Both the position numbers and the translations under genes were made by a program. The notes below the pieces were generated by a model. That model did not search any database, was not told where the DNA came from, and saw nothing but the letters and a program-made list of their open reading frames with translations. A stretch of DNA of 61,626 bases, counting the filler, from Hausera hauseri (Eukaryota), in the NCBI GenBank assembly GCA_046269625.1. It is 8 parts of 8 records of this genome, joined end to end, with 100 filler letters (N's around TTAATTAATTAA, not from the genome) between each part and the next. Parts side by side here need not be neighbours in the genome. Positions count along the whole stretch, not along the records: positions 26,539 to 30,737 come from JBJURY010705771.1; positions 30,838 to 41,333 come from JBJURY010175527.1; 6 more parts are not named here. The stretch is one strand, 5' to 3'. Positions 1 through 61,626 of this stretch are shown piece after piece (position 1 is the stretch's first letter; the number at the start of each line of letters is the position of its first letter).

Positions 1-430
1 GTAGACGTTTTTATTGTACATTGACTGATTGAAAACCCCATGCCTGAGCATCAGCTATAAATTTAAACTGCATTTCAATGGGACTTCGATGCATTAGTTT
101 CATACGGTAGTTTGAAAAATAAGCATAAACCGAGAAATAATTGCGAATAATTGCGAAGAATATATCGGTTATTGTGTCGGATTGTCCGCAAACGACTTGA
201 AATAGGGTAAGCTTCTTGTCTGGTAAAGTAAATGCCACTGTTTTGACTTATTGTCATTGGTGAAAATGTAAATGTGAATTCCGTCAAAGCCACTTCCCGG
301 GCTCCATGGCGTAAATCGACGGGTTGGTGCAAGTGTATGATAAACTGTTTAGCGGTATTGTCATTGTCGTCATGTTGTGATAATAATCTGTTACTATAAA
401 GTACGAAGTAAATGCTGCTGCCGCTGCTCA
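1..430 (-). pseudogene. Polinton minor capsid protein (penton) N-terminal fragment
   Basis: IYFVLYSN...NTAKQFIIHLHQPVDLRHGAREVALTEFTF matches the Polinton mCP N-terminal pattern FYxxLPSN...NTxxxFxxxLxxPIxLxxxWEVALxEI; lies directly downstream of the integrase. Confidence 0.75.
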
Positions 431-454
431 CTGAATCTGTAGTGCAGAAATCCA

Positions 455-1440
455 ACTCCGTGCCACTTGATGAAATATTGTTTATTCGAACCCTTGCCAA
501 GTGAACGTAGAATTTCCTGAATACTATATACATCGGGTTTCTCGACAGTACCTGCAGTTCTTTTTCACAGAATTTACCGCGTATTTCCTCATCATTTTCA
601 TCCTCTAAAACGTACATGACAGGTGTTTCTTTTGTGTTGATTGCCGAAATTCCGAAAACCTCGTCGCTCCAGTTCTGATTGAAATTCCTAATGAATGGCT
701 TCGTACTTATTTTTGAAATACGTACGTAAGCATCGATTTTATATTTTGGACGTTTAATTGCTCGTTGTTGGTTTTGATAAAGCCACATGTCCAAATCATC
801 GATTACAACCACCGGTCGTAATCCATTGATGCCACGATGTGTCGAATGATTGTATTCATGAATAATACCTGGCAGTACATCTACCCAGCGTTTGATGCCT
901 TGATTCGTAAAGAATTTGTTTAGACGACCGCGCAGTGTTCGATTAAATCGTTTAGCTAGTGCAACCTTGTATTGGGAAAACACCCGGTAGCGGTTTACAC
1001 TAAACAGATTCAAAAACAGTGCTACTTGGGAGTTGTAAAATTCTTTGCCGAAATCCGCTTGTACATGTTTCATTAGTTGTTGTTCCTGTTGTTGTTCAAT
1101 TAATCTGTGAGCAGCGTCGGCAATCTCTATTACGGGGTTTAGATTTCACCTCAATTTCACATGCAAAACGACTAAATGCATCAGTACATGTCAGCACGTA
1201 CCGAAGCCCATCGTTGATACTGGCGTACGGAATCACTTCCATTAGATCCATTTGCCATACGTTATTTACACCGGCAGCACGGTATGCACGAGTTGGAAAC
1301 CGCCTTTTTATCGGTTTGTTTAGGCTGTATGCTAACTGTTCCACGAGCAAACGTTGGGTCTGTTGCCGAGTTTGTTTGACAGTCTTTGCCAGTTTGTCGA
1401 TGCCAGTAAACCTGACGGGATGACGCGGATCGAATCACAT
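455..1440 (-). pseudogene. Polinton retroviral-type integrase (rve) with truncated chromodomain, frameshifted
   Basis: FDPRHPVRFTGIDKL, QLAYSLNKPIKRRFPTR, WQMDL, LTCTDAFSRFA, QADFGKEFYN, KRFNRTL, YVRISK..NWSDEVF..GKFCEKELQ; an alternative frame gives the chromodomain start YSIQEILRSLGKGSNKQYFIKWHG. Confidence 0.92.
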
Positions 1441-1593
1441 GCCGCCCATTATTGTCTTCGATGATGCTGTTCTGGTTTGAATTACAACAATTTGTACGAA
1501 ACGCTAATGAAAGATTCGGCAAACTGTGACAAAATGATGAAAACCATGCACCCATATCGCTAAATCATCATATACTTACCTTCGTTGTTTATA

Positions 1594-1821
1594 CTAAACT
1601 GTTCCATTAATGAGTCCACCCAGTAATTGCGTTACAGCCGGTAGAATTGCGCCAAGGAATCCGCCATTTTTCTCATACATGCCCTCTCGTTTCAGTCGTT
1701 TACTACGAGCTTTGGCAAGGCCAATGAGTCGTTTTCGATAATTTAGTAAATTCCGCTTTCCACTACCAATGTCAACGTGTACCACAACGATACTGTATAA
1801 AATTTCCATCAAATCGTCCAC
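1594..1821 (-). CDS. Polinton/adintovirus small basic protein with adenovirus pX-like amphipathic C-terminus
   Basis: K/R-rich stretch followed by GGFLGAILPAVTQLLGGLI; located between ATPase and integrase. Confidence 0.7.
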   Translation of the reverse strand: MDDLMEILYSIVVVHVDIGSGKRNLLNYRKRLIGLAKARSKRLKREGMYEKNGGFLGAILPAVTQLLGGLINGTV

Positions 1822-2126
1822 AAGAAATTGCGGGAATATCGCAACATGTTTCGCTTATGTTTCGTAGGTGCCTTGAGCAAAGCAATAAAGTACGGTTGAC
1901 TACATTTGAATCGCATTTTGGACGTATTGATGCCGAGACATAGTTGTTTATAACCGTTGCCATTGTGACGGTAATTTGCGTCTAGTTGTTGCTGATGCTG
2001 TTGTTTGAATCACAGAACTGATTAATCACTTGACTGTAGAGGTTTGATACACGTTTCTTGCCGGACACCCGCTTGGTAGGTTTACGTTTAACAATTGTTT
2101 TTCGGAAATTCTTTATTTTATCACAA

Positions 2127-2795
2127 TCATGTCGTCGATTTTCGAATTTGTTTATAGACACGTACACCTTTCTGATTGAAAATATCTGTTCGTACACGCA
2201 TATCATTGAGACACTGCTGTATAAAGGCAATAAACAGATATCCATGCGGTTTGTTCGTAGCATCATGAAATGCATCTACCAAGTAGGTTCGGATGTGAGG
2301 TAATTCTTGTCGTGCAACATAATCAATGATAATCTAATCCCGGGGATTTTTGAATAACATCAAAGAGTTTACGTTTATATTTCTTGTTCGATGCTGTCCA
2401 CCCTGATGGAACATTTTTTGCTTAATGAAAATTACCACGGTGTCGTTCTCCACACCACGGTGTCGTGCAATCTTCGTAAACAGATTGTTGAAGTCCGATT
2501 GTTTTGCGGCTTCCTGAAATAAATCGTCAATGACAATAACATCACCGCTGCGTTATCTCTCAGACCAGTTCTCATCAAACCCATCAATTACCGTTATCGA
2601 TTTTAATTTACAAAATTTCCGATGTGTCAAACCGGACTCACCATCATCACCAACACCCTGATGCCAGTATATGTGATCGTACCGTGATGAATGGAACATA
2701 TCACGATCGTTCTATAATAGTTTACACACAAAGTGCGTTTTACCACTTCCACAGGAACCTGCAATCTGGAAAATTGCACCATTCTGTAGCTTCAT
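2127..2795 (-). pseudogene. Polinton FtsK/A32-like packaging ATPase (in-frame stops; absent from the ORF track)
   Basis: Manual translation: Walker A IAGSCGSGKT, Walker B VIVIDDLF, FTKIARHR, LFKNPRD, DATNKPHGYLFI, RVRTDIF; three internal TAG stops. Confidence 0.93.
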
Positions 2796-2801
2796 TTAAA
2801 T

Positions 2802-3113
2802 AATAACACAACCTTTCCTCACATTATTTGTTTACAATCGTGTTACACACAATCAGTCAATCTGTACAAATTAGCAGTGGCCACTGAATGTACGTATGAA
2901 CCCAAACTGTTTCCTGCACTGAGACTGACATTGTTTTGCCCACTTTGTGTCAATGTGTTTAGCAGTGGAAAAATTGTTGTACTTAGTATTCAGATAGTGG
3001 ACTATGAACCGATTATTAATCAAATTACAAACCACATAAATGTTTTAGTAAATCAAAATAATGTACTCTGCACAACAACAGCAAACTATAAATATCATTT
3101 CCGTGTTCATTAA
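2802..3113 (+). CDS. TATA-binding-protein (TBP)-like single repeat, probably 5'-truncated, inside Polinton
   Basis: VNLYKLAVATECTYEPKLFPALRLTLFCPLCVNVFSSGKIVVL vs TBP YEPELFPGLIYRM..P....LIFxSGKVVLTG. Confidence 0.75.
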   Translation, partial: NNTTFPHIICLQSCYTQSVNLYKLAVATECTYEPKLFPALRLTLFCPLCVNVFSSGKIVVLSIQIVDYEPIINQITNHINVLVNQNNVLCTTTANYKYHFRVH

Positions 3114-3377
3114 GACATTACTATCGTGCAAGACGACGACAAAACAATTCTACTCAATGATTATGATGCTGGTTGAGAGAATGATAAAAGTTCAGGTCGG
3201 TTGTGGTTGTTTGGCTACGAAAAGGACAACTTTAATGTGAAATTTCTGGAAACGAAAACAGAACCTGTCCAATAATTAGAAAAACATTCTAATGGCGATT
3301 GTCTGCAGTAATATTATCTGGAAACAAAAAAGGCGCCTGCTCGTAAATCATCAGCAGCAGCAAAACCGACGTTAAAA

Positions 3378-3803
3378 ATGCAAAATGCAATGATTGGAAT
3401 ACGTAAACGAAAATCAAAAGTGTCGCGCCAAACACAGACATTTTTACCGAATCGAATTTTTCGCAAGTATGAAATGCATTTTCTGCAAACGCCCGTACTG
3501 ATTTCATTGAATGATCCAGTGTCTCTATGCGCACCCAAGTATAGCTATCGTGTAAAACGAATTTCGGATGAAAATTTGGATAAACTTTCTGATGCTCTGT
3601 ATCAATTAAACATGGATTTAAAGTTGAACGAAACGACCATGCAACAGCAATCTGTCGTTTTACCGGCTCAGAAAACGAAATTGTTTGATTTTATTGGTCG
3701 CAAAATTTCTAATATATCCAATGATGATTTAAGGTGTCGACTGAACACTGAATTACTAGGATGCAAGGAAAAGCCGGTATCAATGGCCCGATTTGGCGTG
3801 TAG
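3378..3803 (+). CDS. Hypothetical Polinton accessory ORF
   Basis: 141-aa ORF co-oriented with the TBP-like and dUTPase ORFs; no recognisable motif. Confidence 0.3.
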   Translation: MQNAMIGIRKRKSKVSRQTQTFLPNRIFRKYEMHFLQTPVLISLNDPVSLCAPKYSYRVKRISDENLDKLSDALYQLNMDLKLNETTMQQQSVVLPAQKTKLFDFIGRKISNISNDDLRCRLNTELLGCKEKPVSMARFGV

Positions 3804-3932
3804 CTGAAGCGCATTTGAATTATTAGTAAGTAATATTGTTGTTGTTTTGTTTTGTTTTACCGTTCTTTTTCTTCCATTAACCCAATTAACGAGTATAAAA
3901 ATACGTGTAATTTTAATATTGGTATAAGAATA

Positions 3933-4030
3933 ATGATAAAGAATGGTGTAAAGTTTATCTTAACAGACGAAAATGCCTTTGTACCGAGATGTCTTACAAC
4001 AAACAGTGTAGGCTATGATGTGTTTTCCAA
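3933..4030 (+). pseudogene. dUTPase N-terminal stub
   Basis: VKFILTDENAFVPRCLTTNSVGYDVFS resembles the dUTPase start KFxKLSENAxxPxRxSxxSAGYDLxS; the rest is missing. Confidence 0.65.
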
Positions 4031-4039
4031 TGTCATTTC

Positions 4040-6270
4040 TAATGTGTCCAATAATCCATCTGATTGAATTTGCTGTAGTGGCTTTTGGCGATCAATGTTT
4101 TTCAGCCGCCGGAAAAACTGTCTGTGCAACCGACAATTATACTATTGTCACAGCCGTCCAACATTTGCCGGTAACGTGCCAAATAGCGATACTGTAGCTC
4201 ATACATCCGCAACTTGTTCAGGTCCAATACCTCTTGTCGGATGTAACTTGGGCGGTTCAGAACGATTTCTTTGTTTAACAGCACCGCAACCAATCCATCG
4301 AAATTGTGCATTGACCCCCTAAACTGTGCCTTGATGGTAATGTAACCAATCTCTTTTCCGAGTTACATAGGCGTACATTCAGCCGCTTTTTCAGATTCTC
4401 CCCTGTTTTTCCGTAGAGGGAATTGTTTTTCAGCTTGTAGTAGTCCTTTTCGAAATTTGTACAAGCTGCGGCTCGTTTCACCGAATTTCCACCTATGTAC
4501 GCCTTGAATATTCGAGGCTGGGCAAATCGGATTGCACGATGAAGATGTGCGACGCGTACATCGAGCTGCATATAGAACTGTAGCAGACGCCAAAGGACCA
4601 CTTAATTCAGCTTTGGTTCATGCGTCATGAGCAGTTTCTTCACTTTTGAGCCTGGCGGGCATTGGTTAAATGGTGCGACCGGTAAATCGTCCAAAACGTC
4701 ATGCAGCTCATCGGATATTATGGGATCGACCTACATCAGGTATTCGACTGAGCCTGCCATGTCTGGTCGTAGTAGATTGACCAATATGTCGCCCAGATCT
4801 TGTGTGTCGACTACCCATTCGAATGAACTGTACGGAAAGGGTTGGAAATGCGCCCAGCCGTACAGGTTATTAATATCAATATACAGCAGTGATGTGGTAT
4901 CGGTAGCACTTATCTGATGCTTGGTGACAAATGTCATGTTACCTAGAATACCAACATCAAGCAGCCGGTACATTTCTGGGTCTTGCAGTAGCTCAATGTC
5001 TCGATCCAGTGACATTAGAGCTGACGCCCAACCTCATTCTCGACAAGGAATAAAAATTGAGTGGCTCCAACCTATCTTCCGCCAGAGCTTTGGTCTGAAA
5101 TGCTTCGAACATGTCGGATAATAAGTACACGTTCAGTTTAAGATACTGGAGCATGTAATCCAATATGTTCCTACAGCCCAGTTCTGTCCAAGATTCTTGT
5201 GCTCTCCGATATTCTTCTTGTGCGATACCTGTCCATCGCGCCAGTAATTTGTCTGCTGCACGGAGTCGCTCAAGTGATGTTGCAAAGTCATGTGGAAATA
5301 TGCCTCTTCTGCGTGAAATATATTCAGAAAACTGCGTCAGCGCTATCGGCACATCTGGCAAGACATTTGCGAGCTTTGCCAATGATTCATTGAGAAATTG
5401 CAATGAATTAAGGACGCGTACCTGGATTCGGTTTACTTGTGCCGACAGTGATAGGTATTTCTCCATTGTCGTTGGGATTATGGACAGTTCCCAGTGCGGA
5501 AAACCGTCAATGGCCCATTTGAGAATATGGTGACAGTCATAACCTCGGAAATTGTGAAAGATCACCCGTAGGAATGGTCGCACTCGCCTTTCTAAATTGC
5601 ATATATTGCATGCTGCTCCCAAGTATCGACCGGTGAAATGGTCGTGATCCGGTACGAGCCGTTCTTGTGCATCAAATGGTATTATTTTGCGACACAGATA
5701 GCAATCATCGGTGATAGCGAAAAGCAACGGTTGATATTCGTCTGCCCAAATCAATGGCTTATTGCAACTGTTGCGATACCACGGCGCTATTTTCGTTTCC
5801 ACTATGGTTTCCAACTGTTGCAGGAAATCACTTACACAGTTCCAACAATGGAAAACCTAATACTGCGGTTGTTCGGCGGCTTTTATTGTTACTAGCAACA
5901 AACCGACGCCAACTGATCGTATACATTGTGTCGTGGTAGAATTGCTTCGATATCGGCATACACCACATATGTCGAAATGTCTCTTTTTGACCAGTCACTG
6001 AATCTCAACTCCTTTTTGACTGGCATAACATACATTATGTTTCCTGATGAAGTTTTCCTGCACACCACATGCTTTTCCCATGTCTCACTTGACCGGAATC
6101 CATGCCTACACACGTGACATCACTTGCACCTTACACGCTTTTTCATGAACTGGTAATGCTCCGTGTTCAACAATTCGTCCAAATTGGTCACGGTCGTGTA
6201 ATAAAACTTTTCTTAATTCTCCAACAGCAAAAAATTTACTGGGCATCCAATTGGATTTCAACTGCAGTAA
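4040..6270 (-). pseudogene. Polinton protein-primed family B DNA polymerase (fragmented)
   Basis: YVVYADIEAIL, DHDHFTGRYLGAACNICNL, FHNFRGYDCH, YIDINNLYGWA, YKLKNNSLYGKTGEN, VLDLNKLRMYEL, GCTDSF; multiple frameshifts. Confidence 0.95.
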
Positions 6271-6272
6271 AT

Positions 6273-9200
6273 TATGGGCCGACGATATCTAAGTGAACTG
6301 ATTCAATACTGAATTAAAGGTGGCTTGAGATGTTTAGCTACCTTGAATTTTTGACAAGCCACACATTGCTTAACCCAGTCCTGTACGTCGAACCTCATCG
6401 ATGGTCGTGTTACGTGACGTTTTAGAAGGCTGAATGTAGCTTTCGAACCTGGGTGATGCAGCAAATGAATATTGTTAAATGCTGTTTGTTAAAGAGAAGG
6501 TGCCAAAATTGGCAAATGTTGCCCAGGTATCGAAGTGTACATGGCCACTGCATTGATGATTTGCACGGATTTGTATTGTTTCAGAATTTCAGTGGAAGGA
6601 GAATTTTGTATCAATTGTTACTTGGAGAATATGGGCGTGACACTTATTGCACCGACTGACCGTGATAAAAAATCGGCTATTAAATTGTCTGTGCCCGAAA
6701 TATGGCAAATTTTGAAGTTGAATGTTGACAGGTACGATATATGGCATTCTTGTCGAAGTGATGGTTGTTTCATGTTCATTATGTGAACGAGAGGTTTGTG
6801 ATCCGTTTGAATGGTGAAAGAACGAGCAATAAGTAAGTGTGAAAGATGTTTAAGAGTTAAGACGATGGCCAGGGTGAAATAACGGCCATCGAAGGTGGAA
6901 TAACGGTGTTCTTGCGGCTGAAGCTTATGTGAAAAGAATTCTAACGGCTCATTTATACCTTGAGATATTTGATGAAGAATCGCTCCTACGGCTGCGGTTG
7001 ATGCGTCAGTTGTTAAGATGAGATCGGCATCGGATTTTGTGTAAGCTAAGATTTCAACTGTTTAAGCTTGTCGCGGAGTTCATCAAACTGGTTTACAAGT
7101 TCGGTCGTCCAATATAAGTTTTTTCTTCGGCTCTGCTCTTAGCTGAGCGAAAGGAGCAGTTAACTGGCTACAGTGAAGGACGTATTTATAAACAAAATGT
7201 AAAGTCACGAGAAAACTACGCATGTCAGTTGTAGTTTTTTGTAACTCGATATTTTGTAATTGGTGAATCCTATCAGGCTATGGACTGTGACCGTCAGGTG
7301 TGATAACGTGGCCAAGGAAATTAACCTTTTTTGAAAGAAGAAACACTTAGAAAAGTTGACGTGCAAATTGTAGTTGTGTAAGCGTTGAAAAACTAGTCTG
7401 AGATGTTCTTCATGTTGTTTGGGTTATGTCGATGCGACTAGTATATCATCAATATATGGATATACAAATGGCGAGCCTGAAAGGACTGAATGAATGTGTC
7501 GTTGAAAAGTTTGTGCCTGCGTTCTTTAAACCGAACGACATGAATGCGTATTCAAAGAGACCAAAAGGTGTTATTATGGCTGTTTTTGGATGTCTTCAGG
7601 TGCTACCGGTATTTGGTGGTAGGCTATTTCCAGATCTATAGTCGAATAAATTGTGGTTTTGTGTAAAGAATGTAATATATCCTTAATCAAAGGTAGAGGA
7701 TAAGCATCCATGGTAGTGAAGTTATTAAGTTGGCGATAATCGCCGCATTGGCGGAATGTGCCATCTTTTTTGGGACGACGTGGAGTGGTGATGACCACGG
7801 TGATTTTGAGAGTTTTATTATGCCAGCTTGCTCAAGTGCAGAGAATTCCGCTTGGACTACCTGTCGACGGCGTGGTGAAAGTGGACGGAGTTCTTGCCTA
7901 TCGGGCTTGGAATTTTCTGTAATTATGTGAGGGATTGTTGTGACAGCTGATCGAAATGCTGGGTCTTTTGTAATTTTATGAAAACAAGACTAGGTTAAAT
8001 ACTGTTGCAATCTTTGGCTAAGTGTAGTAAAGGTTGTTGTTATTATGGCGGTGGATTAATTGAATGTAATGCAAGAAACGGTAGAAATCGAGTCGCCTAA
8101 ATCATCCTTTTCAACGCTTTTTGTTCCTTTATTATCGGATTTCAACAAAAACGTTGGATTGTTTATACTGGTATTAAGAAGGTTTTTATTTACGTTGACT
8201 GATGGTTTCTTTAATATCAATTTTTTAGGCGAGATGGCCTGCGTGACCGATGGGCGGTTATTTGTAAAAGTTGGCTTTGTTAAACTGCTTTTAATGATCT
8301 GACGTTGACTACAATCTACAAGGAGGTTATAGAAAGATAGAAAATCGGAGCCAAGTATTGGAGTTTGTGTGTCGGCGACAATGAAAGTCCAATTGAAAAT
8401 GTCGGAGAATGGTGGTAAAGCGAATGAAATCATGGACGTGCCGATATGCATAATGCTTGGCCGTTGGCTGTATACAACTTGATGTTAGACGGTGAAATAG
8501 CTGTTGTTCTGGTGGACGGTGGCAACAAAGAGACAGCGGCCCCTGAATCAATAAGGAAGTTAATTGGTTGATTGGGTTTGGATGTCAAAGAGGCTTTCAA
8601 AGTGAAAACGGCGTAGGTGCGGCTATCAGAATGAAAACGTTCGCCTGTGCCAGTATGTGCCTAAATATCTGGCGGCTTTATAAGTTTGTTGGAGGCACCG
8701 TATTTAAGTTATTGGAAGAAGTAGGTTGTGATGGAATGGATGGGTTAACGAAGGTGCAACCTGAAACACAGTTGTGGGCTTTGGAGTTGAACTTATTGTG
8801 GTATATGCAGACAATATCGGATCGTCTGAAATGGGGGGGGCATAAAATCTGCAACCTAAGCAGCATATAGTAGTGTTGTTTTTAAATTTGGTTTGTAGTA
8901 ACACTGCATTGATTGTGTAGGCGACCTCGCATGTCTCGAATTTTGAGACGAAGTGCGGCTATGGCTCGCATCGAAACGACTCGGTTTAGGCATGATCAAG
9001 GCCTTGATTTTCAACGTGAGTACTGAAATTGCCCGGTGTATATTGGCATTTTCGGTACATAAAGAATTTATTTGGCAGTTCAAATTTGATATGTCGTTAA
9101 TCTGTTGTATTATTGATGTTTGTAGCAAAGTAGCAACTAATGAAGCTGTATGTGCATGTAATATCTCATGGCTTTTATCATCCAGTTGTGCTAGTTTGGT

Positions 9201-9700
9201 AGTGACAATGTATCCTCTAATATGGGCAACAGTGCACGTATGTCTCTAGTAAAGACTGAAGAAAATATCTGCGTAGTAAATCGGCGTTGTTTGCTTGATT
9301 AACTCCAAAAGTACTCAACTGTGTTAGAGAGATTTGAAGAAATTCTGAGGGTTTTAATGTTCCTATGGTGTTGTCGTTGAAATATTTATGGATAATATTA
9401 TCTAAAGATGGTTCCGTGGTTTTAATATGGAGTTAAAGAGTGTTTTGCATGGGTCACTGCTTTGAAAGATATCCGACAAGTTAGAAAGCTGCGACTTAAT
9501 GTTGGAAGGCAAAAGTATAAGCAAGCTGTTTGCTTTAAGAAAAAGGTCGACGATACTGTTTGACTTTAACCAAGCTACATGGAAGTCCAACTACGTCCAG
9601 CTGGAATGTTGCTTGTCAGCCAAGTATTCTACGCAAGGTAAGTTTACGGTAGATGACGGAGATAGAGATGAATTTAGAAGTACGGTGATAGTATGAATGT
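6273..9700 (-). mobile_element. Decayed Ty3/Gypsy LTR retrotransposon (CsRn1-like gag; PR-RT-RH-partial INT)
   Basis: Gag CIYHNKFNSKAHNCVSGC; PR FLIDSGAAVS; RT KKDGTFRQCGDYRQLN..DAYPLP..AYHQIPVAPEDI, YIDD; RH TDAS, TDHKPL, ADFLSR; INT Zn finger HHPG..CVACQ, ending at VHLDIVGP. Confidence 0.92.
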
Positions 9701-11989
9701 CGGCAAAGTCTTCTTAGTCGTTAAATTAGGCTTTTGGGTCAGACTTGCCGAGCAATCGGAGTTGTATGCTGAGCAGAAGTGTTGAAGATGATTGGGCCAA
9801 AGATGCGAGAATGTCTGATGGTTGAAGAAAAAACCATTGAGGTTAAGGCGAAAATTACTATAGCTAGTTTGATGTGATAGCACATCAAACAAGTTTTCAA
9901 CTGATGACTTTTTATGCATATAGCATGAATATACTTGTTTATTTTGAGAAAAAAGGACGAGGGATAGAAAATTGTTTAAAATGGCCGGGACGCAATATGG
10001 CGCGCGAAGCGCGGGCGTGCCCAAAACCCCGATGATGTGGCGCTCAGCCCGCTTGATCGAAACGTCAGCCACCCCGGTCAACGTCCGCCGATTACCGTTC
10101 GATAGTGAGGGTATGTCAGAAGCAGTTTTCGGTAGACAGTTAGTTTTAGTCGTAGGAACTTGATTGTTCAAAAGTGAGATCTGTTCGGAAATTTTTTGAG
10201 AACGTTATTATGGAGTTGTTCCATAGATATCGGAGCACTACTTGCATCTCCTAATCTAGAAACCGACACGTTTACTGAGCGTATCTGCGGAAGTATTTTC
10301 GCACTTGTAACGAGAACATGGTAAATTAAGGTCCACAAAAAAATTGTGGAATGTGGTGTTAGATAAAAGCTACAGCGATTTATAAGGAAATTGAGCGTTG
10401 AGTAGAAAACTTTTTTATCGTTAACTTTGTTGATTTGATTGGGCTGACAATTCGTTGTATTGTTTTGAATGAGCAGCAATTGATCCGGTGTCATTAAGTG
10501 AGATTCGATAAACTTTTTCGAAATGTGTCTCTCTGTTTTCCGATGTGCAATCGATTGATAAGATGAATTTATTACATGGGAACAGGTGTGGAGACAACTG
10601 GACAGGAATTTTATATATAGACATGGAGTGTATGGTTTCTTTTCGAATGTAAATCGTCTGGTTAACAACTCGAACTAAACACGGCAGGATTGGAGTTTGC
10701 AGATCGAGTAGAATGTTTGAGTAAAAAACGATGGTTAAAGTGTAGGGTTGGTGTGGCTTAATATCACGGATGATGTCATTAGAATTGGCGATGATTTCGG
10801 TTGGTTGGTATTTATGAAATTCTTTTCTAATTTTATTGAATATAAATTTGCTGGTGCATTCCAGTAATTTAATATTTTAGATGGACGGAAAAGTCTGTTT
10901 CTTTTGGATAAATCAGGAGTTGAAGTGATTTTCCGGTGATCTAGTGTACTCTTTAAAAGAATCGGTGCGATCGGGTCATTTATAATCTATATCTTCTATA
11001 ATAACAGATTGTTTGGAAATTGGGAATTGTGACTGTTCATAAAATACTGAAATGTTATGCGATAATTTTAGTATTCTGTGTATGGACATATTATTACTCA
11101 TTTGAACCATTGTTGAACTTTCCTTACTTCTAAGAAAATTTTCTTAGAACACATTTTCATAAAGACAAGTGAATAAATAATTTATTATAAATAAGTTTAA
11201 GTTCGTAAATCATACACATTCTATGACCACCAAAAAATTCAAATTCATTACACGAATCCATATCATATCCAATGTAATCCATATTCCGTTTTTTTTTTCG
11301 TTATGCGTAGGTGCCATTATTATGTTATCCGTGCTCTTGACATCATTTTGCTGAAAAATTGTGGGTAGGAATGTTTCAAATGATTCTCGTCTAGTTGGTG
11401 ATGAAATGTCACTTCTGTCTAGCGGACCGCTATGCTGAACCGTGGGGCCGTTCTGTGTGTCAAGAATTGGAGCGCTTTGTTTATACAGGTGCCATTTACC
11501 GATTTCGTCCCTGTGACTATTTCTAGCATGTATCACATCGATATAATCTGGTTTTGTAGCTTTGTTAATTTCTTTAGCTGAATGGAATTTGCATCTGTAC
11601 ATACTTAGGCCACAATCAATAGTAACAATCACGTCCTTGGGACCACTGGTAGCAGTAGTATAACGTGGTCGAACTCTTGGAGCATGATTACCCTGAATTC
11701 GCCTTTGATTTTCACTCGGTTGCCGAATTAGCGGTTTCTCTGTTGACATGCGAATTATTTGCGGCTCTGAAACGGGACTGCTATAACAGAAATGGATGAT
11801 TCCTGCGGAGGATACGTGCCTCGATAGCCGTGGTCCATGCAGTGGAACTGGAGGAGCAACTGCACTTTGTCTGTTTGTGCAGCATTTCTTTCCGGCTCCC
11901 AGATGTTGGGCTTTCCTCGGATGCTTAAATGCCATTTTTCCAGCCGGCCTCCAAGGGCCATCGGTGCAAATGAAACTTCGACTTAGAGG

Positions 11990-12595
11990 CACTACGCGTA
12001 GACTAAAAAACTCATACAGGATTATGCGCATAGCCCATCAATCGATCGTGCGATCATATCCCTATCTGAGGATGACCTCTGTCGCAATGTAATCTGGTGT
12101 ACCAAAAACCTGCTTACCTTGGAACGTCGTACAATTTTTATACAACACCGATTCGAATAACTTCATCGTCAAGTTCATAAGACCCACCTTCGATAAGCGA
12201 AAATTGGTCAGTTTTGTGACCCTCGAGAGTAACAAGCAGGTTATCTGGCTTTAAACCCCGATGAACGATACCGAATCTGTGTAAGTATTCAAGAGCCAGA
12301 ACCGTTTCAGAAAAATACATTCTGGTCAATTCATCGGGTAGTGAACCTATATTTTTAATAAGGGTAGCGACGTCACCCCCTTCAACGTACTCTATTATCA
12401 TACACAAATACTTTTTGGATTATAATGAACAGTCAAGAACAACAACAAATGGATTATCGGGAAATGTCATGCTGTTTCTTTCAGCAAATATCTGATCAAC
12501 TTGATTGAACAATAACAAATTGTCTTTTCTGATTTTCTTTATTGAAAATAGTTTTCTAGTTTTTTTATCCTCAAAATCTGTCTCTCGAGGAGCAT
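11990..12595 (-). pseudogene. MAST: Intronless MAST-family (microtubule-associated Ser/Thr) kinase pseudogene fragment
   Basis: [98 protein letters not shown]; HRD changed to HRG, plus stops and frameshifts. Confidence 0.88.
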
Positions 12596-12598
12596 AAC

Positions 12599-12810
12599 AG
12601 TAGGGAGAATGGAGGGCACCGCACCAAGCTTATTTTCCTATCTCGAAACCCCCCAGGATCAATAATCAATATTCAGTAATCAATGATTTTATATGGGAAA
12701 ATTTAGGAAATCAATATTATTGATTGGTGCGGTCGTGGTTTCACTATTCCCACCCCCAACTTGTTTCAATTTTGCATATAAATACCCTCGTGTCACTTGT
12801 AAAAAAAAAT
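12599..12810. repeat. Polinton terminal inverted repeat / terminus (starts AGTAGG)
   Basis: Reverse complement aligns with 56910-57214; homology stops exactly at AGTAG; lies just past the pPolB stop codon. Confidence 0.75.
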
Positions 12811-12924
12811 TTATCAAAAGTACACTATGACAAAACACAAGGCAAAAGTGAAGAAAAAACATGAGACAAAGAAGTCTATACAAATATTTATTAATATAAC
12901 ATACAAGCAATCAAATATTTACAA

Positions 12925-13500
12925 TCAAATATTTACAATACAATAATGTCCATAGGCGACACTTTTATTTTTCGATATCCACTGTCGTTTGTCGTCGAAT
13001 GGATCCAAAGCTTTCTTTTTGGTACTGATTGTCATCAGCTGGTGATTTTTGGTGCCAATTCGTTCTTGATCGACAGTTGTTCCACATCCATTCTCATATG
13101 CTTGCAGGTAATTGTCAAAGTGCAAGTCAGTTTGTTTCAGATTGATGCCCTTGCATTTCAGCACTGGTTTGGTTTTTGTTTTAAGGGCATATGATTTTGG
13201 TCTTAGGAAAATGGCTTCTTCATATTCTGCACTACCCTTACTTTCATCCTTGAATTTGCCAATTACCGAAGCGAAACGGGTAGAATAAAGAGGGTCTGTA
13301 GTGTCATAGTTAGAAGTGTCCAACTGCTCATTTGCTATCATTGCCGGTAAGAGCTGAGATCGCAAATCCACACCACGACATTCAAGAAAGAAACTGTCAG
13401 TGTCACCAGCAACAATATTTAACTCACAATTGAACTGATGTCTATATGACTCTAACTCAATGTAATTCAATTCATACATTCTCAACTTGGAAAGATCAAG
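12925..13500 (-). CDS. Polinton pPolB C-terminal part (open to contig end)
   Basis: LDLSKLRMYEL, AGDTDSFF, LDTSNY, IGKFKDE, FLRPKSY, KCKGI, KKKALDPFDDKR, AYGHY. Confidence 0.95.
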   Translation of the reverse strand, partial: LDLSKLRMYELNYIELESYRHQFNCELNIVAGDTDSFFLECRGVDLRSQLLPAMIANEQLDTSNYDTTDPLYSTRFASVIGKFKDESKGSAEYEEAIFLRPKSYALKTKTKPVLKCKGINLKQTDLHFDNYLQAYENGCGTTVDQERIGTKNHQLMTISTKKKALDPFDDKRQWISKNKSVAYGHYCIVNI

Positions 13501-13600
13501 NNNNNNNNNNNNNNNNNNNNNNNNNNNNNNNNNNNNNNNNNNNNTTAATTAATTAANNNNNNNNNNNNNNNNNNNNNNNNNNNNNNNNNNNNNNNNNNNN
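13501..13600. other. Artificial contig spacer (N-run + TTAATTAATTAA); same at 26439-26538, 30738-30837, 41334-41433, 46444-46543, 51448-51547, 56796-56895
   Basis: Identical 100-nt six-frame-stop linker occurs seven times. Confidence 0.99.
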
Positions 13601-13929
13601 AAGAGAGGTGATGTTAGCAGATGAATAATCCCATATTATCAAAAAGGAAGTAAAAATACAAGGTACACAGACACAAGAACTGATACGAACCAGCTGCAGT
13701 TATACAAAACAAATGTCATTTATTAAGATTTCAACAACAATTCACATCATCTTTAGCATTTCCTACATCCACTGTCACTGTGTCCCATGCCTACAAATCA
13801 CTGCTACATACCAAGACAATTCATTAACACTGTACAACGGATCTGTAAAACTGAAACACTGAGTCAGTGGAAAGAATAGTTCAGTTTATTTCATTTAATG
13901 AACCATCATCACTGCATTCAGTCCAAATG

Positions 13930-14140
13930 TTCCTTTCAGCAATTACAGGGATCTCAGCGCAGCACATTAACCCCAAAGCACTCGTTTAACCTTGACAGCA
14001 GGTTTTCAACCCACTTTATTTCATTTTTCAACTGCCAAGGGATTTCTAATATGCAAACATTTGAAACGGGATTTTCAAGTCTACTGCCTCCAACAGACCA
14101 GGGGGGATTTTGGTACCTGGGACTAGGGATGGCTACATTT
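13930..14140 (-). mobile_element. Diverged partial copy of SINE family A
   Basis: TTTTCAACTGCCAAGGGATTT...GACCAGGGG shared with 23830-23910. Confidence 0.6.
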
Positions 14141-14289
14141 TCATTTATTCCAATGAGAAATGAAGTTTTGTGAGAGACTGACAATAAATTTATTAACAAA
14201 AGTCAGCAGCACACATCAACTATGCCTGATTGGCTGTTATGACATCGGTCTTCTATTAATAGAACAGTCACTGATTCATTGTGATTTAT

Positions 14290-14710
14290 TTTGAATTACA
14301 CATATCTTACATATCAAATTACACACATCTTACATATAAAATTACACACATCTTACATATCAAACGACATGCATATCAAGCTACACACACTTTGGCTATC
14401 AAACAACACACATCTGACATATCAAACTACACACATCTTATATTTCAAACTACACACACATTTGACATATCAAACTACACACACATCTCACATATCAAAC
14501 TACACACATCTTATATTTCAAACTACACACATCTGACATATCAAACTACACACAACTGACATCATATTTCACACATCTTACATATCAAATTGCACACACA
14601 TTTAACACATCACACTACAGCTATCTCATGTATCAAACTTCACACATCTCAAATATCAAACTACATGCATATCAAGGTACACACATCTTGGCTACCAAAC
14701 GGCACACAGC
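14290..14710. repeat. Degenerate minisatellite, about 23-bp unit (CATATCAAACTACACACATCTTA)
   Basis: Visible tandem array; produces spurious H/T/Y-rich ORFs. Confidence 0.9.
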
Positions 14711-15898
14711 TGATATCCCCCCCCCAACCATGATCATTTACTAACTACTTTTCAGTATTATGTTATAAACCAAACACCATTCATGACCAGTAGGTCAAAT
14801 CCCACAGCATCTAACAAAGGACCAGTTTTGTGGTGGACATCCATTTGATGGCGACATGATCCAAGTGAGAAACACTCTGGCCTTGAGCATCCATCTTTGG
14901 TTGTCTAGACTCTGAACCATTTGAAGTCATTATTCAGTAGAATAAGGACGATAGTCGTCTGCAGGATTGACAGAGGACAAATCTCACCACTTGGCTGCAG
15001 TTGAAGCTGGCAGAGTCCAGCTATTCCTAGCAGGGAGCTTGAAATCAGTGTGGACAATGTGAAGGTACAGCTGCATTAACTGACATACCTAGAACAAGCC
15101 AGCCCTTGTATAAAAAAATAATATACTCCTGGTCCTTGGACATGCTGAAGTGCTAATGAATACAGGGACGGAGGTGTTGTGTGGGTGGCGACCCATAGCC
15201 AGCCTTGAAACACAGTGCCAGGGCTGATGAGCCAAGTCCCTATACACGCTGTTCCTGTTGTCGTCCTGGGCAATGGTTGGGAAACCTGCCGGCTAACTGG
15301 TAAAGGCTCGAGATGGTCCCAGTGGAGCAGTGGATCACTTCTAGGAGGCCAAGCCTTGCACTGAAGCCTGGAGGACCTCGGTCCACCCTCCTAGACACCA
15401 CTGGGACAGCAGGAATGCTCAACACAACTACTCCATTGGCCTTCTTAGGACTACAGCCCTTATCAGGGCTCATCCAGAAGAGCCAATGCTCAATGATGTG
15501 GAGATCATGAATCAATCACTGAATATAGATGGTAAATTTAGCCATGTTAAAGAGTCCTTGGCAGTAGTGTTCCCTTCAAAGTGTGCACATGTTCATGATG
15601 AAATGACATGCCAAGAGTATGCACAAATTTTTTCCTTCTTTGAGAAAAGCCGTATAAACCAGACTTGTCCATGGACACGGTGCACACAAAATCAGTTGGA
15701 GCATGTGAAGGAATATGAAAAGGAGTGGACTGAAAGACTGCTGCCTGACATTTCTATGACAAAAATTCTCATCCATCGCTACATAGAATCTCGTGGGTTC
15801 TATGGAGTTCCTCCACTGAGCTGAAATCTATGTAGATACTAATATGAAGGTCAGGACATCTATAGACATTGTGTGCTGTAATGGTAAGTAGAAAGTGA

Positions 15899-16165
15899 AG
15901 TCCATTTCACACCTAAAGGCAGGAGTATAGGGAAACGTGGAGTGTCCACATTTTTCCTTGACATCAGCACATGATTGGGCTATGTTGTCAGCATGCCAGC
16001 CCACCTTTTCTTTCCCAGAGAAATTCTCCGGTACCCATTTTTAAGGCCGGGTGGGCCCCTGAGCTGTTTCGGTAAATAAAATCCAATGCCCACAGCTGGG
16101 ATTGAACCCATGACCGAAAGATCGGCCAACAAGTACACTTACCCCTACGCCACCACGTCTCTGTG
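15899..16165 (-). mobile_element. tRNA-derived SINE family B copy
   Basis: Reverse complement matches 24673-24960 (B-box-like GGGTTCAATCCC, GGGGCCCACCC.GCCT.AAAAATGGGTACCGG core). Confidence 0.8.
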
Positions 16166-17206
16166 GGCTGTAAGGATGGTACACTCACATATAAATGTAC
16201 ACGATAAATTCACCCTTCAATTTTCTCATGTTCCTTCAGCATATATCATATGTGTATAACAATGCAATGGGAAATGCAAAAATCCAAGTATCAAACTGAT
16301 TTAATTAAAACCAGGCCTTTGTGGCATCAACTCAAAGATATTTCACCACACATGTGTAGCACATCAAGCTGTAATGTTACTGCTCATACTAAATTAAACT
16401 GTACAACACAAGAAAAGGTAGTGTTGTCAGCACCACACCTGGCTGGGGCTTCAGTTTATAAATAATTTATATACATGATTAACCAACTAAACTGTACAAA
16501 CATGAAGAAAATATCAAAGGGAGAATACTGCTTGAAAAATCTGCTGTAACAAAAAACTCAACAATGTATCTGAAAGTTACATTAGGCGGACAGTTCAACT
16601 CCCACCATATCTCTGCCCATACACACATTTATTTACACACACACAGACAGTTCTAATTTTCTTGAGACAGTCATCTTCTCCTCTTGGATGTTGAGGTGTT
16701 GCAGAAAAATCTTGATACAATTCTGGCAATAGCGGAACTCATTCTACAAATTCTGAAACGCATGAAAGCCACTGCAGCCTTCCTTTCAACAAACATGATT
16801 ACTCATATGCAAAGGAGAAATGGTAGTAATATCAGTCGCAAACAGCTAACAGATGCAGTTCTGAAAGTCAAATGATCATCTTCATATGACCAGATATTAC
16901 TGTATTATATCAATTAAGTTCCAGCCTCTGAAAGCCCATGTCCTGTCCTCCCAGTGTACACCTGATCCTTCCTCGGATAATAAGAAAGGTACCATTTCTT
17001 TAAAATTTCATTTACAGCGTCACGGAATCACCAACATTCTAATGTTGGAGAAGCATGTGGCATCAGTTTCCTTATGGAAATGCCCCGGTACAGAAGCCTG
17101 GCCTTTACTTCCCAATAAAGATGCTTCCATATTCCTTAATATCTTTCCTACATTCGTCTCGGTTCTTGGCTGCTTTCTGTGAAGCACTGAATGTTTAGTA
17201 AGTTAA

Positions 17207-17400
17207 GACCATTCACGCCTAAAGGCAGGCGTATAGGGAAATGTGGAGTTAGTTTTGACATTTTTCCTTGACACGGGCACATGGTTGGGTTATATTGTCA
17301 GCATAATGCCAGGCTGCCTTTACGTTCCCAGAGACTTTCTCCAGTACCCATTTTTGAGGCTGGATAGTCCCCTGGAAAGTTTCACCCGAAAAAAAATTGA
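17207..17400 (-). mobile_element. SINE family B partial copy
   Basis: Near-colinear with 15899-16080. Confidence 0.75.
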
Positions 17401-18144
17401 TGCCAACAACAATGCCCACAACCATGCGACCAGTGCACTAACTGCTGTGCCACCGCGGCTCCTGCACGGAATGTTAGGCATGACAATTCGATGATATTAA
17501 GTCTCTCATCATTTCTTCTGTTGACTATGTGTTCTTTTGCCTGGTGTTTAGTCTTGCAGGACAGTTTTGTGCTACACCATCTCATCTTCTTCTGTTCCTT
17601 CGCTGTTACATTAAGATCAAATTATTTGTCAATCTGAATTTTTTGCCGCTGTAGATGTCCAGTTTTCACAACAAAACAATAATGAAAAGGCCAGGCTCCC
17701 TGATCATAGGGTACGTCAGACTGAATATATAGTTCTACTGAAGTTGGATGATAAATTCAGAGGTCCTGCATGCAACCTGCACAAGATAAAGATCCCTTGG
17801 AAATAAAGAGTAGACTGATCAAATTCCTGCTTAATTCTCGCAAGTGCTACGGAACCATTGCACCAATGTCAATTCTTAACTCTCTGAGTCCATAGCAACA
17901 TTGTCAACATCATTTAGTGATATAAATTATATCACTGTACAGAAAATAATTCTGGAGTCAAAGAGTTAATAAGTACCAAGAAACTGAAGCACCTATGAAC
18001 TGTGAACTATGGATTGCAGACTACTGACTGGTCTTGGCAGACAAACTTAGCAGCATCAATGGGGATCCATGTGTCTGGCAGGAATTTTATCACAGAAATT
18101 GTGCTTCTTCTTTTATGATTTCCAGTTGTCAATAGATCTTTTTA

Positions 18145-18316
18145 ACCAGTGACATATTTTCATATGGAACACATAAGTTTATGACCCATCTATGTAAGAA
18201 TCAGCTATCTGATCTCACTCACCCTGGGACCAGTGACATATTTCATATGGGACACATAAGTTTATGACCCATCTATGTAAGAATTAGCTATCTGATCTCA
18301 CTTACCCTGGGACCAG
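18145..18316. repeat. Tandem duplication, about 84-bp unit x2
   Basis: ACCAGTGACATATTT...CACCCTGGG repeated head-to-tail. Confidence 0.9.
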
Positions 18317-19408
18317 CGACTGGCCCTGCTACTTATTTATTCCTGCTGAAAATCAAGTGTTGACAATGCAATCTTACATATGTTTCAAATGCTCAATGTT
18401 CTTTCATCACGCCCCTTTGCTTGAACTATAAGCAGAAAACCAAATTATTAATATTTACACTAATTCACAGAGCTGACAAGAAACAGAATCTTTCAGACAT
18501 CTGTGATGAGGGCAACAGTCTGCAAAGGACATGCCACATGATAATGATGGTACTAATTCACATATTGTTATATTCCTGTATAAAGAAATGTATCTTCAAA
18601 ACCAGGAGATCAGCTACTGTCCCCTTCTTTCCACTTGAAATTACGTAAAAGAAAACATATTTTAAAAATGTATATGTACACTTCTGTACACGTTCCAAAC
18701 ACAAGGGTCCATTAGATTGTAGTTTTCATAAAAATTTTAAATAATGGTTCTTCACTGGTGGTGGTAATATCAATACTTTGTGTGCATTTCTGCACCAAAA
18801 ACTGACTGAATCATTTGTCATTTCCATGTTGTCTACTTCAGCGTCACAGTCCGTTTGGGTACCACAAACCTGTCTCAACAATAAATGCTATTTTTACATA
18901 ACAAACTTCCATGATTGGCTTTATCTATTGCATCCTGTTATTCCGCATATACAATATGCGACCCAATATGGCAGCATCCTCACCATGCGATCAAAGTACT
19001 TCAGTCTGGGTCCCTGTATATTCCAGTCTAGGTCCAGTTCCAACCATCTCCTTGATGCAATATCTGGCACTATCTTTTAATATATAACTGTCAATATCCT
19101 TTTACAGAGCACACCACATATTAACTTCTATAACTGTGTTACGTTTAGCATCCATATTTGCCTTTGGTAACATAAGGCTGGAATGAAACTGCTTATATGT
19201 TATTGTCACACAATTTGTAATATTCTATCTACATTTTCAAAGTTTATGTCTAGTGAGTAAATAACAATTACTGGCATCCGCGTCTACAAACAAAAACAGA
19301 CCAGATCCAACAAAACAAAAGAATTCAACATGTACAGTTAACATCAGTCTGAAATAACACAACATGGCAGAAACAATCAAAAAAACACTGTGCTCTATAC
19401 ATTCTCAG

Positions 19409-19571
19409 AGCCTAGTTTCATGATACAGTTGCTACTTTTTAGTCTAGTTTCATGATAGAGTTACTATTTCTTAGTCTAGTTTCATGATACAGTTGCTACT
19501 TTTTGGTCTAGTTTCATGATACAGTTGCTACTTTTTAGTCTAGTTTCATGATACAGTTACTATTTTTTAGT
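19409..19571. repeat. Minisatellite, 32-bp unit x about 5
   Basis: AGTCTAGTTTCATGATACAGTTGCTACTTTTT tandem. Confidence 0.92.
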
Positions 19572-19625
19572 GTCCTGTCCGAATTCATCAGGCAGCGACT
19601 TGTAGAGCCACAATCCTTCAGTCTT

Positions 19626-20226
19626 GGACGTCCGTGTACATTGTCGTGGTAGTGAGATCGGACGTCCGTGTACATTGTCGTGATAGTGAGATTGGACGTC
19701 CGTGTACATTGTCGTGGTAGTGAGATCGTACGTCCGTGTACAATGTCGTGGTAGTAAGATCTGACGTCCGTGTACATTGTCGTGGTAGTGAGATCGGACG
19801 TCCGTGTACATTGGTGTGGTAGTGAGATTGGACGTCCGTGTACATTTTCGTGGTAGTGAGATTGGACGTCCGTGTACATTGTCGTGGTAGTGAGATTGGA
19901 CGTCCGTGTACATTGTCGTGGTAGTGAGATTCGACGTTCGTGTACATTGTTGTGGTAGTGAGATCGGACGTCCGTGTACATTGTTGGGGTAATGAGATCG
20001 GACGTCCGTGTATATTGTCGTGGTAGTGAGATTGGACGACTGTGTACATTGTTGTGGTAGTGAGATTGGACGACTGTGTACATTGTTGTGGTAGTGAGAT
20101 TGGACGTCCGTGTACATTGTTGTGGTAGTGAGATCGGACGTCCGTGTACATTGTTGTGGTAGTGAGATCGGACGTCCGTGTACGTTGTTGTGGTAGTGAG
20201 ATCGGACGTCCGTGTACATTGTCGTG
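19626..20226. repeat. Minisatellite, 34-bp unit x about 18 (GGACGTCCGTGTACATTGTCGTGGTAGTGAGATC), derived from SINE family A body
   Basis: Head-to-tail units without spacers; the last unit runs into GTGCACGTTAAAAATCC...AAATTCTAGGAAAA, homologous to the SINE at 23678-24019. Confidence 0.93.
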
Positions 20227-20734
20227 CACGTTAAAAATCCATAGACATTTGGAAATAGAACAAAAACTGTATTAGTAACGGCCGCTTTACGGGAAAAAAA
20301 ATTCTAGGAAAAGTCTGACATAAACCTACAGGGTCCTCGCCGGAGACAGTGAGCAAGTGCACTGAGCTAAGATTCTTCAGAATGGAGTAGAACGGATCAC
20401 TTATGAATGCATATCCGTGTGCGAAGATGTTGATCCTTTGTAACTAAGTATAGTAGAGAGTGCGTTGGTGTGAGATGTTGACACACCAATACGTGACGTC
20501 TATGAAGAAGACTGAATGCTGTCACATAATTCAGCTCAACACGTTAATACATCTGTTTATTACGTCAACAACAGCTGAATACTAACAATTGATGCATACA
20601 TACAAAGCCATCAACATGTGATAACTGCGGCCATAAAGATCGGATCGTCGACAACTGGTCAGTACTTCTCGTTGTGTGGCAGCTAACGATTATGACTCTA
20701 ATAAACTGGCTGTTCTGGAACGTAAACAAACAAA

Positions 20735-20765
20735 CTACGTTGCGACCACTAGGTCTTCATCAGGA
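20735..20765 (-). ncRNA. Degenerate minimal hammerhead ribozyme at Penelope 3' end
   Basis: Minus strand CTGATGA-A-GACC-TAGT-GGTC-GCAAC-GTA; GAAA box changed to GCAA, helix I weak. Confidence 0.55.
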
Positions 20766-21057
20766 ACAAATACAACACAACACAAAAACAAACGAGATTA
20801 CAAAAACCAAGACTACATGATAAAATAAAAGAAAAAAAACTAAGAAAATAGAACTTAACCAATATGTCCAGCGCCGCACACGAGGTCGAACTGGAGAATG
20901 AAGACGCGTGACCAAATGTGTTAAGAAAGTAGTGCCTGGCCATAACAGCGTCAAATGATAGATCCAACGAATGTGGAACGCGCAGCCCCACAAGAACTGA
21001 CTAAGGGGGAAAAGGGGGGGGGGTTGTTAAGAGGCGCGCAGAGATACAAGACTAGAG

Positions 21058-21870
21058 AGACACAAGAAATATCGCTGGTGAAGACAGGCGGCGCAGTAGG
21101 AAAGTAAGTGGAAGTGATAGAAGGAAGCTAAATATTCAATGGGATGGAGACAGAAGCAGGTTAAAGAAAAGAGAGGTGAATATTGAGACCGTTAGGAGTA
21201 AGATTGTTCAAGTGGTTTATCAATCTTTGTTCCACTGTGCGTCAAGCTCTTTCATCGGAAGAGCAGAACCTGATAGCGGTGACAAGAACATCCGCAGTTC
21301 CGGAGTGACCGGGGCTGTTAAAGTTGTTAGACACAAGAAATATCGCTGGTGAAGGCAGGCAGCGCAGTAGGAAAGTAAGTGGAAGTGATAGAAGGAAGCT
21401 AAATATTCAATGGGATGTAGACAGAAGCAGGTTAAAGAAAAGAGAGGTGAATATTGAGACCGTTAGCAGCAAGATTGTTCAGGTGGTGTATCAATCTTTT
21501 TTCCACTGTGCGTCGAGCTCTTTCATCGGAAGAGTAGAACCTGATAGCGGTGAGAAGAACATCCGCAGTTCCGGAGTGACCGGTGCTGTTAAAGTTGTTA
21601 GACACAAGACATATCGCCGGTGAAGGCAGGCAGCGCAGTAGGAAAGTAAGTGGAAGTGATAGAAGGAAGCTAAATATTTAATGGGATGTAGACAGAAGCA
21701 GGTTGAAGAAAAGAGAGGTGAATATTGAGACCGTTAGGAGCAAAATTGTTCAAGTGGTGTATCAATCTTTGTTCCACTGTGCGTCGAGCTCTTTCATCGG
21801 AAGAGCAGAACCTGATAGCGGTGACAAGAACATCCACAGTTCCGGAGTGACCGGGGCTGTTAAAGTTGTT
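21058..21870. repeat. Three tandem 271-bp copies of the Penelope 3' end (GIY-YIG C-terminus + UTR)
   Basis: Units start AGACACAAG at 21058, 21329 and 21600. Confidence 0.93.
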
Positions 21871-23677
21871 GCCCACAGGCGTGGATTGTTGTTGTTTGAT
21901 GCTTCGTAGGTACTCACTGAAACGGTCGGCTAGCCTCCTACCAGTTTCACCGATACATTTCATGTTGCACCGCCTACAGATGATAGCGTAGATGATGTTG
22001 GGTGATAGACATGTGAAACAATCCCGAATGGTGAAGGAGCCACCAGGGAAGTGCAACGAATCGGCTAGTGTGACAAATGGACACGTGAGTCAGGGTCTGC
22101 CACAAAGAGAAGTGCCTCTAAGTGAGTCACGGGAGGTCCGGAGACGGCTACGGACCAAGAGGTCCTTCATGTTACGAGAACGTCTATAAGCCACCATTGG
22201 CCTGTCCTGGAAAACCTCGCGTGTGAGGGATTCAGAGAGCAGAAGAGGGAGATGACGGAAGAGAATGCACTTGACCAAGTACTGTGGGGGTGGAAGGTGA
22301 GGACAAGTTTAACCCTGTCGGAAGAATTCGCCCGCCTGAAGTTGAAGGCAGCTCCTCGTGAAAGGGAGGAGACTCGGGTGAGGGCCGATGATAGAATATG
22401 TTCGGGGTACGACCTCCTGCGGAATAAGTCCATCATCTGATGGGCGTGTGCCATGAAATCTTTGTCGGCTTGACAAAGACGACGTAGGCGCAGAAGTTGG
22501 GAATATGGTAGGGAATAAAGACAGGAGGGGGAGTGGGAGATGTTGTAGAGAAGGTAGCTGTGGGCATCAGTAGGTTTGTAGAACACAATGGTTTAGAGTT
22601 TCGTAGGTTCAATGGAGACGGTGATGTCGAGGAAGTTGACAGAAGTGGACTCTGAGTGGGGGTAAACTTAATCACGGGATGAAAGTTGCTGACAAAGGAA
22701 ATGAAGCGCTCGAGGTCCACCATGGACATGTCCATGAGGCCGATGACATTATCAATGTATCTGCGATACAGAGAAGGGAAAGGGCCCTGGTACTGATGCC
22801 ACACTGGGTGTTCAAAGTGACCCATGAATAAACAGGCGTAGCTAGGTCCCATTTTGGTGCCCATGGCAACCCCACTGATCTGGTCGAATAATTCACCGTT
22901 AAACTCATATGAGATAAGGGTCAGAACCAGCTCAGTGAGGCGGACAAGTGTGGTTGTGGAAACTGACTGGTTAGTCCTTTGATCGAGAAAGAAAGAGAGA
23001 GCCCGAAGATCATCCGCATGAGTGATGGAGGTGTAGAGAGAAAAGACGTCAAGAAGGAAGAGTTTGTAGGTCCGAGAGGGGGAAAGGGATACTGAATCAA
23101 AGATACGTAGGGCGTGGTTGGTGTCCTTTAAGAAAGATGGAAGGTGCTCCACAATAGGTTGAAAGATGCCATCCAGGAAGTCATATATGAGCTGCGTGGG
23201 GCAAGAGCAGGTAGAGACGATAGGTTATCCTGTTTATGGATTTTAGGCAGGATGTAGAATAATGGCTTGCCTAAACAGCTGTCGTGGATAAGTACCTGCT
23301 TGGCAGTGGCGGGGAGGAAGCTATCGGAAATCAAGTCCGTGACAGCAAGGTGCACCTTCTTGTTGTTACCAACAGTGGTGTCGTCGACACGGGGGCTATA
23401 AAAGGTGGCCTTGGAGAGTTGACCGCGCCTTTCTTGCAGGTAGAGATCTTTACGCCAAATCACAATGGCACCACCCTTATCGGCAGGTTTGTTGACAATG
23501 TCGTCACGACGCCGCAATTGGGAGAGAGCCCTAGATTCGATGGAGGAGAGATTAGAATATTTCAGGCGGTGGAATGAGTGGCTCTGGATAGTGTGGACAG
23601 TGTTGTCAATATAGAGGTCTAATGCCCGAGGGACACCTAGAGAACGGGTCCAATTAGACTTACGGGAGAGGAAGCGA

Positions 23678-24019
23678 TTAGATTAGATTAGTTAAGATTA
23701 GATTAGATTAGATCTTCATTTAACCAGGGTTGAAAAATAGGCAGTATTGCCTGTTTACATTTCTGCCCATGGGGGTAGGTTTTTCCTAGAATTTTTCCCG
23801 GATAGCGGCCATTAAGCCTACTCTTTTTCGATTTTCAACTGCCAAGGGATTTTTAACGTACACGACAATTAACACGGACGTCCGATCTCACTGCCCAGAG
23901 ACCAGGGGAATTTTTAACTAGAAGATCCAAAAGAAAAAATCCCAAGTGCTTCCACCGGGATTCGAACCCCGTACCTCTATCTCTCAAGGCGGGTGTCCTA
24001 CCTCGAGACCACTGAGCGA
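23678..24019 (-). mobile_element. tRNA-derived SINE family A (Nin/Deu-like core) inserted in the Penelope ORF
   Basis: A box TCGCTCAGTGG, B box GGTTCGAATCC, CGTTAAAAATCCC core, (TCTAA)n tail; flanked by AGCGA (23673-77 and 24015-19); removing it restores DPADPFS-RFLSRKSNWT. Confidence 0.85.
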
Positions 24020-24672
24020 GAGAACGGGTCAGCCGGATCGGGGTCAACCGAAGTACTATTCACTAGTAGGGTTATTTAATTTTTACCTTGACAGTTGCTA
24101 AGTTTCCTTTGTATTTATGTCTTGGTCAACGTGTGACTCTGGACTTAACCTGTTTATTCATGGAATTTATTTTAATTAAGCAGATGTATGACCATAATTC
24201 TAGAACTCTAAGTGATGGTATCTTCTAGTCATTTTCCTAAATTCCTGACTTATAAAGTAACGCTGATCCTGTCTTAATGACAGCTGCGTCTTTGTATGCC
24301 GGGTGGTTTGATTTCCACCATTGTTTAGCTTTCTATATCAGACCTATCGCTGCCACTTCGCATTCTATCGATGGTGCCGTATCGTTGTTCTATTGTTAAA
24401 TATTTACAGCCACAGTGTGGCTCCGTTTAATATCACAGACATCCGTGACATCCTATTGAAATTACTGGTAGCTGTTGAGCTCATCTAGATGCTCGTTTAT
24501 TATCTACAATTATTCTATTTAAGAAAGAACTTCCAAACCCCAGCAGCGTGACCTAGATCGTTTAACTAAATGTCCCTAACCTGCTACTATTCTGCTACGT
24601 GCCCTTTACTATACTAAAATAGGTCTAGGTTATGCTGGATTTCTCCAAAACGGAGTATTTAAAGTTAGTCAA

Positions 24673-24960
24673 GGAGCCGCTGTGGCGTTGCGGTTAGTGC
24701 ACTCGTCTGCCGATCGTGTGGTTGCGGGTTCAGTACCAGCTGTGGGCATTGAATTTTTATTAAATCAGATCGGCTCCAGGGGCCCACCCAGCCTCAAAAA
24801 TGGGTACCGGAGAAATTGTCTGGGAAAGTAAATGCGGCCTGTCGTTATGCTGACAGCATAACCAAATTATATGCCGATGTCTTGGAAAATATGTGGACAC
24901 TAACTTCACATTTTGCCTATACGTCTTCCTAGGCGTGTACAATGGACTTTTTTTTATTTT
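24673..24960 (+). mobile_element. tRNA-derived SINE family B, full length
   Basis: TGGCGTTGCGGTTAG A-box-like, GGGTTCAGTACC B-box-like, conserved core, T-rich tail; two other copies on this contig. Confidence 0.8.
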
Positions 24961-26599
24961 TAAGAGTTAGTTAAATGACGACCACAGTAGGGTTGGCAGA
25001 TACTCATGGCCAAAAACTGCATTAAAAAATGGTCAAATCCCAAGCATTGTGTAAAAATTGAACGTGTGAAAGAACATGTCATTTACATACACAAATAGTA
25101 ACAGGGGAATAATTAAATTTAACTATTTTTTGGCAAGGGAAATAACTTAAACATTGTAAGTATCAAAATTATTTTAAAATTGTTGAAGTTCTTTTAGAAT
25201 ATTTTATATCAAATTTTATTCGAAGATATACCATAAAGCAGCTTCGATTACAAACTATTCTGCTAATTCATAAGGGTTAAATCTGAAATGAACGGTTTAT
25301 ATACATTGAATTTTAAGTAATTTTTGTCCGGCCTTTCTTCCGGGATTGGCCCAACGCAATAAAAACGAAAACAAACATGTCCGGATGTGGCAATGTCGGA
25401 CATTTTCTCCTCAATGCCTGTTTTATCCGTTAATGCTTCTGAAGCCTTTGGAGGGGATCCATCCACAATTCCGGACCTTACGAAACCCTGCAGCACTACG
25501 TGAATCTCAAAATCTCCGCCGACCGAGGTGATGATCATAGAGTATGGGGCACGTTGCCCGGCCGGAGGGCCCCATGCAACATATGTGGAGCTGAGGACCA
25601 CTGGACCGGGTAGTGCCCACAGAAACAGCATCCACAACACCCTGAACCAGTTTCGAGGCCCCTTCAACCAACGAAGGTGAACATCCGTTTCAAGTAAGAC
25701 CAGTTGAGGATCCTCTATCGGTTACTTCCAGCGGCGACGACGAGGAATCTGTTCCTGATGCCGTTTCTCCACAACTACCACCTGACAAAAATGGCTTTTA
25801 GTATCCAAAGAAAAGGCGGAGAACCAAACTGAGCCGGCATTCACCACCACTCACCATGTCTCCAGACAACAGGTGGACAGCCGCATCGCCGAAAGCAGTC
25901 TCCACCAGCCCCGACCGACAGAGGCATCAAGCAGTCACCTCCCAACCATCGCAGCCAAACATCCAGCTGAACTCACATATCGTCGATACCTCCGCCATGC
26001 TTGATGTGACAGACGAATACTTGCAAGCCTTCATCCATTTTGACCCTGGCGATCGCTCCCCTCCTAGAATGGAGGAGTCCGACCAAATTCCCCGCACCGC
26101 ACAGTTGTAACCTGCCACATTATCCATGGATTTATTAACTGTGCTACGAATTTCGAACTCGGGATCCCCGTGCCTTACGCCAAGTGGAGAGCTAACGTTT
26201 TTTTGTGTTTTTTCTTTCCATTTAGTGCTGGGCAAAAACCGAATCCAGATCCGGATAATCAGAATCTACTTACTTAACCGAGTAACTCGATTCCTGAATA
26301 CTGAATACCAAGTAACTCGTTTTAAAGTGAGTTACTCGGTTTTATTCGGTTTGGATTCATCTTTGGATTCACATTCATATGTGAGTGTTAGAACCGGTTT
26401 CAGAAAGCGACTAGAGACAACTGAGTCCCTGGTCGGCTNNNNNNNNNNNNNNNNNNNNNNNNNNNNNNNNNNNNNNNNNNNNTTAATTAATTAANNNNNN
26501 NNNNNNNNNNNNNNNNNNNNNNNNNNNNNNNNNNNNNNTTTCAACAGGATCCTCTATTATATTTGCCCAGAATGTGAGGGTATACGTGATGGAGAATAC

Positions 26600-29150
26600 A
26601 TGCAGTTTTTTGAAGACCATTTTACAGACTTCAAGTCAAAGACAAAGAAAGTCATCTTTAATGAGCAGCATAAGCGTGCTTCGGCAGCACAGCCTGCTTC
26701 GACAGCAAAACCCGATGCAGGACTAAAACACATAGCGGCAGCAGCAGTAGCAGCATCAGCAGCAGATGCTACACCAAAAAGCCAGAGACAACGGCCAGTT
26801 GATGTTGCAGCATTAAAGAGAAAAGTCCGCAGATATGTTATTAATGCAACTGGTCAAACAACTCTCCAAGAGTTCCTCTTATACACAAAGGAAGTGACAG
26901 AAGGAATTCTTCAGAACAACATTGCGGAGCTCAAAGTCCATAAAGTGAACATGAAACTGCAGGTCACATATATCAATGTTGATGGCAAAGAATCCAAAAG
27001 AGCATTCAAGATCCAAAATAGTCCCATATTGGAAACAACCAATATAGTAGAATGGCTGCATGAGGTGCACGCGAAGCTGATCCACTAGTCTGGGGAGAGC
27101 CAAGATAAGAAGAGCTGTTGGTCCCTGACAGCCATCAAGAGATTGCTTGTGTATATGCACAAGTACTCCCCCATGCGAGCAGTTCATATATTCAGTTCCC
27201 GGAATTGATAGTTAATAAAAAAGCATGTGTCAATGTCCATAATAGCTCCAACATGTGTTTCGTGTATGCCATTCTATCAAAACTCGTAACGGGTCAAAAG
27301 CACGCTTACCGTGTTTCACTATGTCAGAACATCCAGGATAATTATTATTTCAATTGCATTCCCTTTCCCCCATCAGTGGATGAAGTCAGAAGATTTGAAA
27401 AAGTCAACAACATGTCCATCAGCATCTTTGAATTGAATGAGGAGGATAAATTTTATCCCTTGCATGTATACAATGCGGCATTGAAAGACCATAGGGATCT
27501 GCTTCTTCCAGACAAGGGAGAAAAGAAACGTTATGTTTGGATCAAAGACTTTGAGGGTCTAGTAAGATCCAAAATGACGAAACATCATGGAGAAATAGAA
27601 ATATGCAAACGTGGCTTTTCCAATTTCAGCGGCGATGTAGCAGTATTGAAGCTTGCAGATCACAGGATTTACTGCAACAACAATTATTATATCAGGCCAG
27701 AATTTCACAAGAAGGACTATATTGAATTTAAGGAGTTACAGAAGAAGATCAAGGTCCCAATAATTATCTGTTACGACTTTGAAGCGATCCTGTGTCCAGT
27801 TCAGAGTTGTAGTCCTAATCCACAACACAGTAGCACAACGGCATACCAATATCATGAACTTTCATCATATTGCATGTATGCAAAAGGATTGAACAGTGAA
27901 CCATATCTTTTCAGGGTTGCAGGCGCAGCAGATCATTTTATGAAGTGAATTGAAGGCATGGATCATAGGCTTGAAGATATGCTGCACTAGAATAAGGATA
28001 ACATGAGCATGTCGAAAAAACAAGGAGAATGGCGCAAGGCAACAGTATGTTACTGGTGCGACAAGTCTTTCACTAAGGAGAATTGGAAAGTCAGGGATAT
28101 GTGCCATTTTACAGGCACATATCGAGGTGCGGCCTGCAACAACTGCAATCTACGCTGCAGAACATGTACATATGTGCCTGCAGTGTTCTACAGCCTTAGT
28201 GGCTATGATTCCCATTTCATAGTCCGAGAATTTGGAAATATTGAGGGGAACATTAATGTGATTCCCAATAATGAGGAGAAGTATGTCACATTTACGAAGC
28301 ATGTTGGGAAAATCAGGCTTCGCTTCGTAGACAATTTCTGTTTCATATCGTCTTCACTTGACGGTTTAGTGAAGAACCTCCCTGCAGAAGAACTCAAGGA
28401 GACGAAGCGGTTCTTTCCCACTGCATTTGACCTAGTCGAAAGGAAAAGCGTGTTTCCCTATGATTACATAACATCATTGAAAACACTGGATGAGCCCATA
28501 TTGCTGGCCAAAAAGGACTTTTACAATATCTTCTTTGATTGCGATATCAGTCTGGGATGCATTTCAATGCTGAACGTTAAGAAAATACAGCGATATATAC
28601 CTCAAGACTGTCGTGCTGCTTCTAACGGATGTCTTTGAGAGTTTCAGGGATATTACTATAAAGGGACATGCACTGGATCCATCTCATTTCTTTACGGCTA
28701 CAGGGATGAGTTGGGCGGATATGCTGAGATATACAGGTGTCAGGCTGCAGATCATAAAGGATTACGACATGGTCCTTATAATCGAGAGAGGCATTAGAGG
28801 TGGAATATTCCAGGCCATTCACTGGTACAGTGAGGCCAACAACAAATATATGGCCGAATACGACCCAGCAAAGGCATCCTCATATATATTATACCTGTAT
28901 GCCAACAACCTATATGCTTGGGCAATGAGCGCCCCATTGCCATATTATGACTTCAAGTGGACCCAGCATCCCGAAAACATCCCTATACTGGACTTAGATC
29001 CCACTGGAGATACTGAATACATACTGGATATATGTTAAATATCCGGCTTCCATCCACACAAGGCATGAACAGCTGCCTTTCCTGCCTGAGTACAAGCCTA
29101 CGCCCCATGGAAGGCATAGAAAGCTGCTCTGCCGTCTGGATAATAGGGAG
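26600..29150 (+). pseudogene. Polinton pPolB (second family), fragmented and 3'-truncated
   Basis: KKACVNVHN...CFVYAIL, CYDFEAIL, RDMCHFTGTYRGAACNNCNL, LSGYDSHFIV, SSSLDGLVKNL, RKSVFPYDY, LLLTDVFESFR, RGIRGG, ANNLYAWAMS. Confidence 0.95.
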
Positions 29151-29443
29151 AGGTATGTGGAATGGACTCCGCATTAAGAATATCCATCGAGTCATGCATG
29201 TTTGCTCATGCTTCCTGCTTGTTAAAAGCCACCCAACATGTTCCAAATCAGCCTTGTGCTCCATCTATTGTAGCCACAGATTGGGGCTGACTTATATGAT
29301 GGTCATTAAAGGTTTTTAAGAGTTTATTAGGTGGCCCTATCAGTTTCAATCAACAGCTTTAAGTTGTTCTGTTTTATTTTCATCTATTTTTAAATTTCAG
29401 ATGCCTTATTTTGGATCTGTATGGTGAAATAAACTGTACATAC

Positions 29444-29554
29444 ATTTGACGTGCTCCTAAAGAGCCACCAAACACCACCATGGTGTTCCCGATTACAGAT
29501 GACGAGTGGCCGGCCATAGGTGGAGGTCCGTGTGTCGTTACTATACAGTTCCAC
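29444..29554 (-). CDS. FBXO42: Single coding exon of kelch-repeat F-box protein FBXO42 (vertebrate-type)
   Basis: [37 protein letters not shown]; 111 bp bounded by polypyrimidine-CTCAG and GTATGT. Confidence 0.85.
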
Positions 29555-29649
29555 CTGAGCACAAGAGAAAAAAGATATAATAATGATAAGAAGTTATAAT
29601 GAAGTGTCAATGTTTCATATAGTTTGTCTCAAAAAGTTGATGATGGTCA

Positions 29650-30170
29650 AATGGCGTGATACGATCCCAGATACCGTTACTCCTGACAAAGCCTGATCCC
29701 TAGCATCGACACTATTCTGATGCAATCATGTGTTTGCTGGAGGCGACATGCAGGTCATATACTAGACCATCAGCCGTCAAGATTTCTGTTTCAAAGTGAA
29801 ATGCAAAATGAAAAACGTTCACGTGGTGGCCAAAAGAATATCGTTAAGGACAAACTCAAGACCTCAGTAAACGCCTTTGACATTAAATCTTGATTCCTGG
29901 GAATATGCAACACAAAACCAGACGGTATGGCACACATCTCTTCCAACATGTGCAACAACAACAAGGCATCCAGAAACAATAGCCGTGGAACAGCGGAGTC
30001 ACGCTAGAAAATATCTGAATGAAATCATCTCATTGATGGAATATTTTCTGCTCATATTGTCCAAGATCTTTCCGGGAAAGAATTGTGCTTATCAGTCACT
30101 TTGGACTCACACAAGAAGCTGAGCATAATGGACATACCTAATTGAATGAATATAATCGTCCTTGTTACTT
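29650..30170 (+). mobile_element. RTE-clade LINE 3' remnant
   Basis: EMQNEKRSRGGQKNIVKDKLKTSVNAFDI..SWE..QNQTVW resembles the RTE C-terminal GKRSRGGQKKRFKDTLK motif. Confidence 0.6.
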
Positions 30171-33100
30171 GCGATGGAAAACAGTAACAATAATTGTGTG
30201 TTATGCATTATTGTCGTGTAATTTTATAACATTTATGACCAATCAATTCTGGAAACAACTGTTTAGAGTGACGTCATTCCTTAATGTTCAGTTTCAGTAA
30301 ATCTTCTTCTTCTCCGACGATCTCTCAATCTTGCAGCTTTAGAACATTCAAAAACAAACTACACTCATTTGTTAAACTATTATAATTATGTCTGCCAGAT
30401 AAGTAGACTTGGGTTACAGACATCCAACAGTTTATATGATGGTTCGAGCCCATATGCATTCATCTATTCTGTGCGTGTGAGATTAGAGTATCTGCATGTA
30501 TTTAAACTTATGAACACGTTTACTTAATTTCAACGCTTATTTTACTTATGCAATGTTCATTTGAAGTGTTGTTGAGTGTATTGAACTGAATGTGTGAGAT
30601 GAGAGTATGTGCATGTATTTTAAACTTATTAGTATGAATACTTAATTTCACTGTTTATCTTCTCGTATAATGTTCATTTGAATTGTTATGTTTGTTGTCT
30701 AGGGCAGAAATGTAAAAAGGCTAAGTGCCTATTTCTCNNNNNNNNNNNNNNNNNNNNNNNNNNNNNNNNNNNNNNNNNNNNTTAATTAATTAANNNNNNN
30801 NNNNNNNNNNNNNNNNNNNNNNNNNNNNNNNNNNNNNTCTTTTCATCCTTTTTTGAATTTCCTGCATTTTTATTGGCTGTTTATTATTTCAACTTTGAAT
30901 TGAATTTAAACTTTGATATTCGTTTAAATTCCTCCTCACAGTAAGAAAGGCCAGAAACGAATATGAAGAGAAATTACAACTAATGGAAGTCTATCATGGA
31001 TTAAGAGAACCACAAACCGAAGAAAAATATGCACTGGCATTAAACAGTGCTAATATGAAACGTAAAAAGTCTATTTCCCGAGAAATAACTTAGTCAGAGA
31101 AACCAACGACATCTGAGAATGTAGACTTGGACGCATAATCCGAGAAGTACAGCCCAGGTAAAACACAGATGAAATCAAAAGTGAATTTATTGGTCCTTTA
31201 GTTCTCAAAATAACGAAGAATAAGGGTAGAAGCCCATCGCCTAATAGAAAATTAAAGACTCGCTCGATGTCCCCCGTCAAAAGAGACGTAAAAGAAAAGA
31301 AGGCTTTTATGCCGCTGTTCTAAGAAACGACTCATCCTTAGAGACGGCCATTACTCCTAAAAAGAACCTAAAAACGTTGGAAACACCAGAGGCGATAAAC
31401 ATTAATGACGAAATCAACGAAATCTGCCCACTTCCCGCTAGTGAGAATAAACAGAAGACAATAACGATTTTGATACGAGGAAATGGAAAGTTCGACGTCC
31501 ATGGAAGAATGCTGAGGAATTAAATCGAATGAGAACCAGATGTCATGATTCGGAAGTACTCCAACATAATTTAGAAAGACTTAAACAGATCAGTAAGCAA
31601 ACAGATATATCGGGTAAAAAACAACAATTTGTGGAAGAACTATGAGTTTAAAATTAGGTGGCTAAGGAAAGCTCGAAAAAGCAATCGAATTGAGACAACT
31701 GGAAGAGGTGCCACAGGATACGTTGACAAAATGCAACCATAAATTATAGTCATGGAGTAAAAGTGGAGTCGAATTTTCGGAAGGATGGAATAAAGAGGAA
31801 GATAGTGTCGGCGTGAGAGTCGCTGAAGTACAGATATTACTATCCACTTTAGAAGCTAAACACCAGGTGAAAAGAGTGGTCCGTAACTTAGAACGCAAGG
31901 TGGATGAAATACGTTATGCAATGATCAATCGGCTTAGAGAAAAACCGGTCAATAACCGGAGACATCGATTTAGAAATGCTGGACATAGTTCCAGTAGATA
32001 TTTCTCCATTATTGGAAAAGATAAAAATTGCCTTTGCGAACTCAGACGATGTGCGGACTTAGAGAGTCGCATTAAAATGGAGAATAAAAAAACATCGCAG
32101 ATCAGTAGTTTAAGAAATCTAACCATGTTTACGAATAATTAAGAAACAAAATGTAATAAAAGCTTGAATCATAGAATTCGACGAATATAAGGACGAGTTC
32201 AACTATATTTAACCANNNNNNNNNNCATATAAAATGTTAGACAAGGCAATATTAGCAAAACCGATAATCGCCAACCAGTTGTAGGAATGTTCCGAATTAA
32301 TAATGAGAATATATAAATTAATAGAGGACCGTAAAAAAGAATTTCCGAAAAGTGAACCATCTATAAGAAAACGACTAGAAGGGACACGTAACTTAGATAA
32401 GATACAAGCAAGATACGTATCCAAACGCAATTCGAAGCTTTGCGATGATTAAATTTTATGAAGAAGAAGAAGAAGAAGAAGCAAAAAACCACAATATTGG
32501 AAGAGATTTATAAAATGATCAAAGAGACAAACTTTATAGAAAAGCAAAATATGACTTGTAATTTTTATCCCAGATTAAGGAACATCCGACTAGAAGTAGT
32601 CAAACAATTAACAAATAAGCCTATCTACGAGATTTCAATACACAATATCGAAACATTGGACATTTGTTCAGGACATAGACCGGCCTTAATAGAAGCAGTG
32701 AGATTCTTGTATAAGCCACAAGAATGGATAGCCGGCACAGATCAAAATTGCCATACCGAGTTGAAGAAAATAAGAAACGACCGACATCTTAGTTTTGAAG
32801 AGTTTAAATTTGTGAAGAAACTGCTCGATGCAATGGATCCCGATTTAAAAGTCATAAATGAAATGTACGACTTAGCCTTCTTATTAGTAGAAATGGCGGA
32901 GACCAGTGACGTGAGGATGAGGCAATTGATGCGTAAATTACAACAAGTTGAAGAAACGTGCATCAGAACAAAACAAACAGCAACGAGGCTAGACGAATTA
33001 GTAAAAGGATTCGAAAGCTACAGGAGTAAATACGCTTTTACCGAATCACAGATCAAAAATAAGCAAGAGTTTGTGCAGAGATGGCGAAGGGACGTAATTA

Positions 33101-33599
33101 TTGAACTAACCGATTATCACCAGAAAGGATTCATCAATTCTAATGAATTAGGCAAACTACTGAAAATGATTCAGCATGCCTGTTGAAACGGAATAGGTTT
33201 CAGGACTACGCAGATGAAAGAAATACAACAAAAATTGAAAGAATTTCGAGAAATTGCACAAAAAACGAACACAGTCCTAGAAGACTATGGACTTCCCGAT
33301 ATTGGGAATAAACCAGAATGGGATGCTTATTTAGAAGCAATAACGGCCGAAAATCCAATAACTCAAGTACACCTAAATGAAATAGAAATGTATCTGCAGA
33401 ACAGGGAATTCAATGTAGAGATGCGCCTGGACTCAGCGTTAACCGAAAAGGAATAGATTGAATTAATTAATGTAAATATTATCGAAAACAAGCTCAGACA
33501 ACTCATACCAATTTTGACTAAATTATCCAGTGAAAACATGATTTACAACACGGTGCCGAAACTCTTAATAAAGAAGTATACGGAAAATTTGAAGAATAA

Positions 33600-33835
33600 A
33601 CCTGAGGCAACGATGACATTAATGATATCATCCGAGTGGATGGACGAAAAAGAATGTGAGTTGACCACTTATTCTTACGTAAAGGACGTAAGAGAATGGT
33701 TATTAAATAATGGTGGAACAAATGAGGTAAATTACAGATTTTACTTTAGAGGAAGAATACTCGACGATGTAGAACAGTTAATAGACGTCGGAATTATCCC
33801 CGACGAAACAAATTGGATAGTAGTAACAATAGCCA
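33600..33835 (+). pseudogene. Ubiquitin-like domain within Gag extension (copy 1)
   Basis: MTLMISS..EKECELTTYSYVKDVREWL...NYRFYFRGRILDDVEQLIDVGIIPDETNWIVV fits the ubiquitin pattern (TIENVK..QRLIFAGKQLED..L.DYNI) over about 72 aa. Confidence 0.7.
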
Positions 33836-34557
33836 ACAAACAGACGAAATAAGAAGCTACGCGAATGGCTAAAACGGAATAATGTGTAGGGAAAATTATG
33901 AGAGTAGGAGATGCTTCAATTTATTTCGAGTATTTACAGACGGATGATAACAAAGAACAATATGATAAAAACCTAGTACCGATAAGTGGAATCGCCACCC
34001 ATGTTCCAAGGCCCAAACGCCCAGTCGGTAGGCCTAGAAAAACCCGAGAAGAAGTTGACTATAACGGAGAATTAATTAGAGAGCTGAGACACATGTCAAT
34101 TCTTACCTTTAGCACAGACAATGAAGAATTAAACGAGTTAATGAAAAATTCAATACGTGTCGTAAATTATTCAAGCCTTCGAGGGGATACATTAGATGAT
34201 AAAGAAAAGGCGATATTTAACTCAGCTAGAACGATGAAAAATTCGCGTTTCAAGCTGTCAAAAAGTAGTCTAACTGACGACGCAGTGGTTGAGAAAATTA
34301 TGGTGGAGAATAAGACAGAAGAGCTAAGAAAAGTATTATTGTACTTGGCAATTAAGAAAAATCCAAATCGCGAATACGAACTAAATCGAGCTACAAGTAT
34401 GGCGTGAAAAGCAGCTAGAAAGCTTCCATGTGAAGTAAATTGGCCAAAATTATTTGACAAAGAAGAAGACAAGAGGAACAGTAGTAATAATGGACTAGGA
34501 GACATCATACGGAATTTAACGACAACGGATAATAACAACCGGAAGAATGAATCTAAT

Positions 34558-36745
34558 TGGTTAATTAGTTTGCTCACCATAATGATGCTGATAAAACAAA
34601 TGGGCGCTGTCACCATCTACGATTGCGACAGATTTAAGCTTGGACAAAAATACTCACTAATGGACTTAGAAGCATGTGAAGACGTCAGACCACACAAATT
34701 AGAAACAAAGCAGAAGAGTTATTTCCTATACCAACAAGAGTTGATATGTTTAGATGGCATGGAATGCATGCTGAGACGATCTCGTAGTATTTTCCAATGT
34801 GGACTAATGCACGGACACTCCTCGATAATGAAACCAACGACCCCTCCAATTCCAATGAATTTGGAAATACAACACTACAAGCAGGCCCGAGAAACCGGAA
34901 GGCTGAAATGGGATAGTATGAAACTAGAAATGCAGCCCGGAAAGATAATCAGAGCATAAAAGGTAGTAGTTGGACGGCTAGATATGAAAAACGGACACTG
35001 TAGTGGAGCGGAATACGACACAGGAAAAGGATTAGAAGAAAACATAGTAGTAGTGGACTTTTATGAATCGGAAATGCAAGTCCAGAAAGTGATGTTCCAT
35101 AGCGTCACTAAGCTATATACGAAGAATCAAAAATGTCACATACAGGACGGCACCTGTAACTTCAGAAGCTCTGTCGTCACATGGGAACCACCCACTGGAA
35201 AAGGCTGCAATTTTATTAAAATTAAGGAATTGAAGTTTAATGAAACTACCAGGAAGCGATACGTATACAAGTACGATATCAGTTCAAGAGCACGTGAAGA
35301 TGTATCAGAGCATCATACACCTACGATATTAATCTCTGATCAACATGGATTGAAATTCATAAAAAGGGAAATGATTTCACGTTGCGAATTAATAATGTTT
35401 ACCACTAACTACGAAGCGTTCCTTGTCGTAGAAATGGAGATAAGCGCGAAAACATACAACTTAGAAACGCAAGACATTAGAATCGAAGATTATCTGAAAA
35501 ACCGAGACGATTTTTTCTATTATAAAGGACAAGTCGGGATAGCCAAGCTATACCATAAAATGATAACTAATGATTGTAAATTAGATACGGAAATTATGAG
35601 GACAAAATTAGCCCTTATTTATGCGAATCCTGAGTTAGCTTCACCGATCATTCCCATGAAAGAAGGAATTTTTGGTCGGGTTACTGGTGAAGTTCTACTA
35701 ACTTATGAATGCGAGAAAAGAGATGTACCAATTAATGTCGAAGAAAAGCGATGTATACAAGAGCTACCTGTAATCTACCAAAACACCCCGCGCTTAGCTA
35801 TGCCTCTCACTTGAGTGTTGCTCGATAATGCGACACAACCAACCATTCTAAAGGATTGCAAGGCAAGTTTGGGCGAACCGATGTTTAGGCATAGCGAAAT
35901 AGATTGAGTTAGTCTACCTAATGGAGGCGTCACTACCATTTCTAAAAAACTAACTGGGACTAATTTAGCAAAAGGAATTACCGACGACAAGTTACAGGAT
36001 ACATTTTAAAAAGGCATTTACCGGCCAAAAGAGATCGAAGCTTTTCGATAATTTCTTGCTTTTCCACGACAGCGAACACAAATTAAACCGAGCTATGGCA
36101 TCAGTAGTAGACGATACCCGCTACCAGACTAAATGGGAATCCTTGCTTGGCGTGAACTATTACCATCGAGTAACCACTGAAATACTCTACAAAATATGGG
36201 GAAGATTTTTAATTTTTGGACAAGCTGCATCTGGATTCTTAGCAGTCTATTTCATGGTACAACTGGTAAAGGCGGCAATTCAAGCGGTTATAAATGGGTA
36301 TGAAATATTTACGCTAACAGGATTTTCTTGCAAGATCTTAACCGCGATTATCACACCGTTTGGAAAAATGCTAAAAGCATACGAAGAAAATCGATGGGAA
36401 AATGACATTGAACGCCATGTCGGCTATTATAATTACAAACATCGAACAAGACCCATATTTCGACTAAAACGCAAGGTTAAGAAACCAGTGACACGAACAA
36501 ATAACTCCGATGATGACGATCCTAAGGGAGGAGATGCGATCCTCAGACAAAATAGACACAAAATGTATTCAGTAATCAGAGCACCCTTACCTATCATACC
36601 GCCAACGGCTCCGATATACGAGGATTGCGACAAAACATCTATGATGTCAAATAGATCGGCATTCTGTCAGAAACCCTTCAGATATGAAGATCCTTACTCT
36701 AGGAACAAAACAATATGGAGTATTAAAGAAAATGCAAATCACTAA
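34558..36745 (+). pseudogene. Chuvirus-like (class III, gB-related) envelope glycoprotein with signal sequence, TM region and cytoplasmic tail
   Basis: Hydrophobic WLISLLTIMMLIKQMGA then IYDC..YSLMDLEAC, C..RSIFQCGLMHGHSS, GHCSGAEY, C...GTC......W....GCNF, LYHKMITNDCKL, GRVTGEVLLTYEC, CIQELPVIY, IWGRFLIFGQAASGFLAVYFMVQLVK..INGY; cysteine spacing as in chuviral G. Confidence 0.88.
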
Positions 36746-37039
36746 TTAAAGACGAGCAGATGACCATGGGATATTGTACTCCCCGAGAATAGCTCGCAAT
36801 ATAGAGACCAGGTCAACAGTCTGGGGAACGCAAGGAGTGAAGTCGTTCCAAAATCCAATAGTACAAGAACCATTAATTAGAAACAATACGAATAACATGG
36901 CAGTTAACGACTTATACCCTAACGAAGAACTGAAACAGCTGACTGAAAATATTATTTCATCACCAGAGATAACGATAAACGGATATAAAATTTCTTCGAT
37001 CAAACGACCAAAAGACGTGTCGAGTTGCTATGGGTCAGT

Positions 37040-40000
37040 TATGAAAGGAAGACCCTTCACAAAAGTTACCATTGAAGATTGGGAGGTTTATGCCTTAATC
37101 GACACAGGATCGAAAAATCGTTTATCAAATTAGAATTAATACCGCCGACACTACGAAAGCATCTGCAGCCAGCATCATCATCAGACCAGGCAGCATAGGA
37201 GCCTTCGGTCAAGAATCCAAACCAAAGTTTAAATGGAGTCCTCTAGTCCAATTAATGGGCCAAATCCTTGACACAACTTCGCCATAATGGACTAGCTTAC
37301 CGACGACGTAGTATTAGGATGTGATATACTGAAACAATTACCTAATGTCACAATAAATTTACAAACTGGAAAACTACTTGAACTTGGACCAGTGAAAGGG
37401 TTTAAAACCATGAAAGAAAGGAAACATGGAGAAGTATGGATCCCGTCAACGAAAATATTCTGCCCAGAATCAAAATGATAATTTATGCTCAAATCCGCGA
37501 AGATGACCAACCAGTATATTTTGAACCACAGGAAGACGTTAATCCAAATATCATACTTAGTAACATTTTGAAAAGAGTAACGACAGGAAGAGTACCAATC
37601 AGATTAGTAAATAATGCACCAACTCCCGTAAAATTTTACGCCAATACTCATTGGGCCATACTTATAAAGTATCGGCAATAACAATTGAAGAAAAGCCATA
37701 CAAATATTCTAAATTTCCACCTCATGTCGAAACGAAATTTTCACCAGAAGCGTACTGCCAATTTTACGAATTATTGTGCAAATATAAGTCGATTATTGCC
37801 CAAAATTAAGAAGATATAGGCAGAGAAAAAACGCTAAGATTGACGATCCCATTAAAAAAGAAACCTGGCTCCAATGACGAAATTGATTCGGAAGAGCAAA
37901 AGATGCCAAAATGGTACCCACCGCCTCATTCATTAAGGCCAGAAATAACTAAAGAAGTGGAACGCATGTTAAAGGCCGACATAATACGACCAAGCTACCG
38001 ATCTTGGTATTCGCCAACACTTATGGTCAAGAAAAAAGATACCACAAAACATCGATTTTGTATAGATTATTGAGCCCTAAACACACTTGTGATGAAAGAC
38101 TCATTTCCACTACCATCAGTAAAAGAAGCTTTAGACAGATTATCAGGAGCAAAATGGTTTACCACGCTAGATTTACAGTCAGGATATTGGCAGGTAGAAA
38201 TTGAAGAAGATGATCGTTATAAAACAGCATTTAAAACGCACGATGGAGTTTACGAATTTTATGTCATGCCGTTTGACATAACAACCGGTCCCGCCATATT
38301 CACCAGAATGATGAATAAGATGTTAATTGGACTAGATCACGCATTCGCATATTTAGACGATGTAATGATAGCATCAAAAACTGAAGACGAACATCTAAAG
38401 GACATCGAGAATACTCTTATGCGATTAGAACAAGCAGGATTGAAGCTGAACCCAAAGAAATGTAAATGGGCACAAAACGCTGTATCTTATCTAGGACATA
38501 CAGTCGGAGAAGGAGGATCAAAACCAGATAAATCTCTATTAAATAAAATATCGGATTGCATTGAACCCCAAAATCAGAAAGAATTAAGGAATTGGTTAGG
38601 CTTATGCGGATATTATGCCACCTACGTACCAGACAATTCGAAAATAAATGCACCATTATATCGGCTATTGAAAAAAGGCATAAAATGGAAATGGCCCGAT
38701 GTTGAACAGAAAGCATTCGACGAAATGAAGACAATTTTAATAAGTGAACCAGTGTTAAAATACCCCGACTTCAGCTTACAATTCATAATTAAAACAGACG
38801 CAAGTAAAGAAGGAATCGGTTACAAATTGGCTCAGAAACGAGAAGACGAAGAACTGGAACATCCAATTGCATATAGAGGACGATCGCTTAAGAAAGCTGA
38901 GAAAAACTATTCAGTCACTGAATTATGGACACTAGCCGTGAAAGAAGCCTTGAGACATTTTAACGTTTATGTCTACGGACAGAAAATTATTATAGTTACC
39001 GGTAATAAAGCTTTTACCACGCTAAAGGGACGGGCTAATAACCCGACGTGTAGACTGAATCGATGGATTGAGGAAATTTCACGGTACAATATTGAATTTC
39101 AGTATAAACCCGGAAGTAAACATGTAGACGCAGACGCCTTATCAAGACTGAAAACAAAGACAAGTACGATTACAACCATGAAGAAAGCTCAACTGGAAGA
39201 TTTAGTCGAGCGACAACGGACCTTGACACTAAATAAAACAATCAAAATTTCTGCCGAACAAGCTAAAGATAAAGTTATCCAACAAATAGTTAAATTTTCC
39301 GAGCAAGATGAGATACCAAAAGGACGTCAACTAAAGAAACACTTACAGAGACACGGACACAAATATTATGCATCGAGTCCAGATAATATCCTATATTACG
39401 AACGCAAAGGACGGAAACTGGTAGTCATTCCGAAAGGATTGCAACCGGAAGTATTAATGGCTGAACACGACTCACATTTAGTTGGACATATGTCGTGGAA
39501 GAAAACATTAGAAAGAATATTAAACAAGTATGACTAGCCAAGCGTTTATATCGACGTAAAGAACTGGGTAGACGCTTGTGAAGTCTGCGCAACAAAACAA
39601 AGAAAGGTGAAAAACTATATAGCAGAATTGAAACCGATCGACGTACCAGATAGACCTATGAAAGCTATGTCTATGGATATAGTAAGACCTTTACCTACGA
39701 CTCATAAAAATAATAAATACATATTGACATGCCTAGATCGTTTGACACACTTTGTGGAATTAATCGCACTGATTGATCAAAAGGCAGAAACTCTAGCAGA
39801 CGCAGTAGTGAGGAAAATCATTTGTAGATATGGACCGCCAGATCAAATACGAACCGATAGAGGAAGAAACTTTACAAGCGAATTATTTGACAAAATTTCC
39901 AAAATCTTCAAAATCGAATGATTAACTACTACCGCGTATCACCCTCAGTGCAACGGGATGGTCGAACATATGAATGCCACAGTCATACGAGTCTTATCAA

Positions 40001-40460
40001 CCGTAGTAGCGAAGGATCAAAAGGATTGGGATGAATTTTTAGAAGGAAAATAATTCGTTATTAATACTACTCCACACCCCGCCACAGGATTTACACCATT
40101 TTTATGATGTATGGACGCGAAGCAATTTTGCCTACGGACTTAGGAATGACTCCGTATTACGCAAATCCAAAAGATTTAGAGCCAAATTTCGCAGAAGTCC
40201 TACAAACGCGATTACAAAAATGTTGGAATATAGCCAGGACACTTACTCTTGAATATCAAGAACAGTTTAAGAAACAATACGATAAGAAGGGAATTGGATC
40301 TATGTACAATACCTAGTCGCAAAGAAAGGCACCTCATTAAAACTTACGCGTACTGGACGAGGACCTTACGAAGTTATTCGCATCAAACCAACTACTGTGT
40401 ACATTAATAAAAATGGTAAAGAAGAGGTAGTATCTATACAGAGAGTCGTTAAAACAGAAA
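37040..40460 (+). pseudogene. pol: Ty3/Gypsy pol (PR-RT-RNase H-integrase with GPY motif)
   Basis: ALIDTGS; RFCIDY, LDLQSGYWQV, KTAFKT, YLDD; TDAS, NYSVTEL, DADALSR; H..GH..CEVC, MDIVRPLP, TDRGRNF, TAYHPQCNGMVE, GRGPYEV. Confidence 0.97.
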
Positions 40461-40539
40461 TAAAACTTGAAAAACGCTATAATCTGCAATCTAGTTCGCA
40501 TCAAGATAAAAAGAAAACAAAAACGTCCTCTATAATCAA

Positions 40540-41333
40540 TAGACCAATATCTTACATTCAAATAGTTTTAGCATTATCGCTAATTGTCTCCTATATCCCG
40601 AGAACACAAGCTAGAGGGTGGTACGATAGTTACGGAGTTCGAACAGTCGAAGGAAATTAAAGACAAGAATATATAAGAAGATTACAAGCAATAAGGATCC
40701 ACTGTTACTCGCCTAACTCCACATGCGTCGGATTTAAAACACGGAAACTACATCGGAATTCTGGAAGGATCCAAATTGTCTTAGATGATGTAATAACAAG
40801 AGAAACAACGAATTGTGACTTGGAGTCCTGAGAACGTACGCAATGTTGCGACATAGATTTCGGACATCAAGAAGTAAAACGGAACGAAATATTGCGATCC
40901 ACTGACCCAGACATAAGATTACTAAACGAAAACATCCAGCGAATCTCCGTGAATAAGAAAAGACAATGTATTCAAGTAAATACTCGGAGGGAGCTAACCG
41001 TCAGTCGGGAAATCAGTATCGTGTTCGAGGCAGTAATAGGACTAACTCCGAAAATAGAATATTGTTCCATTCGGGCAGGTGTACAACATCCGTGTTGTAA
41101 AATACCCGTGAACCAAGAATTTAAAATAAGATTTGACTTATACGAAATACGGCCTAATCAACCAAGCATACAATTACGAATCTACTATCCAGAAAACAGA
41201 ATTAGGAAAATTGCAATAAAAACCTGGACTAAAAAGTCGACCGCTCGAATTATCACGACGAACAATATATCTAAAACAAAAATTGAAGACATACCTATCA
41301 GATATTCGGTCCATCAGGATAGAATAGTGTTCT
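40540..41333 (+). pseudogene. Post-integrase ORF led by a signal-peptide-like segment (putative secreted/surface protein), open to contig end
   Basis: YIQIVLALSLIVSYIPRTQA in frame with the integrase C-terminus, followed by Cys-containing sequence with two point stops. Confidence 0.55.
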
Positions 41334-41433
41334 NNNNNNNNNNNNNNNNNNNNNNNNNNNNNNNNNNNNNNNNNNNNTTAATTAATTAANNNNNNNNNNN
41401 NNNNNNNNNNNNNNNNNNNNNNNNNNNNNNNNN

Positions 41434-43450
41434 CCATAAGCTGCCTTCACTGAACAATCTGTATTTAATTTTTTCTAGATATTTAAGTCTTTTTTCTGCC
41501 ATGTGTGTGGATTCCAGTATATCTTCCATTTTGTCTTTCCAAGGCAGACAAATTTCGTATCTTCCATCTTCAGTTTTCTTTATCTTATTCTTTGTAAGTT
41601 GAAATATTTTCTCGTCCAACTTTGACCAAGGTTCTTTTTCCTCAGTCGAATTTTCTATTTCCCATAATCTTTTCATATTTTCATTCATTTCACCTACCCT
41701 GGTCCAGTATGTTCGTACCAGGCTATTGCGTATTCATCCACCCTTTCGTTTATTCAGAATCCCGTCGCACGTACAACCAAGAGAAGTCAATCTGGCTATT
41801 GGACCTCCTGACTTCCCTAAGATTTCTTTTATAGATCTGTATGTAATTAGCACCTATAATCTCATCCACATGTTTATTTTCTCCACCGCCTTTTTTCTAT
41901 AGTCCAATCAACAACGTTCATGCTACCTGTTGGCTTTTTCATGGACAGTGCATCTAATCGTTCACAAATATTATTGTCCAAACTTTGTAAGATCCTGTGA
42001 ACTCTCGTCATCTTTTGTTTTTGTTGCATGCCTCCGACTACCGCCACTGTAACATCCTCTTCATTTCCACTGAGTTTCAATTGTAGTGCAATGTCTTCTT
42101 CGAGAAAACTCTCAGTACTAGTATCGTCTAGTTGCATATTCGTTTTAATTTTCACCTTTTCGTTAATTAAATTCACTGACATGGTACTCAAGGCTAATTT
42201 CTCTTGAAATTCGGATTTTTCATCTTCTATTTTCGTCATATAAGTCGGTTTCTCTGTGATATCGAAATCATTTGCTTAACAGCCATTTGTTATTCTCAGT
42301 TTGAAAATATGTGCAAGGTTTTTGATTAACATTTTTATAATCATTTTTATCACCTTTTTCGTGTCGAAATGAACAAGATTCGCCAAAATGGCATTTTCCT
42401 ACTTGGAAATATTTTCAAGGTCTCTGTCGGGTTTCTGTATCTCCTCGACAGTTATTACATAATTCATTTCCGTTTCCTTTAGTGTTAAGCTTAATTTTGT
42501 TTGTTAACTTAGATTTTTCATCTTCCCTACTAGTAAGAAAGGAACTCTTCACAAATTTTTCAGAATATCTAATTTTATTTGGCATTAAGGCTTTTATTCC
42601 GTAAACTCCCTCCGCAGCGACGCGTTTTAGTTTCGCTTCTTTTTCTACCCATGCCCTTAAACCCTGCACATTCCGCTTTTTGTCTTTATCCTAACAGTAA
42701 CGTTCTCAAGTGAATACCATAACTTCGGGCAGCTTTTGGTTCAAATTTTGGTTCAACAGACCGCCTTCCAACTCTGTTTCACTGTCTAAATGTTTCAACC
42801 TAACAATTACCGAATCCAGTAACGTGGCGAAAGAATCTAATTCTTTTATATTATGTTTACTATTTTTTGAAACATAAAAGAGGCGTAAAAGCGGCGTAAC
42901 TTTTCTTATTCCCGCCATAATAACGTTCCAACTTTTCAATGGCTGCCTTGTAGGCACCTTCGGAGAGGTCATAAATCTGAACCAAACGTTTTGCCTCGCC
43001 ATACAAATAGTTCTCTAATTGAATTTGTTTATCTATGAACGAAAGTAACGTTTTATCAACGAAAGTCTTGAAAATTAGTTGCCTTTTTTCGAATTCCGCG
43101 ACATTTCCCCCAAATGTTGAAACTTCGATGAGTTTTAACTTTGGCGCTAAATATTCGTTACGCATTTTTGCATCTGATTTATCATCTAACGTTACAAGAC
43201 TTCTCATTTAAATCATTTTTACTGTCTTCATTTTGTGCTTCGATGGTTCTTGATTTGTCAATTAATTCTGCCAACTCCACCCTTTTCTTTATTCTCCTTG
43301 CATACACTTTTAATGCTCTGGTTTCAATTGACAATTTTTTGAAATTCTCGTCCTGTAGATTGTTTTCGTGTTTGAATTCGTTCTCTGCCAATTCTGCATT
43401 CATTAATGACTTTCTTTGTATAATCATTTCATATTTTAATTCATCCTTGG
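41434..43450 (-). mobile_element. BEL/Pao LTR retrotransposon fragment (gag DUF1759-like, protease, RT start)
   Basis: LKLIEVSTFGGNVAEF..FKTFVD..K..QLENYLYGEAK..YKAAIEKLERYYG; QKLP; LDDTSTESFL; LWEIE..DGRYEICLPWK. Confidence 0.88.
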
Positions 43451-45819
43451 CTAATAAGTGGTTTTAAAACTCTTCATTTTTATTTGCGCTTCCTCCCTGC
43501 AATCCATTATTTATATTTATAGTTGCACCGTGTGGAATCTTCTGTTACGTTTCGTTTTCATTCCATTTCTTATCTTGTACATAATCATAAAATTCTTCGT
43601 TTTTATCATGTATTTCTCAGTTATCCTTTCTTTTAGCACTTTAATCGTCTATGTTCCGCATCTATTAATAACGACTGGTGGGTTCTGGTTTACTTTTACA
43701 ATTATTTGTTTTGACTTTGATCCTCCAAGGTTTTCTAATGACCCTTTTTGCCATACCAATTTTCTTGTAAAAATTGATTTCGTTATACTCATTGGCATAT
43801 TTCTGAACTCGACATTTTTAACTAATTGATATTTGTTCATTTGGCAATACCCCCGACATATGATTGATTAATTTTCTGATTTTTACTTTTTTCAATCATC
43901 TGTTGTGACTTTAATAAAGGTCGGTAGTTATATAACTATATTATTCTAATTATGAGAACGACAGTGGGTGTTCATTTGCTTAGACATGGGTTATACAGGG
44001 TAAAACAAGGTTAAGTAAAAAACATTTCGTTATTATTAATTGGATTTTAATGACAACTTTCCTGTAAGATGTAAAAGATACTTTTTGAGGGAATTTGTTA
44101 GCTTATGATCATTAATGAGGAAGGTTATAAACCATTTATTTTTGTCATCTGATTTTCGATTTTTACAGGGATGAGTTACAATTGAACATTTCAAGTACAA
44201 TCGGCAATAATATATAACAGACATGAAACCTGACCTTTAAAATTGAAAAACATTCCATATCTTTGGCTGATTTGAATCGAGTATCGTCGTCGGAGTATTG
44301 CAAGATTTGATCGAAGGGCGTTCAAACCGATCTTTATGCTAGTTTATTTGTACATTTGTTATTATTTCAAAGGCCAATAGGAAAACCGGTTTTGAAAGGT
44401 TGTCCACACTTAATAGCATAGTAAACATCACGGATTTTTAAGTGGATCCGAAACCTTATCGAAATCAATAATTGTAGCTCTAAAGAGGGCCGTTAACATT
44501 CTCAAATCTATTTCAACTCGGACTGTATTAATCAGTTGGTTTAGTGACGAATAAACATAACCCAATCATTTGATCTCCACTGATGTATCGTCATTTTGTC
44601 TTTTGGATTCGCTATAAAAGAACCCTGTTTTGAATTATCGTCTTTGCTGGATTTTACATCTTCACGAGAATCAACAAAGTGTCTTTCTTCGTCCGTGAAA
44701 TTTGCATACTCTCCGTCTTCCAGTAAAGTGTTGTTAACAATCGATATTTGGTCTGAGATTGAATCTTTGCCTTGCTGTCGTTTGTGTGTTCATTAAGTTG
44801 AGAAGGTTCAGCAACATCATCTTCAACATCATATTTTACATTATCCTCATTTGGAATCATGTCCGTTTTGTCTTCTATGTGTTTCAATGATTTCCTTTTT
44901 ATACATATCCCTCTGTTTATGCCCTATACATTTACTACAAGTCCACTTTTGTTTTGTTTTATATTTTCTTGTATCGTACATATAACTGACAGCCAGTACA
45001 TTAAGAACATTTTTTTGATTTGATCGTCACTTGACTTACCTATATTGACTTCTGTTATTTCTTTTTCGATCTCAACGGACAGTGGATAAGCCTCAGCCAA
45101 CAACAGCCAATATGTCAGGTTCGTTAGCCTTTATTTCAGAAATGAATTATTTGTGCTTCTTCATCTCACTGGATAAATTAAGCTTATCTTCATAACCGGT
45201 ATCCTGGACGACAAATAGTTTACCACGAATCCATGTTTTATGATCGGATATTTTCTGAACCAGTTCTTGATACTGCTTTTCTGTAAACAGAGTCTTGTGA
45301 GTTGACGAAATTTTTTCTTTCAATTGCTCCATGGCTTTTTTGAGTTTTGTGTATTTCTCTTCAGCTTGGTCCAGTTGATTTACCTGATAATGAATTAACA
45401 AAGGAACCCACGTGTTCAACCGTACTTTATCGGCGCGCAATTGAGTCAGAGATTCTAGAAGGGAACCCGAAATAGTTTTCCGTTCTCGAACAGAAACCAA
45501 AGATTCGAGTGAACGTTTCTTTTCCAACTTTTCTACTACTTCTTCTAAAGGTGATAAGGTTTCTTTTTCTTTGAATTTGGAAAGTGAATCGCAATCCTTT
45601 TCTTGTGAAGATATCCATTGCATTTCAGCTTCGCATCTTTCCAAGAAAGTCTAAAATAAAATATATCATGAGGACTCATCTAAAGAATAACACAATACAT
45701 TACCAACTNNNNNNNNNNATTATTACAAAATTCTGGATAGTAAGGCCATACTTTTAACTTAACAATTACATGTCTATTGAGGCTTCGAAACTCGTGCTAA
45801 TGACAATTCGTGCGAATTC

Positions 45820-46443
45820 TCTTGGATGTCCACGATGTGATAATTTCAATCGAGGAAAAAAGAAAAAGTCACATGGAGCCATATATGGCGAATACGGTGC
45901 TTATGGTAAGACATTTACTTGATTTTTGATGAAATGCTGACGAATAATTAAGGTTGCATGCGATGGCGCGTTATCGTGATGCAGAAACCATGAATTGTTT
46001 CGCAATAATTCTGGTCGTTTTTTACGAAATAACTCAGGTAAACGACGCAAACGGTCTAAATAATATTCTTTGTTGACTGTTTGGCCAGTTGGAAGGAACT
46101 TTTGTGGACAACGCCACGATAGTTGAAGAAAACAGTCAAAATGCCTTTGATTTTTGACTTGCTTCGATGTGATTTTTTCAGTTTTGCTTCTCCAGCAGCA
46201 TGACATTCACTGAATTGTTGAGCTGTTATCATGTCATAAACATTGAACTAAGTCTCATCGCCAGTAATTATGCATTTCAGATCATCATCAGTCATAGAAA
46301 ATATCTCTTCAGCCACTTGAACACGACATTGTTTTTCAAACATATTCAAAGCTTTTGGAACAAGACCAGAATACACACGAGACAATCCCAAATCGTCCTT
46401 TAAAATGGTTCGTATTGATCCTTTTGATATACCAACAAGATCG
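45820..46443 (-). mobile_element. mariner transposase fragment
   Basis: FLPTGQTVNKEYY..KKRPEL..WFLHHDNAPSH, APYSPYMAPCDFFFFPRLK. Confidence 0.92.
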
Positions 46444-46553
46444 NNNNNNNNNNNNNNNNNNNNNNNNNNNNNNNNNNNNNNNNNNNNTTAATTAATTAAN
46501 NNNNNNNNNNNNNNNNNNNNNNNNNNNNNNNNNNNNNNNNNNNCGCCGAAAAT

Positions 46554-49500
46554 ATGGCAGAAAACCAGGCAGTAGCTCAAAAATTGGATATTTTTACATT
46601 TGACTCGTTAAATTTGCCCGAATATGACGGAGATCCGGACGGACTCAGTGAATTCTTAAGGACATATAAGTTGCATGCAGAAGGTGCTGAACTAGCAGCT
46701 AACGTAATGATCAAGCATCTATCCTTATATTTAAAGAATCTGGCCGCTGATGCCTATAGTGAACTCACAGATGACAAAAAGAAAACTTAATCCTCACTGG
46801 TAGGAGCCTTAAATCGAAAATTGTTACCGACTGTAACTCCTCAGCAGAAATTCATGGCTTTTCAGAATAGAGTACAACAAAAGGGTGACTCGATAACCCA
46901 ATTCGCTTTTGCATTAAAGGAATTGGCAAATAGTTACGTAAGCACAGTAAGAATAGCAAACATAACAAAGGCTAAAAACGAAGCAGAACGTGAAGCCGCA
47001 GAAAAGGCAAGTTCTCCTGATTTAGACGTCATGATGATGACGCAATTAATAAATGGTATTTGGGCTAAATACATAGTAAAGCAATTGATTCTTGTACACC
47101 CCGAGAATTTTTATAGGACATTGCAATTAGCCCAAGATTTAGAAATGGCATTGGCCCGATATACTAGAGACAATGACAGAAATGACAGAAACAATGATCA
47201 CGGCGAACAAAGCGATAGAGATCGAAATAATAGAAGTGATAGACGATTTAACAGGAATTATGGGGATCGGAACAAGAACAGTAATTATGATCGCAGAAAC
47301 GACCGATACAGTAATCAGAATTTTGATAATAGTCGAAATTATTTTCCTAGTAAATCAAACTATCATATGGATAAAGGCCTGGATTTCTCCAAAAAATTTA
47401 ATCGGCAGAATGATAGCCGAAATTACGATAATCGCCAATATGGAGACCCTAGACAGACTCCGTCGCAGCAAAGCTATAATAGAAATCCAATTAGATCGAA
47501 ATTTCCGTTAAACGAAGATGGCAGACAGAGAATCGGTAAAAATGGCAACTTAATTTGTTATACATGTGGACAAGAAGGACACATAACGAGGTCCTGTCCA
47601 AATCCGCGAAGTGTCTCGTTTTTCGAACCTAGTAAAACTAATGTAATTAAAAATGAAAATTTAGAAGCAATTTACGGTGTTCGTAGAGACACAGGTATGA
47701 TTATTGAGATACAGGATTTACGACGTTTCTTAAAGGCTCAGCCCGTAACTAATGACCCCAAAGTTTTAGTGGCTGTAAACGAATATGAGCACAATTTACG
47801 ACTAATGGAAGTTTACCATGTCCTGCGTGAACTAGAAACGGAATATGAACGTTCTATTGCCCCTCCAAGGCTTACTGATATGGCACGGAAAAAGAACGTT
47901 CCTACCATAAACAAAAAGTTAGATAAAGTACAAAAGCCTGAGACACCGGGCGAAGCAGATTTTGATGTAGAACCTAATTATACCATAAAAACGGTATCTA
48001 AGGAGGCAGAGGTCAAAGAAAAAGAAGAATTTCTTGAACCACTTATACTTAAAATTACCAAGAATAAAGGCCGTAGCCCATCGCTGAGACGGAAACGTAA
48101 GGATCGTTCGAGATCCCCGATGGGTAAGAAGCCGGACACAAAGAGACATGCGGAAATCGCGTTAGAGAGTGACACTGAGTTTGATTCGAACACTCCTGAA
48201 ATTAAGGAAATGGGTAGCGAAACGGTATCCATGAATGAAATAAATGATATATGTCCTTTACTCACTAGCGAATAAGAAGCGGAACAGAAGGAGAAACTCG
48301 ATCCCAAAAAGTGGAAGATCAGACGCTCGTGGAAAAGTGCAGAGGAGTTAAAAAGAATGAGGACAAATTGTCGAAACCCAGAGGTATTACGACAGAACCT
48401 AGAGAAACTCAAGGCAATGAGCGAACAAGTGGATATTTCTGGTAAGGAACAGCAGTTTGTAGAAAGACTATATAAAAATATGAAACTATGTAGTGAAGGG
48501 AAACTAAGTGAAGCTATAGATTTAGATCAGCAAGAAGAAGTGTTAATAGAAACACTAATCCAGTGGAAACGCGAATTAGACCGCTGCATGAAAGGTGAGA
48601 CGAAAACTCCAGAGACGTGGGATAAAACTACCCAAAGCATTGAAACTAGAATCAATCAAGCCCAGTCGTTATTAAATACACTAGAAGCTAATCCGAAATT
48701 AAAAAGAGTAGTACGTAACTTAGAGCGTGTTATGGATAAAATTAGATTCATCGTAGTCGACAGACTAAAAAAGAAGCCGGTTAAAGAACGAACTGAGGTC
48801 GATCTAGAAATAATGGGTATACATGCATTAGACATTCCGCCCTTAATGGAAATGTTAAAAATCGCTTCTACTGCGACAAGGCAATACACCAATCTGGAAA
48901 ATCGTATTAAAATTGAAGTCGAAAAACGGTCGCAAATATATAGTCTAAAGAGTAGAATTATGCACCCAAATAACGAGGAAATCCAGAGAATAATTATAGC
49001 TTGTATCCTCGAATTCGACGAATATAAAGACGAGTTTAACTATGCCTGCCGGATCACCGATTTTATTAGAGGTCCGGATGATGAGCTAAAAGACGCCCGC
49101 AAAATGTTAAACAAAGCTATGTTGGCAAAGCTAGAAATCTCTAATCAATTAAACGAGTGATCCAAAATAATAACAAGGTTGGGTGGATTAATAAACAGTC
49201 GGAAAAACGAATTTCCGGAGAGCGAACCTACAGTGAAGAAGCAATTGGAAGAAGACGCCCGAAATTTGGATACGATGAAAGTAGAAATTGATATTCGAAC
49301 CCAATTCAAGTCACTGCGTCGGTTGAACTTTATGGACAAGAAACAAGAAATGATCATACTAGATGACATATATAAAGCGATAGAAGAAACAAATTTTACA
49401 CAAAAACGAAATCGGATTCATGACCTCTATTCAAGTTTGAGAAAAGTCCGCCTAGAAGAAATTCAAAATTTGACCACCAAGCCTATAGAAGAAATATCGA

Positions 49501-51230
49501 TCCGTGATCTTAAGACGTTAGACGTTTGTTCAGACTACTTGTCGACCCTCGAAGAGGTAGTAACATTCTTACATCAACCCCAGGAAAGGGTGGCTGGAAC
49601 TGATCAAAGGTACCATACCGAACTAACTAAAATAAGGAATGACCAACATCTTAATTTCGAAGAGGACAAATTCGTAAAAAGGTTACTCGACAAAATAGAT
49701 CCAGACTCAAAAATTATCAATGAGATGCATGAATTAGTACTACTAATGGTGGAAATGGCAGAAATCAGTGATGAGAAATTAAGACAGATATTGCCACAGA
49801 TACGACAAGTTAAAGAAACTTGCATTAAAAACAAACAAAGAGCAATGAGATTGGACGAATTAACTAAAGAATTGGAATCATATAAAGTTAAGTATGCTCT
49901 TATAGAAGCACAAAAGAGTGACAAGTCGCAATTTGTGCAAAGATGGCAAAGAGACGTAGCTTCCGAGTTAATTAATTATCAGGAAAAGGGATTTATATCA
50001 GCCGAAGAACTATGCCAGCTGCTAACCGTATTACGCCGAACTTCCGAAAATGGACGTTGTTTTCGAACCATTCAGAGTTACAGTGCAACAAAAACTACGA
50101 GAATTAAGAGAATTAGTAAAGGAAGCAAACTTAGCCCGGCCGTTAAGAACCCCGGAAGCCGATTTCGGATTACCCGAAGATGAGAACGAATGGGACGCAT
50201 ACCTGAACGCAATAATCGCCGAAAGTCTGAAAACTCCAGTACACTTGAACGAACCGGTAACTAGCCCGCCAGATCAGAAATTCCGTGTAGAAATGCTTCT
50301 AGATCCGGCACAGACTGAAAAGGATCTATTTAGGTTAATCAATGTAGACCTCACTGAAAATCACTTAAACGGTTGATCCCCACTCTAACCAAATTGGCCA
50401 GGGATGGTACAGTCTATAGTGCTGTGCCAAAACTTTTAATCAAGAAATATACAGAATTCTTGAGGACAAGGCCCGAAGAGGCAATTAAAGTAAAAATAAC
50501 GGCTGACTGGATGGATGAAAAGGAGCAAGAGTTCACTACGCACTCCTCTGTAAAGGATGTATTACTATGGATGAAGAACAATGGTTACGCCCATGAGCTA
50601 GACTATAGACTCTATTTTAGAGGAAGGATACTGGGCGAGTCGGAGTTATTGATAGAAGTTGGAATTATTCCCGATGAGATAAACCGGTTAGTGGTAACCA
50701 TCGCTATTGACGAAACAAAGGAGGAGGCTATAAGAAAAGCGAAAGCAGAACAGCAGGTAGGACGCATAATAGGAGTAATAAAAAATTAAATTAAAGTAAT
50801 ATATTTTGAGTGCCTGCAGACAGACGACGATAATGAGCAATATGATAAAAATTTGGTACCTCCAAACGGTAGTGTCCCCGTTCCAACAAAACCAAAGCGA
50901 CCTGTGGGTAGACCACGGAAGACACGGGAAGAAATAGACTATAATGGAGACCTAATTAAAGAATTCAGACAATTGTCCATACCGACCTTTAGTGCGGATA
51001 ATGAGGAACTAAACGAATTGATGAAGGATTTGATACGAATAGTAAATCACTCTAGTCTAAGTGGTTATGTATTGGATGAGAAAGAAAAGACTATAGCGAA
51101 CGCCGCAAAGGCGATGAAAGATCTTCGGTGTAAATTATCGAGAAATACCTTAAGCGAGGAAATAATAATTGAGAAAATTATGATAGAAAATACTACAGAG
51201 AAATTGAGAAACGAGTTACTATATCAGTAG
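46554..51230 (+). mobile_element. gag: Large Ty3/Gypsy element copy 2: Gag (capsid, CCHC knuckle) plus a roughly 1200-codon extension with UBL and AT-hook
   Basis: LPEYDGDP..FL..Y, RVQQKGDSITQFAFALKELA, CYTCGQEGHITRSC; one frame from 46554 to about 50050 with three point stops; YRLYFRGRIL UBL; KRPVGRPRK. Confidence 0.9.
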
Positions 51231-51547
51231 TAGAAAAATGCCGGTCCTAGCTCACCCCCGGCCCCCCCATGCAGCCAATCCGAAGGTTGCTTGATGCGCA
51301 CACCCGCACGGACGGGTAGATTCTACGACGTATATTTCAAAAAACACACCGTGCACGGTGCACGGTGCATCCCGGAAGCAGGGGAAGTGCACGAAAAAAG
51401 CGGATGTAAGAAGGAAGTGGTGCACGGAGGTGTGTGGCACATAGAAANNNNNNNNNNNNNNNNNNNNNNNNNNNNNNNNNNNNNNNNNNNNTTAATTAAT
51501 TAANNNNNNNNNNNNNNNNNNNNNNNNNNNNNNNNNNNNNNNNNNNN

Positions 51548-52770
51548 TTATCTTCTTTGTTATATCTTATATGTTGATATCGATGAGCTGGAGGTAATGT
51601 TTTTATAATCAATAATTTTGAATTATCCTTTTTTTGTACATTAATTAAATAATTTGTAGCTGGTGTTAAACCTTCATAGAAATTTCGTTTCTCTTTGGAG
51701 ATTTTGATTTCACCTTTTTCGTGAATACTCGTACGCCCTAATCGAATTCCTTCTCGTATTTCTTTAGAAATTATTATTTCGATTTTGTTTGTAAAATGTT
51801 TCAATTTAAATTTTATTGCAAACTGATTCATAAGTTTTCCCTGAAATATGAGTTTTCTTAATTTCGGCTTTGACTGTACTTTATTATCTTCATCATTTCC
51901 ATATTTTCTATCTTTTTCATATTTTCCACCATCTTTTCCCCTACCCTTTAGGGCTGACTACCCGGGTAGTTCATGTAGGAATAAGTGTGGTAGTTTTAGT
52001 TGTAATAAGTGTATCTGGTATTTGACGCGGAATTGATTTTAGTTGTGCATGCTTAATGAAAATAAACATTGGCAATCGGGAAGGGTATATACGGTCGGAA
52101 AGATTGACACCTAACTTTAAGTACATATCGAAATGAGGTGAATACCAGATGTCGGTATAAAGGAGTACAGAATACCCGATCATGTGAGCCATTCAGATGA
52201 CATAAATGTGATTGCGGAACAAATGTGAAGTAATAATCATATTATATATTGATTTCGTATCCAAGAGGTAAAAGTTGTGAAATTGGATACATGGAGTAGT
52301 TGGGTCAATATCTAAGACTTCCAGATTCTTCTCTAAGAATCGGATGGAAAATGTGTCGTAATTTGGTAAGTCTGAGTCAGCCAGGAATTTAATGATACCG
52401 CAAGTGGGAGTATGGCTATTTATATTTTATTTCCATTTGGCAATATATCCATCTTGATCAGGGGTTTTTAATATCACGTAATAAGTATAAGAAGTATTGT
52501 ATCGTAGTTGACAACTTATTTTACGGTGTTTTTCCGGGATTAAACAACTGGTCAATACATTATCTGATGATGTAAATAGAATTTTTATTTTATGTCGGGA
52601 AAGGCGTTCTGAGGCAAATACTAGGTTTGCTTTTATCGACATGTATAATGGTTATACGTTCGATCAATTCAGTATTGTTATCTGCAGCGGCTGAGTTTCA
52701 AGAAGAATGCAAGGAAAACAAATGAAACCATACCGAAGTATTTACCTGAAATGAGGTGAACTCGGTAATT
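51548..52770 (-). pseudogene. Post-integrase ORF of copy 3 with hydrophobic leader and FN3-like segments
   Basis: YFGMVSFVFLAFFL in frame after GPY; QLRYNTSYTYYVIL and YEGLTPATNYLINVQ...IKTLP resemble the fibronectin-III GLxPxTxYxIxV motif. Confidence 0.5.
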
Positions 52771-52779
52771 ATTAGATTC

Positions 52780-55700
52780 ATAACTATCAATATCTTTTCT
52801 CAGATGCAAATCTGCTGCTTTCGGTTCTACCGTTTCTGGTGATTCTAACTCTATTTGTTTTATGAAGTCATTGTACGAAGAAGGAGCTCTCGTAACTCTT
52901 TGTACGGATATGGCTTCGTATTTGTTTGATCTTTTTTGGATAAAAATTGTTTGTGGGAGTACATACACGACTTTATATGGTCCTTGACATGTGGGTGTCA
53001 GTTTCAACTATTTCCATCTTTTTACAGCGGAATAATGTACCATTACATAATCACCAATTTTGTAAATATGTGAACGTGCCTTTTTATTAAACTGCTTCTG
53101 GTAACCGGCTTTGTATTTTTGCTTAAATTCTTTAGGTTCCTTTTCAAAATACTCAAGTCGCTTAAGTAAATCTTGATATAATCCATCCATAGGGTTACTC
53201 GTTTTCAAGGAAGATGGTAGTTATTCAGAATCTAATGGTAATAATGGTAATCGTCCGAACATTAATTCAAATGGTGAATGATTGGTGTTTTTCGTAGGTG
53301 TAGTGTTTATCGCGAATGCAGTTGTTTTTAAATGTTGGTGCCAATCTTTCTGATCATGGGTGACTTTTGTGGACAGGATACCTTGAATTGTTTGATTCAT
53401 CCTTTCAACCATACCATTACACTGTGAATGGTAGGATGTAGTTAGCAAGTGTTTGCATTTAAAAATCTTTGTTAATTTCTCGAAAAATTCGCTGATAAGA
53501 TATTGTGCGCGGTCAGTTAATAATTGCTTTGGCGTTCCTAATACGGGCACTCTTTCATAGAAAAAGGCTTTTTCGACAGTACTGCTTGTCATCTTTTTCA
53601 ATAGGACCAAAACTATATATCTCGAATAATAATCTACGAGTGAGAATATATATTTATATCCTGAATAGGATGTTGGAAAAAGTCCCGAAATGTTTATTGA
53701 ACAAACTTCCATAGGCTGTCGGGATCAGAATGGCTTCCGAGAAATGTTTTTGTACGAAATCCTCTATCTTTTCGAGTTGCGTACATTTTGCAAGAGCGTA
53801 TCCATCCTTCAATATGTTTGTTCATCTGAGGCCCATAATATTTCGCTGTTATACACTTTAGTGTCTTATTTAGAGATGGATGACCTGCTAGATGCGAATT
53901 GTGTTCTTGTAACATCACGGATTTAATTACTATATTAGGTACGATTATGATTTTTTGTTCTCCGACATTGAGTTTTAGAATTCCATTTTCAATTTCTAAT
54001 TGTTCCCTTTGTTTTTCATAAAATTTCTGAATTTGACTTGACACTTGTTCAGACATTTGTCCATTTACTATTTCTTTGACTTGAACAATAAATGGGTCTT
54101 GATTTTTTAAGGTTTCAATATTTTGAACCTGAACTTGTCGTTGTTCCTGTAACATGTCATTTATAATTTTCTCGTCTAATTGTCTGTCTTTCTCTTTATC
54201 CATTGGTTTATGTACAGCAGCTACCTATTTTTCGTAAGGTAATCTCGAAATTGCCTCTGCGTCTGTGTTTTTTTCGGGTATATATTTATATTCCATATCG
54301 TAATTTAAGAGCTCTAACTTCTATCTTTGGAGTCGGCTTGATACATATCTGTTATCTGAACGCAATGAAAGTAATGCTTTATGGTCGGTGTATACTATGA
54401 TTTTGTGTCCATAGATGTATATTCATAGTGACGTAGTCCATCACGTATTGCTAACAATTCTAACTCCGTGGTAGAATACTTTATTTCGGCGTTATTTAGA
54501 CCACGTTCTCCATAAACAATTACGTGTTTAATAATCTCATCTGGGCTTTGTTGCGCTAGTATGTAACTGATTGCTTTGGTGCTGGCATCCGTCTTTAAAA
54601 TGAATGGTAAGGAGAAATCTGTATATCTCAATATTGGTGCTGATACTAACCGTCGTTTAATTTCATCGAATGTTTCTTGATTTTCTACGGTCCATTCACA
54701 CTTTTGATCTTTTTTCAATAGTTTGTACTGAGGTTGATTAATTTCACCAAAATTTTCAATAAATGTAAAATAACATCTTCCTAATCCTATCCAAGCTCTC
54801 ATCTTTGGACGCTGGTAGGCGGGAGATACTCCAATATCTTGGATATCAAATCAGGATTGTCGGTATTCCTTGGTTTGAGATTACAAATCCTAGATATCTA
54901 ACTTTCGGTTTGCACCATTCACTCATTTTCAGGTTCAGCTTTAATTTAGGTAATCTGATTTGATCGAATACTTATCGTAGTACGACTAAGTGTACTGATC
55001 ATATTTTGATAAACCTCGTACACCTTTTAAAACTAGACGAATAAATTGTTGGAAGAAAGTTGGTGCTGTCTTTAATCCGAATGGCATACATGTGAATTGA
55101 TAAACACCTGCACGAGTCTTAAATGCTGTCTTCCAACGGTCCTTTTCAGCCACTGGAATCTGACAAAATCCACTTTGCATATCCAATGTGGTGAAGTATT
55201 TACAATCGTTCAATTCATCAATAATGTCTCGCATACGTGGTATCGGATAAGCATGACTCACTAAATGCTTGTTCAGTGTAACGTAATTTACACACAAACG
55301 GTGTTTCGTAGTATTGGTTTTCTTTGCCATAACTATAGATGATGACCATGGTGACTGACTAGGCTCAATGAAACATTTATCCAGCATTGTCTGTATTTGC
55401 TCCTCAACTTCCTTTTGGAGTACTTTTAAAGGTGGATACCACTTTGGAATAGGTTGTCGCAATAAATCTATCTCTTTTCCTGCCTGAGGATCAATCAAAA
55501 AGACGAACCGTCCAATAACAGTTTCATCTTTTGTGAATATATCAATATATTTATAAATAAATTCAGAGAAATTATCTACATATTCAACTGATAAATTTTT
55601 CTTCGCTTTTGCGAGAAAAGTGTCGAGCGTATCTTCAACTGTCTTTTCTTTATCTGAAAAAATTTTAGCAAGTTTTTCGTCAATTTCAACATGACGAACT

Positions 55701-56412
55701 GTTTCGCATGCTTGTCCCATTTTCATTTTCGGAAATAATGTCATATATTTTGGCGATGGATTAAGTACTTCAATAGGAATTGTTAATCCATTTGTATTGA
55801 CACAGTAATGTGGAAATATAAGTCCATTTAAAAGAATTTTCTATACGAATTCAATAACACTGTTATCTGGAAATATTGTTCTTACATGAATAACCATCCT
55901 AGAATTCGCTAGTATTCTCTCAGTGTGGCCTATCCAAATATCCGTGTTTCATAATCTCTGGGAATGTCCTCATTATTTGGACAGATAAATCCTGATTTCA
56001 GGTTTTCGTAAAACATTCCTATAATGCATCGAGGATCTAAATTATTCCTTATATCCAACGTTGCTTTATTCCTTTGTCCAAAAATCATATGTTCACATTT
56101 CCAATATCCATACAGTTTTAAACATTGTTGAAAAGCTGAAGTAATGCCCGTACATTCTTTTAGGGCTATCTTTATTTGCAATTGGAGTTCGTTGGGTATC
56201 ACATATTTGGCTATTAAAAAGACGCTAGCGCCAAAGCCTATCATAGCATTTATATCGAATGTGTAGAAGTGGCTAGTGGAATGCGGTCGATTATCTCTTA
56301 TTAATTCAAGAAATGTTAGTACGTCATTATGATCGTCTATATGTAGTTCCATCAAGGTATAACTGTCTGCATAATAATTTGTTATTGTTCCACTTGATAG
56401 TATAACTGCCAA
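52780..56412 (-). mobile_element. pol: Large Ty3/Gypsy element copy 3: pol (PR-RT-RH-INT), decayed
   Basis: AMIGFGASV (degenerate PR), PKWYPP and TTKHRLC shared with copy 1, LDMQSGFCQI, TDAS, EHNSHLAGH, TSYHSQCNGMVERMN, QGPYKV. Confidence 0.93.
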
Positions 56413-56909
56413 ACTATCTTGAAATTGAACATCCTGTTCAGGTTTTGTGTTTAGTTGTTTAAGCTACGTGAGCTCAGGATAATAACTAGTGCATTCTGTG
56501 GAATTTCGTTGTTCATTAGCAAGTTTCATTGTTAAAGGTACATATTTTGACTCTATCTGTTGTTCGCTATGGTAACCTGTAATAGAAGTATTTGCCTTCA
56601 CGCGGTGGTAAGGTATGGGTGGTACTGTACCTATTCGAAGAGGTACTGGTAATGATTCTCGGTTCTTTTCCATGTTTTGAGTGATAATAGATTGAAATAA
56701 CTCTTCTTTTGAACATTTAGGTAAACTGCGTAACCTTATGTACTCTTCTCTAGTAGCGTATGAATCTCTTATCGCTGGTAAATTCGGTAGTTTCGNNNNN
56801 NNNNNNNNNNNNNNNNNNNNNNNNNNNNNNNNNNNNNNNTTAATTAATTAANNNNNNNNNNNNNNNNNNNNNNNNNNNNNNNNNNNNNNNNNNNNTGCTT
56901 GAGACATTT

Positions 56910-57214
56910 CTTTTATCACAAGTGTCACTTTCACAGTGGTATTTATACCAACTTTGTAAAATTTAAACAAAATGGGGTGGGAATAGTGAAACCACGATCA
57001 CACCAATCAATATTTTTTCGGGGGTGGGAATAGTGAAACCACGATCAATCAATATTTTTTCGGGGGTGGGAATAGTGAAACCACGATCACACCAATCAAT
57101 ATATTGATTTTCAAAATCAATTATTGATTTTTAAATTTCCCCATATAAATTTCCCATATAATATTGATTATCGATCCTGGGGGGGTTGGTGTGGTGTCCT
57201 CCCTTCCACCTACT
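56910..57214. repeat. Polinton terminus/TIR (ends CCTACT) with three tandem GGGGTGGGAATAGTGAAACCACGATC subrepeats
   Basis: Inverted homologue of 12599-12810. Confidence 0.75.
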
Positions 57215-58734
57215 GAAATGTACTACATTATTGAAAAATTAGACAATAACAATAATTTACTTCATATCGATGTCACCATGACCAATGTTGTTATGTTTAT
57301 GTGAAAATTGATCGTATTTTACTAATTTGAATTTCCGAATCAAATACACCATATGCAATTAGAGTTATTAGAACATCAAGAGATTTGCCACATCTAATTT
57401 ATAGTTTCAAATTACCAGTTTTAGGTCATTGGGTTTGCTCAAGACAAAAGTCTAGTGAAAAGACAAAAGTGAAAAACGAATGTGTTTCATAAAACTTTTT
57501 CAGTGCTATTCCGTTATTATGACTTATATTTAAAAATCCCAAATTTATTATGATTGATTGTACGTAATCATCAGTGTAATCACATTTTACAAAATCCATA
57601 GTATATGTTTCATGATAACCCATATTTTACGGTAATGTTATGGACTTTACGTTTTTATGTGTTGGCCGCGGGCGCATGCACGCCGTCCACATCGTCGCCC
57701 AGCTTTGGTAGGGTTGGAAAATCCCCGACCTCTGGTATGTTCCCAAAAGCAGAATTTGATCGTTCGTAATTACTCATTGCAAAGTAACACCAGTTGTTGA
57801 AAATTTTATTGTATCGCAAAATACTCATTTTTAAACAAATTTTTCGAAATTCCAAATTAAATTATACTTTTAATATTACATTTTTAAATTAAATTCATGG
57901 ATGAACTTTTAAAATTTAAAAATGCTTCTAATTTAAATTTAGAATTTCAGTTCTCGATTATATCCTCAGTGTCCAAACCTGAACAATACTTTGAGTAATC
58001 GCCATTTATTTTTGATGTTTTCATAAATGTTATTAACAAGAATTTTGTTGGTCTTTCGTCAGAAAATAGATTATCCTTGTATATCATATACAGAATCTTT
58101 CCCAATCAAAAATGTAACAACCTTCAATTTTCTAATTGTGTAAATAGCATTCTGTTTCTCTAATCCTATTAGATGACTTATTAAGACAGACTGCTCAACT
58201 TTTACGCGTTTACCTAATAGTTTAATTTCTGAGATAAATATTACCGGCATAATTTTTTTGCATCCTCTGGTGATTTATATTTTATAATCACATCAGTAGG
58301 TAGAAGTGTCAGCTCTATCGCACTTCCCATTAAGTGCCCAGATTGACTCGGGAACAAGCTTTCCTCACCTATGTCTCAAATATGAGCATTTCATGTTTTG
58401 TAGTTGGATACTCCCCACCCCCGAAGGAAAGAAGAAGGTCGAGCAATGTACTTTGGATCGAGACCAATCGGTCGAGCCGGACAAGGTGAACAAAAGTGTA
58501 CAGCGGCGTGAAGCCGAAAAATGTAACCAGGCGGCACAGGAGGCGGAAAAAGGAAAACGGGCAATGTGAAACTGCAAACGCAACACATGTAGTTGGTATA
58601 CGGAAGTTTTGTACCGAGGTAAAATTGATGTTCACAAGTCGAATAGACACGGTTTCGTCGGGTAAAATTTCCCAATGTTCAAGTCTGCCGGTGATGGAAA
58701 TGGATCTTAGACATTGCGCATAAGTTGGGGAAAA

Positions 58735-59702
58735 TTTTATAGTATAACCGCCTCACGATCAGGCCAATGGATCCGGGTGAAAAACGCACATTTTGTAAAA
58801 CAAAAAATCGTCAAAATCTTCATTTTCGTTTTGTGTTTTGTAAATGCGTTCGTTTTGTAAAAATTTCGTGAATTTTATTTTGTACGACAACGACGACGAC
58901 GACGATTAAAACCGAACAATTAATAATAATAATAAATTACAATCGCACTATGAGCATGAGCTCATAATTGAGTAATACATATAAGGCCAGCCGGAAGCAC
59001 ATGTCACCTGTCGCACATGTCACCGGGAGAAATCGGTAGAGCTGGATGAGGCGACAATAAGTTACTGGCGCGGCGAGAATCGAAAATATTACTGGGTGGC
59101 ACTAGAAGCAAAAGAAGCAAAACAGGAAATGTTTTATAAGAATTGCGCAATGTTTGGTGCAAATGTCAAATCAATATCGGGGAATCGAAAGCGCACAATT
59201 TCAACGTTTTCTGACCATGGGGACATGAGAAAAGTCGATGGGGAAATTTCAAGGACTAAAAAATTTCTTATTGTTCAAGTCTTCTGATTGTGGAAATGGG
59301 TTGAGCACGTAGCCCATCAGTAGTTGAGCATTTCATATTATAGCCGCCTCGCGATCAGACCAATTGGTCCGGTGAAAAATACAACCGAAAGAACGAACTA
59401 ACGAACGAACGAAAAATCGCNNNNNNNNNNNNNNNNNNNNNNNNNNNNNNNNNNNNNNNNNNNNNNNNNNNNNNNNNNNNNNNNNNNNNNNNNNNNNNNN
59501 NNNNNNNNNNNNNNNNNNNNNNNNNNNNNNNNNNNNNNNNNNNNNNNNNNNNNNNNNNNNNNNNNNNNNNNNNNNNNNNNNNNNNNNNNNNNNNNNNNNN
59601 NNNNNNNNNNNNNNNGTTCGTTCGTTCGTTCGATTTGTAGAAAGTCGTGTGTGAATTTTATTTTGTACGACGAATTCATAACTGAGTACTACTACTACTA
59701 CT
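58735..59702. repeat. Two copies (58735-58975, 59332-59702) of a short interspersed repeat containing microsatellites
   Basis: Shared CCGCCTC.CGATCAG.CCAAT..TCCGG.TGAAAAA start and TTTTATTTTGTACGAC...TCATAA.TGAGTA end. Confidence 0.7.
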
Positions 59703-59759
59703 CACAAGGAGAATGATTGTAACATATCATATTATTTCTCATGATTTGTCCGCTCTTTG

Positions 59760-60170
59760 GTATACAAAACAACGGCAATAAAATAGTACACATATTTCAC
59801 AAGTGATTGTAATGTAAGCCACAATAATCAATAATGTCCGCATAGTATAGTCATTGGATGTTGATAATGAACTCGATTATATTCAACACGGTATGATGGT
59901 GATGATTGCCGTTCAATTTGAGAAACTAACTATGACGGATAGTAAAATCGTGCAAATCGAATACTCTGACGACGTCGGTCGGATGGACGTACGCAGCAGT
60001 CCAATGTTCGCCCGGGAACGATGACGTGTTTGTATTGGCAGTAAAGCCACCGGTTTGTTGTAAATCACGCGGCACACAGTCCAGTGGAAACACGCCACGA
60101 CATTTCGTGCCCAAGAGCAGTTTTTCGTAGTTACTGAGCTCGGTATAGCTAAATGCGATAAATGTGATTT
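59760..60170 (-). pseudogene. Polinton adenain-type cysteine protease
   Basis: RGVFPLD, ANTNTSSFPGEHWTA (catalytic His), VFD, YNRVHYQHPMTILCGHY (Gln/Cys). Confidence 0.9.
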
Positions 60171-60224
60171 AAGTATAATAGTATAATCGTACGACGGTGA
60201 GACACAGCAGATTTTATTTATACA

Positions 60225-60603
60225 ATGACAGTTTCTTTTTTTCGTTATTTCAACCTCGGCATTAGATATACCGTAAATATACATTACGGTCGACTGTTCC
60301 AACGCTTTAGCAAAGTGAAGCTTCACTCGTAGGTTTCCATGCTGAGGTAGTTGAGTCTGTTCGACATCATATTCCGGAGCCAGAACAAAGGTGAAGAATG
60401 GATAGGTGGACTTGAACAAATCCATCGATAAGCCATTGTTGACATTTTTGTTTAGCAAACCCCTGTTGCGCACGATAGATTGTGTATATGTGCAAAATCA
60501 TTGTATGTTGCATAATCATTAGACTCAAAGTTTTGTTTGTACGTCTCAACGAAATCCGCATTCCGACCCAAACTGATGTAATTTACTATGGTGCCCACAT
60601 TCA
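60225..60603 (-). pseudogene. Polinton major capsid protein, C-terminal part
   Basis: VNYISL, NNGLSMDLFKSTYPFFTFVLAP, GNLRVKLHFAKAL, EVEITKKRN. Confidence 0.9.
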
Positions 60604-60751
60604 CCCAATGGGTGATTTGTATAAAAAACTTTTTTGTTTAAATATTTAAAGAAATAAAAACTGTTGTTTTGCCGTTCGACGGTCTTTACAAAACTATTGT
60701 TTTATAATTGCATGTATACATATTTTTCGAGATTTTCTTGATAATCAAAAT

Positions 60752-61318
60752 ATGTCCGTTGTTTATGCTGTAATTCTACGAGGTACAACCGTACTGGCAA
60801 ATTACTCGAAATTTCTTGGAAATTTCGACTATATCATATTGGAGTTAGCTAAACGGAGTTCTGAAGAAACGAAGGGATCATGCCAACATTTGGATTACAT
60901 TTTAAATTTCATTGCGGAGAATAATGTGACATACGTTTGCGTGACGGATTGGGATTTCAGTCGACAGGCGGGCTTTCAGTTTTTAGATATGATCAATGGA
61001 AGGTTTAAGGAAAAATATGGAATGTTCATTGAAACGGCGCTGCCCTACTCCATGACTCCAGAATTTTGCAACATAATGAAGATTTACATGGAGCATTTCA
61101 ACAATAATAAATTAGCAGCACTAGAACAATTTGTTGACCATCTTACTAATAAAATGAAACAGAACCTTCAACGGGCAATACAACGAATTGATGCCTTGGA
61201 TCACGATCAAAACGCCACTAAACAATCGGCTTCATTAACAGATAAACTCCATCACATTCATATTGCTATGGATCTGTCGTATAACTGCCCGTTTATTGAA
61301 CAGTCGTTTGAAATGTGA
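60752..61318 (+). CDS. VAMP7: Intronless VAMP7-like longin R-SNARE, divergent, no TM anchor
   Basis: VYAVILRGTTVLA..GNF, YVCVTD.DF.R..F.FL..I..RF...YG...TALPYSM..EF; partial SNARE helix VDHL..KM.QNL....QR. Confidence 0.88.
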   Translation: MSVVYAVILRGTTVLANYSKFLGNFDYIILELAKRSSEETKGSCQHLDYILNFIAENNVTYVCVTDWDFSRQAGFQFLDMINGRFKEKYGMFIETALPYSMTPEFCNIMKIYMEHFNNNKLAALEQFVDHLTNKMKQNLQRAIQRIDALDHDQNATKQSASLTDKLHHIHIAMDLSYNCPFIEQSFEM

Positions 61319-61626
61319 GACCACAAATTTTGGCAATCAAATGTCGCCAAACAGTGCATCTTTGTAAAACGTAGTTGAACCTTTCGGTATGGTGTAAAAG
61401 ACAAGTTCCGGGCGTTGTATCGGGTAACAGGCATTTTGTGTTTCCAAGCCCAATCGATGTCCCATGAGCACAGATGGTTCTACCTATACATGACGTACGT
61501 ATAATCGTGCCTCAGTAATTTTCAGTATGGGTTTGAGATTTACAAGGACGGTTTTCAAACAAAAGACATTGTCGCTGCGTTTGAGCCGAATCATGGCTTT
61601 AACACCGGGCAGTAGGTATTTCGGTT
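61253..61626 (-). pseudogene. Polinton major capsid protein, central part
   Basis: Manual translation PKYLLPGVKAMIRLKRS..FCL, KITEARLYVRHV*VEPSVLMGH, ACYPIQR..YTIPKG..DALFG..LPKFVV, GSYTTDP. Confidence 0.9.

Follow-up and report, generated by a model that had tools for sequence, protein, structure and literature searches.

A decayed Ty3/gypsy family of Hausera hauseri with a fusion glycoprotein between Gag and Pol and a predicted second surface protein after the integrase

The window, which is the whole stretch of Hausera hauseri DNA analysed here (61,626 nucleotides, GCA_046269625.1), is composed of eight contigs with spacers between them. Copy 1 of the element lies in the contig at 30838-41333 and copy 2 in the contig at 46544-51447. 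Copy 1 represents a Ty3/gypsy element in decay, with a Gag extension, a signal sequence, a fusion glycoprotein (G) of family PF24664, protease, reverse transcriptase (RT), RNase H and integrase. Capsid and CCHC are missing from its contig, no LTR was found in the contig of either copy, and both contigs end within coding sequence. The following features were located.

30950..33400, + strand: N-terminal part of the Gag extension, a likely coiled coil (tblastn with translated copy 2, piecewise identity 38-70%)
33463..33594, + strand: small helical domain common to relatives (HMM built on 5 relatives, E 3.7e-4 in a six-frame window search)
33595..33849, + strand: ubiquitin-like domain, UBL (profile A5 matches ubiquilin, ISG15, ubiquitin and SUMO)
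34012..34041, + strand: AT-hook-like motif, identical in copy 2 (alignment A1)
34100..34470, + strand: helical segment where relatives have their Bcl-2-like region (positional alignment in A5 only)
34555..34608, + strand: internal signal sequence 1 (hydropathy 2.05, hydrophobic core 34555-34593; predicted cleavage ahead of the mature G start)
34609..36370, + strand: Monjiviricetes-type fusion glycoprotein, ectodomain and anchor, the latter at 36212-36268 (PF24664, tblastn of intact relatives, hydropathy)
36371..36940, + strand: cytoplasmic tail of G and linker, bearing late-domain-like PTAP (36602) and LYPx3L (36912, next frame)
36945..37700, + strand: aspartic protease (DTG at 37101) and linker (tblastn of P0124 residues 1110-1242, E 5e-7)
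38026..39087, + strand: reverse transcriptase and RNase H (RVT_1 E 1.6e-33, RT_RNaseH_2 E 2.2e-31)
39427..40490, + strand: integrase with H2C2, core and the motifs GPY (40361) and YNL (40478) (Integrase_H2C2 E 8e-14, rve E 6e-14)
40553..40600, + strand: second internal signal sequence (signal 2), sharing its frame with the integrase C-terminus (hydropathy 2.35; a run X2 contig spans 40443-40615)
40601..41333, + strand: second predicted ectodomain, cysteine-containing (2 stops in 242 codons versus 20 and 17 in the other frames)
46554..51227, + strand: copy 2, on a separate contig, with capsid-like domain (46608-46928), CCHC (47556-47603) and Gag extension; it stops before G

The Gag extension had been identified as such through copy 2, and rightly so: copy 2 has a capsid-like start and a CCHC motif, and aligns to copy 1 over 32231-34319 at 64%. 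Its end lies about 0.2 kb short of the signal sequence, and it is not informative about G. In copy 1, the extension is decayed and frameshifted before 32449, with a 10-N gap at 32216-32225, and no Pfam family reached the cut-off in its N-terminal part. The small helical domain gave no informative match in PDB or Pfam; a by-eye likeness to the TFIIS N-terminal domain was unsupported by this comparison and was rejected. For the ubiquitin-like domain, the best single-domain chain matched profile A5 at E 2.5e-5, and an HMM of the helical domain and UBL built on six relatives detects both window copies (E 8e-11 and 6e-8). The motif at 34012-34041 is one which we take to be AT-hook-like; similar GRP motifs stand ahead of G in P0124, P0128, P0130, P0134 and P0274. 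The segment at 34100-34470 corresponds to the Bcl-2-like region by position only, an HMM of five relatives giving no detection there; the region itself has a weak Pfam match in the relative P0127 (E 9.6e-4). The ubiquitin-like domain and the AT-hook-like motif had been overlooked in the preliminary description.

The six ORF pieces starting at 32458, 33214, 33514, 33898, 34570 and 34984 were confirmed to share one frame, which between 32449 and 35904 contains 7 stops in 1,152 codons versus 136 and 90 in the other two. It had also been claimed that this frame is broken by point stops only, which is correct up to about 36,050-36,085; further 3' it is not. G carries one frame change there besides its point stops, and others occur in the interval between G tail and protease, across the protease region (several in 36945-37700) and at the integrase end (two near 40.1-40.3 kb). 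Because of the frame changes of copy 1 past this point, the claim of one ORF for the window family rests on intact relatives. The stops of copies 1 and 2 do fall at different places, four out of four being private to one copy in the two blocks compared. Codon-position identities between the copies in two blocks were 0.71/0.78/0.46 and 0.73/0.81/0.40, a pattern of the kind that purifying selection would leave. The family is a high-copy one: 28,188 contigs of run X1 map to copy 1, with 30 of 30 bins covered.

That the Gag extension runs in frame into an internal signal sequence and a glycoprotein was borne out, since the signal-like stretch at 34555-34593 is followed by matches to PF24664 (Monjiviricetes_fusion) over profile positions 6-424 (E 9.4e-30) and 497-604 (E 7.7e-15). 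Most relatives have a hydrophobic segment directly before G. The window G had no PDB sequence match, and no relatives of G were found in the viral contigs searched. Its description as chuvirus-like is right at the family level; at closer range, it falls in the G tree among polyprotein-embedded G proteins, separate from 28 stand-alone ones (SH-aLRT 98). From the account in PMC13524379 and from knowledge of the family, it would belong to class III.

It is highly improbable that G was inserted secondarily from a virus into an otherwise ordinary gypsy element, or that the contig is a repeat chimera. The contigs are short, the source is repeat-rich, and chuvirus-like G fragments often adjoin fragmentary gypsy copies (PMC10084718), all of which would suit such an origin; against it, G shares its frame with the Gag extension, it nests among polyprotein-embedded proteins, and the upstream module of helical domain and UBL is common to the same relatives as G. 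Repeats in the copy 1 contig do not exceed 40 nt and none flanks G as an LTR or TSD, in agreement with the earlier view of G as an ancestral part. Spanning of both G junctions had been proposed as a check, and a divergent X1 contig does bridge 34333-34570, from the Gag extension up to the signal region; the passage from G tail to protease is bridged by none of the X1 pieces listed, and no listed record covers the whole stretch.

Relatives of G were drawn from a representative library, and the 14 closest were scanned. Protease follows G in the same ORF in 10 of these (Pfam), CCHC precedes it in six, and RT precedes it in none. L003 is one ORF of 2,693 amino acids with CCHC at 341-356, G at 583-1181, protease at 1274-1362, then RT, RNase H and integrase, and after the integrase a signal-like and an anchor-like segment; P0126 and P0136 have CCHC, G and RT within one ORF. 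Not every relative is a single ORF, since in L002 a stop separates Gag from the G signal region, and the expectation that G lies between CCHC and protease in one ORF is to that extent only partly upheld. The order recurs in the single ORFs of intact relatives, which agrees with the proposal that gag-env-pol is an ancestral trait of the lineage and not a secondary insertion. A metagenome scan gave at least 3 loci out of 595 candidates, and no relatives of P0126 were found in the prokaryote genomes searched. One polyprotein of nearly 4000 amino acids, as suggested earlier, is very likely, with at least about 3,900 by arithmetic; it has support in relatives, whereas copy 1 itself is frameshifted. 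The term "giant" is only relative, as ORF1 of the planarian element Burro has 4,873 amino acids and the relative P0274 has 4,844. In NERV elements of nematodes, gag, env, pro and pol reportedly form one continuous ORF.

Ty3/gypsy elements commonly use recoding between gag and pol. On such a model, Gag-G and Pol of this family would be two frames linked through programmed frameshifting or readthrough, and the changes of frame near 36.7 kb would be original; G tail and protease do lie in different frames in copy 1, and the stop of L002 is just before the G signal region. This is unlikely, given that G and protease are joined in one ORF in most of the closest relatives, that copy 1 also changes frame inside G and the integrase, and that X1 copies differ from it here by small indels, which points to private decay.

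The placing of protease and then RT, RNase H and integrase after G was corroborated by the DTG motif and by Pfam matches to the last three; the decayed protease pieces of copy 1 had no Pfam match. The linker after the protease is likely dUTPase-like, a label taken by analogy from the account in PMC6431247. The order of protease, RT, RNase H and integrase with a GPY/F motif is that of Ty3/gypsy Pol, and the best named matches of the window RT are all gypsy-type (35-46% identity), the RT tree being without a non-gypsy outgroup. In this tree, made from 46 of 128 rows, the window RT has a long branch and is placed on the G-clade side at a support of only 85/81; an earlier tree which joined it to an aberrant long branch was discarded. 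The AU test rejects its placement within the core of relatives with a fibronectin type III (FN3) protein (p 0.011, for a group named after the tree was seen), and does not reject its grouping with P0133, P0136 and L003 (p-AU 0.41). The window G, unlike the RT, falls with the FN3-type core (96).

The 3' kilobase of copy 1 (40.5-41.3 kb) is also coding. It is absent from the preliminary description, in which the continuation of the integrase frame into a second signal and ectodomain was overlooked. The ectodomain is cut by the contig end and the anchor is not reached. Both of its stops are absent from at least 94% of the overlapping depth in run X1, where just two indel rows occur across 1,134 bases of the region; the post-integrase frame is open in other copies. 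The window has the signal in frame after the GPY and YxL motifs of the integrase, as in the FN3-type relatives. A protein with a signal and a transmembrane segment after the integrase was found in 12 relatives, and such a signal and anchor are present in six of the seven G-bearing relatives which reach the integrase end, the exception being P0024. Six further 5'-truncated proteins with signal and anchor after the integrase share a group with the G-bearing relatives in the RT tree (100/98).

Ten of the 12 relatives share a 90-residue repeat in this protein, which is modelled as an FN3 fold: the model (pLDDT 87.9) matches FN3 structures with a Foldseek E of 1.4e-4 and a probability of 1.0, and the sequence has 46 PDB matches, which are FN3-containing proteins by name (best E 0.005). 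L003, P0133 and the window have unrelated ectodomains. That of the window shows no sequence similarity to the relatives' typical repeat with two cysteines (HMM score under that of shuffled controls, hhalign probability 0.2%), matches no Pfam family and has no homologue among 15 candidates. L001 and P0021 have an extra signal-FN3-anchor cassette upstream of the last protease.

Copy 1 is read, with a probability of roughly 70%, as a degenerate representative of a high-copy Ty3/gypsy family in which Gag, G, protease, RT, RNase H and integrase follow each other and a second ectodomain, led by a signal, comes last; its intact copies probably encode one membrane-threaded polyprotein, which would build enveloped particles. 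The Gag part would remain cytosolic, its ubiquitin-like and AT-hook-like cargo likely engaging host chromatin or the ubiquitin machinery. Signal 1 would thread G into the ER lumen, with cleavage by signal peptidase, and the G anchor would bring the chain back to the cytosol, so that Pol would stay tethered to the G tail until released by the protease. The PTAP and YPxL motifs of the tail may recruit ESCRT for budding; in 15 relatives, YPxL occurs 7 times per 2,252 tail residues versus 8 times per 31,362 other residues. By way of signal 2 and a final anchor, a second protein would be displayed at the surface, where it would most likely serve to attach to target cells, with membrane fusion left to G. 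Such a single-chain design implies an unusual assembly, in which Gag, Env and Pol would be made in equal amounts and Pol would be packaged via the Env tail.

A two-component entry machine in one polyprotein, with a fusogen of class III ahead of Pol and a fast-swapping attachment protein after the integrase (FN3 in most lineages, another ectodomain here), is proposed tentatively and by analogy, at appreciably less than even odds. If true, a retrotransposon would show the split between fusion and attachment which herpes- and paramyxoviruses have, and its budding motifs would have shifted from Gag to the Env tail. FN3 is a fold of adhesion and receptor proteins, which counts against an accessory role. 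An accessory protein which modulates the host, as a receptor decoy or as a factor of immunity or interference at the producer cell, instead of serving particle attachment, is nevertheless a serious possibility, not far below even odds. The domain is highly variable, the protein is absent from P0024, two relatives carry the further cassette, and relatives gather other host-like cargo (UBL, Bcl-2-like, ankyrin). Conversely, its position is retained across divergent RT lineages, and as part of one chain with G and Pol it would be made in equal amounts at the same membrane.

A candidate for the choice of target cells by env-bearing retrotransposons is this conserved, separately evolving protein behind the integrase, and the intact natural relatives L001, L003, P0126 and P0274 make it testable. 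The remaining value of the locus lies in this second predicted surface protein, which was not found in the literature searched.

The gene order had been put forward as one not familiar from described families; it was already published for Burro (PMC6431247) and for GAG-ENV-POL elements (PMC13524379). Burro/GYPSM1 has Env in frame between gag and pol within one polyprotein, compared here by description only, and its env matches mononegavirus fusion glycoproteins (Arkhipova and Yushenova 2019, PMC6431247). An Smc-like region and a Ubi/SUMO-like domain lie between its CCHC and env, and the window likewise has a UBL upstream of G. Burro elements exceed 30 kb in total length and have two or three CCHC motifs, against one in the window, a Bcl-2-like domain immediately ahead of env, and MATH, BIR and ankyrin cargo; section 7 of that account mentions no membrane protein after the integrase. 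The pieces scanned from the window had no Pfam match to MATH, BIR or ankyrin; for want of this cargo, the family is not assigned to Burro. Anakin is a further LTR element which captured a glycoprotein of the broad chuvirus family (Dezordi et al. 2020, PMC7642597), but its Pol is BEL/Pao, whereas the best RT relatives of the window are gypsy-type and the window G lies outside the stand-alone group. ENV and POL are in flipped order in NERV, the endogenous retroviruses of nematodes (Sacco et al. 2022, as cited in PMC13524379). The "ancient errantiviruses" combine Ty3/gypsy Pol, an HSV/gB-type chuvirus-like ENV and the GAG-ENV-POL order (Chary and Hayashi 2026, PMC13524379), which by row counts is found in 55 elements (36 nematode, 9 flatworm and 10 bryozoan). 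The words "fibronectin", "ubiquitin", "accessory" and "Burro" do not appear in the main text of that account, and its elements are intact, whereas the window copy is decayed. The element is probably of animal origin; one host-like ORF, used as a pointer to the host group, gave no homologue. The window has the traits of the gB-type errantiviruses, namely an Env of the chuvirus/Monjiviricetes family between gag and pol, bounded by signal and anchor, and the flagged gene order is one more decayed family of this already described group.

The eight contigs of the window are joined by N44-TTAATTAATTAA-N44 spacers at 13501, 26439, 30738, 41334, 46444, 51448 and 56796; adjacency across the spacers carries no meaning. 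The decayed Ty3/gypsy element at 30838-41333 (copy 1) had been described as a series of ORF pieces collinear in one frame, and this was borne out: all six named pieces share a frame, and 32449-35904 contains 7 stops in 1,152 codons of the coding frame versus 136 and 90 in the other two. The proposed run from a Gag extension through a signal-like segment into a glycoprotein and on to protease, RT, RNase H and integrase is likewise upheld by the PF24664 and domain matches. A hydrophobic segment (34555-34593, by hydropathy) lies upstream of G, the chuvirus-like fusion glycoprotein, which matches PF24664 with E 9.4e-30 and, in a second piece, E 7.7e-15; downstream of G come the DTG motif of the protease and then RT, RNase H and integrase. 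In copy 1 the frame also shifts within G, 3' of it, across the protease region and in the integrase. Capsid-like and CCHC domains were found on the related element at 46544-51447 (copy 2), the contig of which stops short of G. Codon position 3 is the least conserved between the two copies and, as had been noted, their stops differ, all four in the two blocks compared being private. No LTR is present on either contig. Two public sequencing runs contain part of the window (X1 and X2); 28,188 X1 contigs map to copy 1, mostly at less than 95% identity, and cover 30 of 30 bins. It was therefore concluded that copy 1 is one old member of a large repeat family, to which G and the last kilobase at the 3' end also belong. 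The host is probably an animal, judging by the other repeats and by the relatives of the RT.

An HMM of a helical and ubiquitin-like module from six relatives, with boundaries set from an alignment that contained the window sequence, recognises this module in the Gag of each of the two copies in the window, with E values of 8e-11 and 6e-8, and the full cargo profile matches ubiquilin, ISG15, ubiquitin and SUMO structures. In the window, the ubiquitin-like domain is followed by a GRP-type motif, which we take to be AT-hook-like. Next in line in the relatives is a Bcl-2-like stretch; this domain was undetected by HMM in the window counterpart, a segment that aligns by position. Other features observed in the window are as follows:

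4993-5856 (-) and 27991-28638 (+): degraded fragments of protein-primed DNA polymerase B and of endonuclease VII, presumably of Polinton-type elements
60650-61318 (+): intronless Longin and synaptobrevin-like ORF of 222 aa, possibly a VAMP7-like retrocopy, with no homologue among 56 candidates
53221-54224 (-), 54986-55840 (-) and 22433-23224 (-): decayed integrase/RT fragments of other retroelements
19624-20226 and 21058-21870: two tandem arrays, their repeat units about 34 and 271 bases long

A search with G matched 342 proteins (E <= 0.001), and from the best 17 of these, 14 were scanned and three fragments excluded. Protease lies 3' of G in the same ORF in 10 of the 14, with RT as well in five, and CCHC lies upstream of G in six, so that the relatives agree with the suggested position of G between CCHC and protease; RT was upstream of G in none. 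P0024, a relative found via RT, has G, protease, RT, RNase H and integrase in a single ORF, and another relative, L003, contains a complete ORF of 2,693 aa spanning Gag to past the integrase. That G is a secondary insertion is very unlikely. The domain order of the relatives settles the predicted gag-env-pol order of the window element.

Several relatives showed peculiarities of their own. In L002, a lone stop codon (3058-3060) lies between Gag and the G signal region, reflecting decay or readthrough. Aspartic protease domains are multiplied within one polyprotein in P0274, P0130 and P0124, P0274 having up to 7 such Pfam stretches plus ankyrin and C2H2 fingers. P0126, an animal-type retroelement polyprotein, is filed under a Flavobacteriaceae metagenome bin, probably through contamination. 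L001 has a separate downstream ORF (10617-12107) for a DEDD exonuclease (RNase_T E 1.4e-5), and an exonuclease-like stretch was read by eye upstream of G in P0133.

A quick tree was built from 47 rows, with 28 of 85 stand-alone G proteins among them; in it, the window G falls within the polyprotein-embedded G group (SH-aLRT 98). In the RT tree, built from 46 of 128 rows, the window RT forms a long branch that lies on the same side as the G-bearing elements (85/81, not starred). AU tests rejected its position inside the core of relatives with a fibronectin type III (FN3)-like repeat (p 0.011) and did not reject a grouping with P0133, P0136 and L003 (p 0.41). Thus, RT and G conflict on the exact position of the element, which could be explained by long-branch error or recombination.

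The preliminary description did not report a second hydrophobic segment and ectodomain after the integrase. The integrase frame of copy 1 passes through GPY and, 39 residues on, a YNL motif, corresponding to YxLR at 41-44 residues after GPY in 8 of 13 relatives. It continues into a hydrophobic segment (40562-40600, by hydropathy) and a 244-residue cysteine-containing region truncated at the contig end. This post-integrase region has 2 stops in 242 codons versus 20 and 17 in the other frames; both are missing in at least 94% of overlapping X1 depth, indels occur in only two X1 rows across 1,134 bases, and one X2 contig bridges 40443-40615.

Of 128 RT-bearing proteins examined, 108 allowed the end of the integrase to be placed. 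Tails of at least 100 residues follow it in 40, of which 17 contain a hydrophobic segment and 12, on manual reading, a signal-like and anchor-like pair; in the RT tree, all 12 fall among the G-bearing elements. Ten of the 12 have in common a 90-residue repeat carrying two cysteines, and its profile gave 46 PDB sequence matches, all weak (best E 0.005) and all named as FN3-domain proteins. The upstream unit of L001, modelled from the repeat alignment (pLDDT 87.9), is structurally similar to FN3 scaffolds (E 1.4e-4, TM about 0.6) and also to viral FN3 proteins; our reading is that the repeat is probably FN3-like in fold. Counting against our interpretation of the post-integrase proteins, no match to the repeat was found in the window ectodomain by profile comparison, nor in those of L003 and P0133 by HMM. 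L001 also has a complete signal, FN3-like and anchor cassette between protease domains, upstream of RT (4736-5320), additional to its post-integrase cassette; P0021 is likewise.

From the inferred topology, a single chain would run from cytosolic Gag through signal 1, lumenal G, an anchor and a cytosolic tail to protease and Pol, and then through signal 2 into a lumenal ectodomain and anchor. Signal peptidase and the element's own protease would cut the parts apart, and G would fuse membranes. Across 15 related and non-independent proteins, with tail lengths overestimated in two, YPxL occurs 7 times in 2,252 G-tail residues versus 8 in 31,362 elsewhere, and P(T/S)AP twice in G tails versus once elsewhere; the window G tail has PTAP at 36602 and LYPx3L at 36912. 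Recruitment of ESCRT by such late-domain motifs is established in retroviruses, and by analogy those of the G tail may act in this way. The second protein would most likely serve in attachment of the particle to cells, the main rival being an accessory function on the producer cell.

The gene order, put forward initially as an undescribed arrangement, is already known from described elements, as the texts of two papers attest (PMC6431247; PMC13524379). The single ORF of Burro, a giant gypsy-like planarian element, encodes 4,873 aa; its cargo is Smc-like, SUMO-like and BCL2-like, and its env, placed between gag and pol without a change of frame, was termed 'the first case' (PMC6431247). Elements of gB-type GAG-ENV-POL order are spread over several clades, with 36 rows from nematodes, 9 from flatworms and 10 from bryozoans (PMC13524379, in which Sacco 2022 is cited for nematodes). 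The window element matches Burro in layout but was not filed as Burro because MATH, BIR and ankyrin were not found in the window pieces scanned. No description of the post-integrase protein was found in the open-access literature searched, including the main text of PMC13524379. This predicted, conserved surface protein would set the element apart from described ones and mark the window family as a variant of gag-env-pol elements.

Follow-up and report, generated by a model that had tools for sequence, protein, structure and literature searches.

A long, once-selected cargo segment between Gag and Env in decayed Ty3/gypsy elements, probably of the planarian Burro type, from Hausera hauseri

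Why would the Gag of a Ty3/gypsy element run on for about 1,210 codons past its CCHC knuckle, and did selection ever act on such an extension? The window analysed here (61,626 nucleotides of Hausera hauseri, assembly GCA_046269625.1) is a series of short contigs chained by N-linkers, in which copy 2 of the element fills the contig at 46544-51447 and copy 1 fills the contig at 30838-41333. Because the copies lie on separate N-linked contigs, they are not neighbours but two members of one family, and their DNA is ~61-63% identical across long blocks. Each contig stops inside the element, whose ends are not reached in either copy. In our view, the extension probably represents cargo that was kept by selection in a gag-env-pol Ty3/gypsy element, now broken and likely one of the planarian Burro type; it would have been made as part of one polyprotein, with modules acting on the host.

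The Gag core of copy 2 ends in a single CCHC knuckle (47556-47597; PF00098, E 1.6e-5) and is matched by tblastn to the Gag of the metagenomic protein P0007 with E values of 3e-8 and 2e-6. The extension then terminates at the stop at 51228. The initial annotation had described about 1200 codons after the knuckle; the length and the quoted motifs are present, but the frame is not open in either copy. Apart from the stop in its Gag core (Table 1), the frame of copy 2 is interrupted by stops at 48273, 49158 and 50787 and by frameshifts near 50050-50085 and near 50365, and the extension of copy 1 carries more frame breaks than that of copy 2. Both copies are decayed and are dead now. The family is a high-copy one: in X1, the one public run found to contain this DNA and possibly the source sample, 11,551 contigs match copy 2 with a likeness of at least 80% and cover 30/30 bins, as expected for a high-copy repeat family. 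No RNA run with the sequence was listed, which has no bearing on expression.

Table 1. Coordinates of the features of the two copies, in positions of the window
Feature	Position	Strand	Evidence and remarks
Copy 2 Gag core, ATG to CCHC	46554..47597	+	PF00098; tblastn to P0007 Gag; in-frame stop 46788
Copy 2 Gag extension, ~1,210 codons	47598..51230	+	3 internal stops, 2 frameshifts; purifying selection versus copy 1
Basic RS / NLS-like motif KGRSPS..RSRSP	48066..48119	+	Sequence; KGRSPS kept in copy 1
Helical block, ~600 residues, no family assigned	48276..50075	+	Composition, amphipathic periodicity; P0006 relative
Two predicted helices directly 5' of UBL, common to L001	50364..50480	+	Model H2-15, H19-37
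Predicted ubiquitin-like domain (UBL), integral beta-grasp, no di-glycine	50487..50711	+	VIA, Foldseek, Atlas, 3-sequence profile
AT-hook-like KRPVGRPRK	50895..50921	+	PF02178 13.1 bits; kept in copy 1; GRPRK in P0007
Copy 2 helical domain in Bcl-2 slot, cut short	50931..51227	+	Position only
Copy 1 Gag extension	30934..34560	+	5' end lost at contig edge; UBL 33604-33849, AT-hook 34015-34041
Copy 1 gB / mononegaviral-type class III Env, broken	34561..36742	+	PF24664; internal signal-like start in frame with extension
Copy 1 pol: protease, RT, RNase H, integrase; broken	36750..40500	+	PF00077, PF00078, PF17917/17919, PF17921, PF00665

Before this decay, the extension was under strong and long purifying selection. 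For the codon counts, copy 1 and copy 2 were aligned locally piece by piece, and stops, gaps and N were skipped. Over 976 aligned sense-codon pairs, the amino-acid identity was 0.576, pS was 0.79 and pN was 0.24, which gave an uncorrected pN/pS of 0.30 (bootstrap 0.27-0.34). Four-fold sites (n=140) were 38% identical, compared to 28% expected at saturation. Because dS is saturated at this pS, the true ratio must lie below 0.30; taking dS as 2 or more, it would be ~0.14 or lower. Although local alignment selects for stretches that match well, the gap between second-position and third-position identity (0.79 versus 0.45) is independent of that bias. The idea of selected accessory domains, put forward together with a dN/dS comparison of the copies as its check, is thus borne out by a ratio far below 1. 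For the UBL, pS was 0.76 and pN 0.22, and the helical pieces had a pN of 0.18-0.35. Since pN is similar along the extension, constraint acted on all of it and did not set the UBL apart. The conservation of copy 1 at the protein level despite DNA divergence, noted earlier, also holds, with KGRSPS (the second half of the motif reads RSMSP), the UBL at 59% identity and the AT-hook stretch being kept.

Copy 1 reaches further downstream than copy 2 and places the extension in its element. The order is extension, Env, protease, RT, RNase H and integrase; the order in pol is that of Ty3/gypsy (Metaviridae), and the class III env between gag and pol is the trait of GAG-ENV-POL gB-type errantiviruses. 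PF24664 matched above its cut-off in three pieces across 34408-36742 (E 1.6e-8, 5.5e-16 and 4.2e-15), with hydrophobic stretches at 34561 and 36209, and the protease match was weak (PF00077, E 0.049). Between protease and RT, where Burro-type elements have a dUTPase-like domain, the region is frameshifted and gave no match to such a domain. For the three stops that copy 1 has in 33800-34800, the share of contig depth with a sense codon was 82%, 82% and 96%, and no indel occurred there at a 50% threshold among the differences listed (40 of 81). With the stops mostly unshared and no indel listed, the frame of the family runs on into Env, and the cargo and Env most likely formed one predicted frame. 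Copy 1 and its metagenomic relative L001 each have a stop between cargo and Env, which raised the possibility of read-through; this was rejected for the family in the window, as the two stops differ in place and that of copy 1 is not shared by most related contigs. The Env gene in frame after the extension had been overlooked in the initial annotation.

When 1.84 billion representatives were scanned in full with HMMER, two proteins matched, P0006 and P0007. P0006 matches the helical block (E 1e-18) and is the sole relative outside for that block. P0007, a protein of 997 residues encoded on the metagenome contig L001, comprises Gag, CCHC, two helices, a UBL (Pfam ubiquitin, E 8.7e-5) and GRPRK, and its alignment with the pre-UBL helices and UBL of either copy beats 1000/1000 shuffles. 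On L001, the order is Gag, CCHC, UBL, GRPRK, a predicted Bcl-2 fold and then a signal peptide with a gB Env, which is 29% identical to the Env of copy 1 (E 3e-56); one stop lies between cargo and Env, just 5' of the Env signal. L001 therefore shares with the copies the Gag-CCHC, the pre-UBL helices, the UBL, GRPRK, a helical domain and the signal peptide with gB Env in frame, but it differs in being without most of the 600-residue helical block and in having a recognisable Bcl-2 domain. Word-index protein searches with the UBL piece (among longer proteins), the 3-sequence profile and residues 570-997 of P0007 gave no new relative, the last of them finding only P0007 itself, and none was found among viral contigs. 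A short low-complexity match, L002, was set aside as a relative.

The domain before Env on L001 gave PF00452 at E 0.023, which is under the cut-off, and a PDB sequence search placed sponge BHP2 at E 0.76. Among the Foldseek matches listed for its model (pLDDT 47), 45/45 belong to the Bcl-2 family, with a best E of 5.7e-3; Atlas had no usable match. In the corresponding slot of copies 1 and 2, Pfam Bcl-2 did not match, the PDB profile from the slot alignment found no Bcl-2 member, and shuffled sequences reached the score against the L001 domain in 751 and 332 of 1000 cases. For the copies, Bcl-2 is thus assigned by position, because there is no Bcl-2 match and the alignment is no better than shuffles.

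The UBL had been proposed from its sequence, and the fold prediction run on this region supports it. Searches with single sequences were weak (Pfam ubiquitin E 0.048 for copy 1; UBX and Rad60-SLD_2 E 0.1 for copy 2, in which YRLYF of the domain lies at 50604), and a PDB sequence search with the single UBL piece gave chance matches only. In Atlas, the 84-residue UBL piece adjoins the ubiquitin and Rad60-SLD clusters (0.92-0.93). AlphaFold2 predicted from three sequences the order strand-strand-helix-strand, with a mean pLDDT of 41 and ~47-65 over the domain. This model and that of the L001 domain are both of low confidence, and neither had a Foldseek match at E <=0.001; nearly all matches listed for the UBL model were ubiquitin, SUMO or Atg8 folds. 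VIA, which re-examines the Foldseek matches, aligned model residues 44-118 (50487-50711) with ubiquitin at Z 8.3, moderate only at a Z near 8, with an rmsd of 2.5 over 70 residues and 13-18% identity. The 3-sequence profile had its best single-domain matches at E 1e-5 to 1e-4, with ubiquilin-2 at 1e-5. Atlas, model, VIA and profile agree and indicate that the domain is a true beta-grasp ubiquitin-like domain.

The most conserved stretch of the extension is the AT-hook region, in which 13/13 residues of KRPVGRPRKTREE are the same in copies 1 and 2 and 10/13 codons differ synonymously. PF02178 scored 13.1 bits on KRPVGRPRK, under the cut-off of 17.4, and the GRP core with basic flanks typical of AT-hooks is present; GRP[RK][KR] arises in 80/20000 shuffles. 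As GRPRK follows the UBL in P0007 too, the motif is kept in all three lineages, and we suggest that it probably grips DNA. An AT-hook in Burro-like elements was not described in the covered parts of PMC6431247 and PMC13524379 or in the wider literature searched, and other Burro papers may mention it. GRPRK was absent from the portions of the eLife supplement sequences that were listed. The long helical blocks noted earlier are found again as a prediction from composition and amphipathic periodicity (helix formers 0.61, P+G 0.04, 100-degree moment 0.80); Pfam had no match to the block above cut-off. It likely corresponds to the stretch described as Smc-like in Burro, and would most likely be a spacer or oligomerising rod.

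It is possible, although we hold it rather unlikely, that the cargo serves the particle and not the host, in which case the UBL and helices would act in the maturation of Gag, as modules for folding or spacing, and the AT-hook would tether the integration complex to chromatin. Every module lies in the Gag frame, constraint is alike along the extension, and the most conserved motif is the AT-hook, which recurs in L001. However, the Bcl-2 fold of L001 and the reported anti-apoptotic cargo of Burro1 (PMC13465017) point to modulation of the host, and L001 is without most of the helical block, which is therefore not essential to the family.

Much of this layout has already been published for planarian elements. 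In Burro1/GYPSM1 of Schmidtea mediterranea, ORF1 has 4,873 residues with Env in frame before the protease, in the order Gag-CCHC-Smc-MATH-BIR-ankyrin-Ubi2/SUMO-like-BCL2-Env-PR, so that a Ubi2/SUMO-like domain already stands in the Gag extension between MATH and BCL-2 (PMC6431247). The UBL had been taken as unusual in a Metaviridae Gag; since the Gag-(cargo)-UBL-BCL2-Env-Pol frame is published for Burro/GYPSM1, it is not new in such a Gag. The element resembles Burro1/GYPSM1 and the Burro-like element of Dugesia tigrina in the CCHC Gag that opens a very long ORF, a helical stretch that is likely the Smc-like one, the ubiquitin-like domain between cargo and Env, a domain that by position takes the BCL2-like slot and the mononegaviral-type Env in the Gag frame between gag and pol. 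The differences are in size and content. Burro-type elements are giant, with an internal region over 25 kb, and have 4,873-5,140 residues, compared to an arithmetic estimate of ~1,630 residues before Env and ~3,600 in total here if Env-Pol is in frame. There is one knuckle here and there are 2-3 in Burro, and an AT-hook motif is not mentioned for Burro in the covered part of that description (PMC6431247). Even with E allowed up to 1-10, Pfam gave no match to BIR, MATH or ankyrin in the pieces free of stops that span the extension of copy 2, and the element is therefore not Burro1 itself. Most likely, the copies belong to a further, smaller member of the known Burro kind.

Another origin is unlikely, namely that the element belongs to a separate gag-env-pol lineage, from a different invertebrate phylum, and took up its UBL independently of Burro. 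Elements of the GAG-ENV-POL gB type occur in nematodes, bryozoans and flatworms and are not monophyletic (PMC13524379, whose main text, as far as covered, lacks the words 'ubiquitin', 'AT-hook' and 'Bcl-2'), and the likeness to Burro is one of published domain order. Nevertheless, the order of UBL, Bcl-2 slot and Env is the same as in Burro, L001 has the Bcl-2 fold, and its Env fits the planarian set, being closer, by eye only, to the Schmidtea C1a rows than to the bryozoan rows in the covered part of the PMC13524379 supplement. Judged by eye as well, the element is like the Platyhelminthes HSV/gB-type errantiviruses (Smed_errantivirus_1-6) in having Env before Pol, a gB-type Env, a Ty3/gypsy pol and many copies, but the copies here are decayed. 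The element type by itself would make a flatworm the likely host.

The role of a cleavage signal that had been considered for the UBL does not survive inspection of its C-terminal side. Copy 2, copy 1 and L001 all lack a di-glycine after the domain, which argues in these three lineages against a ubiquitin-type cleavage signal. A pestivirus-like ubiquitin insertion, cut by host deubiquitinases to process the polyprotein, is highly improbable: the ubiquitin fold appears real and pestivirus polyproteins with ubiquitin inserts were among the weak viral fold matches, but the missing di-glycine largely refutes it, the identity to ubiquitin is low, and the best single-domain profile match, ubiquilin, is an integral UBL. 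Ubiquilin-type integral UBLs, the closest single-domain profile matches, share the lack of di-glycine; unlike them, the UBL of the element sits inside a retroelement polyprotein. In the profile alignment, both copies have Tyr at the ubiquitin Ile44 position and Arg at Lys48.

For a host-directed cargo, we propose the following course. Capsid, cargo and Env were likely made as one polyprotein. In retroelement polyproteins, cargo that precedes the Env signal would face the cytosol and be freed by the protease and signal peptidase. Here, the protease of the element may have cut the long ORF product, with signal peptidase cutting at the Env signal inside it, and the cargo would have been left in the cytosol or nucleus. 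Integral UBLs dock on proteasome or ligase partners. The ubiquilin-like UBL would accordingly be a docking module for such a partner rather than a conjugated or cleaved ubiquitin. The RS motif and the AT-hook may direct the cargo, or Gag-bound complexes, into the nucleus and onto AT-rich DNA, and the last helical domain may be a drifted Bcl-2-like descendant that aided survival of the host cell during activity of the element.

With these copies, the cargo layout of Burro is extended to a lineage of smaller elements, and the codon statistics show long purifying selection on the cargo. The minimum common to the copies and L001 comprises the two helices, the UBL, GRPRK, a helical or Bcl-2 domain and Env, which suggests that this is the core of the family and that BIR, MATH and ankyrin are add-ons of Burro1. 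In Burro1, B-IAP is anti-apoptotic and protects planarian stem cells according to Lee et al. 2026, cited second-hand from PMC13465017; a lineage without BIR raises the question of whether this protection could come from the Bcl-2 slot instead. The surprise is limited because the copies are dead and the architecture is already in print. A bolder picture, which we offer tentatively and hold rather unlikely, is that compact Burro-like elements may have in the UBL-AT-hook-Bcl-2 cassette an ancient core that has gone undescribed, in which the AT-hook would be a chromatin tether steering a capsid-derived complex or survival cargo to AT-rich host DNA and the helical block a further captured host-modulating domain.

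Finally, the UBL had been suggested as a possible ESCRT adaptor, but no shared motif in the extension speaks for an ESCRT role. Neither PPxY nor P[TS]AP occurred in ORF1 of copy 2 or in the 652 residues tested of copy 1, and one YPxL-like match in copy 1 was without counterpart in copy 2. The sole P[TS]AP motif found is a PTAP in the Env tail of copy 1 (~36602), which makes that tail a likelier place for a budding signal than the extension.

Downstream of the integrase in copy 1, a broken gag-env-pol element likely of the Burro type, we found a hydrophobic, signal-peptide-like stretch followed by about 250 codons with cysteines, for which Pfam gave no match. This frame may possibly encode a second surface protein. 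The predicted cytoplasmic tail of Env, the class III envelope protein, carries a PTAP motif resembling a late domain. In L001, a metagenome contig from a distant relative, a single stop at positions 3055-3060 lies between the Bcl-2-like domain and the Env signal peptide, with both sides in frame, and no ATG was found ahead of this signal peptide. The stop could reflect either decay or read-through.

The likeness of copy 2, the second broken copy, to copy 1 ends in a GC-richer segment, where the depth in run X1, a public sequencing run with contigs matching copy 2, was much higher. This segment is probably another repeat. The window also contains a second, distant Gypsy pol with 36% identity to the RT region of copy 1, and polymerase B and endonuclease VII pieces that we take to be Polinton- or adintovirus-like.

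Positions of the features in the window
Feature	Position	Strand
PTAP motif, Env tail	~36602-36613	+
Frame 3' of copy 1 integrase	40544-41333	+
GC-richer segment, copy 2	51231-51447	
Gypsy pol (RT, RNase H, integrase)	53221-55840	-
Fragments of protein-primed polymerase B and of endonuclease VII	4993-5856; 27991-28638	-; +
VAMP7-like frame, intronless (longin, partial synaptobrevin)	60650-61318	+
Tandem arrays (units of 32, 34, 271 and 23 bases)	19412-20328; 21058-21877; 14275-14716
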